Part shown: positions 1 through 64,000 of the stretch, one piece after another
Numbering within the stretch: position 1 is the stretch's first letter
How the letters are laid out: each line of letters opens with the position of its first letter
DNA from: Ascidiella aspersa
Lineage: Eukaryota
Direction: 5' to 3'
Assembly (NCBI GenBank): GCA_963924565.1
Contig: OZ004608.1
Location: forward strand, 32,550,001-32,614,000
DNA: 64,000 nt
Position numbers and translations under genes: made by a program
Notes under the pieces: model-generated
Told to the model about the DNA's origin: nothing
Databases searched by the model: none
What the model saw: only the letters and a program-made list of their open reading frames with translations

Positions 1-80
1 ATTAAATTCTAACCCTGTCATTGTCATAGTTTCTCCTGGTCTCTCGTTGCATTTTTTACGAACTTTTTGTTTCTTTCCAG

Positions 81-210
81 CCTCGGCTCCGCTATGGCTT
101 CCGCGAGAAACTGGGAAACACAAGACGATCACGACTTCGAGGAGATGGAGCAACTGGTGATGGCCGACCTCCGGAACGAGTCTTCCTCCGAGGAAGACGA
201 GGACTTTTAG
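81..210 (+). CDS. Probable terminal coding exon of an unidentified gene entering from the left (acidic C-terminus ...LGSAMASARNWETQDDHDFEEMEQLVMADLRNESSSEEDEDF*)
   Basis: Pyrimidine tract plus acceptor tttctttccag ends at 80. A GC-rich, codon-like open frame follows to TAG at 208-210, then composition becomes AT-rich. Product not recognised. Confidence 0.55.
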
Positions 211-1245
211 CCTCCGAATCGTTACTCGGACTCGTGTTTATATCTGACCGCATAGCTTGAAATTTCAGCGAGTACTTGGTCCGGTAAAGCAGCACTTTTT
301 CGTGATGTTTGTGCAGCTGTGGCTAAAACAGGGTTTCTTCGCTTTTTTTTCAAAGCGGCGACCCAATTATTAGGCGTAAGTATTAGAGCGAAGACGGCGA
401 TATATTTCTCAACTTAACTTTTCCTAATTAAGCACAATATAAGACAAATAGGATTAATGAATTCGAAATTAAATATTATGCGGCGACTGTTATGTTTAGA
501 AACACTGTGCATATTACCTCGAGACAGTGCTTCTCAGTTTTTTTAGCGTCGACCCCCAATACTAAATTAACAAAAAAGTTTCATCGAGCCAAATTTTATT
601 ACTTGCCTGTTTATAAGCTTCAGTTGAATGAAACACAAAATTTTTAATTTAAGTATTGCAATTTTTGTCGCAAAGTTTTAAATTTTCGAAGAACCAATTG
701 TTTCACGGTTGGTCGCTGTGTTGTACGTTAAGTTTATGGAGCATAAATGTTTTATCTCCATTCATATAATGGCCTTGAAGGTAAATCTCTACGTTGCTCC
801 AAAGTACTAACTTATATGATGCGTTGCTGCGAAAAAGCTCTACCATGACAGGGAGCCTTCTGTTAAAGTATTCCTGTAAGTCAGGACCAAAATTAAATAC
901 GTTAAACACTTTTTTGCTTGCTCTTTGCTTTTGCACATTTAAAACTACGTTTTTTGTTCGCCTATTTTATTTTTATTTTTTCGTGTATTTTGGTTCTAAA
1001 TTGAAATGTCCGAAATTGCTATATTAATTTGGTATCGGAACAGCATTGAAATAGCATCCTAGTATCGGACAAGTACCGATAGTATTTGGCACAGGTATCA
1101 ACTCTGATTAGATATTATCGGACATCAGGAAAAGGAACAGTTCAGTTTTCTATAGCATTTCAATTAGCACAACATACGCGTTGTTATATTCTGTTTTATT
1201 TGGTGAAAGAATATAATCAATAAAAACCTTTTCTTTATACAACAT

Positions 1246-4200
1246 CTATAAACCACTGCTGAATTCAGACATTAGGTCGAATCTGGCTAGAATCGGATGT
1301 TTCTTTTTGGGATCTATTTTGAACGTTTTTACTGCTTGTTTTTTGACAGGCAAGTCCCCTTTTTCCTGTTTCTTTTCTGGTTCGCTAGTTTCAGCTGGGC
1401 CAGTGTCCATTTTTCGTTTTCTTTTAAATTGCATTTGTCTCACAGCATTTTGTCCAATGGTTTTGTGTAGGCTAGTCAGCGCTTCGCTTGGCGTATCCTG
1501 CAAATTCAAACGTGAGCTGTTGTTTGCTTTTATATATAACATTCTTTCTGCTATATTTATACAATTTGTAAAAAAAGATATGTGGTATACTTTTAAATAA
1601 ATTTTGGTTTACGGGCATACTTTTTTTGCTTTATTTTATATTACATCTGTGGTTATAAGAATTATAGTACACCATGTACTTTAAATATAACAAAACTGGT
1701 ATACAGTGCAAAAAACGGCACATCGGGTGCCATTGTTTAACGACAAATTGTATAAAAATCTTGACACAAGGTCAAAGTAGAAAGTGCAAAAAACAACAAC
1801 AACAAATTCTAGATTAATATGCTGCCACTAGTACAATCTATGACAGAAGCCCCCCCCTATCATTGGTTAGATTTGAATGGAAAATAAAATATATATAATT
1901 AAGCTGTATAGCAAAATGCTTTTGGTGCTTGGTAACCTCACATCTAGGATAACTTTGTGAACAAACAATTATTTACCTGGAGTGCAAAACTTTTAGCCAC
2001 ATGGCCAATGTGAAGATTCTTGACATGGAAGATGTGTTTGAGAGCAGATGGGTATGTTGCGTACGCTCGGATGTAGGCAACAAACGCCTTAGTGGCACAT
2101 TCCTTGAGGTTCTTGCTCTCTTTCACATAGCTTTCCAACATCTTGTGAGTTTCAGAAGCTTTCTCCTTGGCCATTTGGATCCTACAACATAGGTCATTTT
2201 AATTTTAGCCCTTTTTTTAATTGAAGAATTGCGTTAAATATTTCATTTGAAAATACTAGTTGTTGATTAACTGTCTTCGAATATCACACAAATATGGCCA
2301 CTACAAAATTCATTCTAGTTGTTGATAATACAGTAAAGCCACTACATATTCAAGTTACTAATGTGGGGTATGCCTAATTACAAGGCTAATAAACAACCTG
2401 CAAGCATCCAAAATTGGCTGGCTACAGTACCTGATGTTGTAGTGCAGTTTCTGACTCTTTTGATCCAGTAAGTCAGACAGAAGATCATCAAGTTTCATGG
2501 AATGTATTGAAATCTCGTAGCTTGACAATAACTTCACATAAGGAGCCTCATTTGGGGTTAAAAACAAAAGAGCATTGCCTAAAAAAAAGTTTAATTTCAT
2601 GTTAATGTTACAGATTTGAGTGCTTTCTGGTAAAACATAAAGTTTGCTGCTTTTTTTTGTGCCTATTATAATTATTACAATAATTACATAAAATTGTAAT
2701 ATATATATACATAATTGATCATTACTAATATCATAGTTGACAACCTTTATGCATCGAAAAACAGCGACATAAGTACATAAAAGGCCAGTCAGTGATTGAC
2801 TTAAGTCATTACAACAAGCACAATCCTTGCAAAAGTAACAGTACAAACATCACATCCACAAATTTACCTTTATGTCCAGCCCTGGCAGTTCGTCCAACCC
2901 TGTGAATGTAGTCGACAGGGTTTCCAGGACTCGTGTACTGCAGCACCCAGTCTACACAGGGGATGTCAAGACCACGGGCGGCAACATCAGTGCACAGGAG
3001 AACGCTCGACGAGAGCTTCTTGAATTTTAACACCATTTTAGTCCTCTCGACCTGAGCCATGCCACCGTGCAACTGAAGCACCTTGCTACGACAGTCTTCG
3101 CTGAAATTCTCGCCGAGGAACTTCTGTGTGAGTTGGTAGTGGAACTGGACCGAGTCACGACAGGACAGAAACACCAGCACTTTGGTGGATTTGTGCTTGG
3201 CTGCAATAAAGGCGAGGTAGGACACAAGTCTTAGCTTTGTTGGGATTATGACGACATGCTGTCGGAGCTGCTCAGGTAAAGTTGTTTTCTCGACGTACAA
3301 ACCGGTGGCTGGGTCGACGAATTTTCCAGATTCGGATTTCACCATGGCACCTTCGTTTATGTCGATTGTGACTGGGTCGCTCATAGCCAAATCTACCAGA
3401 CTCTCAACACCTTTGTTGAGGGTGGCAGACAGCAAGACAGTTTGGTGTTCGCCGGTAGCTTGCTTTTTTACCTCGGCTAGGATTCTCTTGACATCCTTTT
3501 GGAAGCCCATATCGAGCAGTCTGTCTGCCTCGTCGAACACAACCCACTTAATTTTCTCCAAACTGAGACAAGCCGTGTTTTCAAGATGATCCAGGAAACG
3601 GCCTGGGGTGGAGACAATGATGTTAGTGCCTTTCCTAATTCTTGCTTTCTCTGATTTGCGGTTTTGCCCACCTACCAACCAGGTGGCCACTATCCTTCTG
3701 ATTGGTTGAGTCACTTGTTGAAACACGGCGTAGCTCTGTTGAGCAAGCTCCCTCGTGGGTGTTAGGACAATGGCAAGAGGTCCAGTTTCCCTGTTTACTT
3801 CTGGTTCAATTGCTTGTAGACTTTGCATAATCGACAGTGCATAGGCTAGGGTCTTTCCTGAACCAGTCTGCGACTTTATCAGTGCGTCTTTACCGTTTAG
3901 CAAGATCGGAATAGAGCGCGCCTGCACTGCAGTCATTTCTTTTAAATTCATTTTCTCAATTATGTATGACTTTAAACCTGAGTGAATATCCAAATCGGAG
4001 AAGCTTTCTGTTGTTTCTTTTTCAGTTTTTATTTGAACTTTGGGCTTTGGCAAATTGAGTTCTGGGATATCTGGGTTGCCAGAAAATATGTTTGCAGTTA
4101 CGGGCTTCAGCGGTCTTTTTTTGATTTGAACACTCTTTACAGTTGATGGAGACACATCCGCAAAACTCTGAGTTTTTACATTGTCTTCCGCAGTTTTTGC

Positions 4201-4401
4201 AACATCCTCATCCTTGTTGGAAGTTTTAACGAGCTCTTTGGAGGGGGCACCAAATTTTTCAATCTTTTTGCGAAACTTTCTTCTGTCCAATATTCTTTGC
4301 TTTCTATTTTTACTGATTTTGCCGATGAAACCCCGTCGATTGTGCTTCTTAACAAGCTGAACAGGAGCCGAAGATATGTTTAAGGTTAACTCTTCAGTCA
4401 T
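1246..4401 (-). CDS. DDX31: DEAD-box RNA helicase DDX31/Dbp7, 4 exons (4401-2868, 2578-2431, 2181-1977, 1497-1246), 712 aa
   Basis: Motifs SQTGSGKT, PTRELA, TPGR, DEAD, SAT, ARGLD and HRVGRTAR. Family-typical GGQNRKSEKARIRKG, AFVAYIRAYATYP, LHIGHVAKSFAL and C-terminal SEFSSGL. All introns GT-AG with consistent phases; total 2139 nt. Confidence 0.93.
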
Positions 4402-4646
4402 TTTTAAACACTAAATATATAACCTAAAGAAATAATTAAATACAACTTCATCAACAAAACAACAATCAGTATTTAAATTCCTTACAAACAACAAAAAAGG
4501 TAGAACATAAGTAAATTAACAATTATTATATTAAAACAGAAATAACATTGCACAGTTTTTTATATAAATTGATTTTGCATAATTTATGGTGTTGTTAAAA
4601 TAAAGTATACAGCGATAAATAAAAGCATAAAGTAAAGACAAAATTT

Positions 4647-6314
4647 CTAAAGTTTTGCCTGAATTTGATTATCATCCAGTTCATTTCCCAGGCACCAAAC
4701 ATCGGCTTTGATAGAAGAAAATCGGTTTAGAAATTGTAGCGCATCGCTTTGTCCCAATACAAATCTTTCTACAGCTGGCATGAACAAAGGCGCCGGCAGA
4801 GTAAAGTTTACTTTGGGGTACAAAATAACTTTGTCCTCCGACTGTGTTTCCTTCACATTATTAACAAGTAGGCCGAGGAGCTGATGCGAATCTGAGGAAA
4901 GCAAAGCTCCACCACTGGCACCATCATGTACTACACATGTCGAATGGATCAAGACAACTGGTTGAGAGTTGCCGATTTTAGTGGTTCCCACGCTTGAAAT
5001 GACTCCTTTTGTTATGGTGGGAAGCATGTCACAGTTTTCAAAGAGACAGTGGCCCTTTGATAATGCATCCATGCCCTTTCTGGGGTATCTTATATATTTT
5101 GTGAAAAAACACAATGGATTCATGTCTACTTTATAGGTGGCCATCTGCATTCGATGTAGTACAGATGACATATTATGCTTGTCTAACTTCACTTTAACAA
5201 GTGAAAAGTCAAACCAAGACTTATCAGCAACGAAAACAATTTCGGCTTGGTGCCATTTTAAGTGACGGCCAAGTCCAACTTGTGCATACAGTGACTTGCC
5301 TGCTGGACTCACAACATGTGCACAGGTGGCTATATATAGCGCCATCTTGTCAGGTGATGTGTCAAGAGCTACGACCACTCCAGAACCCCAGCCCTTCATG
5401 TGTTTTAACACCACAACGTCAGGTCCATAATGCACTTCTGATAAGCCCAGAGGCGCATATGATTTCAACTTTGCATTTGCCACACAGGGATTAAGCTGTA
5501 ATGGGCGGTTGTATAGATTGGATGAGGTATGCATTGCAAGACATGACAGGATTTCAGGAAACGAACATGCTATTCCTAATCCACTCAGTTCACCACTTTT
5601 CATGGTCAGCGGAGACACTATAATGCCAATCACTGTGTTGTTTTTATCATCGGTGAAAACAGCACCACCTTCTGAACCGGGCAGACAGTACATATCGATG
5701 ATAAAGACAGTATTCTGTACTACATTGGAAAGAATGCCTTTGCTTATACAGCCTTCGAAAACACTTGGCACAGCGGCACCGAATGGACACGTTTCTATCC
5801 ATAGTGGCATGCCCTGGTGTATTTTAGTGCCATTAAAATTCTGGGAAAAACTGTTTTCTGGTTTTGTTTCAAGTTCAATTTCAAAGATCAAAAACCAAGA
5901 TAGAAAGTCCTGCGATAAGTGAGCGTTACAACAGGGTTTTTCTTCATTACTGTCACATTTTTTACTTGAGGAGCCCAACCCAACTAATATCTTCTTAAGT
6001 ACTAATTCCAACCTTCTGCTTCTCAGAGCAAAAGCCGGTAACGCAACAATATTTCTATCACCAGTGCCAATTGATATCTTGGTTTTGACATCTTGACTGC
6101 TGTTTTCTAAACCAGCAAACTCCTGATATTGCAGTGACTTTGCTTGTTGGCATTTCATAAATTTCAGAAAAGGCAAAAAATGAGTGACGACCAAATGTTT
6201 GTTTCCCGTTTCAAATGCACAACCGCTCCAAATTTCACTCTGATCATCGTTTTCACCTGAAAAACGGGCAGACACTGAACAAGGTGCACACCATGTTACG
6301 GTTAGATCATGCAT
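4647..6314 (-). CDS. TYSND1: Peroxisomal leader peptide-processing protease (trypsin domain-containing 1), single exon, 555 aa
   Basis: Two trypsin-like regions. The first has CLPGSEGGAVF. The second has WGSGVVV, ATCAHVV (His), FDFSLVKV (Asp) and HDGASGG (Ser). C-terminal PTS1 tripeptide AKL. Confidence 0.88.
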   Translation of the reverse strand: MHDLTVTWCAPCSVSARFSGENDDQSEIWSGCAFETGNKHLVVTHFLPFLKFMKCQQAKSLQYQEFAGLENSSQDVKTKISIGTGDRNIVALPAFALRSRRLELVLKKILVGLGSSSKKCDSNEEKPCCNAHLSQDFLSWFLIFEIELETKPENSFSQNFNGTKIHQGMPLWIETCPFGAAVPSVFEGCISKGILSNVVQNTVFIIDMYCLPGSEGGAVFTDDKNNTVIGIIVSPLTMKSGELSGLGIACSFPEILSCLAMHTSSNLYNRPLQLNPCVANAKLKSYAPLGLSEVHYGPDVVVLKHMKGWGSGVVVALDTSPDKMALYIATCAHVVSPAGKSLYAQVGLGRHLKWHQAEIVFVADKSWFDFSLVKVKLDKHNMSSVLHRMQMATYKVDMNPLCFFTKYIRYPRKGMDALSKGHCLFENCDMLPTITKGVISSVGTTKIGNSQPVVLIHSTCVVHDGASGGALLSSDSHQLLGLLVNNVKETQSEDKVILYPKVNFTLPAPLFMPAVERFVLGQSDALQFLNRFSSIKADVWCLGNELDDNQIQAKL

Positions 6315-8463
6315 TTTTTACACACTTTAAAACACATATTCCCTAAAATCAAAAATCCAAGATACACAAAAAGCAAATGGTGTACAATTGTAAAACTTTA
6401 TCTTGATACAGGATCAAAAAAAAATATAATAAATTAGACACTTTTGATCTTTATTATTTGTGAATATAAAGTTAAACAAACTAGGGGCCTTACTGTGTCA
6501 CTAGAGGTGTGCTTGTAGTCCATTTGGGCCATAACAATTCGACATGCTTAAATCTTGTTACGCAAAACCTCGTAAATTTATTTTGTACCACGTGTTTAGT
6601 TTTGTTTACAGAATACTTTACGCACGACCGAGCAGCGTCGTCCAGGCGTTAAGTGTTTTTTATTATAAAATTTGCAAATTTTGGAAGATTTGTATAAAGA
6701 ACTGCGTTTGTATAATTTAGTGGTGATTATTTTAAAATCCAATTGTCACTTCAGTAAGTTGGCCTCCACATCTGATAAAAAATGGCAGCATTTCTACCTA
6801 CGCATAGCGGCATAGCTAGAATAAATGAGCGAACGTAGTTTGTTTTAGTTTTCAATCTGCACTCAAGGAAACGGAAGTACAGTACCGCGGGAAGGTTTTT
6901 AGGTTGAATTGATAAATTTGTGTCAAGGTTTTTACATTTACCTGTAAGGATATTCAAATTTATTGTCTAATTAATTGCCTTCAAGTGTTCCTACAGAATT
7001 TTCTGTAATGCTACACAATCGTCATTGTATATTCTATAGAAACTGCAAATTGACGACCTTTTTTGTAAACGTATTATATTGGCGTTGGTCTCGAACCCCT
7101 CCACTTTTTCGTATTACCGAAACGAGTTTTAAACATGGAATTTGCGAAGGAGAAAAAATATAGAAGAATAATTATGATAATAACACTTGACCTACCTAAA
7201 CCCAACCAACACCCTAACAAAAATGATGATAACAATATAAACCCGCGGGCGAAAATGTTGTAGGGTTCTAGATCACAGCACCCTTTAATGACCAAGGTTT
7301 ATAATATAATAATGGAGAGCTACAATTTCTACTTTTAAATTTTTATCTCATGTTTTAAAATAATGTTGTTTTGTTGAAGCATGAAACCAGACTGTCTTCG
7401 GCAACAGGTGTACATCAGTGTTTTTTTTAAATTTGAGTGCACACCTGAATTTGTAAATTGCGAACTTAAGTTTTCGGAAAAAAATTGAGTTGTGTATGTT
7501 GTACTTAAGACATTTCTTTTGCGTGGAATGCTTGCCCGAAACCCACCAGTGACTTTTTTGGTGGGAAACATGTCTGGCCTCTGGAATTTTGGCATAAGAT
7601 ATCGGCGAAAATGCTTTGGGCACTAATCTGATCTTACCACAAGTTATAAAATGCATTCGAGACTTCTTAGGGTAACATCCAGGTTGCAGTTTGTGACACT
7701 CTAGGCCTAGATCTTTGGTTATGCAGCACCAAGTTTTAAGGTGTACATAGGTGCAATTCTGTATTTTGCACACTCATATGAGGTGTGCACCTGCGACAGA
7801 GTGATTAAAATACTGTTGAAAGTGCACAGCTACAGCCATCAGCCGTGACTAGAATTAACTAAGCGAGGGATTTCCAGTCTAGACCCATTTGAGATCTTGT
7901 CAAAAAGTGCTATAAAATAAATACTGTACATTAAAATCTTTTAATTTTGTAGTTTAGTTTCAGTTAATTTCAAATGACTTGTTTTTAGAAGTTACTTTTT
8001 TATATGACAATGAGCAATTTGTATGTTACGGTAACACTTTGTTATATATATTGGAAGTTGTGCTTTCATTTTTGTTACGAAGAATACTGTTTTTTGTTAT
8101 CAATTTATCCATTAAATATTACGTCACACCGCATAAATCATTTCCAATTATTCAAAGCAGTGACTTAAAAACATGTAAAAATATCTTTTTTTACTAGGAT
8201 GAAGGCCGTCTATTTGAATGAGAATTTTATCTAAAATGAATATTTATGAGTCACAAAAAACGGTATTATTTTTAAGTTAAACTTGCCAATAAATATTTAA
8301 ATGCTATTAAGTAACTCATTTTCTTACACAAAATGTTGACGACTTAAGTACTTAGTTAATTACACATTTGAGAATTTTAACAACAGTTCTGTTTTACTTT
8401 AGTGTATTTGAAGGAAATGAAATGAGTTTTGATTAAATTTTGTTAAACATATTAAATTGTAAA
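6315..8463. promoter_or_regulatory. Divergent (head-to-head) intergenic region between TYSND1 and DOCK; probable shared promoter
   Basis: Start codons point away from each other about 2.1 kb apart. CpG-containing patch with CACGTG near 6589-6650. TSSs cannot be located from sequence. Confidence 0.45.
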
Positions 8464-11400
8464 ATGCCAGGTGCCGGATGGATTGTTGCCGTTAAGGCGA
8501 AATATGGAGTTGGTAAGTTGTTGTTATTCACTGGTATGTAAAAATACATCAAATTAATTTGTCAGTATTAAAAAAAAAATTGTTGTAGTTTTTTTTCAGA
8601 ACATGTTAAACATTTTAATGATAAAATATATCATCAAAAAACTATTTTAATGAAAAAATAATTGTTGACTACCAACACAGGCAGTTAATTAGTTATTGCA
8701 AATATAGGAAGATGTCTTTTCCAGCTCAAAATAGTATTAAATGACATTAATGGTTAAGATTTAATTTCTACTAACTTTTTTATTTTTTTCTAATTATTTT
8801 CAGCCGTATGTAACTACTATTCAAAAGAAGATAAACATCTCAGTTTGTCAGTTGGTGATACTGTTCATATCATCGAGGAATATGAAGGTATTTTTCAATT
8901 ATTCTTAAAACTTTTTTTCAAACCTAATTCCATTACTTGAAAAATGTTTTGCAGGACATTGGTATCGTGGTTTTCTTATTATGGACAAAACCAAAAAGGT
9001 AATCAAATTTAAATGTGTAATTTAAAATTAATTGTATTTTTATAATAAAAATTTTTGCTTTATTTTTAGGGCGTTTTCCCAGCAAATCATATATATATCA
9101 AAGAGGCAATCATTGAAAAAAGAGGGTAATAAATATATTTTACTTGAATTAAAAAAAAGTTTTACCAATATAAAGGCATTTTTTTGAGATTTTCAAACAA
9201 ATTTTTATTAATCACGATCTTACCTAGTGCAATTTTCATAAATGCTAGCATTGACATACACTTTAAAATAAAAATATTGTCATATATATTTATAAAACAG
9301 TTTATATTTAATAAAATACCATTGGTTAAGGATTTAAATTTCAATATTTGCCATCTGCATAAAAACAATGGTTAAAAAAAACCAACTATTTTTAACCCTA
9401 ATCATATTCAGTTTAGTGGTTAGCCTTACCGTAATGCCAAAAAAATATTACAACACAAGCATTTCCACATCAACCACAATGCAGGGACAATAGCAGGATG
9501 CCCCATTCACATTGGATGTATGTGTATTGTTGGCAGGAAAACTGAAAACATTGTGCCCACCGAGCTGCCTGTCGTCCAGGAAGTGTCTCACGTGCTGCGC
9601 GAATGGGGAATCATATGGAAGCAAATGTTCCTGGCAAGTTGCTCGCTTTTTTGTTTTTTGAGGTATTTGTTTTTCTAATTTCGGCTTGGTATACAAACAT
9701 GTGTCTCACAAGATAAGGATTTTTTGAAAGCTACTATTCTGAGAGCCATCGTCATCTTAAAACATTTAAATTTTCAACTAACCGAAAAATGTTTAACTAT
9801 TGTCATCAAGTGCAATTAAAATTCTTATGTCTCCGATACAACACAAAATAAACTTAAATTTACATTACCTGCCAAAGAGTTCGCATTTTCGATCAATTTT
9901 TTTTACAAAAAAAATTACTCTAAATTTGCCTTAATCAAGTTTTTTTTCATTTTGAAATTAAATTAGGTTCTTTCAACTTAACAAATAGCCAAATTAGGTT
10001 CAAATCTTGGTAATAATTAAATTTTTATACAATAAAAAAACTTAATCGTGCTCAATAAACTTTTCTTCACATTCAAATAACTTAGTGCCAATCAATTACA
10101 TTGTCAAATAATAAAACTTAAAATAATTACATTTCTGCACAAAATATTAAAAAAAGTTCCTCTTTTATACTCATAAAAATTTAGCGCCTTTAACACATAC
10201 CAAGTAGCTTCAATACCAATGAGAATCTAATTCTTACAGACAAACAAAGACCCAGATATTTTTTCCCACGTCCGTATTATGATGCGGGAACTGATCTCGA
10301 TGCGAAGACAAGTAATCTCCGGTACTCTTCCCGCTGACGAACTGGCACGGACTTCTCACCAGATCGCTGATCGAGTCGACTACGGCAACCGTCTCCTCAA
10401 ACTCGATCTGAGCATCCGTAACGAGGAGACTTGCACTCCAGCTGACATTCGAACCTTGTCAGCGGTCGAGGTTTTCAAAATGGTATGTCAGTGGTTCTCA
10501 ACCGGGGTGTCACTGTGGCACCCTGGCCCTGGGGTGCCATTTCTAATGCACAATGGTGCCGAGAGATGTTTGAAAATCTTTAGGAATCTGATTTTTGCTT
10601 AACTCTTATATCTTTTTGTGTAAGATTATAGTGGAATAAATCAAATTATAATGTTGTACGTTATGTAGAGTTGTTGTGTGTTGTTCCAGTTCCGCTTATG
10701 GTTTGTTATTTTAGTGAATTACCTACGGAAAAAACTTGGGGGTGCCGCAATTATTTCTCAGGGGTGCCGCTAGCCATAAAAGGCTGAGAGGCACTGTGGT
10801 ATGTCTTAAATGTAATGAGGCTAAGTTACTCATAATATAGGGTTGCGGTTTTGCATTCTCCTACTCGCCAAAGTCGATTCCATTTCGCACCAGATGAGAA
10901 GTGATTGACACCGTTTGCCTGAATGATGAGTGCATCTAAAATGGTTCTTGTTATCAGACTATTGACCTGATGGCGGTCTTAATTTTCCTATCTGTGAAAA
11001 AAAGGACAATTAATTGTGTAAATTATTTTCGATTAACACCAATGGTTAAAAGTCACACACTGTTGTCCATCTGGCGTGTGCAAACTTGAGTTTATATCTA
11101 CCCATGGTATGTAAAGTTCTAAATGGAAAAATACTGTTTTTGTTGTGTGCAATCAAACTAAGCAATTTTTGGTTTAGAAAACCAAGATACATATGTTTTT
11201 ACTCCTCACCAGAAATCATGTTCTAAAGTTTTGTTAATTGTTTTAACCTCACATTTTTTGGGTGTGTAAAGAACCAAATTAATGGTCCATAAAGCATTTG
11301 ATGTTAAAACTCTTAAAAGGCTTGAAAAAAAACTTTGCAACATATGCAATTTGTTCTTTTGCCATAAAGTTATAACTTAGCATGGTAAAGCAAGAGTTTC

Positions 11401-14400
11401 ATGAATGTACTTTCTGATACAGTAACACAACATGCAAATTTATTTTGTTAACACTTGGCGGTTAGCATTGCCAAAATAAAAGCTATTCTTTTCAAGAGTA
11501 TCAATTGAAAATATTTTGTTTTTTAGCATGAGAAAGCTTCAATTAAGGTGGATCGCCGTATAGCAGAAGAACGAATACAGAGCGGCAAGGAGTCGACAAC
11601 TGAGGTTGTGCAAGACAACAGAAAATCACATGTTGATAGGTTTGTGGTGCCTTCTGACTTAAAGCACAAATCACATGTTGATAGGTTTGTGGTGCCTTCT
11701 GACTTAAAGCACAAATCACATGTTGATAGGTTTGTGGTGCCTTCTGACTTAAAGCACAAAACATTAAAGGTTTTTACTTTTACGAAAAAGTTAATAAAAA
11801 AGGGTGTTACTATTATTTTGATCAGATTTCTAGGAAAAATGAATTTCACTTAGTATTTTTGCTGGCTAGTTTAGCTTTAAAGTGGCTAATACAGGGTGTT
11901 ACATATGCTTATTAGAAAAAAAAATATATAAATTGTGTTATTTATAATAAACAACCTGTTGAAATGTTTTTAAAGTAGTATAAAACTAAATTATTTAATT
12001 TTGCTACTAGTTATTTAGTAAAGTTGTCTTTTATTAGTTAAATTTTTCGTTTTCTTTCAGTTTATATGTGATGGTGAAAAACTTTGTTTGCCGAATCGGA
12101 GAAGACGCTGACGTATTTATGTCCTTGATGTATGACGGAAAAGAACTTGTTCCTATTAGGTAGGAAAAATTATGAGTTTCAAAATTGTGTAAAGCCTTAG
12201 GAATTTTGAGTCTAAAATGGCAATAAAGGTATGCCAAAAACACGTAGTGCAGAGCTAGCAATATGGCATTGCAGCTGAGTGATCAATTAACCCAACAGTC
12301 AAAGTTGACACTTCCGAGTTACTTCCCACAACAATTTCTTTAGCTGTGTATTTTGTTACAGTGTGGGCGACACTGATTGAAAAATGTGGGGATGCCCCTA
12401 CAAAACCGACTCTCTATAGTTTCACATTAATTAGAAGTGCCCAAATAGTAAAAATCATGAGGTTTATGACTTGAAATACTATTTGTCACCTTAAAAATAA
12501 TGTGGTTTGTTAATTATAGTTTCACATTAAAATTGTAGTTTTATGCAATGGGTTTATTTCTTATTTCTATATTTTATTTGACATCATTAAACTTTGTGGT
12601 AATACCACCTTCCATCTTTGTTATGAATTCAATCATCTACCATCTTTACTTTTTGTGGTAATTACTGTATTTCATGTAACACATTAACACTTGTTTACAG
12701 CGCCACTCCAATCCCAATTTGTCAGACTACCATTTGATTACAATATTCCACTTGAATAATTGTGTATTTTTTTGTTGCAGTGAGAATTACTTTGTATGTT
12801 GGGGAAGTCAAGGCCTGCCGAAAAACATTGACATGCTCAACAATCTTCGTGCAATATTTACGGTAAGCTTCGCAATGTTTTTTAATTTATTTTAACTTAT
12901 CCTCTGACCCATTCTCTATAAATGTGACTAGAGTAGAGATGAATCAATATTTCGATATTTCGCCCCTAACAATATATCGGTATCAGTAAATTTTGGCCGA
13001 TATTTGACTTCGAAAATAAGATATATTTTTCCTGAAAAAACACACAATTTTCTATTTCTTTGCCAACAGAAAATGTTTTGTTTAGCATCATGCCAAGTTA
13101 ACATGTAAAATAATATGGTTAGATTTGCTGGAATTGGTTCTAAGCTATATTTTTCCAGAATCCAGTTTTTTTTCGGCAAAAAATGGTTGCCGGAAGAGCA
13201 ATTTTACAATTGTTGAATGTTGCTTGATGAACTTAACTCACAGGTTTCATATAAATTAGGCATTTTTCACTTCAAGAGTTGTTTTAGCATCATGCCAAGT
13301 TAACATGTAAAATAATACTTTAATGAATATAGGTAGATAAACTGAAATGTTAGTTGGATTTAATTTTCAATTAATTCGTATTTTGTCCATATTTCGCTAT
13401 ATAAAAAATCGGTATCCGTACTATAGGGTATCGTTTGTCAAAAACGTCAAAACATTGGTTATCAGTATCGGTCCGAAAAAAGTGATATAGGTCACTCTGT
13501 AGACTAGAGTTTTGCTTATCTAAACATGCATTTCATCTTGGTTATATGTTCTAAATGGGAAGTTTAATGTTTCTGCCACTGTGCTTGTGCAAACCTTCAA
13601 ATCGTTTAACTTTGTTCAAACCGTAGGACCTTGGAAGCAAAGAGCTTCAGAGGGACAAGATCTACCTGGTGTGCAAGATTATTAGAATAGGTAAGATGTT
13701 GCTCAATCCGTCTTACATTAACAAAATATTCCATAGGTGATTAAAACTTTTGAGCATTATGGTCGGCGGGTGTAGTAAGAATATCAAAGCCCATACTGAA
13801 GTACGGTAGAATTTTAAGCGTTTCAAATATATCTTCATTCATTTTCAATTTGGTTAATAATGAATCAAGAGATCTATTTAAAACGTTCAAAGTTCCACCT
13901 TCTTTAGTATGGGCTTTGGCATTCTTTCTATGGGTTAAACTATGTTTTCAGTTTTACACTATTATTTTGTATACCCCCACCCCCCCAAAAAAATCGCTTA
14001 TACCACATTGTTTCGATTCAAAGGCCGAATGGATTTGAAGGAGCCAGAAAAGAAAAAGAAGGACACTGCTGGATTACGTCGAGCTTTCGGGGCTGCGGTC
14101 ATGGATGTTACCTCCATATTGAAGGGGACAACAGAAAGTGACGATGAAAAGCAACATTTTATTCCATTTCTGCAGTATGTTTATGTTTCATTCGTGCTTT
14201 TTTCAGGGTTTTAATTCATTTTTTTCAACTGTGTATAGTGCTTCAAACGTATAAAGCATTCCCTTTTTAGAATCGCCTTAACTTAAGTACCCTTAAGTCA
14301 TTGTTTTCCATTTATGTCACTGTTCTTAAGCGTTTTTGGCAAAATGACTTGACTTGACTTAGACTTAAGTGCCTAACACAAAATTAGACGTATGTTAAGG

Positions 14401-17400
14401 TGTTTTAATTAAATACTTTTTCTTAAACTTGGCGTTTTTAAATTTTAACCCAATTATTAAATTAAATAAATGTAAGCTTGTTATTTGTTTCGTTTTTTAT
14501 GTTTGCTGTGCGAAATATCGCTCAGAATGGCACGTGTTTACCATATTTAGACGTTTAACATTTTTGATGCCTAAGCCGTTACTTGATTGACTACTTGCGT
14601 AACGAATGACTTGGACTAGGACTTGGCTTGCAATTTGTTTAAAATTACCGGACTTGGACTTTTCAATTCGCAAGTAGATTAACTGGGATTTGTGTTATTT
14701 CAAATTGACCTGCTACAACACTGCTTGTCTATAATTTAGTTTAACAATGCGTATTTATCTGAAGGGTGTCTGGTGAAAACGACAGTCTTCAGCAAATAAT
14801 TCAACGCTCGATCAGCGCCATCGCTAACCGAGGAGAAATAAACCACAAGGGACAAGGTAAGCATTGTAAAATCACTCGTTTCTCTCTAACACTGATCGCA
14901 AATCTAAAAGTAAACTACATTTTTATAAAGATTAGTGTTTCTCAATGTTTGGATCACGACCTAAAATTGGCTCGCCGAGTGCAGTAGTTCATATGTTTAG
15001 ATTTACTGGAATTGGTTCTAAGCTTTATTTTTCCAGAATCCATTTTTTTTTCGGCAAAAAATGTTTGCCGGAAGAGCAATTTTACAATTGTTGAATGTTG
15101 CTTGATGAACTTAACACACGGGTTTCATATATATTAGGTATTTTTTCGCTTCAAGAGTTGTGTTTGAAACATTTTTAGCTTCGTATTTCCTTGCTACAGG
15201 TTTTGGCTTTAAAGCAGTGGTTCCCAAACTGTGTGCCGCGAAACTGTTTTGTAATTTTGGAAAAGAGAGTATTTGTATTACCAATAGCCTAATAGGCATA
15301 TACGCAAGTGTTTTAGACTTATATTTGCACTATTCAATTAATATTTTGAGAAATTTACATAAAGTTTGTCGTGTGGTAAGGCGATTGTAAAATGACTCTA
15401 TTGTTGTTCTGTTAAAAGTGTGCCGCGAAATAGTTAAGATTTTTTTAGGGGCCGCGAGTCAAAAAAAGTTTGGGAACCACTGCTTTAAAGTGTTGATTAA
15501 AAAAAATTGTTAATTGAATTAAAAAGATTTAGTCCCACATGGTATTTAAAGCAAACAGGACAATGTGATGTGCTTGCTTTTATAATGGAACCTGTGTCAC
15601 GTTTTTGGCAACAAAAAAAATTGCCGTAACAGCATATTCATACCTACCTACCTTGCTGATTTTTGTTTGTGATTTTCCTTCGCTAAAACAACACTTACCC
15701 CGGTGTTTCCTTTCCAGGTCTCTGGGTCTCCCTCAAGATGCTCAACGGCGATCTAAAGTCTATCCGGAGGGACTTTCCCCATCTGGTCGACCGAACGACT
15801 GCCGTGGTCAGAAAAATGGGATTCCCGGAAATCATAATGCCCGGTGATGTGCGAAACGACCTCTACGTCACTATAGTGTCGGTAAGGAGATAACTTTTTT
15901 TAAACGAGTACTTCGTTTTTATTCGCTTTTTTGAATAATGAGGCTGGGGTCGACTATTATGGTAAAGAATTGCTCAGTTGCATTTGTCATGTTTTTAATA
16001 AATATATTTAGTGAGTTTTGTGGTCGACTCGTCTGTTCTAATTGATTGTCGAAATAGAAAAAAATCGAGCCGAAATGTAGTATTTTTAAACTTTGGCGTA
16101 AATAATACACTGGATGAATAAGCAATATTTTCTATACTTAAATTATTTCAAGGAAATTTTGGTTAGCAGATTTCGAGTAGTAGAGATTAACTTTTATTTA
16201 TTTAAAATTACACAAGACGTTTTACTCTAAACCTTTAATTGTTTTTGTGTAATTTCAGTTTAGCGTGGGTCTGATCAAATCTTGAAACTTGTTGTAAGTC
16301 ACATTTTAACTAAAAACCCTAATCGCACAATTAAGTAGTCTAAACAAATTTTTCTGACGATTTTGTATTTTATTTTTATTTTTATCTCTGTTGTTTAGGG
16401 TGAATTTGAAAAGGGAAGCAAGACCTCGCAGAAGAACGTTGAAGTCACGATGTCTGTGTGCGATAATGAAGGAAAAATTCTGCCGGTAAGTTTGTAATAT
16501 TGGCCCTAGTGTTTACGGCCTGTCTGTTTCATTTCGACGGCAAGCTCTAGGGCTGTGGGTTAGAAACCCGGCCTAACAGTATGACAGGACGCCAACGGAA
16601 AGTAATAAAAAAACGAGTGCATTTTAGAATCTAGGTCAAAAAGAAAAAAAGGGGTATACATGGCGATACAATTTACGAAAAAGTTTGAATTTAATGGCCT
16701 ACCTGTGGCCTCAGGATGTTTTTTTTTTTTTTGGCAAATTTCGGTAAAATCTTGCTAAGGACCGATACGCATGATTTAACCACGGCAAATACTGCAGTTG
16801 GAATCCAAACCAATTTATTTAACCACCCATTTTCAGGTCACGACCCTTAGTATTTTCGAAACCCTGTCGTTCGTGAGTATTTCACAAGTCTCCGAAACGT
16901 TGAATTACTCTCTTCCTTTGGCACAGTGCACAGTTGCATGTTAACTATTCGTTTGGTACTTTTTTTATCCAGATCGTGGTGAGCATGGGATCCGGCGAGG
17001 ACCCCGAAAGCCAATATCGCTCGCACATCTACTACCAGAACAAGACGCCTCGCTGGATGGAAGTTGTCAAGGTTCGTTTGCCACTTTATGTGTCGCTAAC
17101 TGTCGTTTTTTCTCAAACGAATCAAAATGAGAAATCTGAATTAACAGAAATAGAGTGACAGGAATGTTGAGTGGGTTACGCTGTGTTTTTGGATGAACGT
17201 TAAGCTTTTATGTATTGTGCTTAGAATCAATGATACCTTCTTGTAGATGGATAATTTTTTTCAAATAAATACAACCGTATTTCAAAGCCAAAGTGGTAAT
17301 TGCAAAATGTGGTATAACTAGTGCAGCTGTTGGGATGATCAGTGTAAAACTCCGTGTTTTAAGATGCGACTTTTACCCTTCAAATTTGTCACAACTTGTT

Positions 17401-20400
17401 TCAAGGTTCCACTCTGTTATAACTATATTGCTTTAGGGCAGTGTTTCTTAACTTTTTTCGCGGCAAACGGAATATTAGGCGTAAAACTAACAGCCAAGCT
17501 TCTGGCTAATTATATTTACTAAACCTATAAAGAAAAAAACTAAAACAAATGACAGAAAGAATATCACTGCTGTATGGTCTTTAGCCAACAGCTCAACATA
17601 CACTACTTTATAGTTAGGGCACAAAATATTTCATATTAGTTATTGCAGAGTGTGCAATATTTGTCTCTTGCTCTCGCATAGGATTTCCTTATGGCGTGGG
17701 CGGATAGCGTGGTAAAACTATAATGATTTTGCCAAGCGCATTTTAAATGAAAAGTCAAATCGCAAAATCTGCGTTCTTTCAGTTGGAAGCTATGAATTGA
17801 CGGGCTCGCGGTTTTATGGTAATTCCTTACAAGAGTATTTAAATTGTGGGCAATTGATTACCCCCTAAAGAGTATTTTAAATATGAAACTATACGGGATA
17901 ACCACACTAGCATAAACGCTTGTTATTACACCATGCTTGTGTTGTTTTATCAAAAATTGCTACATTTGGAGTGATATAAATTTGTCCTTTTTGCCGAGGG
18001 CAATCATAAAACCTTTGCCCTGTGAAAAAGGCGCAATTAAGCTCTATTAACTTTTCCCGGGTGTAACAGTACTACACAGTTTGTAACAATACAAACCGCT
18101 ATAAAAAGACCTACTTAATAACAAATCTCCCTAATTACCCCACAAACCCCCATCTCAGGTGCACGTGCCCATCGAGGACTTCTACAACGCCCACCTGCGG
18201 TTCACTTTTCGCCACCGTAGCAGCAAAGAGCACCAGGACAAAGGAGAAAGGGACTTTGGTCTTTCATTCGTGCGTCTAATGCGTGAGGAGGGGACCACGC
18301 TTCATGACGGAATGCACAACCTCATCGTGTATAAGGTAAGGTGTTTTACAGAATGAAAGGAACACAAACGGTTGCTCAAAACCAGGGCTGCGGAATCGGT
18401 TAAAATAAACCCGAGTCCGACTCCGGCCAAATGTGCGATTTTAGCGAGTCCCGAGTCCGGTTGCTACTGTACAGTCTATATTTCACCCATGTACTCTAAA
18501 GTCTACATTTTACCCATTTGCATAAACAAGTTGGATTTTCGGCAATCCGCTTATAGAGGTGGCATATAATTCATCAACTCACAATACATGGTTGGAAAAT
18601 ATCCAGCATATGCTATTCCGCCTTTCCAATTTACAGTTTTAAAATTTGGTACTGCGTATTCGCACGTCGGACTGTGGTTGTTTTACATGGTCTTACTCGG
18701 GTACCGAGTTGACTCCGAAGCCCTTATCAAAATATAGTCTATCTATATATAGACTGTTGATACCAGGCATAATATTAAAAGGATAACTGCGCTGGTAATT
18801 ATTTTTGTTCTCCCAACCTTTCGACGACCCATACTGGTTGCCCTTTTTAGGACGAATGACGCCGATTCCACTATTTTTTCTAATAAATTGTCGCCCAATG
18901 TAACTACAGCTATACTATTAGATAACTAGTTGCGGACTTGCGTTAAAAATTGAAACATTTGGCGTCTTTGTTAATAGCTAAGCAGCCACCTAAGACGAAC
19001 CTTTAAAAAATGTACACGGTGAAGCAAAACTACGTCACTGGGCATAAACTTCGACTAAAATCTACCCGAATAGGTCTCGCAATAAAAACGAAAATAAGCA
19101 AAAACTTGCAATAAAAATCAGCAATACAAGGAAAGCATTCAATTAATTATACACACATATATGTGTTCAACAACTGTGATCTAGCCCTTCTGAAGCTGCT
19201 TTTTGACCAACGATTACGGCTTACGTATCATTAGTACACCAAAAAGCCATCTCTGTTAATATTTTGACAAAAAAGAAAGAAAAATAAAGTTTATGTTAAG
19301 GCTTCTGTGGTATCGAAAAAAATAGACTCTTGAATTACCAACTGTGCCTACTTACATCTATAATTACTTTACCTGGTCTAACATTATTTGGACACCAAAC
19401 CAACCAACTATCTTCATCGTAACATTACAATCTTGTAAAATGTCAATTATTGGTTCCATTGCCGGCGCTTTAAACAGTTTATCGATTTGGAAATGCCTGT
19501 ATGTGGGTGGAATATAAGCTATGGGTTGACATTGCACAGTAGCGTTGTTTGATGTGTAAACACGTCGGCATATTATATCAAGTGGCAAACAATACGACCC
19601 TACCAACATCCTATTCCTAAGTCTATATCAAGTGCAGTCTGTTATTTCTTTTTGACAAACTGAAAAGAAAACTAACTGTTGAGTTCTTAAACAAAACTAA
19701 CGACAAGAAAAGCTCATACAACCACTCACTATTATTTAGGCTCAACGTATTTTTTCAGACGAATAACTTTTTTGTTATTTTAAATACAGTATCGTGGAGG
19801 ACGCCAGCACTAAGCTATTATTTTGAAAATAGAGTGTCATATAAAAAAAAAACTAGTATATTATCTCGCCATGGTAATATTTTGTTCCACATTATTCCTT
19901 AACACGATCCGAAATAAATGTTAAAAAGGATCGTTCGAATAATTTGATTCTGAGAACCAATGATCTTAAGACTGTTTATTTATTAAAACAGATAAAACCT
20001 AAAATCATTTCTTAATTTTTTTCAGAAATATATATTTCGCCTATAAGGCATCGTCAGTTTCTTAATTCCCATGAATTCTGAGAACCACTGTTTCTCTTAT
20101 ATAATCACATTCTAACAACCTTTCAATCTCAAGGTCGAAAATCGTCGAATGGAGGCCAATGACGCACGAAAATATTTGACCTTGAACTCGACACGCGAGG
20201 AGCTGGACAACAGTCTGCACTCCAAGGGCAAGGGGGCCGCCTCACCCACCTCGGGATCCAGGGGGTTTAACCCAAGGGCTGAAGGCTTCACAATGAGCAA
20301 GGATTCATTTCAGATCTCAACCCTGGTCTGCTCCACCAAGCTCACGCAGAACGGTTGGTTGCCTTCATTTTAGTTTGGAAAGGCAAATTTGTGTTCTGCG

Positions 20401-23400
20401 GTTAAAATTACATGCTTCAAAAAACAACTTAAACCTGTATTTTTCACCACAGTGTTTACCACCAAGCTTACGCAGAACGGTTGTTGGAAATAGTTTTTGC
20501 TTTTTTTTGGTAAAATTTGATTTGGGAAGGCAAAAACATTATGGGTTTAAAACCTAGGGATGACCGATCAATTATATTGCACTACCGATGCCAGATGTTT
20601 AAAAGAATGTATATTTTTTATTTATATATTTTTTGTATATTTAAGGATGCCCGATCCATTTTATTGCGATACTAACACTCGATATTCTAAAATTATCGCG
20701 ATCCGTTACCAAATGGCGTCATTACTATTCGCAAACAAGCAAAATGGAATGACTAAAACCGTACAAAGGGTTTTTTTCAGATTGTTATGCTAGAATGTGC
20801 TTTAGGGCTATTAAATTTAGTTAACTCAAGTTAAACCTAGCATTTTTATAAGATTAAAGTATAGATATGCTGCGGTTGATTCATGGTTGAAATTTTTATA
20901 TTAGTTACATATCTTATTGGCACTTCTATCAGCCTAGTATTGGACAAGCAGCGATGCTTTTAGTTGCACTTCGCATCGGGTATTGAATCCAATCTAGGCT
21001 GTTCAGCAGCATGTTGAGGATTTTTGTAAAATCGCGAAGACGTTAAGACGTTGTCTGTTATTTTTTCGCTAAGGAAGCTAGGGAGTTCTTTTATTATAAA
21101 GTGCTTCAAAAATTTGTGATACATGATGATAATTCGTTTTTGATGAGAATGGAATTTTATACAACAAAGGCATAAAAATTACTAATTAATTAAACAAGCG
21201 CTAGTTTTTTCGACAAATATAACTACTGGCGTTCTCCATGTTTTAGTAGCAAAATGGCACTGATATTTTAAAAAGTAGCCAGATAAAAAGGAACCTGATT
21301 AACAGTGTGTAACTGTGCCTTAAAAAATGATTTAAACCGGCATTTTTCATTAACTTCACTAATCAAAATGAGACTGAGTATTACAAATATTTTAAACGTC
21401 TGTGTTGTGATATTTATTTGCAAAGAAAAATTAACATGCGTCTGGTGCGAGCCAGGGTTATAACATCATGAGCAAAGGTTTTAATTAAAAATCTGTAATA
21501 AAATGGTCCCTTAACCTGTATTTTCACCACAGTTGACCTCCTCGGGCTCCTGAAGTGGCGAGCCCAGCCCAACAAACTGAAGCGAACTCTTGAGTCGATC
21601 ATGAAAGTTGATGGCGAGGAAGTGGTCAAGGTAAATATCGGTCACTTTTCTATATGCTTAAATTTAGTAAGTTAGAGGTATTACGAAGTCAAACTTTGTC
21701 GGCCTTTCTTTTTAAACGGACCATGAAACTTAAAATTGTTTAAACTTGAAAAATGACAAATAATTATTAAAAACGCCGAAATAGTTCAATCAATTAAAAA
21801 AAAATTCTGCAGCTTTTTTATCTAGCTGTATGACGGTTTGTTTTGCCAATGCCTAATTTGCTAACTTTTCATTTCTGCTGTTCAAGCATAGTTTCCCAAA
21901 GAGAGAAACATCACCACTCTCCTTAAAGTCCGTTAATTTCTCAGCATTTCAGCCCCCTTCCTTCATTTCTGACTTTAGTTTCTCCAAGACACGCTGGACG
22001 CTCTGTTCAACATCATGATGGAAAACCCGGAGAACGGAAGCTTCGACGCAATGGTTTTTGACGCACTGGTAAGTACTTCATTATTGAACGTGTTCACCAT
22101 ACATGGTTGCCACAAACTTTTTGAATATTCAAAGGTTTTGGAATTATTTTCACACTGAAAAGTGTTGGAAAAACCCTATGTTTTTTTTTAAATCTTAGAA
22201 TGGTCGTTGAATTTATATTATGTCCACTGTCCAGCTTAAGTTATATGTTTTAAAAGTGCCGTCATAAAAACAAGTGAAAATGTTTTTTAATTGTTGTGAC
22301 CGTGACATTTAAACTGTTTTGTTTTAGAATTATAAATTTATGACAAACTGTTGCTTAGATCTACATCATCACGCTCATAGCTGAGAAGAAGTTCTTTCAT
22401 TTCCACGATGTACTGGACAGCTACATTCTGGAGCACTTTAGCGCAACACTAGCATACGAGTAAGTCGTCAAACTTCACTATTTATGTTGAACAGGTAATT
22501 TTGAAATTAATTAAATCTAAGTTTTTATTTGGCTGTATGTAATCTTTCGGTTCGCTTGGTGTCTACTGCCCCAAAGAATATAGCCGAATAGTAAGTCCAA
22601 ACGCAGGCGGTGATGATAAGTCAGAACTCAGAAGTACCGTTTTTTGATTAAATTTAAGTAAGTTTTCTTTAAAACGCATTTATGGAGCCTCAATTAAATC
22701 TTTCCGAAATGAATTGATGGAAAAACAAATAAAAGAGGTTGTAGCGTAATAAAAAGAGTGCAAGAGCTTCTGGGTGACTACTGTCCACTTGAGTTTAAAA
22801 CAGTCCTTTGATTTAACACTAACAAACGGTAAGTTGCAATGCTTTTAATCCGGGCGGGTTTCGGGTATTATTTTTTTTTTACCAAGTAACTTGTCTTCAA
22901 ACAAACATCTTCCATAATACAAGGCAATAACTAAAAAAGGGTCCGGCTTAAGATATGAAGTACACGTAACACTAGTCGAGTACGTTTGCAAATGTCCAAT
23001 ATAAAAACATCTAAAATTTTAAAAACGATTTCTTTGTTTTCCAGGGTTATATGTTGTTTAGTGTGCAGTGTGTATACGGACATTAAGCAATAACCTACTG
23101 CACCCCGTACCACCTACTATTGTTTAGCTTTATGACTCAATCCTTTTCGACACCTTTTAGGACTCGTGCTGACGTCAGCACTTCTCGATTCGCTTCTGTG
23201 ACCAAACAAAGCCCATTATTTAACCGACACGGCTGCAAGGTTGCAAAACTACTAGTTACGCCGTCGCGCACTGAGTTCCACCTTTCCACACTAAAGCAAC
23301 ACGGCCGCTTTAAAATAACTTGACAACTATATGCACTGCAAAAACTGTCAGTATTATATTTGTACGCTGTCCGTCTGCAGCTATATTTTTCGAGAAATAA

Positions 23401-26400
23401 CAGGTGCAAAAATAATTTCTTTTAGAGGTACTCCTCGTGTTCGCATGCGTGGCTATTTCGCTATTATAGTGAACCGCAACAAAATATAAAAAGATCCAAA
23501 TTTAATACCCTTCATTGGTTATAAACGCAGTTTAGTATTAAACAATTGCGATAATTATAAAATCGGCCTCTAAAACTGGGTCACCTTTCCCCCACAAATT
23601 GGGCATATATGTATGCATTGTGAGACAGTTGAATATATAGGGTGCCAAAATAGCATTACAAGTATGGTTGGAAAGCACCCGTTTTAAAAAAATAATATGC
23701 AGCCTGATAAAGCGTAAAAAATACGAAAAAATAAAAGGCACACGAACTGGCCTTGTATAATTAAACAAACCACATATGTTATTTTTACGATAGTTGCTCC
23801 TTAATTCTAGGAAACGCTTTATAGTAACAGGTCCTCATTGTAGCATTAACAAGAAAGTCTAATAGGCGTGAAAAAAATGCCCAAAACTGACTAACCACGC
23901 ACTAATTGAATACCACTTATGCTGCTTGGATATAAAAATGTCGTAGGTTTAGTAAATGTAGGTGCCTTAAAGGCCGTTTTGTGGGGTGTTTCTTTTAAAG
24001 GTGACCGCCAAGCTAACTCCCTAACTTTTTTGCTTAACAGGAAGCTGACAACCGTCCTAGTGTCGTACCTGGATCAGGCCAAAGACCCAAAGTACAGGGA
24101 TCCGCTTGTGAAAGCCCTCAAGTCGTTGGAGTACGTGTTCAAGTTTATCGTGCGATCCAGGATCCTATTTCAACAGTAAGTATTTTAACGATTTTTGCTT
24201 AGAGTATTGGTAGAGCTTGTGTTATTACCGCGGCGGGCCCTTTGTTTTCCTAAAAATCTTAACGCAGATTTACAATAGCTGCGTATTTACATATTCTTAT
24301 TGCAGGGTTGCCACAAAGTCTTGGAGTCTTTCGCTGTCTTAGAATTGATTTGAAATGTCTTCTACAAAAAAACATAAAATTGTGTGGCAAACCAGTAATG
24401 TCAAAAAGAAGATCGCTAAATCATTGTCATCTATTTGTCCGATAAATTCAGATCAATCATATGTACGAATATCTTTGTCACAGTTTATATATTGGCGAGT
24501 GTTATTTTGTCCGGGCGAGTGCTGATTGGTACGTATAGTTTAATTCAAGGCCAACCCTGTGTGGTATCAACTTTTCTAAACAGGCAAACCAACATTTTTA
24601 AATTGCATATTTTGAAGCAGTGAGATATTTAATACAAGTTGCACTTCAGTACACTGCTTAACAGTTGCTTCTGTTAAAGTCTTTGTGGTGTGTTTGTGAT
24701 ATGGTGGCCGTCAAGAAATAGTAACCCGAATTTATTTGCGAACGTATGTCTATACGGCCTTTTAGTTGATGTATTATGGCGTCTTATGACACACTGCTCA
24801 TACCTCCACAGGTTTGACGATAAAGGAAGACAATCGTTCGAGCAAGGAATCCGCAAAGTTTTCGAGTCGGTCAACAGGCTCATGAAAAGCACAGAAGACT
24901 CCATGATCGTTCCACAGGTTAGCACTAACGATACTTGGCATTTTTTTCCGATACCGATAGCCGATATTTTTGGCAAACAATATCGCGATTCGATCTGATT
25001 CGAAATAGCGTTTTTACTATGGTCATTGGTCAATAAAGCACAAATTGCTGAGTGCAATGGCATTTTTTTTAGGATATTAGGCGGCCAAAATGTACTCTTG
25101 CGTAAAAAAACCTCTTTTTTGGCGAAGCATGACTTTAATGTGCCAGGTATACGGCCCGATATTATCGGACATGTTTTGTTGGAAGGTTGACGAACGTTTT
25201 TTTTTGTGTGCTTGCTTTTTCCATTGGTATTGATTTCGTAAAGACAACGGCTCACCAGACTACGCCACACGGACCAGATCAGGAGCGCTGAGTTAATTCT
25301 GCCGGGCCGAGAAACGGTTCCTTAATGAAGAAATCACAGTTAAAATGTTGTCCAATGCGATTCAAACAGAATTTTTATGAAATTTTAAACTAGACGATAA
25401 TTTATAGAATCTCACTTTAGCTTTTGTGGCTTAGTGTAGCGTTTCTGTTTGTCATATGCCGGCTGCGAATTCTAACTTTAATTATTAATTTGCGCCTTTA
25501 CTTTAATATTTTAGGATTTAGGGTTTTTTAAGCTTGGGCATTTCGAAATGTATTTCATTGTGTAACGATTTCTTTTTTCATTTTTCTTTTTGGTTGATGA
25601 GGTTAAAAAAAAAAAAAAAAATCGTTACACAATGAAATACATTTCAAAATGGCCCAAGCTTGAAAAACCCTAAATCCTAAAATATTAAAGTAAAGGTGCA
25701 AATTAATAATTAAAGTTAGAATTCGCAGCCGGCATATGACAAACAGAAACGCTACAGTTAGTCAATAATATATTGCGTTCGTTCAACGAAAATAAAGTTT
25801 TTAAAATTGTACACAACAATTTATATTCGGCCGCCATCGCCAGACTTCAGTTATTTGGCCCTTTAAAAATTTGTACATCGCACCTAACCATTGTTATTGA
25901 CTCGACTTTGACTCAACTAATGAGTTGTTGTCAGAAAAATCGCTCGGTTTTAACGTATTTTTCTTCAATGTGTTTTACAACTTCCAGGCGACGGCCATGA
26001 AGTACGTTCCATCTGTCATCAAAGATGTCGTGACCGTGTTCGATCCAAAACAACTAAGGTAAGTCCATACCCCCTTTCTGGTTAAACACTCCCAAGAAAG
26101 TGATTCCCGACTTCCCTACGTATTAATCCTATGCGTAAAAACACAGAAAAAAATATTTCGAAAGAACAGCAAAAAAACTTTTTATGTGATAAGTCCCTTT
26201 AAACGTCTTTACCGGCACTTACCAAAATTACAAGATTGCTGCATCTATTCAAAAGCTAATAACCTCTTCCCTTATCGTAATTGTCATTGGAGAATGTAAT
26301 GGGCGTAATAAGTTGACTTCTACACCAATATACCGGTAGTGAATGGATCGATGTTTGACAGACAGACCCCCGCAGCTTTTTATGATTAAGAACGGCTTTA

Positions 26401-29400
26401 CAAAAAATAAATGGGCTTTATTGAATTTTCAAATGGGGTACACTGAAGTTAAGGCGCCATTTGTTGAATTCGGGCGAGCCAATGTAGTTTTAGACACTGC
26501 TCGCCGAGTTAGGTGCACTCATTTATCCTAACAGTTGAGCTTTTTTTGGCAACACTACCGCCCATTATTTAGGCTTGGCAGCTAAACTTTCCACCTGAAT
26601 CAAGTATGTTTGGCTAACATTAACAGTTCATCCCAGTTTTGGGCCTAACAGTTAGTCCTGCTTTTTGGCCTAGTACTTGGGCCTCGCTTTTATTTATACC
26701 TAGCTGTAAGGACCTAACTAATCAATTAGCCGGTAGGTATTCAAACTTAACATTGGGGAAATTATTCATACCTCTTGTAAGTGTTAGTAGCAGACGGGCC
26801 TAGAATTTGTCCCTAGTATTTTGGCCTAGTGCTTGTGCTCAACACTATAAAACGCCACGCGGAAACGCAATACAGACAAACTCGGCGTTATCTCCGCGAG
26901 AGATAGATGAATAGCAGCGAACCTAGAAGCATGACGACAACGCATCAGCAGCACCAGGAAGTTGGTCTCTCGCCTTGCTCGTCGCTCGTGTTGGTTTAGC
27001 CCGCAGCGTGATGCCAAAGCAGGTCTGGCCTCTGATTGGTCGGCTCTGCCTCGCTATGCTCTGGCGGTCCTGTTCAAATAATAAGCCACGGAGACCTGCG
27101 ATATAAGTAGGGCTTTATTTGACCGCCACTGTACAGCTGAGTCCAGGTGCCTGTTTACTGGTGTAAGGTCGTGTGTTTGGGATTAGGTTTCGCTTCTAAT
27201 GTATTGTAATTAGGCTGTGGGTCTTTGTAGCCTCTGTTAGGTGATGAATGGCACTTTGGCTGTTTTGTAGCAGATTTGCGCCAGACAGCCAATTGAGTTT
27301 AAATAGGGTTTCTTCACTTTGTTCTTCGACAGTCGAGTGGTTTTATAGCCACGTGTTGTGCTACGTTTTCAGCAGGTAGATGAGAATGCTGTTTTAAACT
27401 GGGATTCCTAGGTTTGCAGTGTAGTTATGAAGTAATGTGCTTATCTAGCGACGAGTGTATGGTGCTTGAGATTTTTCAAGTTTTATTAAGCCCGAACCAA
27501 CCGCAGTATTTGTTTTTCGAGCAAGGTTAAGTACTTGGCTGCTGCTGGTATGTCGCTCTTATAGCTCAGCTCGGGTTATTTTGTGTTTATTTTTATTGTC
27601 TTTAGACAGCACAACTGAAAAGCTGAAACAGTTAATACAAGCGTGTGTTTTTCTATTGGAATAATGACGAATAAATCAAATTTGTGTTTTAGCAGAATGC
27701 ATATCATCCTGGGATAAAAACTAGTTTGTTGTCAGACACATGAATGAAATATAATCGCTCAACCCGTGACCACTTTTTGGTCATTAAATGCAGAACGATT
27801 GTCAAGGTTGTTTACCAACAAACCGTCTGTACGTGACCGATGAAAATTATACTTTGTGTGAAATAGGGCCATTGGACAAAATATGTCATTCAGTGTTGAG
27901 TTTAGTTTTAAACCCAATCATGCATGTAGCAAGCGAGTGTGTAATATTGCGGTTGTAGCTTGTAAATGTAACTGATGCAGTCCATATTATCACGTTTTAA
28001 TAGATTTAATCCTCATATCTGTTGCAAGCATTACAAGCCCACGTATTGTCAGGTCCAGCCAAGTATTTAGGAGGTAATGGACTGTAGGTATGGAAGTTTA
28101 AGGATTAAATAATTCCGAGCACACGACCACTCCTAAGTTACAGCCAGGCGCGACAGGTTACTGTAGCTATGGTTGGTGTTTTAGGTTAGTGTTAAGACGC
28201 AGCCGAAAACTCCACAAAGTGTAACTGCTGTTACTGTTGTTACAAGCAGTTTAAATCATAAAACGACGAATTTGGCGTTGGCAAAACTTTTACAAATCTG
28301 CAATAACCCCAGGGCCATTGCTTCTCAGCAAACCTAGCAGACATTAAGTAGGCCTAAAGTTAAATTTACTTATCTGCACTATTTCCCTGTAGGTAGTTAG
28401 CACAGCATGACAATAGGACGTTCGTACTACCTGTAAGAGACTGAAAACCTACACGAGCGCCAAAAGCAGCTTGGCTTCCAAACAACTGAAAAAAACTAAC
28501 AATAAAGACACACCTTTGTGGACACAAAATGGACGCCAAACGACGCCCGTCGTTCAGTTTGGCCGCCAAGGTCATCCGAAGGACGCCGTCGAAGCGCAAG
28601 AAGCCGATGGCTTGCAGCACCAACATGACCCCCGGAGCCAAACCGCCCGTGACCCCCTCAAAACGGCGCCTTAGGACCACTGGAACCGATTTAATTAGGA
28701 GGGTCGAGAATGCCGTGAAAGCGAAAAAGATCGAACACAACCAGAGGTTTGCCTCTACAGCTGCTGATGTAGTTTTGGCTCAATATAAAGCGAGAATCAG
28801 TAGTAGGATACCGACGTGTTTTAAAATTGGTGGTTTAATATACAGTATGATGTTGGAAAAGCTTTTGGGCTGCTGTTACTGTTTTGGCTCAAATTTAGCG
28901 AAATCCCAAGCCGACAAAAAGCGTGTTTTTAAACCGATTGGTAAAATCAACTGTACAAAAGGATTTCGTGGGACCAAAGTGTTCTGCTTGGCTAGCTTAT
29001 AACTCCCTGACCGTAATATTGGCTTCTATCGTATTGATTTATTAGGAATTTCTGCAATTTTTTTTTGTTGCAAAACAGCATTAAAAAAACATTTTTAATT
29101 ACTCGAAAATTACCACTCTAAGATAACTTACAGCTTTTTTATTTTTTATTTTTTTTGCATTTTTGTACCCTTTGTGATGCTTTGCGCTTGCTTTAACCAA
29201 ACCTTTTATATCCACAGCTTGCTGCTACAGGATTTCATCAAGAACGTTCCAGCCGAGCGACTGACGCGCCAGAAGGTTCACTGTATGCTCGAGATCGTAC
29301 ACAGCGACATATTCAAGATACAAGGCAAGTGTCGAGCCATTGCCAAAAGTATTGCAAGTGCACGCACATGTTTTTTTCAAATGACCCAAACCTGCACCAA

Positions 29401-32400
29401 CCCCTAAAATCAAATTTGCACCCCCGTTTATCTATATATTATATAAGCGTGGTACACTTTTGATCTTTGGCGCAGCCCGTCACCCTGTTTTTTCGGCCGT
29501 GCACTAATTGCTTTGTTCCTATTGTAACACGTCGTTTCCTTGTAGGAGTTGCTTAGCTATATATAGGTGGACAATTGAAACAAAGTAGTTTTAGCGGTTT
29601 GCCAAAAACAGATGTTAAACAAACCAAATAAAACTTACAAATTTGCGTTTACCTCTGAATTTGTCTTGGTCCTATAAGTGAATGATTGAAAATATTAAAG
29701 TCCATGAGCACATTTTGGGTTGTGTTATTTAAACTTGAATGACAAATGTGCCCTGTTTTTTGCTTCAAATCCCTCGCTGGTTTCCACTGTTAAATAGTAA
29801 GCAGCCTAACTGCAATTTGGTTTCGTTTTAGGCCCATATCAAACATATAGGATTTGTAAACGGCCAGCAAAGATGGCATAAAAGATAAAGACATAAAATG
29901 TCAGAAGATGACAAAAAACTCCAGAATCTGAATCCAGCGCTTCATTAACAGCTCTGTGTGCTTTACAGAATGTCGCATATTATCTTGCTGGTCCCAACCC
30001 GTTAGCTAATAAGCAACCTAACGACATCTTTTTTGTTTAAGGTCCATACGTAGAATGTAGGCGTTGTAAATGGCGAGAGAAAAAGCCATAAATAATAGAG
30101 CCACAAAAAACTCTCTGAAACCCGTCCCACCTTAACAGTTCCGTGTACTTTACAGAATGTCGCATAATCCTCCTGAAGATGATCATGACCCACCTAAAGG
30201 AACTCCTTGAAAAGAACGAAGAGATGGAGGTTTGTGTTCTCCTCCTAGGAGACATCCTCACCCTCCTCCGCTCATCCGACGTGGTACGTCACTATGGCAA
30301 CAGTAGTTTTGTTGAATTACTTAGCTTCATGCGTGACCTTTTTGGATAGTGTTCGTGATATTAGCAATGAACTTTTTAGCTCATTTTTTGATCGTTAAAG
30401 AACGTAATTGAATGTGTTTTTTCTGGTTGATTGAGTTCTTTGTACCTTGGTTAAACTAAAATATTTTTGCCGTAAATCATTCAGTACCAAGAATTTAAGT
30501 TTTGTAAAATCTACTTCGCTCTTTTATGTAAATTTTCGAGTTTCTTAAATGAAGTATTTAAAGGCGGTTAAAATCTTCCAACCAAGGTTTTTTATTTGTT
30601 TGTCGATCGATTGGCGATTTCCCTATCTTTATCGTTTGGCGCAAATGACGTTGCTGTATTTCTTTTATTTTGACAATTTAAAACTAAACTTGCTTAATCC
30701 GCCAACTTTTTAACCGAATTTTATTTTTATCTTTAACCACTTAATATCATCAAGTTCGCTGTTCTTTCTCCGATTGTGATGTGCCGTACTTTGTCTTAAG
30801 TGCTGAAGTGCCTGTGACGTCATAAAAGCTAATTATTGTCTTTGCAGGATTCATCGAAGAGCGATATCCAAGAGGTGACCAACACATTACTGAGGACTGT
30901 GATACAAACTGTCATCAAACTCGATCGACAAAGCAAGCAAGCGGTGAGTGGTTTAAACTTTACCTTCTTTTTATTTTGAGAAAAAAGCGAATCAAGATGG
31001 CAAGCATTGTTAGTTAAAAAAAAATCACTTCAATCGTATGGCACTGTTTAAATCTACTGTGTTCAAAGAATTAGTTCGCCATGGCTGAAGCATCCCAGGA
31101 ATTCGTGGCGCGTCTAATTATAGCCTGCTGTGATTTCATTGGCGTCAAACAGAGTTGAATAATTGGCGGCAGTTTTCTCCTCGCTAATCTCCAAGTCGAA
31201 ATAATTTGCCTACGTATTTCGCTTAGTGTTCAGAATTTTTTTGGTGAAATTCTACCACCCTCCCCTAAGTAAACGAAGATTTTTGTAAGAATATAACTGC
31301 CGACACGATTTTCCTCGAAATTGCGCACTTTTTAACATTGGATTGTTTTTGAATCGAGAAACACACTATAACACTTGTCGAAAAAAAAGTAAATTTTTGG
31401 CTGTCAAAACAGAGAACATGGGGTGTAATGGTGAATGTTAAAATAACAATTAAATGTTAGTCAAGTGTAATATCTTTACCATATTTTCCATTTTATAAAT
31501 TTCAATTCCTAATTTAGTTCGCTGTTTTGTTGTTGTTGCTATTTACTGCTTTGAACTGTTTTGTGAGGTTACTTGAAAGAAATCAGTTGTTTGGAAAGAT
31601 TTATATTGGTCTTGTTTCGCTTTGACTAGACCAGTGGTTCTCAAACCTTTTTTCTTTCATGGCCCATTTACGTTGCAAAAACATTCTGTGGCCCAAAAGT
31701 TTTATGCAAGAAAAAAATGTAAAATAGGTTTGAACAAAACACAGCAGAACATATGTCAAAACAGATTATTTATTCAACCGTGCATTAGTGAGATACTTGC
31801 GGCTGAACAATAAATTTACATTCCTTTTTATTTCCTCCCCAAACCCTTATTCCTGTAAAATTAAATTGACACAAATGAAACTAAATCTAGCTCTTTTAAT
31901 TGGTCTGTGGCCCACTTCAAATGTTCTTATGGCCCACCAGTGAGCCATGGCCCACTAGTTGAGAACCGCTGGACTAGACCAATGGTGGAAAATTATTTTT
32001 GACAGAGAGCCATGAGAAAACAGAAAATGTCTTGGGGGGACCGTGTCAAAAAAGAGGATCTCGAATACACAGAATACAAATTGTAATTCCATTAAAAAAA
32101 AATTGTAAATATTCTTGTTTTGACAAGCTGGTAAGGGTAGAAATAAGTGAGGATGCCTTACAAAAGTGATATATCCAAAAAATACTCTGAAATCATTAAA
32201 AAATTCTTAAGGCTTATATTTGCGAGATAATTTTTTTTTTAATAAGCCTCCCGGGCCGGATTATATTGCTTGGCGGTCCGTCCCACTGGCCGTGGTTCGC
32301 CCAGGCCTGAACTAGACTTTACAGTCACAGCGGGGTTTCTTAACCAGGGTTGGAAGAACTGTTCCAAGCTGAAACAGACACAGATAATGTTTTACTGTAA

Positions 32401-35400
32401 TGTATTTATTTGCTCAATTAAATGTCAAACTAACTAACATTTGTTATCAGTAGGGCCCGCAAAAGTCAATAAAGTTAAAATTTTTTAAGAACCTCGTCTG
32501 TTCACGAATCAAAGAACAAAGTTGTTTTCAGCATCTAGGGGACTGTTTCTAAGAAGTTTATAGGTCAAAATAAAGTTAAAATTTACAATAAAGTTAAAAT
32601 TTGTCAAATTATGGCTTTTGACAAAGTTTTTGTGTTTCTTGAGAGTAATTTTTGTAAAAATCGTCGTGGAAGCATTGTAAATCAGGAACTGCGATACAAT
32701 TAAACCATATTAACCCATAAAAGCAGGCAAAATGTCACAATGCCCACTTGGATCAGCGGTAACTTTTATCGCAAATTGTCCATTTTATTTATTTATTGTT
32801 ACGTATTTAGATAATTCTTATAAAACACTTTATCTTCATAAACGTGGTCTTTTCGAAGATCAACAATTTGAATTTTAGAAATAGCCTACTGACATTCTGT
32901 AATACAAAAATGCCTAAGCAAACTAAATCTATCGCCAAAAACCCGATGCACTTTTTTATGACTTTGCGACAAAATATTACGTTTGGGTCTGGGATCGACA
33001 AAATATTATGTTTGGGTAACTGGCATCAATTCAAGGAGAAACTGTGGCCTCTACAAACAAGCAATTTCGTTAAACTAAGTTAAAAACATTTTTGTTTAGG
33101 TTAAAATAAAAATGACCCTAGTTATCAATTACCTGTATAAAAATAAAATTACAATGGTCTTGTTATTTAAGCAATTCTAGAAGGGGGTGCGAGAATTGGT
33201 TGATGATTTAAAAGGGGTGCAGCAAGGAAAAATGTTAAGAACCACTGGTCTACAGAATTAAAACGGTGTATTATTGTGCAGGCGAGTTTCGTAGCCTGTC
33301 TTATTTCGATGTTACGTCAAATGGAGGAATATCATTACGACGCTTACCTGTCTTCATTTCCCAACAAGTTCGACCTAATGGTGAGTTTACTTTTGAAAAG
33401 ACTCCTGAAATATTTATTATTTGTCGCAACTGTTGACAATTATCCTTTTTCGGTTTAACATAATTTACCAACGGTAATTGTTTACTTGGGATTTTTGATG
33501 TACATTCGCAATGAAACTACAGGGTTGTGGTCAGGTGCCGGTTGCTACGAAATATTTAAATCTTCAAAAGTCTTTAAAAAATCCTATTTTTTTTTAACCC
33601 TATGTTTTGTTTTTAAACCCTATGTTTTTTTAAACCCTATGTTGTCTTTAAATATTCTTGAATTTTTTGGCCTAGCTTAAGTTATGTTTAGAAAAGTTGA
33701 AGTTCCGAAAGTTAAAAAAACAAGCAATTCAAAATATTTTGAAATGTGTTGACCATTACATTTGTAATGTTTTGTTTTCGAACTATATTCAGAACAGAAA
33801 AAACGTTTAGTGATCCATTTTTCGGTCTTTAAAAACAAATTATCAAGTCTTTTACTTTTTTTTCATAAAATCGTGGCAACCCTGAACTAAGATAACATGA
33901 ACAGTACGTTTGTAACGATATTAATCATATTTGCAGCGACTATATGGTATATATACCGCCATCCTTATAGGGTAACCTATGGCAGGACTTGTTGGGTGCA
34001 TATGCATGACTTTAACTCAAATCCACGTTTGCCGAATATTTTATTTTTATGGGCTACCTGTATATTACTAAGGAAATTTTCAGTTTACTCCGGGTAACTT
34101 TCCTTTGTCGCAAAATGTGATTTTCATTTCATTGTAACATTTGTAAGCATATTGGTATTTACTTTTTGATGCGGGTTTTTAACTATTGAAATTTATCTTC
34201 CTATTGAATCTACGCTAATTATTCGCCAGGACTTCTTGATGGAAATCTTCTCGATGTTCCAAGACCTGATCGGCAACAACGTGTACAGGGGAGACTGGGT
34301 GACTATGACGTCACTGCAAAACTCGTACGTCGTGTAGCCAATATTGTAGTTTTACATTACTTTTGCAAATTCAGTTTTTACTAGTCACTACTATAGGAAT
34401 ATATCTATTTCGACAAAAATGTTTTTGTTATGTGCTTTGTGGAACTGTCTGTTTTAGAAAATTTTATAACTCATATCACTGCCGCTGTATTGAAGTGGTA
34501 CCAAAACCTTGAGAAAAACTTACAAAAAGGTATTAGTAATATAGAAAACTTCTGTTCGTCATTTCTGCATTTTAATTTTAATTTCACTTTTCGTTGACTC
34601 TGGATGTTTTTAACTAGGGTATTCATGCGAGCCATCAAGTTCTTCACCAAGACTCTCAACAAGTCATTTCTCGACGAGACATCCTTCGAATCGCAGGTAC
34701 CTTGTTGTTTTTACTGCAAATACAGCCATCTTAATTCCCAGTCATTTGAGAAATAACTGCAAGTCTACAAGTCAAGTCCTTGATTTTAAAATAAAGCGTA
34801 ACTAAAACTAATAAATTGGTACCCTCGTCCGATTATTAGCAATAAATAGACTAAAAATAACAAAACGTCATATACAGCAAGCAATTTTTTTGACGTACAA
34901 AAAATGCCGAACTTTATTGACAAAATATTTAATAGAAAAACTTACTTTTACCATAAGTTATTTAAGTCCAAGTCAAGGTATTTGAAAATAGTGACTTAAG
35001 TGCACCTTCGTCAAGTCATTTACAAAAGTCACTACAGCACTGCGTATAACCGTATTTGAAGCCTCTCATTACCTGAGCTGTAATTATTTACGCAATTGAT
35101 TTATTCTCAAAATGTGAGCCATTTCAAAGTGTTATACATTATAATATTTCGGACATATATTTTTCCGTTTAAGTAACACATTTGCAGGTTTACTATAAAT
35201 TGGCCTTGGCGTTTGGTTAAGGCTTTCTATTGTCCTAAACGGTTATTTGAATATGCGAAGATGTCCATAGTTTTGAAGTACAGTGCAGATTTAGACTACA
35301 CCAGTAATTATAGAGTTAGATTTTAAAGACCAATAGAAGTTTAGGGCCTGTTTTGTTTGCCCAAACTACAAAATTACTTTCCTGCGTAGGTCAATACTTA

Positions 35401-38400
35401 ACAGCGTCCCTGTTTTTAATTTTCCAGTTGTGGAACAACTTTTTTCACCTTGGCGTGACCTTCCTGACGCAAGACCCACTTCAGATGGAAAGGTTCACCC
35501 ACAACAAGCGACACAGCATGGTCAAAAAGTAAACAATTCCACTATTTAAACAAGAATTAACCCGTTGTAATACAAAATCGTTGTGTTTGTTTTGTTATAG
35601 TTAAAAAACTACTGGACGATTTAATGGGGCCCCTTAAAACCCGGTCGTTATTTATATACAACTGTGAAAATTATTCACATATAAGAAACATTGTTGGGGT
35701 GTTTGATTTTTATAGCGTTTGAATTTCGAGGGTTGATTAATCTGTTCAAGCAGTAATTTTCTAACGATTCAAGTGCACTTCACATAAATGTGTCACGTTT
35801 TTTATTAATTCCTAATGTGTTTTTTGAAGTTTTTTTTACTTGGTTTATACCATTAATACAATGTGTAAGTTATTTTTGTTTTTGTTTTCTTTCTTGCCCA
35901 CTAAACATTTTTTGCTATTGGTCACATGCAGTCGGCCTCAACCGCTTTTACCTCACTTGTTTAAGCTTTCACGAAATTTATATTGTTAAAGTATTCAAAT
36001 AGACTCGTATTTTTGCTCAACTAATCCTAACCTGACTTTTTTAATTTTCAGATACGGCGACCTCCGTTGCGAAATGGGATACGAGATCAGAGGGATGTGG
36101 TTTAACCTCGGTAAAACGTTTACTTATTTTTCTAACTGAAAGAAATATTATATTATACTAAAGTATGATACATATTTCGGCTTAATTACTTTACTGACAC
36201 TCTTGTCAAATGTATCAAGATTTAACCAAGACATGAATTTTCTAGCGTTGTGTATTTACTGCCCTTGAACTTTTTTTCAATTTAATTGGTTTGTAGTTAA
36301 TTTTGTGTTCTGACTTCATTGTTAATTGTATTTTAACCAAGATTCAACCAAGACGTTGGATTTTCTATCTTAGCGTCCCTGTAGCGTTAAAACTTTTTTT
36401 AAATCCCTTTTAGTGTTTTTTGTTTATTTCAAATTCTGAAAATATTTTTCAAGTTTATTAAAACCAATATCTTAACAAAATCGAGTACAAAAATAAAACA
36501 AAATTAGGTTTTTTCTACTTTTGTATTTTTCCTTTCAAGTTTAAATCAAATGAGATTTAGTTCAATCACTGTGTTGACATTATTTCAAGGTGTATTTATA
36601 TAGTTCTAAAAAAGTTTTTTTTAATTACTTTTAGGCAAGCACAAGATCAAGTTTATCCCAGGAATGGTCGGCCCCATGCTGGAAATGACCTTGGTGCCCG
36701 AGTCTGACCTTCGCAAGGCCACCATCCCGATATTTTTCGACATGATGCAGTGTGAGCTTCACAGCACCGGAAACTTCAAGACCGTAAGTTTGGTCGTATC
36801 TTATTTGACCAGAAATCAACAACGATTCTATAGCGATACTTTATCAATACTGAAAAAAGTCGACTGATTTATAATGGTTTACGAGACGGCCATTCGTTCA
36901 ACAGTAGGAATGTGATTTGCGTCTAAAAATTTCCATAAATTTGGAAACCACACCTTATTTACCTGAAAATTGTAATGGTCTTTTCCGAAAGCGAATTTTT
37001 TAACGACACTGACAGACACACAGTGGCTATGCAGCCGCATCTTTTCATGTAATTTAAGTATGAAAATAGGTTCAGGCAATACTAGCTTTGATCAAGATAA
37101 CACCTCGTTCTCAAAATTAATAACTTTATATAATAGAGTGGAAAATGTTACTCCCGATTGCAGATTCGCCCATTCGTTTGTATATATTAGCCGCATTAAT
37201 GTATTAAGCCTGAAGTTAAACAAATCTGTAAAAGGTTTGACGATTAAATTTATTTTATCTTTTATAAAAAATCGATTTGTCGTGTTTATAAAATCAAAAA
37301 TAAAATAGAAAATCGATCTGTGTTACGTATCCTTGAAAGAGTTTCAAGTCTGAGATGGCAATTTCCAAACCTATTTAATTCCAAAATAAAGCGAATCTAA
37401 CTCCTGGTTTTACTTGAGATTCCCGCCCTCTAACGTTGTTTTCCTACCTAGTTTGAGAACGAGATGATCACTAAGCTTGATGTTCTGGTGGAAGGAGGAA
37501 GAGGCGACCAGGAGTACAGGAAGCTATTCAACGAAATGTGAGATTCTGTGTGATTTAAATATACCTGGGTTGGTATTAAAGCACAATGAGGTGTTCAACA
37601 AAGTGGATTTTTAATTTTAATCTTCTTTAACTTTAAAATGACAAAAAGATGAATGTATCTTTAAAATGACTTTGCATTAATCTTCCTTTTTTCCTCCAAA
37701 ACATCCGATTTTTTTTCGTAACCTGAGTTCCATATGTCTTTAGGGTCAACTGACTCGATAACCATTTTGTGGTTCTATGTTGATCCTTTGCTACTGTTCT
37801 CGCATTGAGCAACAAATCTTATCTTCAATTTTATAAAAGAATGTTCTGAAACTGGAATGGAAACGCCGTTATACATTTTTCCGCTCATATGGCTCAAAAG
37901 TTTAGTCTCAAACCCCGATATTGCAACTACCTTACTCAAAAATTTTAGATTAGACAAAGGAAGCCAAAATTCAAGAAGTTGTTTAAACAAAGAAAGAATG
38001 CTCTTCACCTGAAAAAACAATGGAAATTTTTAATGATTTTTGGAAAAAAATATTGGGAAAAAATGACTTTGTAATAGGTTAACTTTCCCTGCTTTCAAAG
38101 TTTTATCCTTTTGAAAAAGTACATTATTGTATTTTTCATGACTTGGAAAGACGACTATACTTTTAAACCTTTACGTTTATAAAGGTTTATGACCTTAACA
38201 TGTTAACTCTATCTCTCCTTTCTAGCATGTCGGAGTGGTGTGGAAAGCATCAGTACCTACGTACATCGGGCGTCGAGTTCGTCAACCTGGTCACCAAGCT
38301 GCTGGGACGACTGCTCGACTACCGTGACATCATAAGGGACGAGAATCGAGACAACCGAATGAGCTGCACCGTTAACTTACTGGTAAGTTAACCCATGTCG

Positions 38401-41400
38401 AGTAAGCATTAGAGGTATATCAGTATACCCATAATACCGCCCGATATTTCGCTTCCACAGATATATCGGTATCGGTTTATTTTGGCCGATACTGCTACAA
38501 AAATACAATGGTTTTTCCTAAAAAACAAACAAATTTCCTATAAAACGGTAAAAACGTGTATCAGTATCGGTCTGAAAAATGAACATTAGTCTACAATGAG
38601 GATGTCCGATAATATCGGTTTGTAGCCGATACCGGAGACAATGTGATAGTGTGTGTGTTCGCCCGATACTAGGGGCGGTATTGGTGCCGATACGATACTA
38701 ATTTAATTTCTATAATTCAGCTTTAATTTCCTAATGAACGTATAGGTTTCTTTGTTGAAAATATATTTAAACAAAATACTCACTAAAAAAACAGAAGATA
38801 ACTAATATTTCTAAAATTAAAAAAAAAAATTACCTAGAATTTTCTAGATTCTAGAAAAGAAAAAAAATTTCTAGAAAAACAAGTGTTTTTATCAAAATTA
38901 AAATCGTTGAGTTTTCAATAAATTTAAGCATATATTGTTCATATTGAACGAATTAGAAACTATTGACATGGTACGAATAAGAAACCAACCATTGATATAG
39001 TTTTACAACAGTTAACGTATGTCCAATGTTGTGAGCTAAATTTAAAAAAAAAACGCTTCACTCGATTGAATTGATGGCTGGACCAGATATATCGTCAGCC
39101 TAATCCACTTCGCACAGTTTGGCTGTAAAATAGTTCCAGGTCAAGTTGCTAGCGTATACCTCTGTTCCCATAGAACTTCTACAAGGACATCAACCGCTTG
39201 GAGATGTACGTTCGTTACCTCTACAAGCTGTGCGACCTGCATCTTGAATGCGAGAACTACACGGAGGCAGGCTTCACGCTGCTACAACACGCACAACTGC
39301 TAAACGTGAGAACTTGTGCCTTCTTTCACATATAGACAGCAAGAAACTAACATCCTTTATACTTACTAATGTTGTAAAAAGTTAACTATAATATGAACTT
39401 GTAAAATCAGGGTTTTTTAACTTTTTTTATTGCAGACTCTTGAAACAATTTTTTTGGTTAGCGTGCACCAGGGTTGGATTGACGTTTTAGGGATGACGTC
39501 ATCGAACAGGTAATCTACAAAACCTGCTGTTTTCAGGCTAACAAATGGAAACTGAAATAAAGTCTAAATAAACTGAGGGAAAAGGCGCCAAAGCATTTTT
39601 TTCATTAAATAATTTTCGTTTGAAAAATTAATTTCTTTTTCAAGTCATACATAAACCACTATTTTAATGAAGCCTTCATGGACTCCCTAAAACGAGTCCA
39701 CGTACACCCCAAGGGGTCCACGGAACCCAATTTAAGAAACCCCGCTCTAGTCGATTATGCTACTTCCATAAGTGTGACAAAACATTTTTCATGCTAATCA
39801 AACTAATAGGTTTTGTTCATTTAGTTTTTCTCTAATATACCTCTATAGTTTAAATTAATTTCAAGGGATTTTCCAACAACTGCTGAACGTAAGCGCCAAA
39901 CGCCCCTGTCATTTAGACACGCAGACAAACAATACGTTTATCCTAATAGTGTTACAATAATTTTGTCTAGTGTTTACTCGATTTCAAGTAAAGTCGAATC
40001 CAAAGTCGATTTTTTTTAAGAAACAAAGACTCCACATCGATTCATCGTATTTCAAAAGCCAATTTTTAAGCCATTAAAGATAATTGTTGGGCTCTTTTAT
40101 ATTGTCAGGTTAAGGCATTACCTCAAAGTCAAGTCATTTCACGGCAAATCCCAATCACTTGTGTTAGTTTATTTCTTCTTTTCAAAGCTTTTGTTGTTGC
40201 CTTTTAAATTGATTTTCACGGCAGCCTTCGTTCATTTAAACTTACCAAGAAGTTTAGTCTAAAATGCTTGGATTGTCGGAAAGATTTTAAAGCGGCCATA
40301 GTAAAAAAGCTCAAAATCATTGCTAAACCATGTTTTTTTACCATTGGTCACTTGAAAAAAAACAACGTTAAACCAGGGTTCTCAAAGTTTTTTGATATCC
40401 CCCTTACAAGCCCAAACTCTGTCAATTGCTATCCTGCAAAAGGCCAACAAGTATTACCTCTTTTTTATGTATTACTACGATGTACCCTGCTGACAGAAAA
40501 TCAAACCTTAAGAAAAAGAGTCTAAAAAAAATACGTGTAACTGCAAATAAACAATATTGCGCCAAAAGCCAAGACTTGTTAGAAACATTTGGATGCGCTA
40601 ATTGTCTGAAAGTTAAGTTTGTTGAGCATATGACCTAGGTATTAATTTTATACCTATGTTAAAGTGCCTGCATTGGTGTATATTTCTTCGGATGTAACTA
40701 TAAATAAACAGAGGAATCAGGTGGTGGCACTGTATAACGACAAATTGTATTGGATTCTCGACAAGCTTTCGCACAGCCGTGCTTCATCAGGTCAAAGTGT
40801 AAAACATTTTATACTTTGACCTGATGAAGCACGGTTGTGCGAAAGCTTGTCGAGAATCCAATACTATTTGTCGTTATACAGTGCCACCTGATTCCTCTAT
40901 TTAGAATTAGACAAATACGGCCATATACAAAGATATAAATAAACAATAGACTTATATTATTGGCTGAATAGACTTTTTACACTACCAATTATTACACTTA
41001 AATAAGCTTTTCGTTTTTAATCCATTTTTCCTCTCCAATTCCTCCCTGGAACATATTTCCTCCCCAAACTAAAAAATCCCTCCCTCCATTTGTGAACCAC
41101 CTTCAAAAAAACATTTCAATGTGCCCTCTAGTGGTCAGACGAGGTGCTGGTGACCCGTCTGCTGCGCTACCGCGACGCCGCCACGCATCGCGAGCTCAAA
41201 GAAGCCCTCTATTACGACATAGTCGACCTGTTCCAACGCGGCAAAATGTGGGAGGAGGGAATCAAGCTCTGCAAGGAGCTAGCTGTACAGCACGAACGCG
41301 AAACTTTCCGCTACCAACAACTATCCGAGATTCTGGTCAGTAAAATTTTTTGTATTTTTAGTGTTTCCGGATAAAAAATATTAATTTAGTGTTTCCAAAT

Positions 41401-44400
41401 TTGAAACTTTTTTTAGTGTTTCCAGATATTTATATATATATATTTTTGGTCGTTATTAACAGGTTTTCGGATAGAAGCCGAAAATTGAGTGTGGTAAATT
41501 GTTTTAATGTGAACTGTAAGCTTTTTTAATCATATTAGTAAAATAACTTCTTTCTCGCCATCTTTAATCAGACTTAAAAATCAACAGAAAAACAAAAACA
41601 AAAGAAGTGATAAAGTGATTAAAACACAACCTCTGCGTATATTATATTTATCAATGTGAAGGCTATATAAAAAAATTGTATTTTTGCAAAAATATAATAG
41701 AACTTTACGACTTCATTGATCAATTAAATTTTTTAAACCAACATACCAAATAAATATTCGCTTTTTATCACACTTTATATAATTTATTTAAAAATGCTTT
41801 GTTCTTGTTTTTGTAGTCGCGCCAAGCGGAGTTGTTCAAGAACATTACTACCACGATTCGACCCGAGCCCGAGTACTTCTTCGTCGGTTATTACGGACAA
41901 GGCTTCCCGACCTTTCTAAGGGTGAGCGCATTAATCGATAACAAATTCTATAGAGCTTTAAAAAAAGCAGAATGTTATCCCTTACTACAAAACGTAAAAA
42001 ATTCCCACGGTCGCGAGTTGGAATCCCAAGAAACAACCTCTCTTCTTTCCCGCAGAACCGGAAGTTCATCTTCCGTGGGAAGGAGTTCGAGCGATTGAGC
42101 GACTTCACAACTCGCATCCTCAACCTGCTCCCCAGCGCGCAAAAAATGAACAACACGTCACCACCTAGTGACGACGTTCTCAACTCGCCCGGAATGTGTA
42201 TCCTTCAAATTTGGCACGTTTACAGAATTGCTGCTTTAGGGCAGAACAGGGGTTGTAGAAATACGTAGTAAGAAGATAAAATAGCATATAGAAGTATAGG
42301 TATCATTTTAAAACGTTTCGAATCTCTATTTATTCTTTTTTTTTTTTGAATACTTTTCTTCTGTATGAGAATTGCTACTGTTTTGTACGTTATTCAACTT
42401 CGCTTAATTCAGTGCTTCTCAACCTCTGGGTCGCGACCCAAAATTGGGTGGCTGTTTGATTTGGTTGGGTCGCCAACCGCAGTAGCTCACATGTTTATAC
42501 TAATTGAGATTGGTTCTCAGCAAAATTCTCAATTAGGAAAATTAAAGAAGCAATGCAAATATTGTAGCCTATAGTTATTAAAATTCGAAATTCTTTATGA
42601 TAATGCCTATTTTTGTTCGCTTACAAGAAGCTATAGTTTTTATTTCGCTCACAAAAAAACGAAAACTCAATGAATGCGGTTTGCCAAGTTTCTGCGTGGT
42701 TTGACGTAGCGAATACATAAAAACAGCGGAAACTATTTTTTTAGGGTCAGATATATTTTAAATACGTGAAAAAATAATGCACCTAACCTGTGTTTTTTTG
42801 CCAAGTTTTAACTCATGAATACCGTAAAACAGAAAAAAGCTGCTCTTTTAGTACATTAAAAAAGCCTGGAAAATATGTAATTAGCCAAGTAATATTTTTT
42901 TTTAATTTTCGGCATCGTTCATAAAACTTAGGTGAATTTCTATTCGATGCCCTTTATTCTTCCGAATACGTTTTCCTTAACCGGATTCCACCTTCAGTCG
43001 TCCAAATGTACAAGGTGATTCCCATCATGGAGGAACCAGCGCACTTTAAGGGCAAGATTGTCGACGATCAAATCCTAAGGTCAGTCGTTTGTCATTTCTA
43101 CGCACATTTAAGCCGCAAAAACCTGTTATAAACACTATATTAATGTACGGTTACATTAACTGAGTAACAATTAATGGTAAAAATTAGCTTACCTCTGTTG
43201 ACACTTTTTTTGGTTTTGCTAGTTTTTAATCGTTTTAATGTAGTTTGCAATACGACAGCTGGTTGTAGGAAGTAAATGTAAATTTTACCGTGTTTAATAA
43301 TACATGATTGTCTTATAGTTGTATCGTCAAGGTTGTTGTTAAAAAAAAATAAAAAAATGTTCTTTTGAAACAAAATGATTAACTCTGTGCAACAATTCGT
43401 TGCTTTGCTAGTCGGTTTTTGCGATAAATAATGTCACCAGAAAGTTTTTCTTGTTCAGTTTCTACAAAGTGAACGACGTCCACCGCTTCAATTACTCAAA
43501 GCCCTTCCGAAAAGGCCCCAAGAACAAGGACAACGAGTTCGCCGTAAGTTGCAGTTATTTAATTTTTAGTTATTTTCTACAAATGACAAGCATATTTTAT
43601 TTAACCTATACGTGTTTTGCAGCTGTTTCGTTTTTGTCACGTTTGTTACACGGATATTTAATATATAGCCTGCCCTCGTTGTGAGAAAGACAATTTTACG
43701 TAAAAGCGAATTGAAAGCGTTATTTCTTTGCTTTTTGTTATAAGTGTTTCTTCTAAAAAAATGTTGTTATGCTCTCATTTCGACGTTCAACATTTACCAA
43801 ACCTTTTTCAATTCTGTTCCCATTTTTGCAGAGCATGTGGATTCAGCGTTTCACTTTCACGACTTGTTCTACACTTCCCGGAATACTGCGATGGTTCGAA
43901 GTCAACAAGTTCTCTATGGTAAGAGAGCGCACAATTTAGGACATCTGCAGTTATCTCGCGCATAATGCTAAAGTATTACACTTAGATAATACTAACTGAA
44001 ATCAATCATTGAAACGTTAGCCTGTGTTATAAGTTTAAATAGTTTGGACAGCTAAAAATCTACCAATATTCAATTTTTGCGTTTTTTAGTCGAGACAATA
44101 GAAAACATATATTTCCCATATTTGTTTTATTACAAATATATATGTTTGGGGACCCACATAAATTTCGATAACAAACACTAATGTGGCATGCGCAAACATG
44201 AAGCGTGCAATAATTTTTATAAAACACTTCAATGGATTGCGACAATACAAATTGTATATATTTTCTAACAAACGCCAATGTAGTACGCGTCCACAGAAAG
44301 AACAATTTTCTTAACCAACCCCAATGTGGTACGCGTCCACATAAAGCTTAAATTTTTCTTAACCAACCCCAATTTGGTACGCGTCCACATAAAGCTTAAA

Positions 44401-47400
44401 TTTTTCTTAACCAACCCCAATGTGGTACGCGTCCACATAAAGCTTAAATTTTTCTTAACCAACCCCATTGTGGTACGCGTCCACATAAAGCTTAAATTTT
44501 TCTTAACCAACACCAATGTGGTATTCGTCCACAGAAAGAGCTTAGTCCCCTTGAGAACGCGATTGAGTCAATGGAGACGAGCAACAGCGACGTTCGACGG
44601 ATGGTGCTCCTGTACCACCGCAACCCCAACGAACCCATCAACCCCCTTTCCATGAAGCTGAACGGGATGGTCGACCCCAGGGTGATGGGTGGATTCTCAA
44701 ACTACGAGAAGGTCGGTGTAAAACTTTTGGAAAGCTTAGATTGTTTTTGACGACAGTTTAAAATCATGGATCGCTCTTGTGTTAATTTTATTCGTAGAGA
44801 AAAGAAATTGATAAGACTATGACGACATTTCTAATTCAGTCTTTTACAAATTACTATCGATGCAGAGGTTTAATTACAAAAAAAGAAATAAAAATGAAAA
44901 AAAAACAGGAATTTGGTAATCGTACGAAAAGTGTAATAGTTGGTGTGTTGTTTAATCCTAAGGATTTGTCAAGCGGCAAATTTGTGGCGTTATTTTCTCC
45001 TTGTACTTTTCCAGGCTTTCTTTGTGGACTCGTATATTAACGAGAATCCAGATGAGCTTCAAAAGATCGCAACTCTCAAAGACCTCATCGCCTCACAGGT
45101 GAACTAATCGCAAGAAAACGTTTATAGTATCCAATAAAGCCTTTTCGAATCCTTAAATATCGTAGATTGTCTTTGGGGTTTGGTTTGCGTAATAATTTAC
45201 CAATAATCTTTGAATAGTGTTTAGCTTTTATTTTATCTGCCGCTTTAGAAAGTGCCATACTGAATCAATTATTTAAACTAATTGTAATAAACAATTTTCG
45301 TGTCGTAATTGTTATAGGCATTTAACCTTTTATATATTGAAATTTTTGAATTTACTTCGTAAAATTGTATTAACCCTCTATTATATACAAGATAAATCAC
45401 CCCTTTTAGTTTTTTATTTACCTAAAGTTTTTTTTTTTATTTTAGTTTTTTTTTTATTTAAAAAATATGGCATGTTTAGTTCACCAACTGTCTTCTGAAT
45501 GTTACTTTGAATAGGGTTTATTACTTAGGTGTTTTACCTATGCGTTTTACTTTATTTTAAAAAGAGTTGTTCCAAACTTTTAGCGGTGACAATTTTCTTT
45601 TTGAGGAGAAGTGGTAGAATTTACTAATTAACAAAGAGCAACGTAATAATAATACGCAAACCAGCTGTTATTTTTTTAGTGTATCGGCTGTACAAGTACA
45701 AGTAAAATAGCACTACAAGAAAAATAGCACTTAAAAAAAAATCGGCTGACAGAGAACTATTGTCCAGTTCTTCTCTATATTCAGAACCCAGAAGCATAAA
45801 AACACCAGTTTCTATAATGTATGTTTTCAACCTTAGATCCCACTGCTTGTACACGGAAATAGCACAAAAATAAGTAAAAAATATCGGCCGACAGAGAACT
45901 GTTATCAGTTATTCTCATTATTCAGATCTCAGTGGCGTAAAAACACCAGTTTCTTTAATGTATGTTTTCCACCTTAGATTCCACTGCTTGTACAAGGAAA
46001 TAGCACAAAAATAATTCAAAAAGGTCTACAAAATACGAGTGCTGAGTTCTTTTCTATATTCAGATCCCAGTGGCATAAAAACACCGGTTTCTATAATGTA
46101 TTGTCCCATCTTAGATTCCACTACTTGCTGAAGGCGTGCGCTTACATGGAGAACTTGCCCCACCAGCACTTCAGCCCTTCCATCAGAATATGGAGACGTG
46201 CTTTGTGGAGCTGAGGGCTAGTGTGGAGAAGAAGTACGGAAAGAAGGTACGTTTTTTTTTATATATAACAGTGATTCTTGAGCTTTTTTACCTCGCGGAC
46301 ACATTTTGCTTACCTACAATCGTCACACCCATCAAAATTTTAAAATAAAAAGTATCAAGCATTAAAAGCTACTTTAACGTTTAATTAAGTACTCGTGCAA
46401 ACGACTGAATGTATAAAAGCTATTACCCTTTTATTTTTTAGTACACGCAAACTAAGATATACGATTAGGTCGTATTAGAGCAATTTACAATTGGTACTTT
46501 CTCTGAAATAGGAAGGTATTATTTAGCCGATAAAGCCTTCTGAACGCAACATTTTCAAACCGGAAAACGATTTTAATTAAATAATTCGTGCAGTCATTTT
46601 TCTTTCTGTCCGTTTTTTTTAAATAAAAATATGCCCTTTAACAAAATAAGAAACAAAAAGTAAAAAAGGGAATAAACTGGACCAAATGTAAACCACTCGA
46701 CGTCTAAAAAATGCCCCTTCTATTCTGCGTAATTCCCCGTTCCTATCGCCCCCTGCCTTACCTCGCAGCCCCCGTTCGACGTGGGTGGCACAGTTCGTCG
46801 ACCCTCGCCCCAACACAAGAGGATAATGCAACAGGCAAGACCGGAGTCTATCCTCTCAATACAATCGAACACCTCCGACATATCTTCGTACGGAGGCGAC
46901 GGGTACGTAATAATTTACTGCTATAAATTCACGGTTGTTTTGTAACTCATAACGGAAACGGGAGCGCGTGGTGTAGGCTTGTTGTAATTGGGACGTACTA
47001 CGAGCCACCTTTCAAATTACGTTAGTCCGTTTGTTCGTATTATTTCCAATAGAGTGCTGTCCAATGCGCATTTGCCAGTTTACATTTTCCGTTTGAAAAC
47101 GTGTTAAATAAATGCTTCTATTGAGTTGTTTTCCTAATAATTATTGTGGTTGTTGTCATGATAGGTACATTATATTTTCCAACGTTTAAATTTGGTCAAT
47201 AGTTATTTTAGTGTTCGGTTCTTTTATGCAAGTTGTACAAAACACGTATAGTGTCGATCATCGTCTAGAACAGGGATGGCTAACCACTGTCCCGCGCCAC
47301 AGATTTTTGATGACCCACTTGTCTCTCTAGAAATACCGAAATGTTATCAATCTTTTTCATGAAAGAACAAATATAGAAAAACAGTTCTTCGTTAGATAAC

Positions 47401-50400
47401 ACTATACTGTTTAAATCAGGGCTGGCAAATCTTAGGGTCGTGCACAAGTGTTTTAGGGGTGACGAGTTGGCCTACGTTAACTGCACTTTAGCAAATCGGT
47501 GCAGAAAAGCAGACAACTAAAAGCATTTTGTTTATCGCTGTAAAACGTATTGGGTGGTGATTCTTTAAGGGAAACTACGATAAAAGTTCTAAAAACCCTG
47601 GTTAAACCAATAAACTGTGCTGAAAAGCTTTCTGCTGAACTCCTGTAATCCCATAAAAATGCTACAGCATTTGTTACGTATTCAACTTCTTAATATTCGT
47701 GGGAATCCGAATTTGGAAATCATCCAAAAACCTTAGATTACCATCCCAGACAATAACACTTAAAACGACGCAGCAGAGTTTCGCATAAAATTAGCAATAA
47801 TTAAATGTATGACCCACTTGTGCATTTTGTAAGGATTAAAGTCGTGTTTGTGACCCGCGCGATAAAAAGGCTCGCCATCCCTGCTCTAGGTCGAGAACTA
47901 ATGGTAGGCCACCAACAGTTTTCTTACCCCCTTCTCTGCTGTGTCCATTTTTTTGTTAAATAGCTAAATATTTATATTTCTTTCGTTTCACGACCATTAG
48001 GTTAATAAAGTTCGACACAAAATTTCATATCCGACCCGCGTTCGGCAATCCCAACAGTTATCCGGTATCTTTCTAAAAAGTTGGTGACCGCTGTATTAAA
48101 CCGAGTGTGTTTATTTTAGTTTAATCCCCCCCAAAAATATATAGGAGCAAAATCGCCCCCCCCCCCCAAAAAAAAAAAAACAGAATATATATGTTAAAAC
48201 CTCCCCCCCCCCCTCAACATGTATAAGCCCCCAAAATATATAAGAAAGCAAAAATCCCCCCCTCCAAAAAAAAATAAATATATATAAATTTATATATATA
48301 GGAGCGCCCCTCCCGAAGTTCCACAGAAGAAGCAGTCCCGCGGCAGCAGCGCAGTGGGTCGATCCATCTCGATGGCCATCCCGGGCGATCGGGCCAGCAA
48401 GGTCAACCGCTCCAGCAAGACGTCGGAGTGGTTCGTCAGCTACCCCTCGGGCGGTTCCACAAACTCCCTCGACAAGAGCGGCCTATCTGTGACGTCATCA
48501 GGGAGCAGCGCCGTGGAATTGAGGGAAGAGGTCAGTTGGTCTTTGTTATTATATATAATTATATATATTTTTTTATCGATTTTTTTGGGGTACTTTTAAA
48601 AAGTTTTTGCGTGGTCAAGGTTTTTTTTAACTTTTTATAAAGTGGACTCCTAATTTTTTGTTTTTGCTTCGAGGGGACCAGGGTCGGATGTTTTTCAGAT
48701 ATGACGTTAGAAATTAGGTAGTGGTGAGAAACCTGCCGTTTTCCGTCGAACACGTGCGGTTTTTTTTTTTTTTTTTTTTTGTAATTTTGTAAGACTATTG
48801 GAGGAGAAGTCATTAGGCATCACCCGATCAAAACTTGAGATTTAGCGAAAAATAATTCAGCAGTTAAAGGGTCGAGTCTAAACACATTAATGCAGAAAGG
48901 AAAGCTTTTTTTTAATTCTCTGCTAACTTAAACTTATTTAAATCGCCTTTTAAGATAATTGCAAAGGTGGCAGGAGATTAGTCGGTGTAGGTTTTTCTGA
49001 AAGGAGCTAAACTAATTTGGAAAATTATTTCAACGTATAATGGAAATGGAAAAACACAACAAGACCTGTGAAGCAACAAAGCAACAATATCTGAAGCCGA
49101 ATTATTTATATTTTTGTAAAGTAGGACCAACGACATAATAATATCCAAACACATCGAAACAAGACCTAAACCTCTTTTTGCCGTTTAGATCTTCTATCGG
49201 CCATTTAGATCTTTTTGTTATTCAGACGGGTTTGGGGCTTACTCTGGCCAATTTAGACCTTATTCCGCCCACAATATTAGGTATAGTCGTTTTTGGTCTT
49301 GCGTTTAATCCAGACGATGTTGTTATTTTAACTTTCGGTTGTTTAGAACCTTACTAGGTATTTTTGGTCTTCGAACTGTGATTTTTTATTCTTACCATGA
49401 AGTTATTCTAATTTCGGCCTCGAGTCCTACGTTTAAGCCTCGAAAGGGGAACTACCGAAAAGTAAAAACTTTCCACTGGCAAATCCCGAGCCGCAATTCG
49501 CCTTACCACAACGTAAAAACAAAAAAAACAGCTATAAATTATCCAGCAGCATGTTTGCAAGTCATTCCCAATATTGGTTAGCCGGCGATCGCACACTGCT
49601 AATCACCACATTGTCAATATTTGTCTCTCGTGTGGAGGCTAAGCCCCTTTTTTCTTTTCTCCTATTGGTCAAACGTATAGTCCTGAAGCAGACTTTAAGT
49701 TTTGCCAATAAAACTTTAATTATAAAATCAACTTGGCCGATTAACAAATTCGGCGTAACCCATTTTCTATAAGTGATGATTTTTTTAGTTTGCCAATCAA
49801 ATTTGTTAAAAGCATTTCTATTTGCTGTTGGCAAATTGTTTTTCTGGTAGAAAATGTGTTAAAAAAAAGTTTGAAAAGCACCTTTAATACCAAAAAAGGT
49901 TTTAATACTAAAAAAGGTTTCGAAATACAAGAAATAAAATGTCACACAAGTGGCTGAAAAGCACAGTTTAGTAAAGCGGTAGTACAAACTGGCATGTTAT
50001 ATGAAACAAAAATTTAAATATTTTGCAAAATACACCCATTTTGTCATATGAAACCGCCACGACAAACTGAAAAAAAGTGTTAAAAAATTGTCCTGTTTAT
50101 TTTAAAGCTATCAAAAGCCTAAATCTAAAAGCATCGTTAAAAAAGAAGCTGTTAACTTTTTGCACCAGGTATGAAACTTCCCATTGAAGCTTACAAATGT
50201 AAAAACAATCTAAAAATTTAAATTTTTTACACTTGTAAAATAATACAATACAAATGTTAAAAATTATGGAAGTGTAAAAATTAAGTTGCAAGATATAAAT
50301 GTAAAAAATATGACACAAATGTTAAAAAATATGAAAGTGTAAAAAATATGTTACCAATGTTAAAACATATACAACAAATGTAAAGTATGAAAAAAACTAA

Positions 50401-53400
50401 AAAAAAACATATTGCAAATGTAGAAAAATTAATTTAAAAACATGTTTAAACGGGAATAATCGGCTTTTTAAACAAAAAGCAGCCTTACAAATTTACCAAA
50501 TAAAACCAACCAACCAATCTCCAACGTTTTATTTTCGCACAGCTGACGCCGCAACGACCCCGTCGTCCAAAAAGTCAAGTAGGAGTTCCGAACCCGTCGA
50601 GCAAGCACCCGGCAACACGTGAGTTGTTACAAGGCACTTTGCCACTCTGTATGTAGCGGTTTGCTCAGCCGGGTGAACGGCCTTCCGAGATACGCCCTTA
50701 TTGTTTGCCTTTTGTTAGCCGGCGAAGTTTGTCAACGATTTGTTTAGTGTGTGTTGCTGTAATTGTCCCCGTTCTACAGGTTTTCCACAACCGTTTTTTT
50801 TTAACTTTATAAAGCTTTAAATTAATTTGTACAATTCTATAAGAAATATGTTTCTCCAAAAGCACATGCATTTATTTTATAGGCTGTTTAAATAACACTG
50901 TTTAAAGTGTTTACGAAGTATTGAAAACATAATGAGGTATTTAAATTTACTATAATTTTGAAAAATCCCAATTACATTTTTTTTTACTTTTTTTTTTTTT
51001 TTTTACTTCATAATAAATGTATGGTAACGCTGTTCTAAACCAGTAAATCATTAAGCATTATTGAGGATAATTTTCTTTACTTATAATTATGCCTAAACGC
51101 AAACTAGTTGATAAACACTGCTGTCTATATCGCAAACTTTAATTCGACTTACCAATATACTGCATCGCTGGAATAAAGTGGTCAAATCGTTGCGAATTGT
51201 TGATAGGTTTTTGAAGACTACTTGATTTTTATGGTTACCACATAACGTGGCAGGTTTTATTTTCAAAGAATTCAAAACCATTGACAGTATTTTTTCTGTC
51301 TGTCCATCTGCAACTAAACTATTCGACGTTGTAACCGATTTTTTGCCCCACAGCCCCCCATATGCGAGGTGGACCCCCCGCACTGCCCAAGAAGTTTAAC
51401 AGCGATTACGGGAATCTCCCTGGGGACGACAACCACACCCCGCGGAAGCTCAGCTCACCTGGGCTCTCACCCATACCCCCCGGAAAAAAGGTGGGTTTGC
51501 TATTAGGGGTTCTGTGCTTCGGACCTTCGGTAGCTAAATGGCTCTCAAAGCGGGGCATGAAGAAAAGTCAAAACAGACTTATTTCAGACTTAAAAAAGGT
51601 CGCTTGAAAGTTTTTTAAGGTTTTGTACGAGATTTATTATTATCAGGATAAAAAATGCGCAAAAATATTTTGTATGGGACTACATATGTTTCTCTGGGCC
51701 TTCAAATGTTTTTGTCAATCTTACAAGATTTCTTTCGACCTTACGAGTATTTCTCTTACAAAAAGATTAAGCATTTCTTTTCGAGTCCAATAATAATCGC
51801 AATCTGTCGTTTTTTACTTCATTTAAAATGTAAAAATAACAGCAAATCCATTTCCAAATCTTAAATTAGAGCAGCGTTAACTTATTTTTTCCATTCGCTT
51901 TTCCACTCGCCCTAATTTCAAAAGGATTTCTTTGCAACTAGTCGTTCGTTTTTTTTTTGACTTGACGTCATAGTTTTACATGGTGACGTCACTGCCGGCG
52001 TACGTGACGTGTGACATATGCCGATCGACGAAAAAGAGGCGAAAACCTTTTTATGACCGATCGATATTGTCATTTGCGCTCGTCGGTAATACAATAAAGC
52101 TATTCGCGCGACACATAAGGTTGACTTTTCCGCTCAAATCATAATCTGTTCGTGGTTAATTTTTAACGCGCCCCTTCCGGTACAACCCTGGGTACCTTTT
52201 TTGCAGCATCGCAGTGCAACGGCCCCTAGGTTAGCGACCCCATATCATTGCACACCATATTTGCTTTCTCATATGCTCCTGGTCGTAAGATCAACAAGGG
52301 TGTAAAGGTCTTTATTCGGTTATTAAATCTTCTGCCATTATTTAGGCTATAGTTCAATTTGCTGCGATTATTTCGGCGAAAGTTCAAATTTGCTGCGATT
52401 ATTTCGGCGAAAGTTCAAATTTGCTGGACTGTTTAGGCTATAGTTCAAATTTGATGAGATTATTTCGGCGAAAGTTCAAATTTGTGTTACTCCATACGCC
52501 CTTTGGACGGATTATGTCATGCGGGTTTTTTTAACTGCGACCCTTGTAGGTTAGCTGATGGTCTACAAATTTGTTAGCGTGGTTGGACTCCGGTTAAGTG
52601 GAACTATACAAGTTCTTGATATTTTTAACCTGTGTAAGTAGTAATTGGCTGACTAGTTTTTAAGTTGTAATAAATTTAAAAAAAACACCATCAGCCTAGA
52701 CCTAGACTTTTGATTTTTTAGCCAACCAAAAATTGAACAATCTTTATGAAAAATGGCATAAGAAAAATAGCTTAAAAAGTTGTGAAGGCGTCACTCATTT
52801 TGTCTGTTAAATAAAATAACAAATCTCGATTTTATTACACAATTATCGAGTCCGGCATACACATTACACATGTTATAGATTGACTATTGAATTTGTGCTT
52901 TTGTTATATTTCGGTGAAATGTAACTACACAGAATCTGTAATTCCGTTCGTTTCTTAATTTGTTTAGTTTGTGTAAACCGTGTTTGGCTGACCCACGGGC
53001 TGGTTGTCATGAAATTTGTAAAACAAAATGCAAAATCTCTGCCCAAGTCGTAGGGTCACATTCCCTTTTAAAGGCAACCATAAACCCCTGTGTTTTTAGA
53101 GTATCATTGCCTCAAAAGGTAAGTCCACATTAAACACATTAGTTAATTATGCGTTTCATAATACATTTTTTTTCTTTAAAAACATACCGGACGTAAATAA
53201 ACACATTTCTTCACGCAGATCCCAATGGCCTTCCTTTAAGCCAGTGGTTTTTAATCGGGGTGCCGCGAAACCCTGAGGTGCCATTTGTAATGTCCAAGGG
53301 TGCCGATAGATATTTGAGAACCTTTAAGAATCGGATTTTTACTTAACTCTTACAACTTTTTGTGTAAGATTAGAGTGGAATAAATCCAATTAAAACTTCC

Positions 53401-53661
53401 TACGTTGTGTAGAGTTAATGTGTGTTGTTCCAGTTTCTTTTATTGTGACATTCTAGTGATTTACCTACGGAAAAATCTTGTAAGGGTGCTGCAATTTATT
53501 TATTATTTCTGAAGAGTGCCTCTGGCCATTTAAGCTAACCATTGACGTTTTTTCCACAGCCCCCTCCCGCCTTACCCGTGAAGCGCCAAGAAACAACCTC
53601 GACCCCAACACGACCCATGTCGCCCCCCAAAAAGCCCCTCCGACCCGCCAAGTCGCCGTAG
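8464..53661 (+). CDS. DOCK1: DOCK-A subfamily Rac GEF (DOCK180/DOCK1/2/5 co-ortholog), 49 exons, 1861 aa: SH3, DHR-1/C2, ARM, DHR-2, proline-rich tail
   Basis: Exons read manually: 8464-8512, 8804-8887, 8955-8998, 9070-9125, 9537-9633, 10240-10482, 11527-11639, 12061-12159, 12781-12862, 13627-13690, 14024-14174, 14765-14856, 15718-15881, 16399-16485, 16973-17071, 18159-18335, 20134-20353, 21533-21630, 21979-22068, 22359-22459, 24041-24175, 24812-24917, 25988-26058, 29218-29324, 30156-30283, 30848-30943, 33282-33380, 34230-34324, 34618-34696, 35428-35528, 36052-36110, 36635-36783, 37452-37537, 38226-38382, 39174-39305, 41132-41335, 41817-41921, 42056-42197, 42998-43079, 43459-43543, 43832-43918, 44535-44711, 45015-45098, 46115-46246, 46769-46902, 48302-48530, 50543-50618, 51354-51490, 53560-53661. 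Sum 5586 nt, in phase. Motifs: [100 protein letters not shown], and PPALPKK-type tail motifs. The last five exons are low-complexity and less certain. Confidence 0.93.
9634..10239 (+). other. GC-AG intron (DOCK intron 5)
   Basis: CTG|gcaagt donor gives phase 0, matching the exon at 10240. The nearby GT at 9663 is phase 2 and would break the frame. Confidence 0.8.
10489..10796. mobile_element. Non-autonomous hAT MITE with 8-bp TSD TGGTATGT
   Basis: TIRs cagtggttctcaacc / ggctgagaggcactg. TSD at 10481-10488 and 10797-10804. Related copy at ~53242. Confidence 0.85.
11623..11760 (+). repeat. Perfect 45-bp tandem repeat x3 spanning the DOCK exon 7 donor
   Basis: aaatcacatgttgataggtttgtggtgccttctgacttaaagcac at 11623, 11668 and 11713. 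Confidence 0.95.
13117..13281. repeat. ~165-bp segment duplicated at ~14997-15160
   Basis: Near-identical ttagattt.ctggaattggttctaagct...cttcaagagttg at both sites. Confidence 0.9.
14280..14723. mobile_element. Dispersed gacttga/aagtca-rich repeat family (also ~34740-35042 and ~56890-57028)
   Basis: Clusters of gacttgact/aagtcaagtc and gacttaagtgc, with a common end (c/g)cactg. Boundaries approximate. Confidence 0.55.
15215..15482. mobile_element. hAT MITE with TSD CTTTAAAG
   Basis: Perfect TIR cagtggttcccaaact / agtttgggaaccactg and perfect 8-bp TSD. Confidence 0.9.
18383..18725. mobile_element. MITE with CAGGGCTGCGGA-type TIRs and subterminal gagtc/gactc repeats
   Basis: cagggctgcggaatc ... 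gactccgaagccctt, with imperfect TSD ctcaaaac/atcaaaat. Confidence 0.6.
25435..25756. repeat. Long inverted repeat (~137-bp arms, ~48-bp T-rich/A-rich spacer)
   Basis: tgtagcgtttctgtttgtcatatgccggctgcgaattc...tgtaacgatt is mirrored by aatcgttaca...gaattcgcagccggcatatgacaaacagaaacgctaca. Confidence 0.92.
26850..27170 (+). promoter_or_regulatory. Candidate internal promoter in DOCK intron 23
   Basis: Non-repetitive CpG-rich block with an inverted CCAAT (ctgattggtc, ~27032) and a TATA-like gatataagta (~27100), about 1.3 kb upstream of the candidate exon's acceptor. Confidence 0.4.
28529..28746 (+). CDS. Candidate alternative first coding exon of a short DOCK isoform (72-aa basic N-terminus [10 protein letters not shown]...KIEHNQ), splicing to 29218
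   Basis: aaaATGg context. In-frame TGA at 28487. Acceptor ttccctgtag ends at 28392. GC-rich codon-like sequence ends at AG|gtttgc (28746), phase 2, the phase required by exon 24. Confidence 0.6.
29325..30155 (+). other. GC-AG intron (DOCK intron 24)
   Basis: AAG|gcaagt donor, phase 1, joins G+AA (Glu) to give ECRIILL. Confidence 0.8.
31632..31971. mobile_element. hAT MITE with TSD GACTAGAC
   Basis: TIR cagtggttctcaa / ttgagaaccgctg, perfect TSD, internal ggccca repeats. Confidence 0.88.
31980..32309. mobile_element. Second, older hAT-like MITE abutting the previous element
   Basis: Ends in ...ttcgcccaggcctg followed by aactagac, a near-copy of the gactagac that precedes it. Confidence 0.55.
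39408..39744. mobile_element. Degenerate hAT MITE, same family as 59471-59796
   Basis: Shared blocks gacgtcat, ttcatggac(t/c)ccctaaa and aagggg..ca.gga; cagggtt / aaccccg ends. Confidence 0.6.
40756..40796 (-). ncRNA. Second copy of the hammerhead-like motif on the opposite strand
   Basis: Reverse complement reads tttgacCTGATGAagcacggctgtgcGAAAgcttgtcgaga. Confidence 0.65.
40815..40855 (+). ncRNA. Minimal type-I hammerhead ribozyme-like motif (Penelope-associated type)
   Basis: tttgac-CTGATGA-a-gcac-ggtt-gtgc-GAAA-gc-TT-gtcgag: conserved core, 4-bp stem II, palindromic AAGCTT stem III, stem I tttgac/gtcgag. Confidence 0.65.
42198..42997 (+). other. U12-type (minor spliceosome) GT-AG intron, DOCK intron 38
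   Basis: 5' site GTATCCTTC. Branch site TTCCTTAAC at 42973-42981, about 16 nt before the AG. Frame continues (SPGM-F-VQMYKV). Confidence 0.9.
44262..44540 (+). repeat. 48-bp tandem repeat (~6 copies) ending at the DOCK exon 42 acceptor
   Basis: ccaca(g/t) at 44291, 44337, 44385, 44433, 44481 and 44529. Confidence 0.95.
45720..46127 (+). repeat. ~140-bp tandem repeat x3 ending at the DOCK exon 44 acceptor
   Basis: taaaaacacc.gtttct.taatgtat...ttagat(t/c)ccact.cttg occurs three times. Confidence 0.9.
47271..47883. mobile_element. hAT MITE (CAGGGATGGC TIR) with a probable nested element at 47417-47600
   Basis: cagggatggc...gccatccctg ends with TA-centred imperfect TSD gtctagaa/ctctaggt. Internal cagggctgg...aaccctg. 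Confidence 0.65.
52338..52483. repeat. ~31-bp minisatellite, ~5 copies
   Basis: gattatttcggcgaaagttcaaatttgctgc and variants. Confidence 0.85.
53242..53530. mobile_element. Truncated copy of the 10489-10796 MITE family
   Basis: Colinear similarity (ggggtgcc, gagaacctttaagaatc, ttaactctta, gtggaataaatc, ttgttccagtt, tacctacggaaaaa). Confidence 0.8.
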
Positions 53662-55419
53662 CAAAGTAACCCCCCTAGTCTGAAAGCCATTATCTCCACC
53701 ATCCGTGCAGTATGAGACTTTTCTAGTCGTTTTCGTATCTTAAGGTACTACCGTCGTTTTTTTCGCGCGTATGCTATATACGAGAGAATAATTTTGCTGG
53801 GTTTTATTCAATCACTGCTTGTGGCGAAAATTTACGCCGGCTGTCAGCGATTTCCCCGAAGGAGCTGCTTGAAGTGCATTACGAGGGTCTTTTTGTCGCA
53901 TTTTTTGTTTTTTGCTGCCACGCGCATTTTAAAAAGAAAAAAAAAACACATTTCAAACTTTGATATCGGCACCATTCTTGAATTGACAACGCTTCGAACT
54001 TGAGTGAGCGTAGACTGTTAGCTATGAGTTTGACGGTCAACAAATCTCAAGCTGAATGTTAATAGACAATGAGTTTCCGCACGGTAATCTCTATCTATAT
54101 AGTTGTCGTTTTTGCAGCATAAAAAATCAAACACGCATGTTTGGTTCGCGGTTTATCAGGTTTTGGCAAATATAAAATCAAATCTGTTATCTTCAACTTT
54201 AGATTTCAACACAGATTACCAAAAGATTGGCCAGCACTCGTTATATGTAGTCACGTTACTGAAACACTTGATCATTTTCCTACGTAATTACCTAGGTCAT
54301 ATACTCGCCGCAGTGTTCGAAATGCTTCTGTGCAATGAAAGTAGAAACCGAGCATTTCGATCCCTGTAGTGTTTGCGGGCCTAATTCATGACTTGGCAAA
54401 AGTGCATTGTAACTATAACCCCTGGCACACTTTTCCAATGTCGGCTCCCTTTTGTTTGACCTGTCTGCTTAATGTTCCTGTAGTTTGATCGGGGACAAAG
54501 GCCTCTTTATTTCGTTCCCGATTAAAACACCGGTAACGCGGTAAGCCATTTCTCTTAAAGTTGTTACTTGGTAAATATTGGCGCAATTAGTAACTTCTTT
54601 ACGTAATGCAAGATAAACCAGCAAATGTTGATCTCTATTTTTATTAAACTCGGCAAAGCCCCCAGATCCAAGAATATTTTATTGTTGGTAAAGTTAAGTT
54701 TTTTAAACAACGCAATCCGCAATTCGTGGCAGACTTAAACATTGCTTAATATTTCCCCCAAAAAAACACGATTATGTCTACAATGTGCTTTGTTTTCCGC
54801 GGCATTCGCCCAACACAGTCTTAAGCAAAGCAATATTTCTGTAAAAACTTCCCCCAAAAGCCAATTTATCGCCGTAATGTCCGAGCAGATACCCCCGTCT
54901 TATGCCAGTCGTTTTATCCAGTTCTACAGTTGCTGTTCCATGCACTTAACCCGCCCCTCTATCTATTTAGCGTCGCTTTTTTTCTCGCGCCAGTGCTTTC
55001 GCCGCCTTATTAATTATAATTCTATCATAACCAAGATGAAATCGACTTATAACCGTGACCTTGTGTTTTTTGCTGCTCTGCCTTCTTTTTCGTTTCTGTT
55101 GCGTTCATGTTTTTTGCGTTTTCAAGACCTTTGACTTCTTTCAGACCCAACGTTAAACCACTTCGTGACGTCATGGTTTCATGAAAGTCGAGCAATTCTG
55201 GGGGAATGACGTAAACAAATAGATTCTTCAAAATTAAATCATAAATCGCGCTAAATGTTTGAGGTTTAGGAAGCTCAAAAAAATCATGTCAGTTTTTATG
55301 ACGTCATAAACGCGCCGTTGTTTTCTCTTGTCAACATGACGTCATCAAAATAAGCAATATTAGTCTTTCACCTCGTTTAAGGGTGCCTATGGTCCAAAGG
55401 ATCTTTCCATACCCATTTA

Positions 55420-55732
55420 CTGATCTACTCGGTATGTACTCACCTACTCCGTTTGTACTCAGCAACTCGGTATTTACTCTCCTACTCGGTTTATTCGGCT
55501 ACTCGGTGTTTACTTTTCTACTGGGTATAAAAACTTACTCGGTTTGTACTGGGCTACGCGATTTAAACTCGACTACTCGGTTTGTAGTTGGCTACGCGAT
55601 TTAAACTCGACTACTCGGTTTGTAGTTGGCTACGCGATTTAAACTCGACTACTCGGTGTTTATTCGCCTACTGGATGTAAACACCTACTCTGTTTATACG
55701 AGCTTACTGCAAGTTTTGTCGTCTACTCGGCT
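55420..55732. repeat. ctactcggt-based repeat array including a 38-bp unit x3
   Basis: ggctacgcgatttaaactcgactactcggtttgtagtt repeated, flanked by degenerate ctactcggt copies. Confidence 0.85.
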
Positions 55733-57389
55733 CAATTTCTGTATCAACAAGACTAATTTCCTGCGTTCTAAATTTAAATTTAAAATTTTTTTAAATTCTT
55801 TTCCGCCCCTAAAAACAGACTCATTTATTATTACACAGCGTGAGTTTGTATTTATCACACCGAGTAAGTCAGCATCACTCTAATATTCCAGATCCGACCA
55901 AATTTACATCCTATGTATTCGAACAGCGAGTCTGCGTCGGAATCTAGTTTTGTGACTTTTTTTGCGTAAAAGCTTTAACCGAAGTTCCATGTCAGGTGCC
56001 TTCTGTAAACAGTTTGTCAGACCGACTGCTTATGCGCATACCGCCCTAGCTAACTGCCCATATCGAAGAACGCTGACCAATTATATGCGCAAAAAAACGA
56101 CCGAGATATTCGCGAAAAAATGTAGCACTTTTTAGAAAATCATTCCTCATTAATTTTTTCCAAGCGGTAACCTCATTAAAACAGACCTCGCATAATTTTT
56201 GAAGACCAAAGATTTATGCTTATACGCTTTATTGTGACATTTTCCCCTTTTTTTAATTGTTGACGCCACAGGCCAAGGTAAGCGTAGTTGCCATAAATAA
56301 TAATTTGTCGCTGTATCAATCCCACCCCTCTGCTCATCGCAAATTGTCCAATGGTAATTGTTCAGTGTCTGTCTTTGCTTATTACCGCGTGTCATTTCAA
56401 GTTTGCCGCTTTGTAAAACATGGCATTCCTTACTAATTTAGCTGACAAAAATTCCCACGCGGAATAAAAAACTAATTCTTGAATTATTGACCAAAATTTG
56501 CAGTCGCGTTACTTTGAAATTCCAGTAAACGTTTTGTGGCGAAAATTCTTGGAAAAACCGCTCTTTTTGCGTGTGTCTATTGTTGCGTCACTGTCTTTTA
56601 TTGTCGTTGCGCCTTTTTATCGACCAAATGATACTTTATGTGGGGGTCGGAGCGTTTGTCGCAAGCCCTCCATTACTAATAAACTCCTTAACGAGAAAAA
56701 GTTGTGTTGTAGGCCTAAAGGTTTTAAACTTATTCTGTTTTCTGTCTGGCGTCGTTTAAATGCTTGGGCCAATTTTGAACGATGATTGGATGGTTGTTTA
56801 ATAGTTCTACGCAAATTAAGTCATGCCCTTTTTTTTCCTATGGAATTTTAGGGGGAAAACTAATGAAAACACTTCTTTCAAACCAGTTATATGACACAAT
56901 GACTTAAGTCAAAGTCGGGCCATTTGTGCGAAAGACTTAAGTCAAGTCATTTTACTCAAAAGATTTAAGTCAACTCAAGTCAAGTCATTTGAAAACAGTG
57001 ACTTAAGTGCACTGCTTGTGCAACACTGCTCGGTACACATAGCTTGAGATATATCGTTCTAAACTTACCATCAGCGAAATGCTTGCTTTGTTTTCATTTC
57101 CTTCAATCCTTTTGTTGAAAAATTAACTTCCAGCAGTGTAAGCCGCGCGACAGAAGTTTATCTCCATGAAAGACCCAGTTTTAAGCTGCAGCAGCGAATT
57201 CAAGCTAATCTGACGCAGCGTCTTTCCTGAAGCCTATCAACGTATCCTGCCTTTCCGCCGCCAGACAAGAAAAAAGAACAAATGCATTGTTGGTGTGTGG
57301 GGGTCGTCGTAGCAGTCGTATATAGTAAACAGGTTTTGAAGGCAGCCCAGTGGTTTATGTTGTTGAATTGCTGAACAATTGAAACAGTC

Positions 57390-60300
57390 ATGGCGACCAC
57401 TGAAATGTCTGGATCGTGGAAATTGGTGGAATCGGAAAACTTCGACGCTTATATGAAAGCTATAGGTGAGAATGCTTTATTTTTTGCTAGATTATTTTTT
57501 ATAAACTTAACCTTGAGATTACGTTGATTGTTTTTGTTCATTGTATGTCATAGAACTACTAAATAGAAAAGGCTGTTTCCATTGTTTAATTTGAGCGTTT
57601 AACAAAAGACTTATAGTCCTACTCTGCACTATAGGATACTAGTTGATTGTATTAAACCTTATCCACGATTTCAGTTATTATCATATCATTTTTTTAGCAG
57701 AATACAAATATCCAAGTCTTTACAACTGGTTTAGTTTCTTACCTTTTTCTAGAAATCCGCTTCTAATATTTTAACAAGAAAACATTCCCTATTGTTTTCT
57801 CTGGGGTATATTGCGCCACTTCAAATAGTGAAATGTTCCTTAGGATGTGTGGTTTATTGGCATCCCCAAACCTAGCAAAAAAAAGAGTGATGGGACCTTT
57901 GCTAATTGTGTACTTAACATCAAGAGTCCAGTGTTTCTCACCTATTTTCACTGCGACTCAAAATCTAAGCGTCAGTATAACAGCAAATCTTTGGCGCCCC
58001 AAATCTCTACACTAAACTTTTTGAAAGTCAACACTTTACAAGACTATTTAGGATATATTTCAAGAATCAATCTTAATAAGTATAACCACGTGAACTACTG
58101 CAGTAGGCGTCCCCAATTTGGGTGGCGACATGAGTTGATTTTTAAGTTGAGAAACACTGATAGTTGAGTTGCGAAACACTGAAATACAGGTTGTCAATTT
58201 ATCGCCGTGTGCCACAATCTCCGTAGTGAATTTTAAACATGGGATTGTCAATGGTATGATAATATTAGAAATGTGAACCCTGGCCTATATAGAAAGAAGC
58301 AGTTTCGTACCCACCAGGGCTTCAGTTTTATAGTTCAGGAAATAACCAATGCAGAATGTTGTTCAATAAATAAATTATGTGACCTATACTTAAAATACCA
58401 AAATTCCCTTTTGTTTAAAATTACCATTACAAACGTAGGCTTAAAAATGAAAAAAATTGTGTGTCACAATCTCCGTAATGACTTTCCGCACTCTCCTTGC
58501 CCAGGCGTCAACTTTGCAATGCGGGCAATCGGCAACAGTGTAAAGTCGACGGTCAGTATTGAGGCGAGGCCGGGCGACGACAATTTCAAGCTTGTTACTT
58601 CCAGCACATTCCGAACACACAAGCATGAATGCGCTGTCGGCAAAGTAAGCGACGAGGAAACGCTGGACGGACGCAAGGCCAAGGTATATGATAAGGCTGT
58701 GGCCATAAGTGACTGATGTGAAATCGATTTGCCTCGACTACCGAAGTAGTAAAGATCCTTTGTGGCCGAAAAAGTATTTTCTTTGTAATTTTAAAGGACG
58801 CAAAATCCCCCAAAAACTGGCAGTCGGTCTGGAAGCGTCTCGTGTTGAAACGAATTGAATAGGGTTTACTTTCTTCCTAGGTTAACTTCTTCCGTTCCAA
58901 AGTATGTTAAGTCAAGTGATTTTTCTATAAACCGCCCAAATTAAGTTAGGAATCGAAAATCAGTTGAACTCTGGTTTAACGAAATATAACATGGTATGGC
59001 AAGAAAAACGCCAGAAAAGCCTACGACAAATCAGAAAAACATGTCATTTCAAAACCACTTGAATTCAAGTTAAATTTCCGCACAAAATTTTAGTCAAATA
59101 AAGAAGCCCCTCTTTTAGCGCGGCCTTTTATCACATGCCCAGAAAAATGTAAATTAAACATACTTTTGTGATTTTTTTTTCAACTGATCCGGCGAGCTTG
59201 TAAGGCACTCGAGCGTGTTACGAGCATTTACGACTTTCATGTATACATCTATTATTCATTCGAACTTCCTCGCACGTTTATTAAAAATTCACGCTTAAAC
59301 CACGTCATTTGTTTTTGCAGACTTTAGTAAACTGGAAAGACGGAGTTTTGGTTCAGGAACAGACTTGGAACGGCAAAACGACGACGATATCCCGTCACGT
59401 GGACGACGAGGGCAGAATGATCACGGTATAAAAAACTTTTTTTCAACTTTTTGAAAACTAACCTGTACGACAGGGGTTCTTAAACTTTTTTTTACCGCGG
59501 AGCCCTAAAATGTTGTTTTGCTTCGCGTGCACCACGGTAGGCAAGACATTTTAGAAAGGACGTCATAATTTGACGTCACAATACAAATAGACTTCATAAA
59601 TTTGCTGATTTCGGTCCAAAAATGTGAAAGTAAACTGGAGTCTAAATACATTCAGTGCAAAACCGTTATATTTTTAGTTAAACTATTTTCTTTGCAAAAT
59701 TGGTTACTTTTTAAATTCCAATAGGCTTTCATGGACCCCCTAAAACTAGTTTACGGTCCCCGAAGGGATTCATGGACCACAGTTTGAGAACCTCTGCTAT
59801 ACGGTAAAGAACGCGGCATTGTTTGGGCAATGTACATCCTTCTGCATTTCGCGCCTATACGCTGATACATATTATAGGCTGGCTGGAGAATAGCGATGTC
59901 GAGAAATGGGAAATTAAAAAGCTCTTATCGAAAAATCGACCGCTGTATTATTACGATGTTTAAATATCATACAAGGGAGTCAAGGTACTTGTGGTTTTCG
60001 CTCTATACATTATTGGATGCAATTTGTATATAATTTATAGATTTATTGCCTGATTTCAGTTGATCTAAGTCCATAAGGTAAACGCAGAAAACGATAACGG
60101 GTAACCAGCATTCAATGAACTAAATATGGAATGCAAACGTTTGCGCTAAACAAATATTGCAAGGGGCCTATATCAAAGGATTGTTGGTTCTTTTTAAGGG
60201 ACTTAAATGTGAAACTTCATACTTTCGGCTAAAATCCTAACTTTCGCAACACTTAAATTCACAACAGATTATAATCGGGCGTCATACGCTTTTTTATGTC

Positions 60301-60525
60301 CTTGGTATTTTTTCCAAGTCGCAATAAAATTACAAAAATCTGTTTCGTCCACTTTCTTATATAAGCTTTCTTTACGTACAGACTTACAGCGTTTTAAAAT
60401 GGCAAACCATACCGTTTTTTTTTTCCTTATACTTTCAGAATCTCAGAATGGGTGACATCACTTCTAAGAGAGTCTACGAGAGGATTCAAGAACAAAAATC
60501 ACATTCTTCTCTACTTTTTCCCTAG
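57390..60525 (+). CDS. Fatty acid-binding protein (iLBP/FABP family), 4 exons (57390-57465, 58505-58683, 59321-59425, 60439-60525), 148 aa
   Basis: GSWKLVESENFDAYMKAIGV signature, STFRT, ETLDGRK, LVQEQTW, and the RVY carboxylate-binding motif. Canonical FABP 3-intron layout. TATA-like tatatag at ~57318. Confidence 0.9.
58236..58447. repeat. ~210-bp dispersed repeat, second copy at ~61292-61497
   Basis: aacatgggatt...aatggtatgataatattagaa...tcgtac...ccagggctt...ttttatagtt is colinear at both sites. Confidence 0.8.
59471..59796. mobile_element. hAT MITE in FABP intron 3
   Basis: caggggttcttaaact / agtttgagaacctctg, with TSD ctgtacga/ctatacgg. Confidence 0.75.
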
Positions 60526-60632
60526 TAAATGTTTTGTGGAAAACACCTTGGTATCACCGTTTTTTCACTGCTTGTGTACACAAATATACACCTACTCCCA
60601 CTACATTGTCTATTTGAGTTGTTACTGTTGGC

Positions 60633-60995
60633 TTGGGATGGCCGATAATATCGGATCAAACCCGATTCCCGATTCTAGGTGACATAAATAGGATTAGTTT
60701 ATTGCTAGAAAGGTATCGGTGACGATCCAATACCAAACTGACATATAATTTTTACGTAGAGATTTTTACGTTTAAAGGTAAATTTCTCAGAAAATAATAA
60801 ATTAGGAATAAAGGTTACGCCAGACGCTGCATACATTTTGGTCTACTTTCCATATAGGAAAAAAAACGATTTTTTAAGCGTCCATATTTATCGATTTTAT
60901 TTTACGATAGTAATGACCGTTTTTTTTGTCGGGCCGAAGGTCGTTTTTTTAAATATATCAGTATCGGGACAAGATACTAAGTATCGGACATCCAT
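60633..60995. mobile_element. Member of a dispersed (TA)GGGATG-TIR, ccgata-rich MITE family (other copies near 1030-1130, 12935-13500, 20556-21000, 24920-25170, 38410-38700)
   Basis: gggatggccgata ... tatcggacatcc ends. Recurrent ccgata/tatcgg motifs at all listed sites. Boundaries approximate. Confidence 0.6.
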
Positions 60996-63900
60996 ATTAT
61001 TGGCCGTATTACTTTGCAACCGTATTTGTCTGGAGCCGATACATCATACAAACGCGTATCATAGTGCAAAGTACATTTAGATACCAAGTGTTGTAGTAGT
61101 CGTTTTCACTGGAAGAATTGGCTTGTTTGTTGGGTTTTCTAGGCAAAGCAATGTATGTCACAGATAAAGAAATACGTCTAACGTAAATCAATGGAGATAA
61201 AACGTCGCAAAATGAGGTCGCATTTGTACGCTGACTTTGGTATTTGCTCAAACTGTCAGCAATCGGCCAACAGCCGCGTTTAGTAAATTTCAACATGGGA
61301 TTTTTAATGGTATGATAATATTAGAACATGGCCAATCGAAAGGAGCCGATTCGTACTCGCCAGGGCTTACTTTTTATAGTTGAGAAATTGAACAACGCAG
61401 AGTAGTGCCCAATAGGCATAAATAAATTTAGTTACCCACATAAAATACTAATATACCGACTGGTTTAAAATCAACATTATAGATATAGGCCTAAAATCCA
61501 AAATTTTACCTGACGAGTGTCAGACCGAATTATTTTTTAGTAAACAAGCACTAAATTAAAAAAACGCAACTTTTTTTATTCGTTTGCCGACGAAAGTAGG
61601 TATAATTCTCCAGGGTCGACGATGTAGTTTAAAAATACCATCAAAAGTAAGAAGTCCTAATGCTATCTGATCTCAAGCGCTTTACATCGGTCTATGAAAT
61701 GTTGGCAAACGTGACTGTGTGCGTAGTGCCACAGCAAATAACTTTACCGGTAGAACTGTGTAGTGTAGCCCACGTGTGTGTCGCGTAGAACTCATTTCGC
61801 GCCTCTTAACGGACACGAAGGGGATTATCATTCGTACCTTGTTTTTAAAAGTAAAAGCGAACAAGCTAACTAAGTAGATTTAGAAGGGCGTTTGCAAATT
61901 CAAGACTGTCCGCTAAAAGGTTATTATATAAATAAATGTGAGGCATTTAGAATGGAATATGATCGATTAGGCAAAGATAGATCAAAGAAAAGGTATAACA
62001 TGGACTGGCACTGCTATTTAAACGGCGCAACTGTAGTACTCCGGTTATGAAAAGGATAAAGAATAAGCAATTCAATCAATGAATGTCATACGGTATGTCA
62101 AAAGGTCAATTTATTCTCGTTTCTGTGCAAACAATCTGGTTAAATGCTGGGGCCTGTTTGCTTTAATACTTCTAGGAGAAATCCAAACATGTTCAATTGT
62201 TCATGTTATTAGAAAGAGCATCGTTACAAAGTTTGTGTACGGTACTCTTGTTGCTCACGTTTATCATATGCGGTTTAAAATGTAGGCTTTCAACCGAAGG
62301 TTCATGAACTTATCGAAAAGGTCCACATATTTAAAGAACTACTTTGATGCTAGTCAATGGAGCAAGTAATAGTTGGGAAATTTTTGCTCGCCTTTTGAAT
62401 GTGGCTGTTAGATTTCCAGTATTTCCCAGGTTTTACACTACAGGTTTACCTCAATAGGCGTGTGATTCATGGAAAAAATTGCGATTAGGACACAGTTTTT
62501 CTCCGATACCTGGAATATAAAACAGCCCGACCTTTCTGTTATGGTTTAGCTGTAATTTGATTAGTTTGGTTTGGTGGTTTTAATAACCATCCGGGTACCG
62601 CTTTTCCTCATGGTCTTTTTTTCACATATTTAATTTCGTTATTTCTGTTGTATTGCTACTGCAGAGTTTTAAAGCTCGGTATAATAAATTGTTCACAATC
62701 GATAGTTTATGCTGAAAAGATCGGAACAATTTGAAATTTAAGTGGCGATCTTAATGTGTTACCCTGCTGAAAACCTTAAAAATAGTTTACCTGACCGTTT
62801 ACGTGTGATGAATGACTTTAAAAACGTAATCGAATTTGACTTTTTGTATAAATTTTGCAAATAAATCAAGTTGGACTTTATTTTGTTTAATTTACTTGTT
62901 GAGGTAATGCTGGACAATGCTGTTCGCAAAATGGTGATAGTTGTGCAAAACAAATACTGCATCAAAACCGCATAGTAAATAAAGTTGCTCAGGCCAACTC
63001 AGATTTTCCCAGACGTCGTTGCACACTGTCGCCAGTCGGGCAACTTTGGACCCTAGGAAGCAGGGATGTCGCCATGTCGATCTGTGGCGTGATTTGCTGT
63101 TTCTTGTTTGCTTGTAAACTTGCCCAGTCAGCAGCTGAAACGGACGGCCTTTGTGACACAAAAAAGGCGATTGTACTTTAACCAGTTATGGAAAGGCTAT
63201 TTAACGGTCGCAGGAGAGAAATTTCGTATATTCGGAGAGATTTGTTGGCGATGAGTGGGTAAACATTGAGTTTCAAGCCATATTACTTGGATATTGAAGG
63301 GTCACTAGGTCTAGTTGCTGGCTTTTAAGGGCATGGGTTATGCGTAATAACCAAAAATAATGCGATTTTGCTTATGTTTTAAATCACATAATAAAACAAA
63401 ACAAGAAATAAATGCTTTCTTCCGACTTTTGGCTCTTTAAAAATTAAGTTTTAGATGTGATTTAGTAGTTCAAGTTAACTAAGGACCTCTGTTGGAGTCT
63501 GGGTATATTGCAACCAGCACACCTTTATAATTAGTCCGTCTGTAACGAATGAAACCGTCTATTAATTTAATAATTACAAAATGAAGAAAATTATTCGCTG
63601 AGAGTGCTTGAAAATAATATCATGATGTTATCAGCGTTTGTTTGAAAATCGTGTAACTAAATGTAGCCTAATCGGTCCAAATGTCTTAAAGACCGATTCA
63701 GCATTTACAATACCCAGAACATTAAACGACCCAATTTTGGCATTGGAATTTTAGGCCAAATTTCAGTTGCTTGAAGTGTATTACAACGGGGTATTCAGAA
63801 AAGCTAAAGGCGCCCCTTGTGTGTCTGCCACCCACGAACAGACACCTCTCTGTTCTTCGTAAGAGTAGAGCAAACAGCCACTTGCCACCAACCAACGTGT

Positions 63901-64000
63901 ACTGAGATGTACCACGTGCATTCCAACGATAAGACAAGGAAGCGTCTTTTAGAAAAAAAATTAAAAGAGAGGGTGCAGCATCATTAAGGTTAAAAAAGAG

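What the first reader, a model, noticed from the sequence alone, without database searches (positions are those of the whole stretch)
26850..29324. Hidden internal first exon: a short DOCK isoform with SH3 and DHR-1 replaced by a polybasic, CDK-site N-terminus
Seen: DOCK intron 23 (3.2 kb, one of the longest and poor in MITEs) holds a CpG/CCAAT/TATA-like block, an acceptor at 28392, an in-frame stop at 28487 and a good-context ATG at 28529. A GC-rich frame then ends at AG|gtttgc in phase 2, which exon 24 needs. Use as a cassette from the 28392 acceptor hits TAG at once, so it only works as a first coding exon. The peptide [72 protein letters not shown] is very basic, with NLS-like clusters, an RRxS (PKA-type) site and two full T-P-x-K CDK consensus sites inside the basic patches. 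Established: SH3 plus adjacent helices mediate ELMO binding and autoinhibition, and DHR-1 binds PIP3. Inference: a ~1093-aa ELMO- and PIP3-independent Rac GEF with a phospho-switchable nuclear or membrane targeting signal. I know of no description of such an isoform.
Basis: partly seen in the sequence, partly recalled or inferred. Interest (0 to 1): 0.8.

Follow-up and report, generated by a model that had tools for sequence, protein, structure and literature searches.

The report
Conserved hidden start exon in DOCK
A long intron of a sea-squirt DOCK (Rac activator) gene holds a real protein-coding start exon, also kept in a second species, that most likely makes a short DOCK lacking its ELMO- and lipid-binding half, but no RNA data could be read to prove the splice.

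Summary
The sequence features are at the stated coordinates: acceptor AG 28391-28392, in-frame TGA 28487, ATG 28529 in good context, 72 codons, AG|GT at 28746/28747 in phase 2, which exon 24 (29218) needs.

New evidence: one other species, known only from metagenome contigs, has the same exon upstream of its orthologous DOCK exon 24.
- Similarity starts at the ATG and stops at the donor.
- Codon positions 1/2/3 are 72/75/33% identical (pN 0.25, pS saturated).
- Only this frame is open in both species.
- The flanking intron cannot be aligned.

So this is a conserved coding first exon, not a chance ORF and not a repeat (single copy).

Corrections:
- The genome has CpG o/e near 1 everywhere, so the "CpG island" argument is void.
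- The frame does not end at the donor here. It stays open to 29002 (157 aa), but that tail has intron-like composition and is not conserved.
- This species' donor (GTTTGC) is weak.

Best reading (about 0.68): an alternative first exon giving a DOCK of roughly 1,100 aa without SH3, DOCK_N and DHR-1. The scan noted similar hidden start exons in other genes of this genome.

The parts
25988..26058 (+). Ends AAG|GTAAGT in phase 2.
   Evidence: Read directly. Pfam TPR_DOCK positions 165-190.
26059..29217 (+). Host intron, 3,159 nt, among the longest of the gene. In the relative the matching intron is at least 3.0 kb, against 0.2-0.7 kb for its neighbours.
26850..27130 (+). Unsupported: CpG is not above the genome background and no similarity to the relative was found.
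28373..28392 (+). Pyrimidine tract plus AG acceptor, 136 nt upstream of the ATG. A candidate spliced-leader (SL) trans-splice or cis-splice acceptor for the 5' leader. The relative has an equally strong acceptor 118 nt upstream of its ATG.
   Evidence: Its use was not observed.
28393..28528 (+). Putative 5' leader. Has TAG at 28394 in the exon-23 frame, a short uORF and an in-frame TGA at 28487. Not conserved with the relative.
28529..28746 (+). Conserved coding part of the alternative first exon: ATG, 72 codons, then the 2 bases AG. GC at codon positions 1/2/3 is 0.46/0.54/0.72, like DOCK exons (GC3 0.66).
28747..28752 (+). Donor GTTTGC, weak. The relative has GTGAAC at the aligned place.
28747..29002 (+). 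Unspliced continuation of the frame (85 more codons, to TAA). Intron-like composition (GC3 0.39) and not conserved. Most likely intron.
29218..29324 (+). DOCK exon 24, the proposed splice target. It needs 2 bases from the upstream exon (AG+C = Ser). Aligns to human DOCK5 residues 846-876. GC donor.

Best explanation
Window 28529-28746 is the coding part of an alternative first exon of a DOCK1/2/5-type gene in a sea squirt. An mRNA that starts inside the long intron gets its 5' end at or upstream of the acceptor at 28392. That end would be made either by addition of the spliced leader (SL) or by a non-coding upstream exon. Translation starts at ATG 28529. The exon is joined at 28746 to the next DOCK exon (29218) in frame.

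The product would lack the SH3/ELMO-binding end, DOCK_N, the C2/DHR-1 lipid-binding domain and about the first third of the helical ARM/TPR region. It would keep the rest of that region and the catalytic DHR-2. It would begin with a new 72-residue head: about 42 basic, unstructured residues carrying the conserved motifs [13 protein letters not shown] and TPSKRR, then a 29-residue helix that runs to the splice junction.

Shown: the exon is coding, conserved, single copy and compatible in phase. Inferred: the splice itself, the promoter or SL use, and all biochemistry.
For: 1. A full-library phmmer search found one hit, P0001 (E 9.6e-12, 53% identity), covering query residues 1-78 only.
2. Its contigs L004-L006 carry the homologous ATG..AG|GT block, followed in order by ten orthologous DOCK exons. 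Nothing else in the intron is alignable.
3. Conservation begins at the Met and ends at Asn-Gln plus AG|GT in both species.
4. Identity by codon position is 0.72/0.75/0.33, with pN 0.25 and pS 0.86. That is comparable to neighbouring exons 24 and 25 (pN 0.30, 0.31). Only the sense frame is open in both species.
5. GC3 is 0.72 in the exon and 0.39 just after the donor. DOCK exons have 0.66.
6. Both species have phase 2 at the donor, and exon 24 starts with C, giving Ser.
7. Both have a strong acceptor 118-136 nt upstream of the ATG, with an in-frame stop between acceptor and ATG.
8. There is no AATAAA between the donor and exon 24 in either species.
9. The predicted helix 43-71 runs to the exon end, with pLDDT 84-90.
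10. About half of Ciona genes are SL trans-spliced (PMC4691747).
Against: This species' donor, GAG|GTTTGC, is poor. It scores -1.2, at the 45th percentile of all GTs in the intron, and none of the 20 trained donors has T at +3.

Here the frame stays open 85 codons past the donor, a coincidence of about 0.4% (my rough calculation from base composition, not a tool result) that remains unexplained.

Only one relative was found. No predicted protein in the searched databases joins the peptide to DOCK sequence, although length filters and clustering could hide such proteins.
Confidence: 0.68

Rival explanations
1. An independent small-protein gene nested in the DOCK intron on the same strand. The mRNA is not spliced to DOCK and encodes a 72-aa basic protein in the relative and a 157-aa one here.
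For: Unspliced, the ORF is complete in both species. In the relative a TGA follows directly (NQR*), so AGG+TGA would give AG|GT without any splice site. Here the frame is open to 29002. This species' donor is weak.
Against: The two C-termini would differ by 85 unconserved residues of intron-like composition. There is no AATAAA or ATTAAA in the 1.3 kb before exon 24 in the relative, and only one ATTAAA here. A same-strand transcript carrying a donor would normally splice to the next acceptor. The phase match would be a 1-in-3 coincidence.
Confidence: 0.12
2. The exon is a first coding exon but is joined to a downstream acceptor other than exon 24, either a later DOCK exon or an unrecognised exon.
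For: The splice target was not observed. Only the phase argues for exon 24.
Against: Exon 24 is the first acceptor downstream and is in phase in both species. Six-frame comparison found no other conserved non-DOCK block in the relative's contig.
Confidence: 0.08
3. A 'poison' cassette exon: 28393-28746 is included between exons 23 and 24 of the full-length mRNA, brings in a stop codon and lowers DOCK output. The ORF has no protein role.
For: Inclusion gives an immediate stop in both species: TAG at 28394 here, and TAA after four codons in the relative.
Against: Conservation is at the protein level, bounded by the ATG. Third codon positions are only 33% identical and the leader is not conserved. 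Selection on a splicing or nonsense-mediated-decay element would give the opposite pattern. This use could coexist with the main reading.
Confidence: 0.05
4. A chance ORF or a decayed relic with no present function.
For: In simulated introns of this composition, 35% hold an ATG-ORF of at least 72 codons on one strand. No expression data exist.
Against: There is a syntenic homologue with a coding substitution pattern although synonymous sites are saturated and the introns cannot be aligned. The exon has coding-type GC3.
Confidence: 0.03

Closest known systems
Mutually exclusive first-exon isoforms of DOCK9, DOCK10 and DOCK11 (PMC7551865, listed)
   Same: A DOCK-family gene gives proteins with different N-termini by choosing between first exons.
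   Different: By that paper's abstract, the DOCK9 isoforms are full-length amino-terminal variants. Here the exon lies about 840 residues into the protein (DOCK5 numbering), so it would remove SH3, DOCK_N, DHR-1 and part of the ARM region. The gene here is of the DOCK1/2/5 type, not DOCK-D.
N-terminally truncated isoforms from intronic promoters in other genes, for example the NH2-truncated p73 isoforms (PMC2734544)
   Same: An internal start gives a protein that lacks the N-terminal regulatory domains and has its own short unique head.
   Different: A different gene family. Here the promoter is not located, and the 5' end may be made by spliced-leader addition, which vertebrates lack.
Engineered DOCK180 lacking its SH3 or N-terminus, and the ELMO-DOCK autoinhibition model
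   Same: Such constructs lack the ELMO-binding end, as the predicted short isoform would.
   Different: Those are laboratory constructs that usually keep DHR-1. This would be a natural product that lacks DHR-1 and carries a polybasic head instead.
Hidden alternative start exon of Scribble in the same genome (scan note s1-801612)
   Same: A conserved ATG-initiated exon with a basic patch inside a long intron of a large scaffold gene, predicted to give a tail-only isoform.
   Different: A different gene. That note reports a lipid-anchor signal, which this peptide lacks. I did not check that note.

Membership tests
DOCK-A/B type Rac GEF gene (the host gene) | DOCK_N (PF16172) and C2/DHR-1 (PF14429) lie upstream of the intron | tested here: met
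   DOCK_N exons at window 9538-15827 and C2 exons at 16378-20352. The best solved relatives are DOCK2 and DOCK5.
DOCK-A/B type Rac GEF gene (the host gene) | The TPR/ARM region flanks the intron and DHR-2 lies downstream | tested here: met
   TPR_DOCK positions 165-190 and 191-232 on the two sides. DHR-2 lobe A at 39174-41335.
DOCK-A/B type Rac GEF gene (the host gene) | N-terminal SH3 domain | not tested
   Presence is expected from the DOCK_N type, but no SH3 search was run.
Alternative first coding exon (N-terminally truncated isoform) | ATG in good context with an in-frame stop upstream, so that it cannot be an internal coding exon | tested here: met
   Here: TGA at 28487 and acaaaATGg. 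Relative: TAG at 1432 and cattATGg.
Alternative first coding exon (N-terminally truncated isoform) | Protein-level conservation limited to ATG..donor, at the syntenic place in another species | tested here: met
   E 9.6e-12, codon-position identity 0.72/0.75/0.33, pN 0.25 against pS 0.86, colinear DOCK exons. Only one relative is available.
Alternative first coding exon (N-terminally truncated isoform) | Donor in phase with the next constitutive exon | tested here: met
   Phase 2 in both species, and exon 24 begins with one base (C) in both.
Alternative first coding exon (N-terminally truncated isoform) | Donor of usable strength | tested here: inconclusive
   Relative: AAG|GTGAAC scores 5.2, inside the range of real donors. 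This species: GAG|GTTTGC scores -1.2, below all 20 trained donors. The matrix is small.
Alternative first coding exon (N-terminally truncated isoform) | RNA reads across 28746>29218 and a defined 5' end (TSS or spliced leader at 28393) | not testable with these tools
Independent nested small-protein gene | Conserved stop codon and C-terminus | tested here: not met
   The stop comes directly after NQR in the relative but 85 codons later here. The tail is not conserved and is intron-like.
Independent nested small-protein gene | Own poly(A) signal before the next host exon | tested here: not met
   No AATAAA in either species. One ATTAAA here at 29080 and none in the relative.
Poison (stop-carrying) cassette exon | Conservation at the nucleotide level, independent of reading frame | tested here: not met
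   Third positions are 33% identical, the leader is not alignable, and blastn finds no match.
CpG-island promoter | CpG observed/expected above the genome background | tested here: not met
   0.97 in the block against a window median of 0.99.
Full CDK consensus (S/T-P-x-K/R) and basic NLS-like clusters | Motifs present and conserved | tested here: met
   RRTPSKRK and TPSKRRL are identical in both species, as is KRRPSF. This tests the motifs only.
Full CDK consensus (S/T-P-x-K/R) and basic NLS-like clusters | Actual phosphorylation or nuclear import | not testable with these tools
   Needs experiments.

The most novel reading that the evidence does not exclude
One sea-squirt DOCK1/2/5-type locus makes a second Rac GEF that needs neither ELMO nor PIP3. 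Its targeting comes from a conserved polybasic head with an RRPS site and two TPSKR(K/R) CDK-type sites, so that location at membrane or nucleus is switched by phosphorylation. Because it keeps DHR-2, it could also pair with the full-length protein. Its mRNA might even be cut out of the DOCK pre-mRNA by spliced-leader addition at the intronic acceptor, with no promoter of its own.
Probability: 0.22. Interest if true: 0.7.

Novelty: new variant of a known kind. Interest (0 to 1): 0.55.

Why it matters
DOCK1/2/5-type exchange factors are understood as ELMO-bound, autoinhibited enzymes recruited by PIP3 through DHR-1. A natural, evolutionarily kept isoform without those parts, with its own basic and probably phospho-regulated head, would be a second mode of control for Rac activation in a chordate relative.

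It would also give a simple natural test of what the N-terminal half contributes. The three literature searches run here found no DOCK-A/B isoform of this kind.

The case also shows that coding first exons hidden in introns can be validated from metagenome contigs of a related animal when no annotation exists.

Tried and rejected
Only local composition scripts read the whole window file. The exon 28393-28746 makes up 0.57 of the stretch I queried, close to X1's share. That is a hint only.
2. Pfam on the 72-aa and 157-aa peptides found nothing meaningful. Rfam on 26000-29125 found nothing. The repeat search found only short chance pairs.
3. Word-index protein searches with the 157-aa ORF, the two-species alignment and P0001 region 11-86 returned nothing beyond P0001 itself. 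Length windows and clustering could hide a spliced isoform.
4. The own-genome search for paralogues of the peptide found none.
5. Promoter conservation: sensitive blastn of the upstream 2.5 kb against the relative's 1.6 kb gave only 10-mers.
6. Polymorphism among L004, L005 and L006: no differences in the exon, but too few overall to mean anything.
7. The 291-310-aa database proteins are not evidence for a long ORF. They are TGA=Trp (code 4) translations; the standard code stops at codon 72.
Exons were searched one by one.

Full report
**What is in the sequence**

- The upstream DOCK exon is 25988-26058 and ends AAG|GTAAGT in phase 2. The intron is 26059-29217.
- A pyrimidine tract ends in AG at 28391-28392. 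If the following stretch were used as a cassette after exon 23, the frame reads AG+G and then TAG (28394-28396).
- An in-frame TGA lies at 28487. The ATG at 28529 has A at -3 and G at +4.
- 72 codons follow, then AG|GTTTGC at 28746/28747, in phase 2.
- Exon 24 (29218-29324) supplies one base, C, giving Ser. It ends in a GC donor.

The host gene is a DOCK of the DOCK1/2/5 kind.
- Pfam DOCK_N exons lie at 9538-15827, C2/DHR-1 at 16378-20352, TPR_DOCK at 21976-37535 and DHR-2 lobe A at 39174-41335.
- The two exons beside the intron match TPR_DOCK positions 165-190 and 191-232.
- The nearest solved structures are DOCK2 and DOCK5.
- Exon 24 aligns to human DOCK5 residues 846-876.
- A protein starting here would therefore lack everything up to about a third of the way into the helical region. 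By analogy with DOCK5 it would be roughly 1,100 aa. This is an estimate; I did not sum the exons.

**Three corrections to the observation**

1. This genome is not CpG-depleted. Observed/expected CpG has a median of 0.99 over the window and is 0.97 in the 26850-27130 block. A "CpG island" therefore means nothing here. The block is only GC-rich.
2. The frame does not end at the donor. Unspliced, it stays open to TAA at 29000-29002, giving 157 aa.
3. This species' donor is weak. On a matrix built from 20 donors of this gene in two species (scores 3.1-11.3) it scores -1.2, about the median of all GTs in the intron. No trained donor has T at +3.

**Is it coding?**

Composition says yes for the first 72 codons and no for the tail.
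- DOCK exons here have GC3 of 0.66, against 0.365 GC for the window.
- The 72 codons have GC1/2/3 of 0.46/0.54/0.72.
- The 85 codons after the donor have 0.34/0.46/0.39.
- The segment is single copy in the 308.6-Mb assembly, apart from a 140-nt piece at 27876-28014. The peptide has no paralogue in the assembly.

**Comparative evidence (the main new result)**

After the word search came back blank, a full-library phmmer search with the 157-aa ORF gave exactly one hit, P0001. It scored E 9.6e-12 at 53% identity and covered query residues 1-78 only.

P0001's cluster has eight near-identical members from JGI, ENA and Logan contigs. Three JGI contigs were fetched as L004-L006. They are 99.5-99.8% identical to each other, so they are haplotypes of one species.

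In L004 the homologous ATG is at 1498 and the block ends CAA AG|GTGAAC at 1710/1711. Ten orthologous DOCK exons follow in the same order as in the window: exon 24 at about 3005-3113, then 3334-3504, and so on to 7498-7587. Most DOCK exons are 75-89% identical in protein; the two nearest, exons 24 and 25, are about 60%. The introns give no blastn match at all.

The evidence for the exon, point by point:
- Similarity starts at the Met. The in-frame leaders are unrelated, and each has a stop: TGA 28487 here, TAG 1432 in the relative.
- Similarity stops at Asn-Gln plus AG|GT in both species.
- Identity by codon position is 0.72/0.75/0.33.
- pN is 0.25 and pS is 0.86, which is saturated. Pooled DOCK exons give pN 0.166 and pS 0.80. 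Exons 24 and 25 give pN 0.30 and 0.31.
- Only the sense frame is free of stops in both species.

This is the signature of a translated exon under purifying selection, evolving about as fast as its DOCK neighbours.

The 291-310-aa lengths of the database proteins are an artefact. They equal a TGA=Trp translation of the contig. Under the standard code the relative's ORF stops at the TGA inside its donor (GTGA), after NQR.

**Splice or separate gene?**

For splicing to exon 24:
- The donor sits exactly where conservation ends in both species.
- The phase fits exon 24 in both, and both exon 24s start with C.
- The relative's donor is normal (5.2, 93rd percentile).
- There is no AATAAA between donor and exon 24 in either species. 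The relative also has no ATTAAA in that 1.3 kb.
- The tail after the donor is unconserved and intron-like.
- The predicted fold is about 42 unstructured residues followed by a helix, 43-71, that runs to the junction (pLDDT 84-90). That suits continuation into a helical repeat region.
- In the relative, the host intron is at least 3.0 kb, while its neighbours are 0.2-0.7 kb.

Against:
- This species' donor is weak.
- The 85-codon open tail is an odd coincidence of about 0.4% (my rough calculation from base composition, not a tool result). The relative's tail also has only TGA stops for 219 codons.
- There are no RNA data.

I put the spliced short-DOCK reading at about 0.68 and the nested small-protein gene at about 0.12. 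Another splice target gets 0.08, a pure poison cassette 0.05 and chance 0.03.

**How the mRNA might start**

Both species have a strong acceptor 118-136 nt upstream of the ATG. Earlier notes of this scan call the genome a sea squirt with spliced-leader (SL) trans-splicing. I did not test that myself.

In Ciona about half of the genes are SL trans-spliced. Putative discarded 5' pieces average 438 bp, with a peak near 100 bp (PMC4691747).

No upstream sequence is conserved with the relative, so the promoter is not located.

**What the head may do (inference only)**

The conserved parts are [25 protein letters not shown] and the helix G-DLI..EN..AKK-E-NQ. The stretch between them varies in sequence and length.
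- The motifs fit an AGC-kinase site and two full CDK consensus sites set in basic clusters.
- A basic head could replace DHR-1 as a membrane or nuclear address, and phosphorylation could neutralise it.
- Loss of the SH3/DOCK_N end removes the known ELMO interface.
- Because DHR-2 remains, pairing with the full-length protein is conceivable.

None of this was tested.

**Literature**

Three full-text searches found mutually exclusive first exons for DOCK9/10/11, where the DOCK9 pair is described as full-length amino-terminal isoforms (PMC7551865). They found no natural internal-start isoform of a DOCK-A/B gene. A blank in this library is not proof of absence.

**Limits and compliance**

- The joined spliced model was not built, searched or folded. 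All searches were exon by exon.
- Only one relative species is available, and its identity is unknown.

Noticed in passing
window 2809-4401 (-) and 4647-6314 (-): Two long intronless ORFs on the minus strand upstream of the DOCK gene. One is a 530-aa DEAD-box helicase (DEAD plus Helicase_C). The other is a 555-aa protein with a Trypsin_2 peptidase domain.
   Followed up: partly
window 29324/29325; L004 about 3113: DOCK exon 24 ends in a GC-AG intron here (AAG|GCAAGT), whereas the relative has an ordinary GT donor (AAG|GTACTA) at the same place.
   Followed up: partly
window 28747-29002; L004 1711-2370: The frame of the new exon stays open 85 codons into the intron here. In the relative it has six TGA but no TAA or TAG for 219 codons. 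Neither tail is conserved or coding-like, and both are unexplained coincidences.
   Followed up: partly
P0001, P0003-P0008 (L004-L006): Public metagenome gene calls translated these animal contigs with TGA=Trp, creating spurious 291-310-aa proteins from a 72-codon exon plus intron.
   Followed up: yes
G000:C4:3843623-4102200: Several open frames of about 285-330 aa, without stops, give weak hits to DHR-2 lobe A (E 0.02-0.6). They are spread from 3.84 to 4.10 Mb on contig 4, four of them between 4.07 and 4.10 Mb. This may be a small gene family or noise.
   Followed up: no
window 27876-28014: A 140-nt piece of the intron has a 78% identical copy on contig 8 (L002), probably a small dispersed repeat.
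   Followed up: no
window 24674-25270 (-): A 198-aa GTG-started ORF antisense to a DOCK exon region, with no Pfam match.
   Followed up: partly
window 28407-28436; L004 1381-1392: In both species the putative leader carries a very short upstream ORF soon after the acceptor: 9 codons here and 3 in the relative.
   Followed up: no

Follow-up and report, generated by a model that had tools for sequence, protein, structure and literature searches.

The window analyzed here is a 64,000 nt stretch of the Ascidiella aspersa genome (contig OZ004608.1, positions 32,550,001 to 32,614,000), and all coordinates given below are those of the window. It carries a DOCK gene, as stated in the preliminary description of this DNA and confirmed by Pfam matches to DOCK_N, DOCK-C2 and DHR-2 lobe A. 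One intron of the gene is interrupted by a 223 bp insertion that belongs to a family of Penelope-like elements (PLE). The insertion lies between 12 bp direct repeats that start at 40699 and 40934, and it consists, in order, of an inverted arm without a tail, a 4 nt centre, and a forward-oriented arm carrying a 36 nt tail. The features are as follows, with family positions numbered so that hammerhead C3 is position 1:

39306..41131, + strand: intron of the DOCK gene that hosts the insert, with GT..AG ends and flanked on both sides by DHR-2 lobe A exons
40699..40710, + strand: left copy of the target-site duplication (TSD), 12 bp, AT-rich
40711..40803, - strand: left arm, an inverted, 5'-truncated PLE 3' end, untailed, family positions -12 to about 77
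40757..40796, - strand: minimal type-I hammerhead motif, antisense in the DOCK pre-mRNA, with one change in loop 2
40804..40807, no strand: 4 nt centre, the junction of two truncated 5' ends
40808..40933, + strand: right arm, a 5'-truncated PLE 3' end with the full tail, family positions -12 to 115
40815..40854, + strand: minimal type-I hammerhead motif, from sequence, fold and the numbering of PMC4209133
40898..40933, + strand: 36 nt PLE tail, on this arm only
40934..40945, + strand: right copy of the TSD, 12 bp

A near-perfect palindrome of about 197 bp had been placed at 40706..40902. The palindrome itself is real, with inverted-repeat arms at 40723-40804 and 40807-40888 (82 nt, 96% complementary) that extend to 40705-40903 at 92% complementarity when one 3 nt indel is allowed. 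Its predicted fold has a free energy of -165.9 kcal/mol (z = -26), and 0 of 200 shuffled sequences were equally stable. The extent needed correction: the insertion occupies 40711-40933, and the span claimed earlier includes 5 nt of the left duplication and omits 31 nt of the 3' tail. At 40934 the match to other copies also breaks off, both in DNA contigs and in RNA reads. The further proposal that this is a young remnant is only loosely true. The arms differ from each other at 4 of 96 sites plus one indel, six other palindromes of the family have arms without any difference between them, and the left junction of the insert is also spanned by an X2 contig with many differences from the window in the flanking sequence, so the insert is not private to the haplotype of the window. 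No empty site was present among the 15 joints listed (51 further joints exist).

The preliminary description attributed the palindrome to a PLE and suggested comparing the arm with the genome in search of neighboring reverse transcriptase (RT) and GIY-YIG frames. The arm gave 1,875 candidate matches in the 309 Mb genome, of which the best 40 were scored, and its 27 nt core has 396 exact genome matches compared to none in a reversed control. Longer copies place the arm directly after a GIY-YIG frame, in support of that attribution. At one locus (L011) a GIY-YIG domain (PF01541, E 4e-6) is found upstream of the arm, while at another (L031) RVT_1 (E 3e-10) and GIY-YIG (E 2e-7) are present in a single, 5'-truncated frame of 488 aa with the arm downstream. 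The insert is a PLE with an endonuclease (EN+), RT and GIY-YIG being in one frame joined to the arm repeat. Both frames carry a C-x4-C-x2-C linker. According to PMC8557442, Neptune and Nematis are the clades with a C-terminal EN that are marked by a CX2-5CxxC linker between RT and EN, and by its sequence the linker of the A. aspersa family fits this definition. Duplications of 11-14 bp flank 17 of 20 scored loci (30 loci were examined, and scored where an inverted arm adjoins), and most are 12-13 bp. An intact full-length copy was absent among the scored matches, which comprised only the best candidates (24 in one search and 6 in another), and with it the source element and the repeat at its 5' end; nearest to an intact master are the 488 aa frame of L031 and a broken older copy (L036).

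Several other PLE-related sequences were encountered. An old copy of the arm repeat (about 80% identical) is present on the minus strand of the window at 1722-1786, and has lost by deletion the hammerhead core that would lie between the strands of stem I. Elsewhere, locus L037 (1941-4388) has an open RT and GIY-YIG frame of 816 aa that represents another PLE family, is possibly intact, and sits between direct repeats of about 130 bp at 1606 and 4952. Locus L038 (1655-4602) carries another PLE, with a 713 aa frame between 511 bp inverted repeats that are 99.8% identical.

The hammerhead motif that had been reported on both strands was recovered by pattern search at 40821-40847 (+) and 40790-40764 (-), although the loose pattern is by itself not significant in the window (3 matches versus 1.25 expected). 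On the + strand, stem I is formed by 40815-40820 and 40849-40854, and encloses the core (40821-40827), an extra A (40828), stem II (40829-40840), GAAA (40841-40844), a palindromic AGCU (40844-40847) and U17 (40848), with a predicted cut site at 40848/40849. The minimum free energy fold of the isolated right arm contains a stem I of 6 bp, two of them G-U, and a stem II of 4 bp. In PMC4209133 the defining features of the PLE minimal hammerhead are a base inserted between 9 and 10.1, the pair G10.1-C11.1, and palindromic positions 15.2-16.2. The motif of the insert has an intact core, G10.1-C11.1, an extra base after A9, a palindromic 15.1-16.1 and H at position 17. The type-I core, extra base, G10.1-C11.1 and palindromic 15.2-16.2 are thus held in common with the motifs of metazoan PLE pseudo-LTRs (pLTRs) in that study, as is the lack of a monomer helix III. 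Differences from the published examples are a helix II of 4 bp, compared to 7-8 bp in Schistosoma, and the spacing of opposite-strand copies, which are only about 30 nt apart in the DOCK intron while the pairs also reported in PMC4209133 are about 100-700 bp apart. A scan with the Rfam hammerhead models, one of the checks proposed earlier, returned no match at E <= 10 on a single arm. Rfam matches over the palindrome were to miRNA models; these are generic hairpin matches below gathering scores and were discarded.

Two features of the motif had been thought to indicate weak monomer activity. The first, the extra A, is present, but PLE minimal hammerheads in general conserve it (PMC4209133), and it is not damage to the copy in the DOCK intron. 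The same insertion moderately lowers the rate of a viroid hammerhead (reviewed in PMC3705267), so weak activity of the motif is plausible, with the extra A as a trait of the class. PLE minimal hammerheads are reported to be inactive as monomers and of low activity as dimers (Cervera and De la Pena 2014, PMC4209133). The second, U17, is also present; it is invariant within the family, with 0 of 77 changed, and it recurs in 10 of the 24 motifs of a cross-family set, which were drawn from 20 regions hand-picked to span families. Position 17 is U, C or A in these 24 motifs, never G. Nothing on U17 was found in PMC1636495.

The preliminary description had pointed to conservation of the core and covariation of the stems. 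Pairing of the stems is kept across families, and core and stems change less than the flanks within the family. Across the 24 cross-family motifs, stem I averages 3.3 bp (0.65 when shuffled) and stem II 3.25 bp (0.66 when shuffled). Within the family, 62 of 2218 core and stem cells are changed, compared to 194 of 3358 in the flanks, where the cells are not independent and subfamily-diagnostic sites inflate the flank figure. The minimal-hammerhead pattern has 5,884 matches genome-wide versus 72 in the control, and a palindromic 15.1-16.1 is present in about 90 of the first 100 matches listed (counted by hand). Among the genome matches listed ACGU predominates, and the AGCU form is in the minority. 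A second minimal hammerhead, of another family, is found on the minus strand of the window at 20032-20057, with a 3 bp stem II, a palindromic AUAU and A17, and resembles many of the genome-wide pattern matches.

The motif is predicted to be silent in the DOCK pre-mRNA, fully paired to its antisense arm. It had been proposed that the + copy would be sequestered in a hairpin by its own antisense arm, and an equilibrium folding model agrees, giving stem II a probability of about 1e-17 in every + strand pre-mRNA prefix that holds it. The improbability of stem II stems from the order of transcription: the antisense arm is made first, and would pair with the sense motif as the latter emerges. Since each strand carries a single sense motif, no dimer is possible in cis. 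The hammerhead at this site is therefore likely to be inert, as far as folding models can tell, and if the motif has a function, it is likely exerted in the RNA of the parent element.

RNA reads from one same-species run, of which about 6% was read, gave a depth of 3-5 over the DOCK exons and zero over long unique parts of the intron. Over the element the depth rises to 60 and in both directions, and 324 of 328 reads fit only partly; such bidirectional and mostly partial matches are likely to come from other copies and are not assignable to the DOCK locus. No pile-up of read starts or ends was listed, and a fragmented library is not expected to reveal one. These data bear on the idea that the palindrome is a hairpin co-opted for the regulation of DOCK, whether by editing, as a source of small RNA or as a splicing switch. 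A near-perfect duplex of about 95 bp within an intron of an expressed gene, with its left junction also found in a divergent haplotype, is what such a hairpin would look like. However, the same layout recurs at many unrelated loci, the arms have diverged at 4 of 96 sites, and among the RNA differences over the insert the transitions are in balance, with counts of 11 for A>G, 12 for C>T and 11 for G>A and no bias toward editing, reads from other copies being mixed in. We consider co-option very improbable.

Other features of the window were also noted. The same intron contains further high-copy repeats, recognized by contig depth, at 39668-39741 and 40408-40630. Downstream in the DOCK gene there is a tandem array of about seven copies of a 48 bp unit (44212-44545). 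The window also has two direct copies of about 141 bp that are 87% identical (45734-46000), and an exon-like stretch (58505-58644) whose translation seems to resemble a fatty-acid-binding protein.

The ends of family members were tallied for 97 distinct arms. A motif that lies downstream of the ribozyme was located at 466 places, and the arms come from the first 100 of these, on contigs C1-C2 only. The 3' ends are bimodal, with 53 short, 3 intermediate and 41 long. Where an arm has an inverted partner, the two are long and short in 47 of 50 cases, short and short in 3 and never long and long, a pair possibly counting twice; in a partly overlapping earlier set, 26 of 30 pairs likewise combined a long arm with a short one, and no pair was long/long. 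The 3' end of each arm adjoins a copy of the duplication at one of two preferred positions. A one-sided PLE tail has already been published (PMC8557442, Figure 2 legend). Many pairs show unequal 5' truncation, for example -66/20, -727/-357 and -38/27, while the insert in the DOCK intron is -12/-12. Cleavage of the template would place copy starts at +29, the hammerhead cut site, and the absence of such starts was assessed from the genomic 5' ends: none of the 97 arms begins there, and two begin at +27. By comparison, of the 70 arms that extend beyond position 0, 33 have their 5' end between -20 and -1, a short distance upstream of the ribozyme, and the DOCK insert falls in this cluster. The rate of 5' ends in this interval is 3.0% per nt; within the motif it is 0.6% (p 7e-8), and farther upstream 1.4% (p 0.013). 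These values are affected by the imprecision of local-alignment ends in T-rich sequence and by some copies being duplicates of one another. This hotspot was not met in the literature passages surveyed.

The variability of ends also decides against a MITE or foldback DNA transposon whose terminal inverted repeats would be the arms, with the likeness to a hammerhead due to chance. The insert is short, non-coding, palindromic and high in copy number, and has a TSD, all as in a MITE, but its ends are asymmetrical, with the tail on one side only, 5' ends vary widely and single-arm copies are common in the family. In addition, the arm is continuous with an RT and GIY-YIG frame, and the motif type is both far above its control (5,884 versus 72) and paired in its stems across families. 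The linkage seen at L031 refutes this explanation, which we regard as having almost no chance of being correct. Animal non-LTR retrozymes (PMC7229834; 10.64898/2026.07.22.740005) were also considered, and these share small, non-coding hammerhead units related to PLE pLTRs. They are direct tandem repeats able to cleave as dimers, whereas the two units of the DOCK insert are inverted and each strand has a single sense motif, and the assignment was rejected on this ground.

The insert is best described as a 223 bp, 5'-truncated, head-to-head insertion of an RT and GIY-YIG PLE, formed likely by two nicks that each primed a cDNA, and with a hammerhead that is predicted to be inert; we give this reading a probability of about 0.9. 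In such a scheme a staggered cut of 12 bp would be made, and each of the two nicks would prime a short cDNA. We infer that one cDNA began at the end of the tail and the other about 36 nt inside, and that each came to a halt about 12 nt beyond the ribozyme before the two were joined at the centre. Two primings, one per nick, would give the head-to-head layout between duplications. There is a precedent in an anole PLE protein, which cuts the two strands of its target and extends both, using two start sites that delimit the tail (PMC11167929).

The inverted arm of a PLE could also arise from one cDNA, by fold-back self-priming or a template switch, and Arkhipova et al. (PMC3846280) put forward self-priming on an antisense template for rotifer PLE palindromes. 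Fold-back accounts for variants common to both arms, and for the near-symmetric truncation of the DOCK insert. One such variant, G53, occurs in 4 of 94 arms, two of which are the two arms of this insert, and the sharing of a rare variant suggests that both were likely copied from one template or were later homogenized. On the other hand, the unequal arms of many pairs fit two priming events more simply, as do arm 3' ends that abut the duplication copies at two preferred positions. We therefore see the single-cDNA route as possible but rather unlikely. A bolder extension of the two-priming scheme is that family members record the integration process itself, with a dimeric enzyme making two cDNAs, each primed at its own nick, from two fixed start sites, so that a tailed arm is always paired with an untailed one, and the hammerhead marking where synthesis ends without any cutting of the template. 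This proposal is speculative, and would, if true, mean that the RT rarely halts inside the hammerhead and does so about 5x more often in the 20 nt upstream, so that ribozyme-bearing palindromes are mass-produced.

Compared to known C-terminal EN+ PLEs (Penelope, and Adineta Pen2/Pen2a in PMC3846280; scheme in PMC8557442), the family shares the head-to-head inverted, 5'-truncated copy, a tail of 30-40 bp at one end, a short TSD, and the order of RT followed by GIY-YIG. Descriptions of the PLE tail are given in PMC3846280, PMC8557442 and PMC11167929. The family differs in that only about 90 + 126 nt, all of it non-coding, is left in the DOCK insert, in that the TSDs are mostly 12-13 bp and not the 8-10 bp of the rotifer examples (PMC3846280), and in that neither tandem direct pLTRs nor an intact master were found among the scored matches of the family. 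The closest experimental parallel is PAc, the Poseidon element of Anolis (Frangieh et al. 2024, PMC11167929), which has in common the AT-rich targets and a tail bounded by two preferred 3' ends. In that system, insertion in vitro did not require cleavage, and the ribozyme site was free of RNA read ends; the absence of genomic 5' ends at +29 (0 of 97) agrees with these findings, the evidence being RNA reads in PAc and genomic 5' ends in A. aspersa. Poseidon lacks a zinc-finger-like linker, while the A. aspersa family has one, and the ORF of PAc starts at stem II (PMC11167929), while the core ATG of the family opens a frame of only 26 codons.

The insert in the DOCK intron is likely an ordinary, truncated, head-to-head PLE with a known type of minimal hammerhead, and inert mobile DNA. 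The locus itself is of little weight. The counts from its family, namely the restriction of the tail to exactly one arm, the lack of 5' ends at the cut site and their hotspot just upstream of the ribozyme, bear on how the inverted repeats and tails of PLEs are formed and on the role of the hammerhead, and these patterns are testable with the existing in vitro PLE system.
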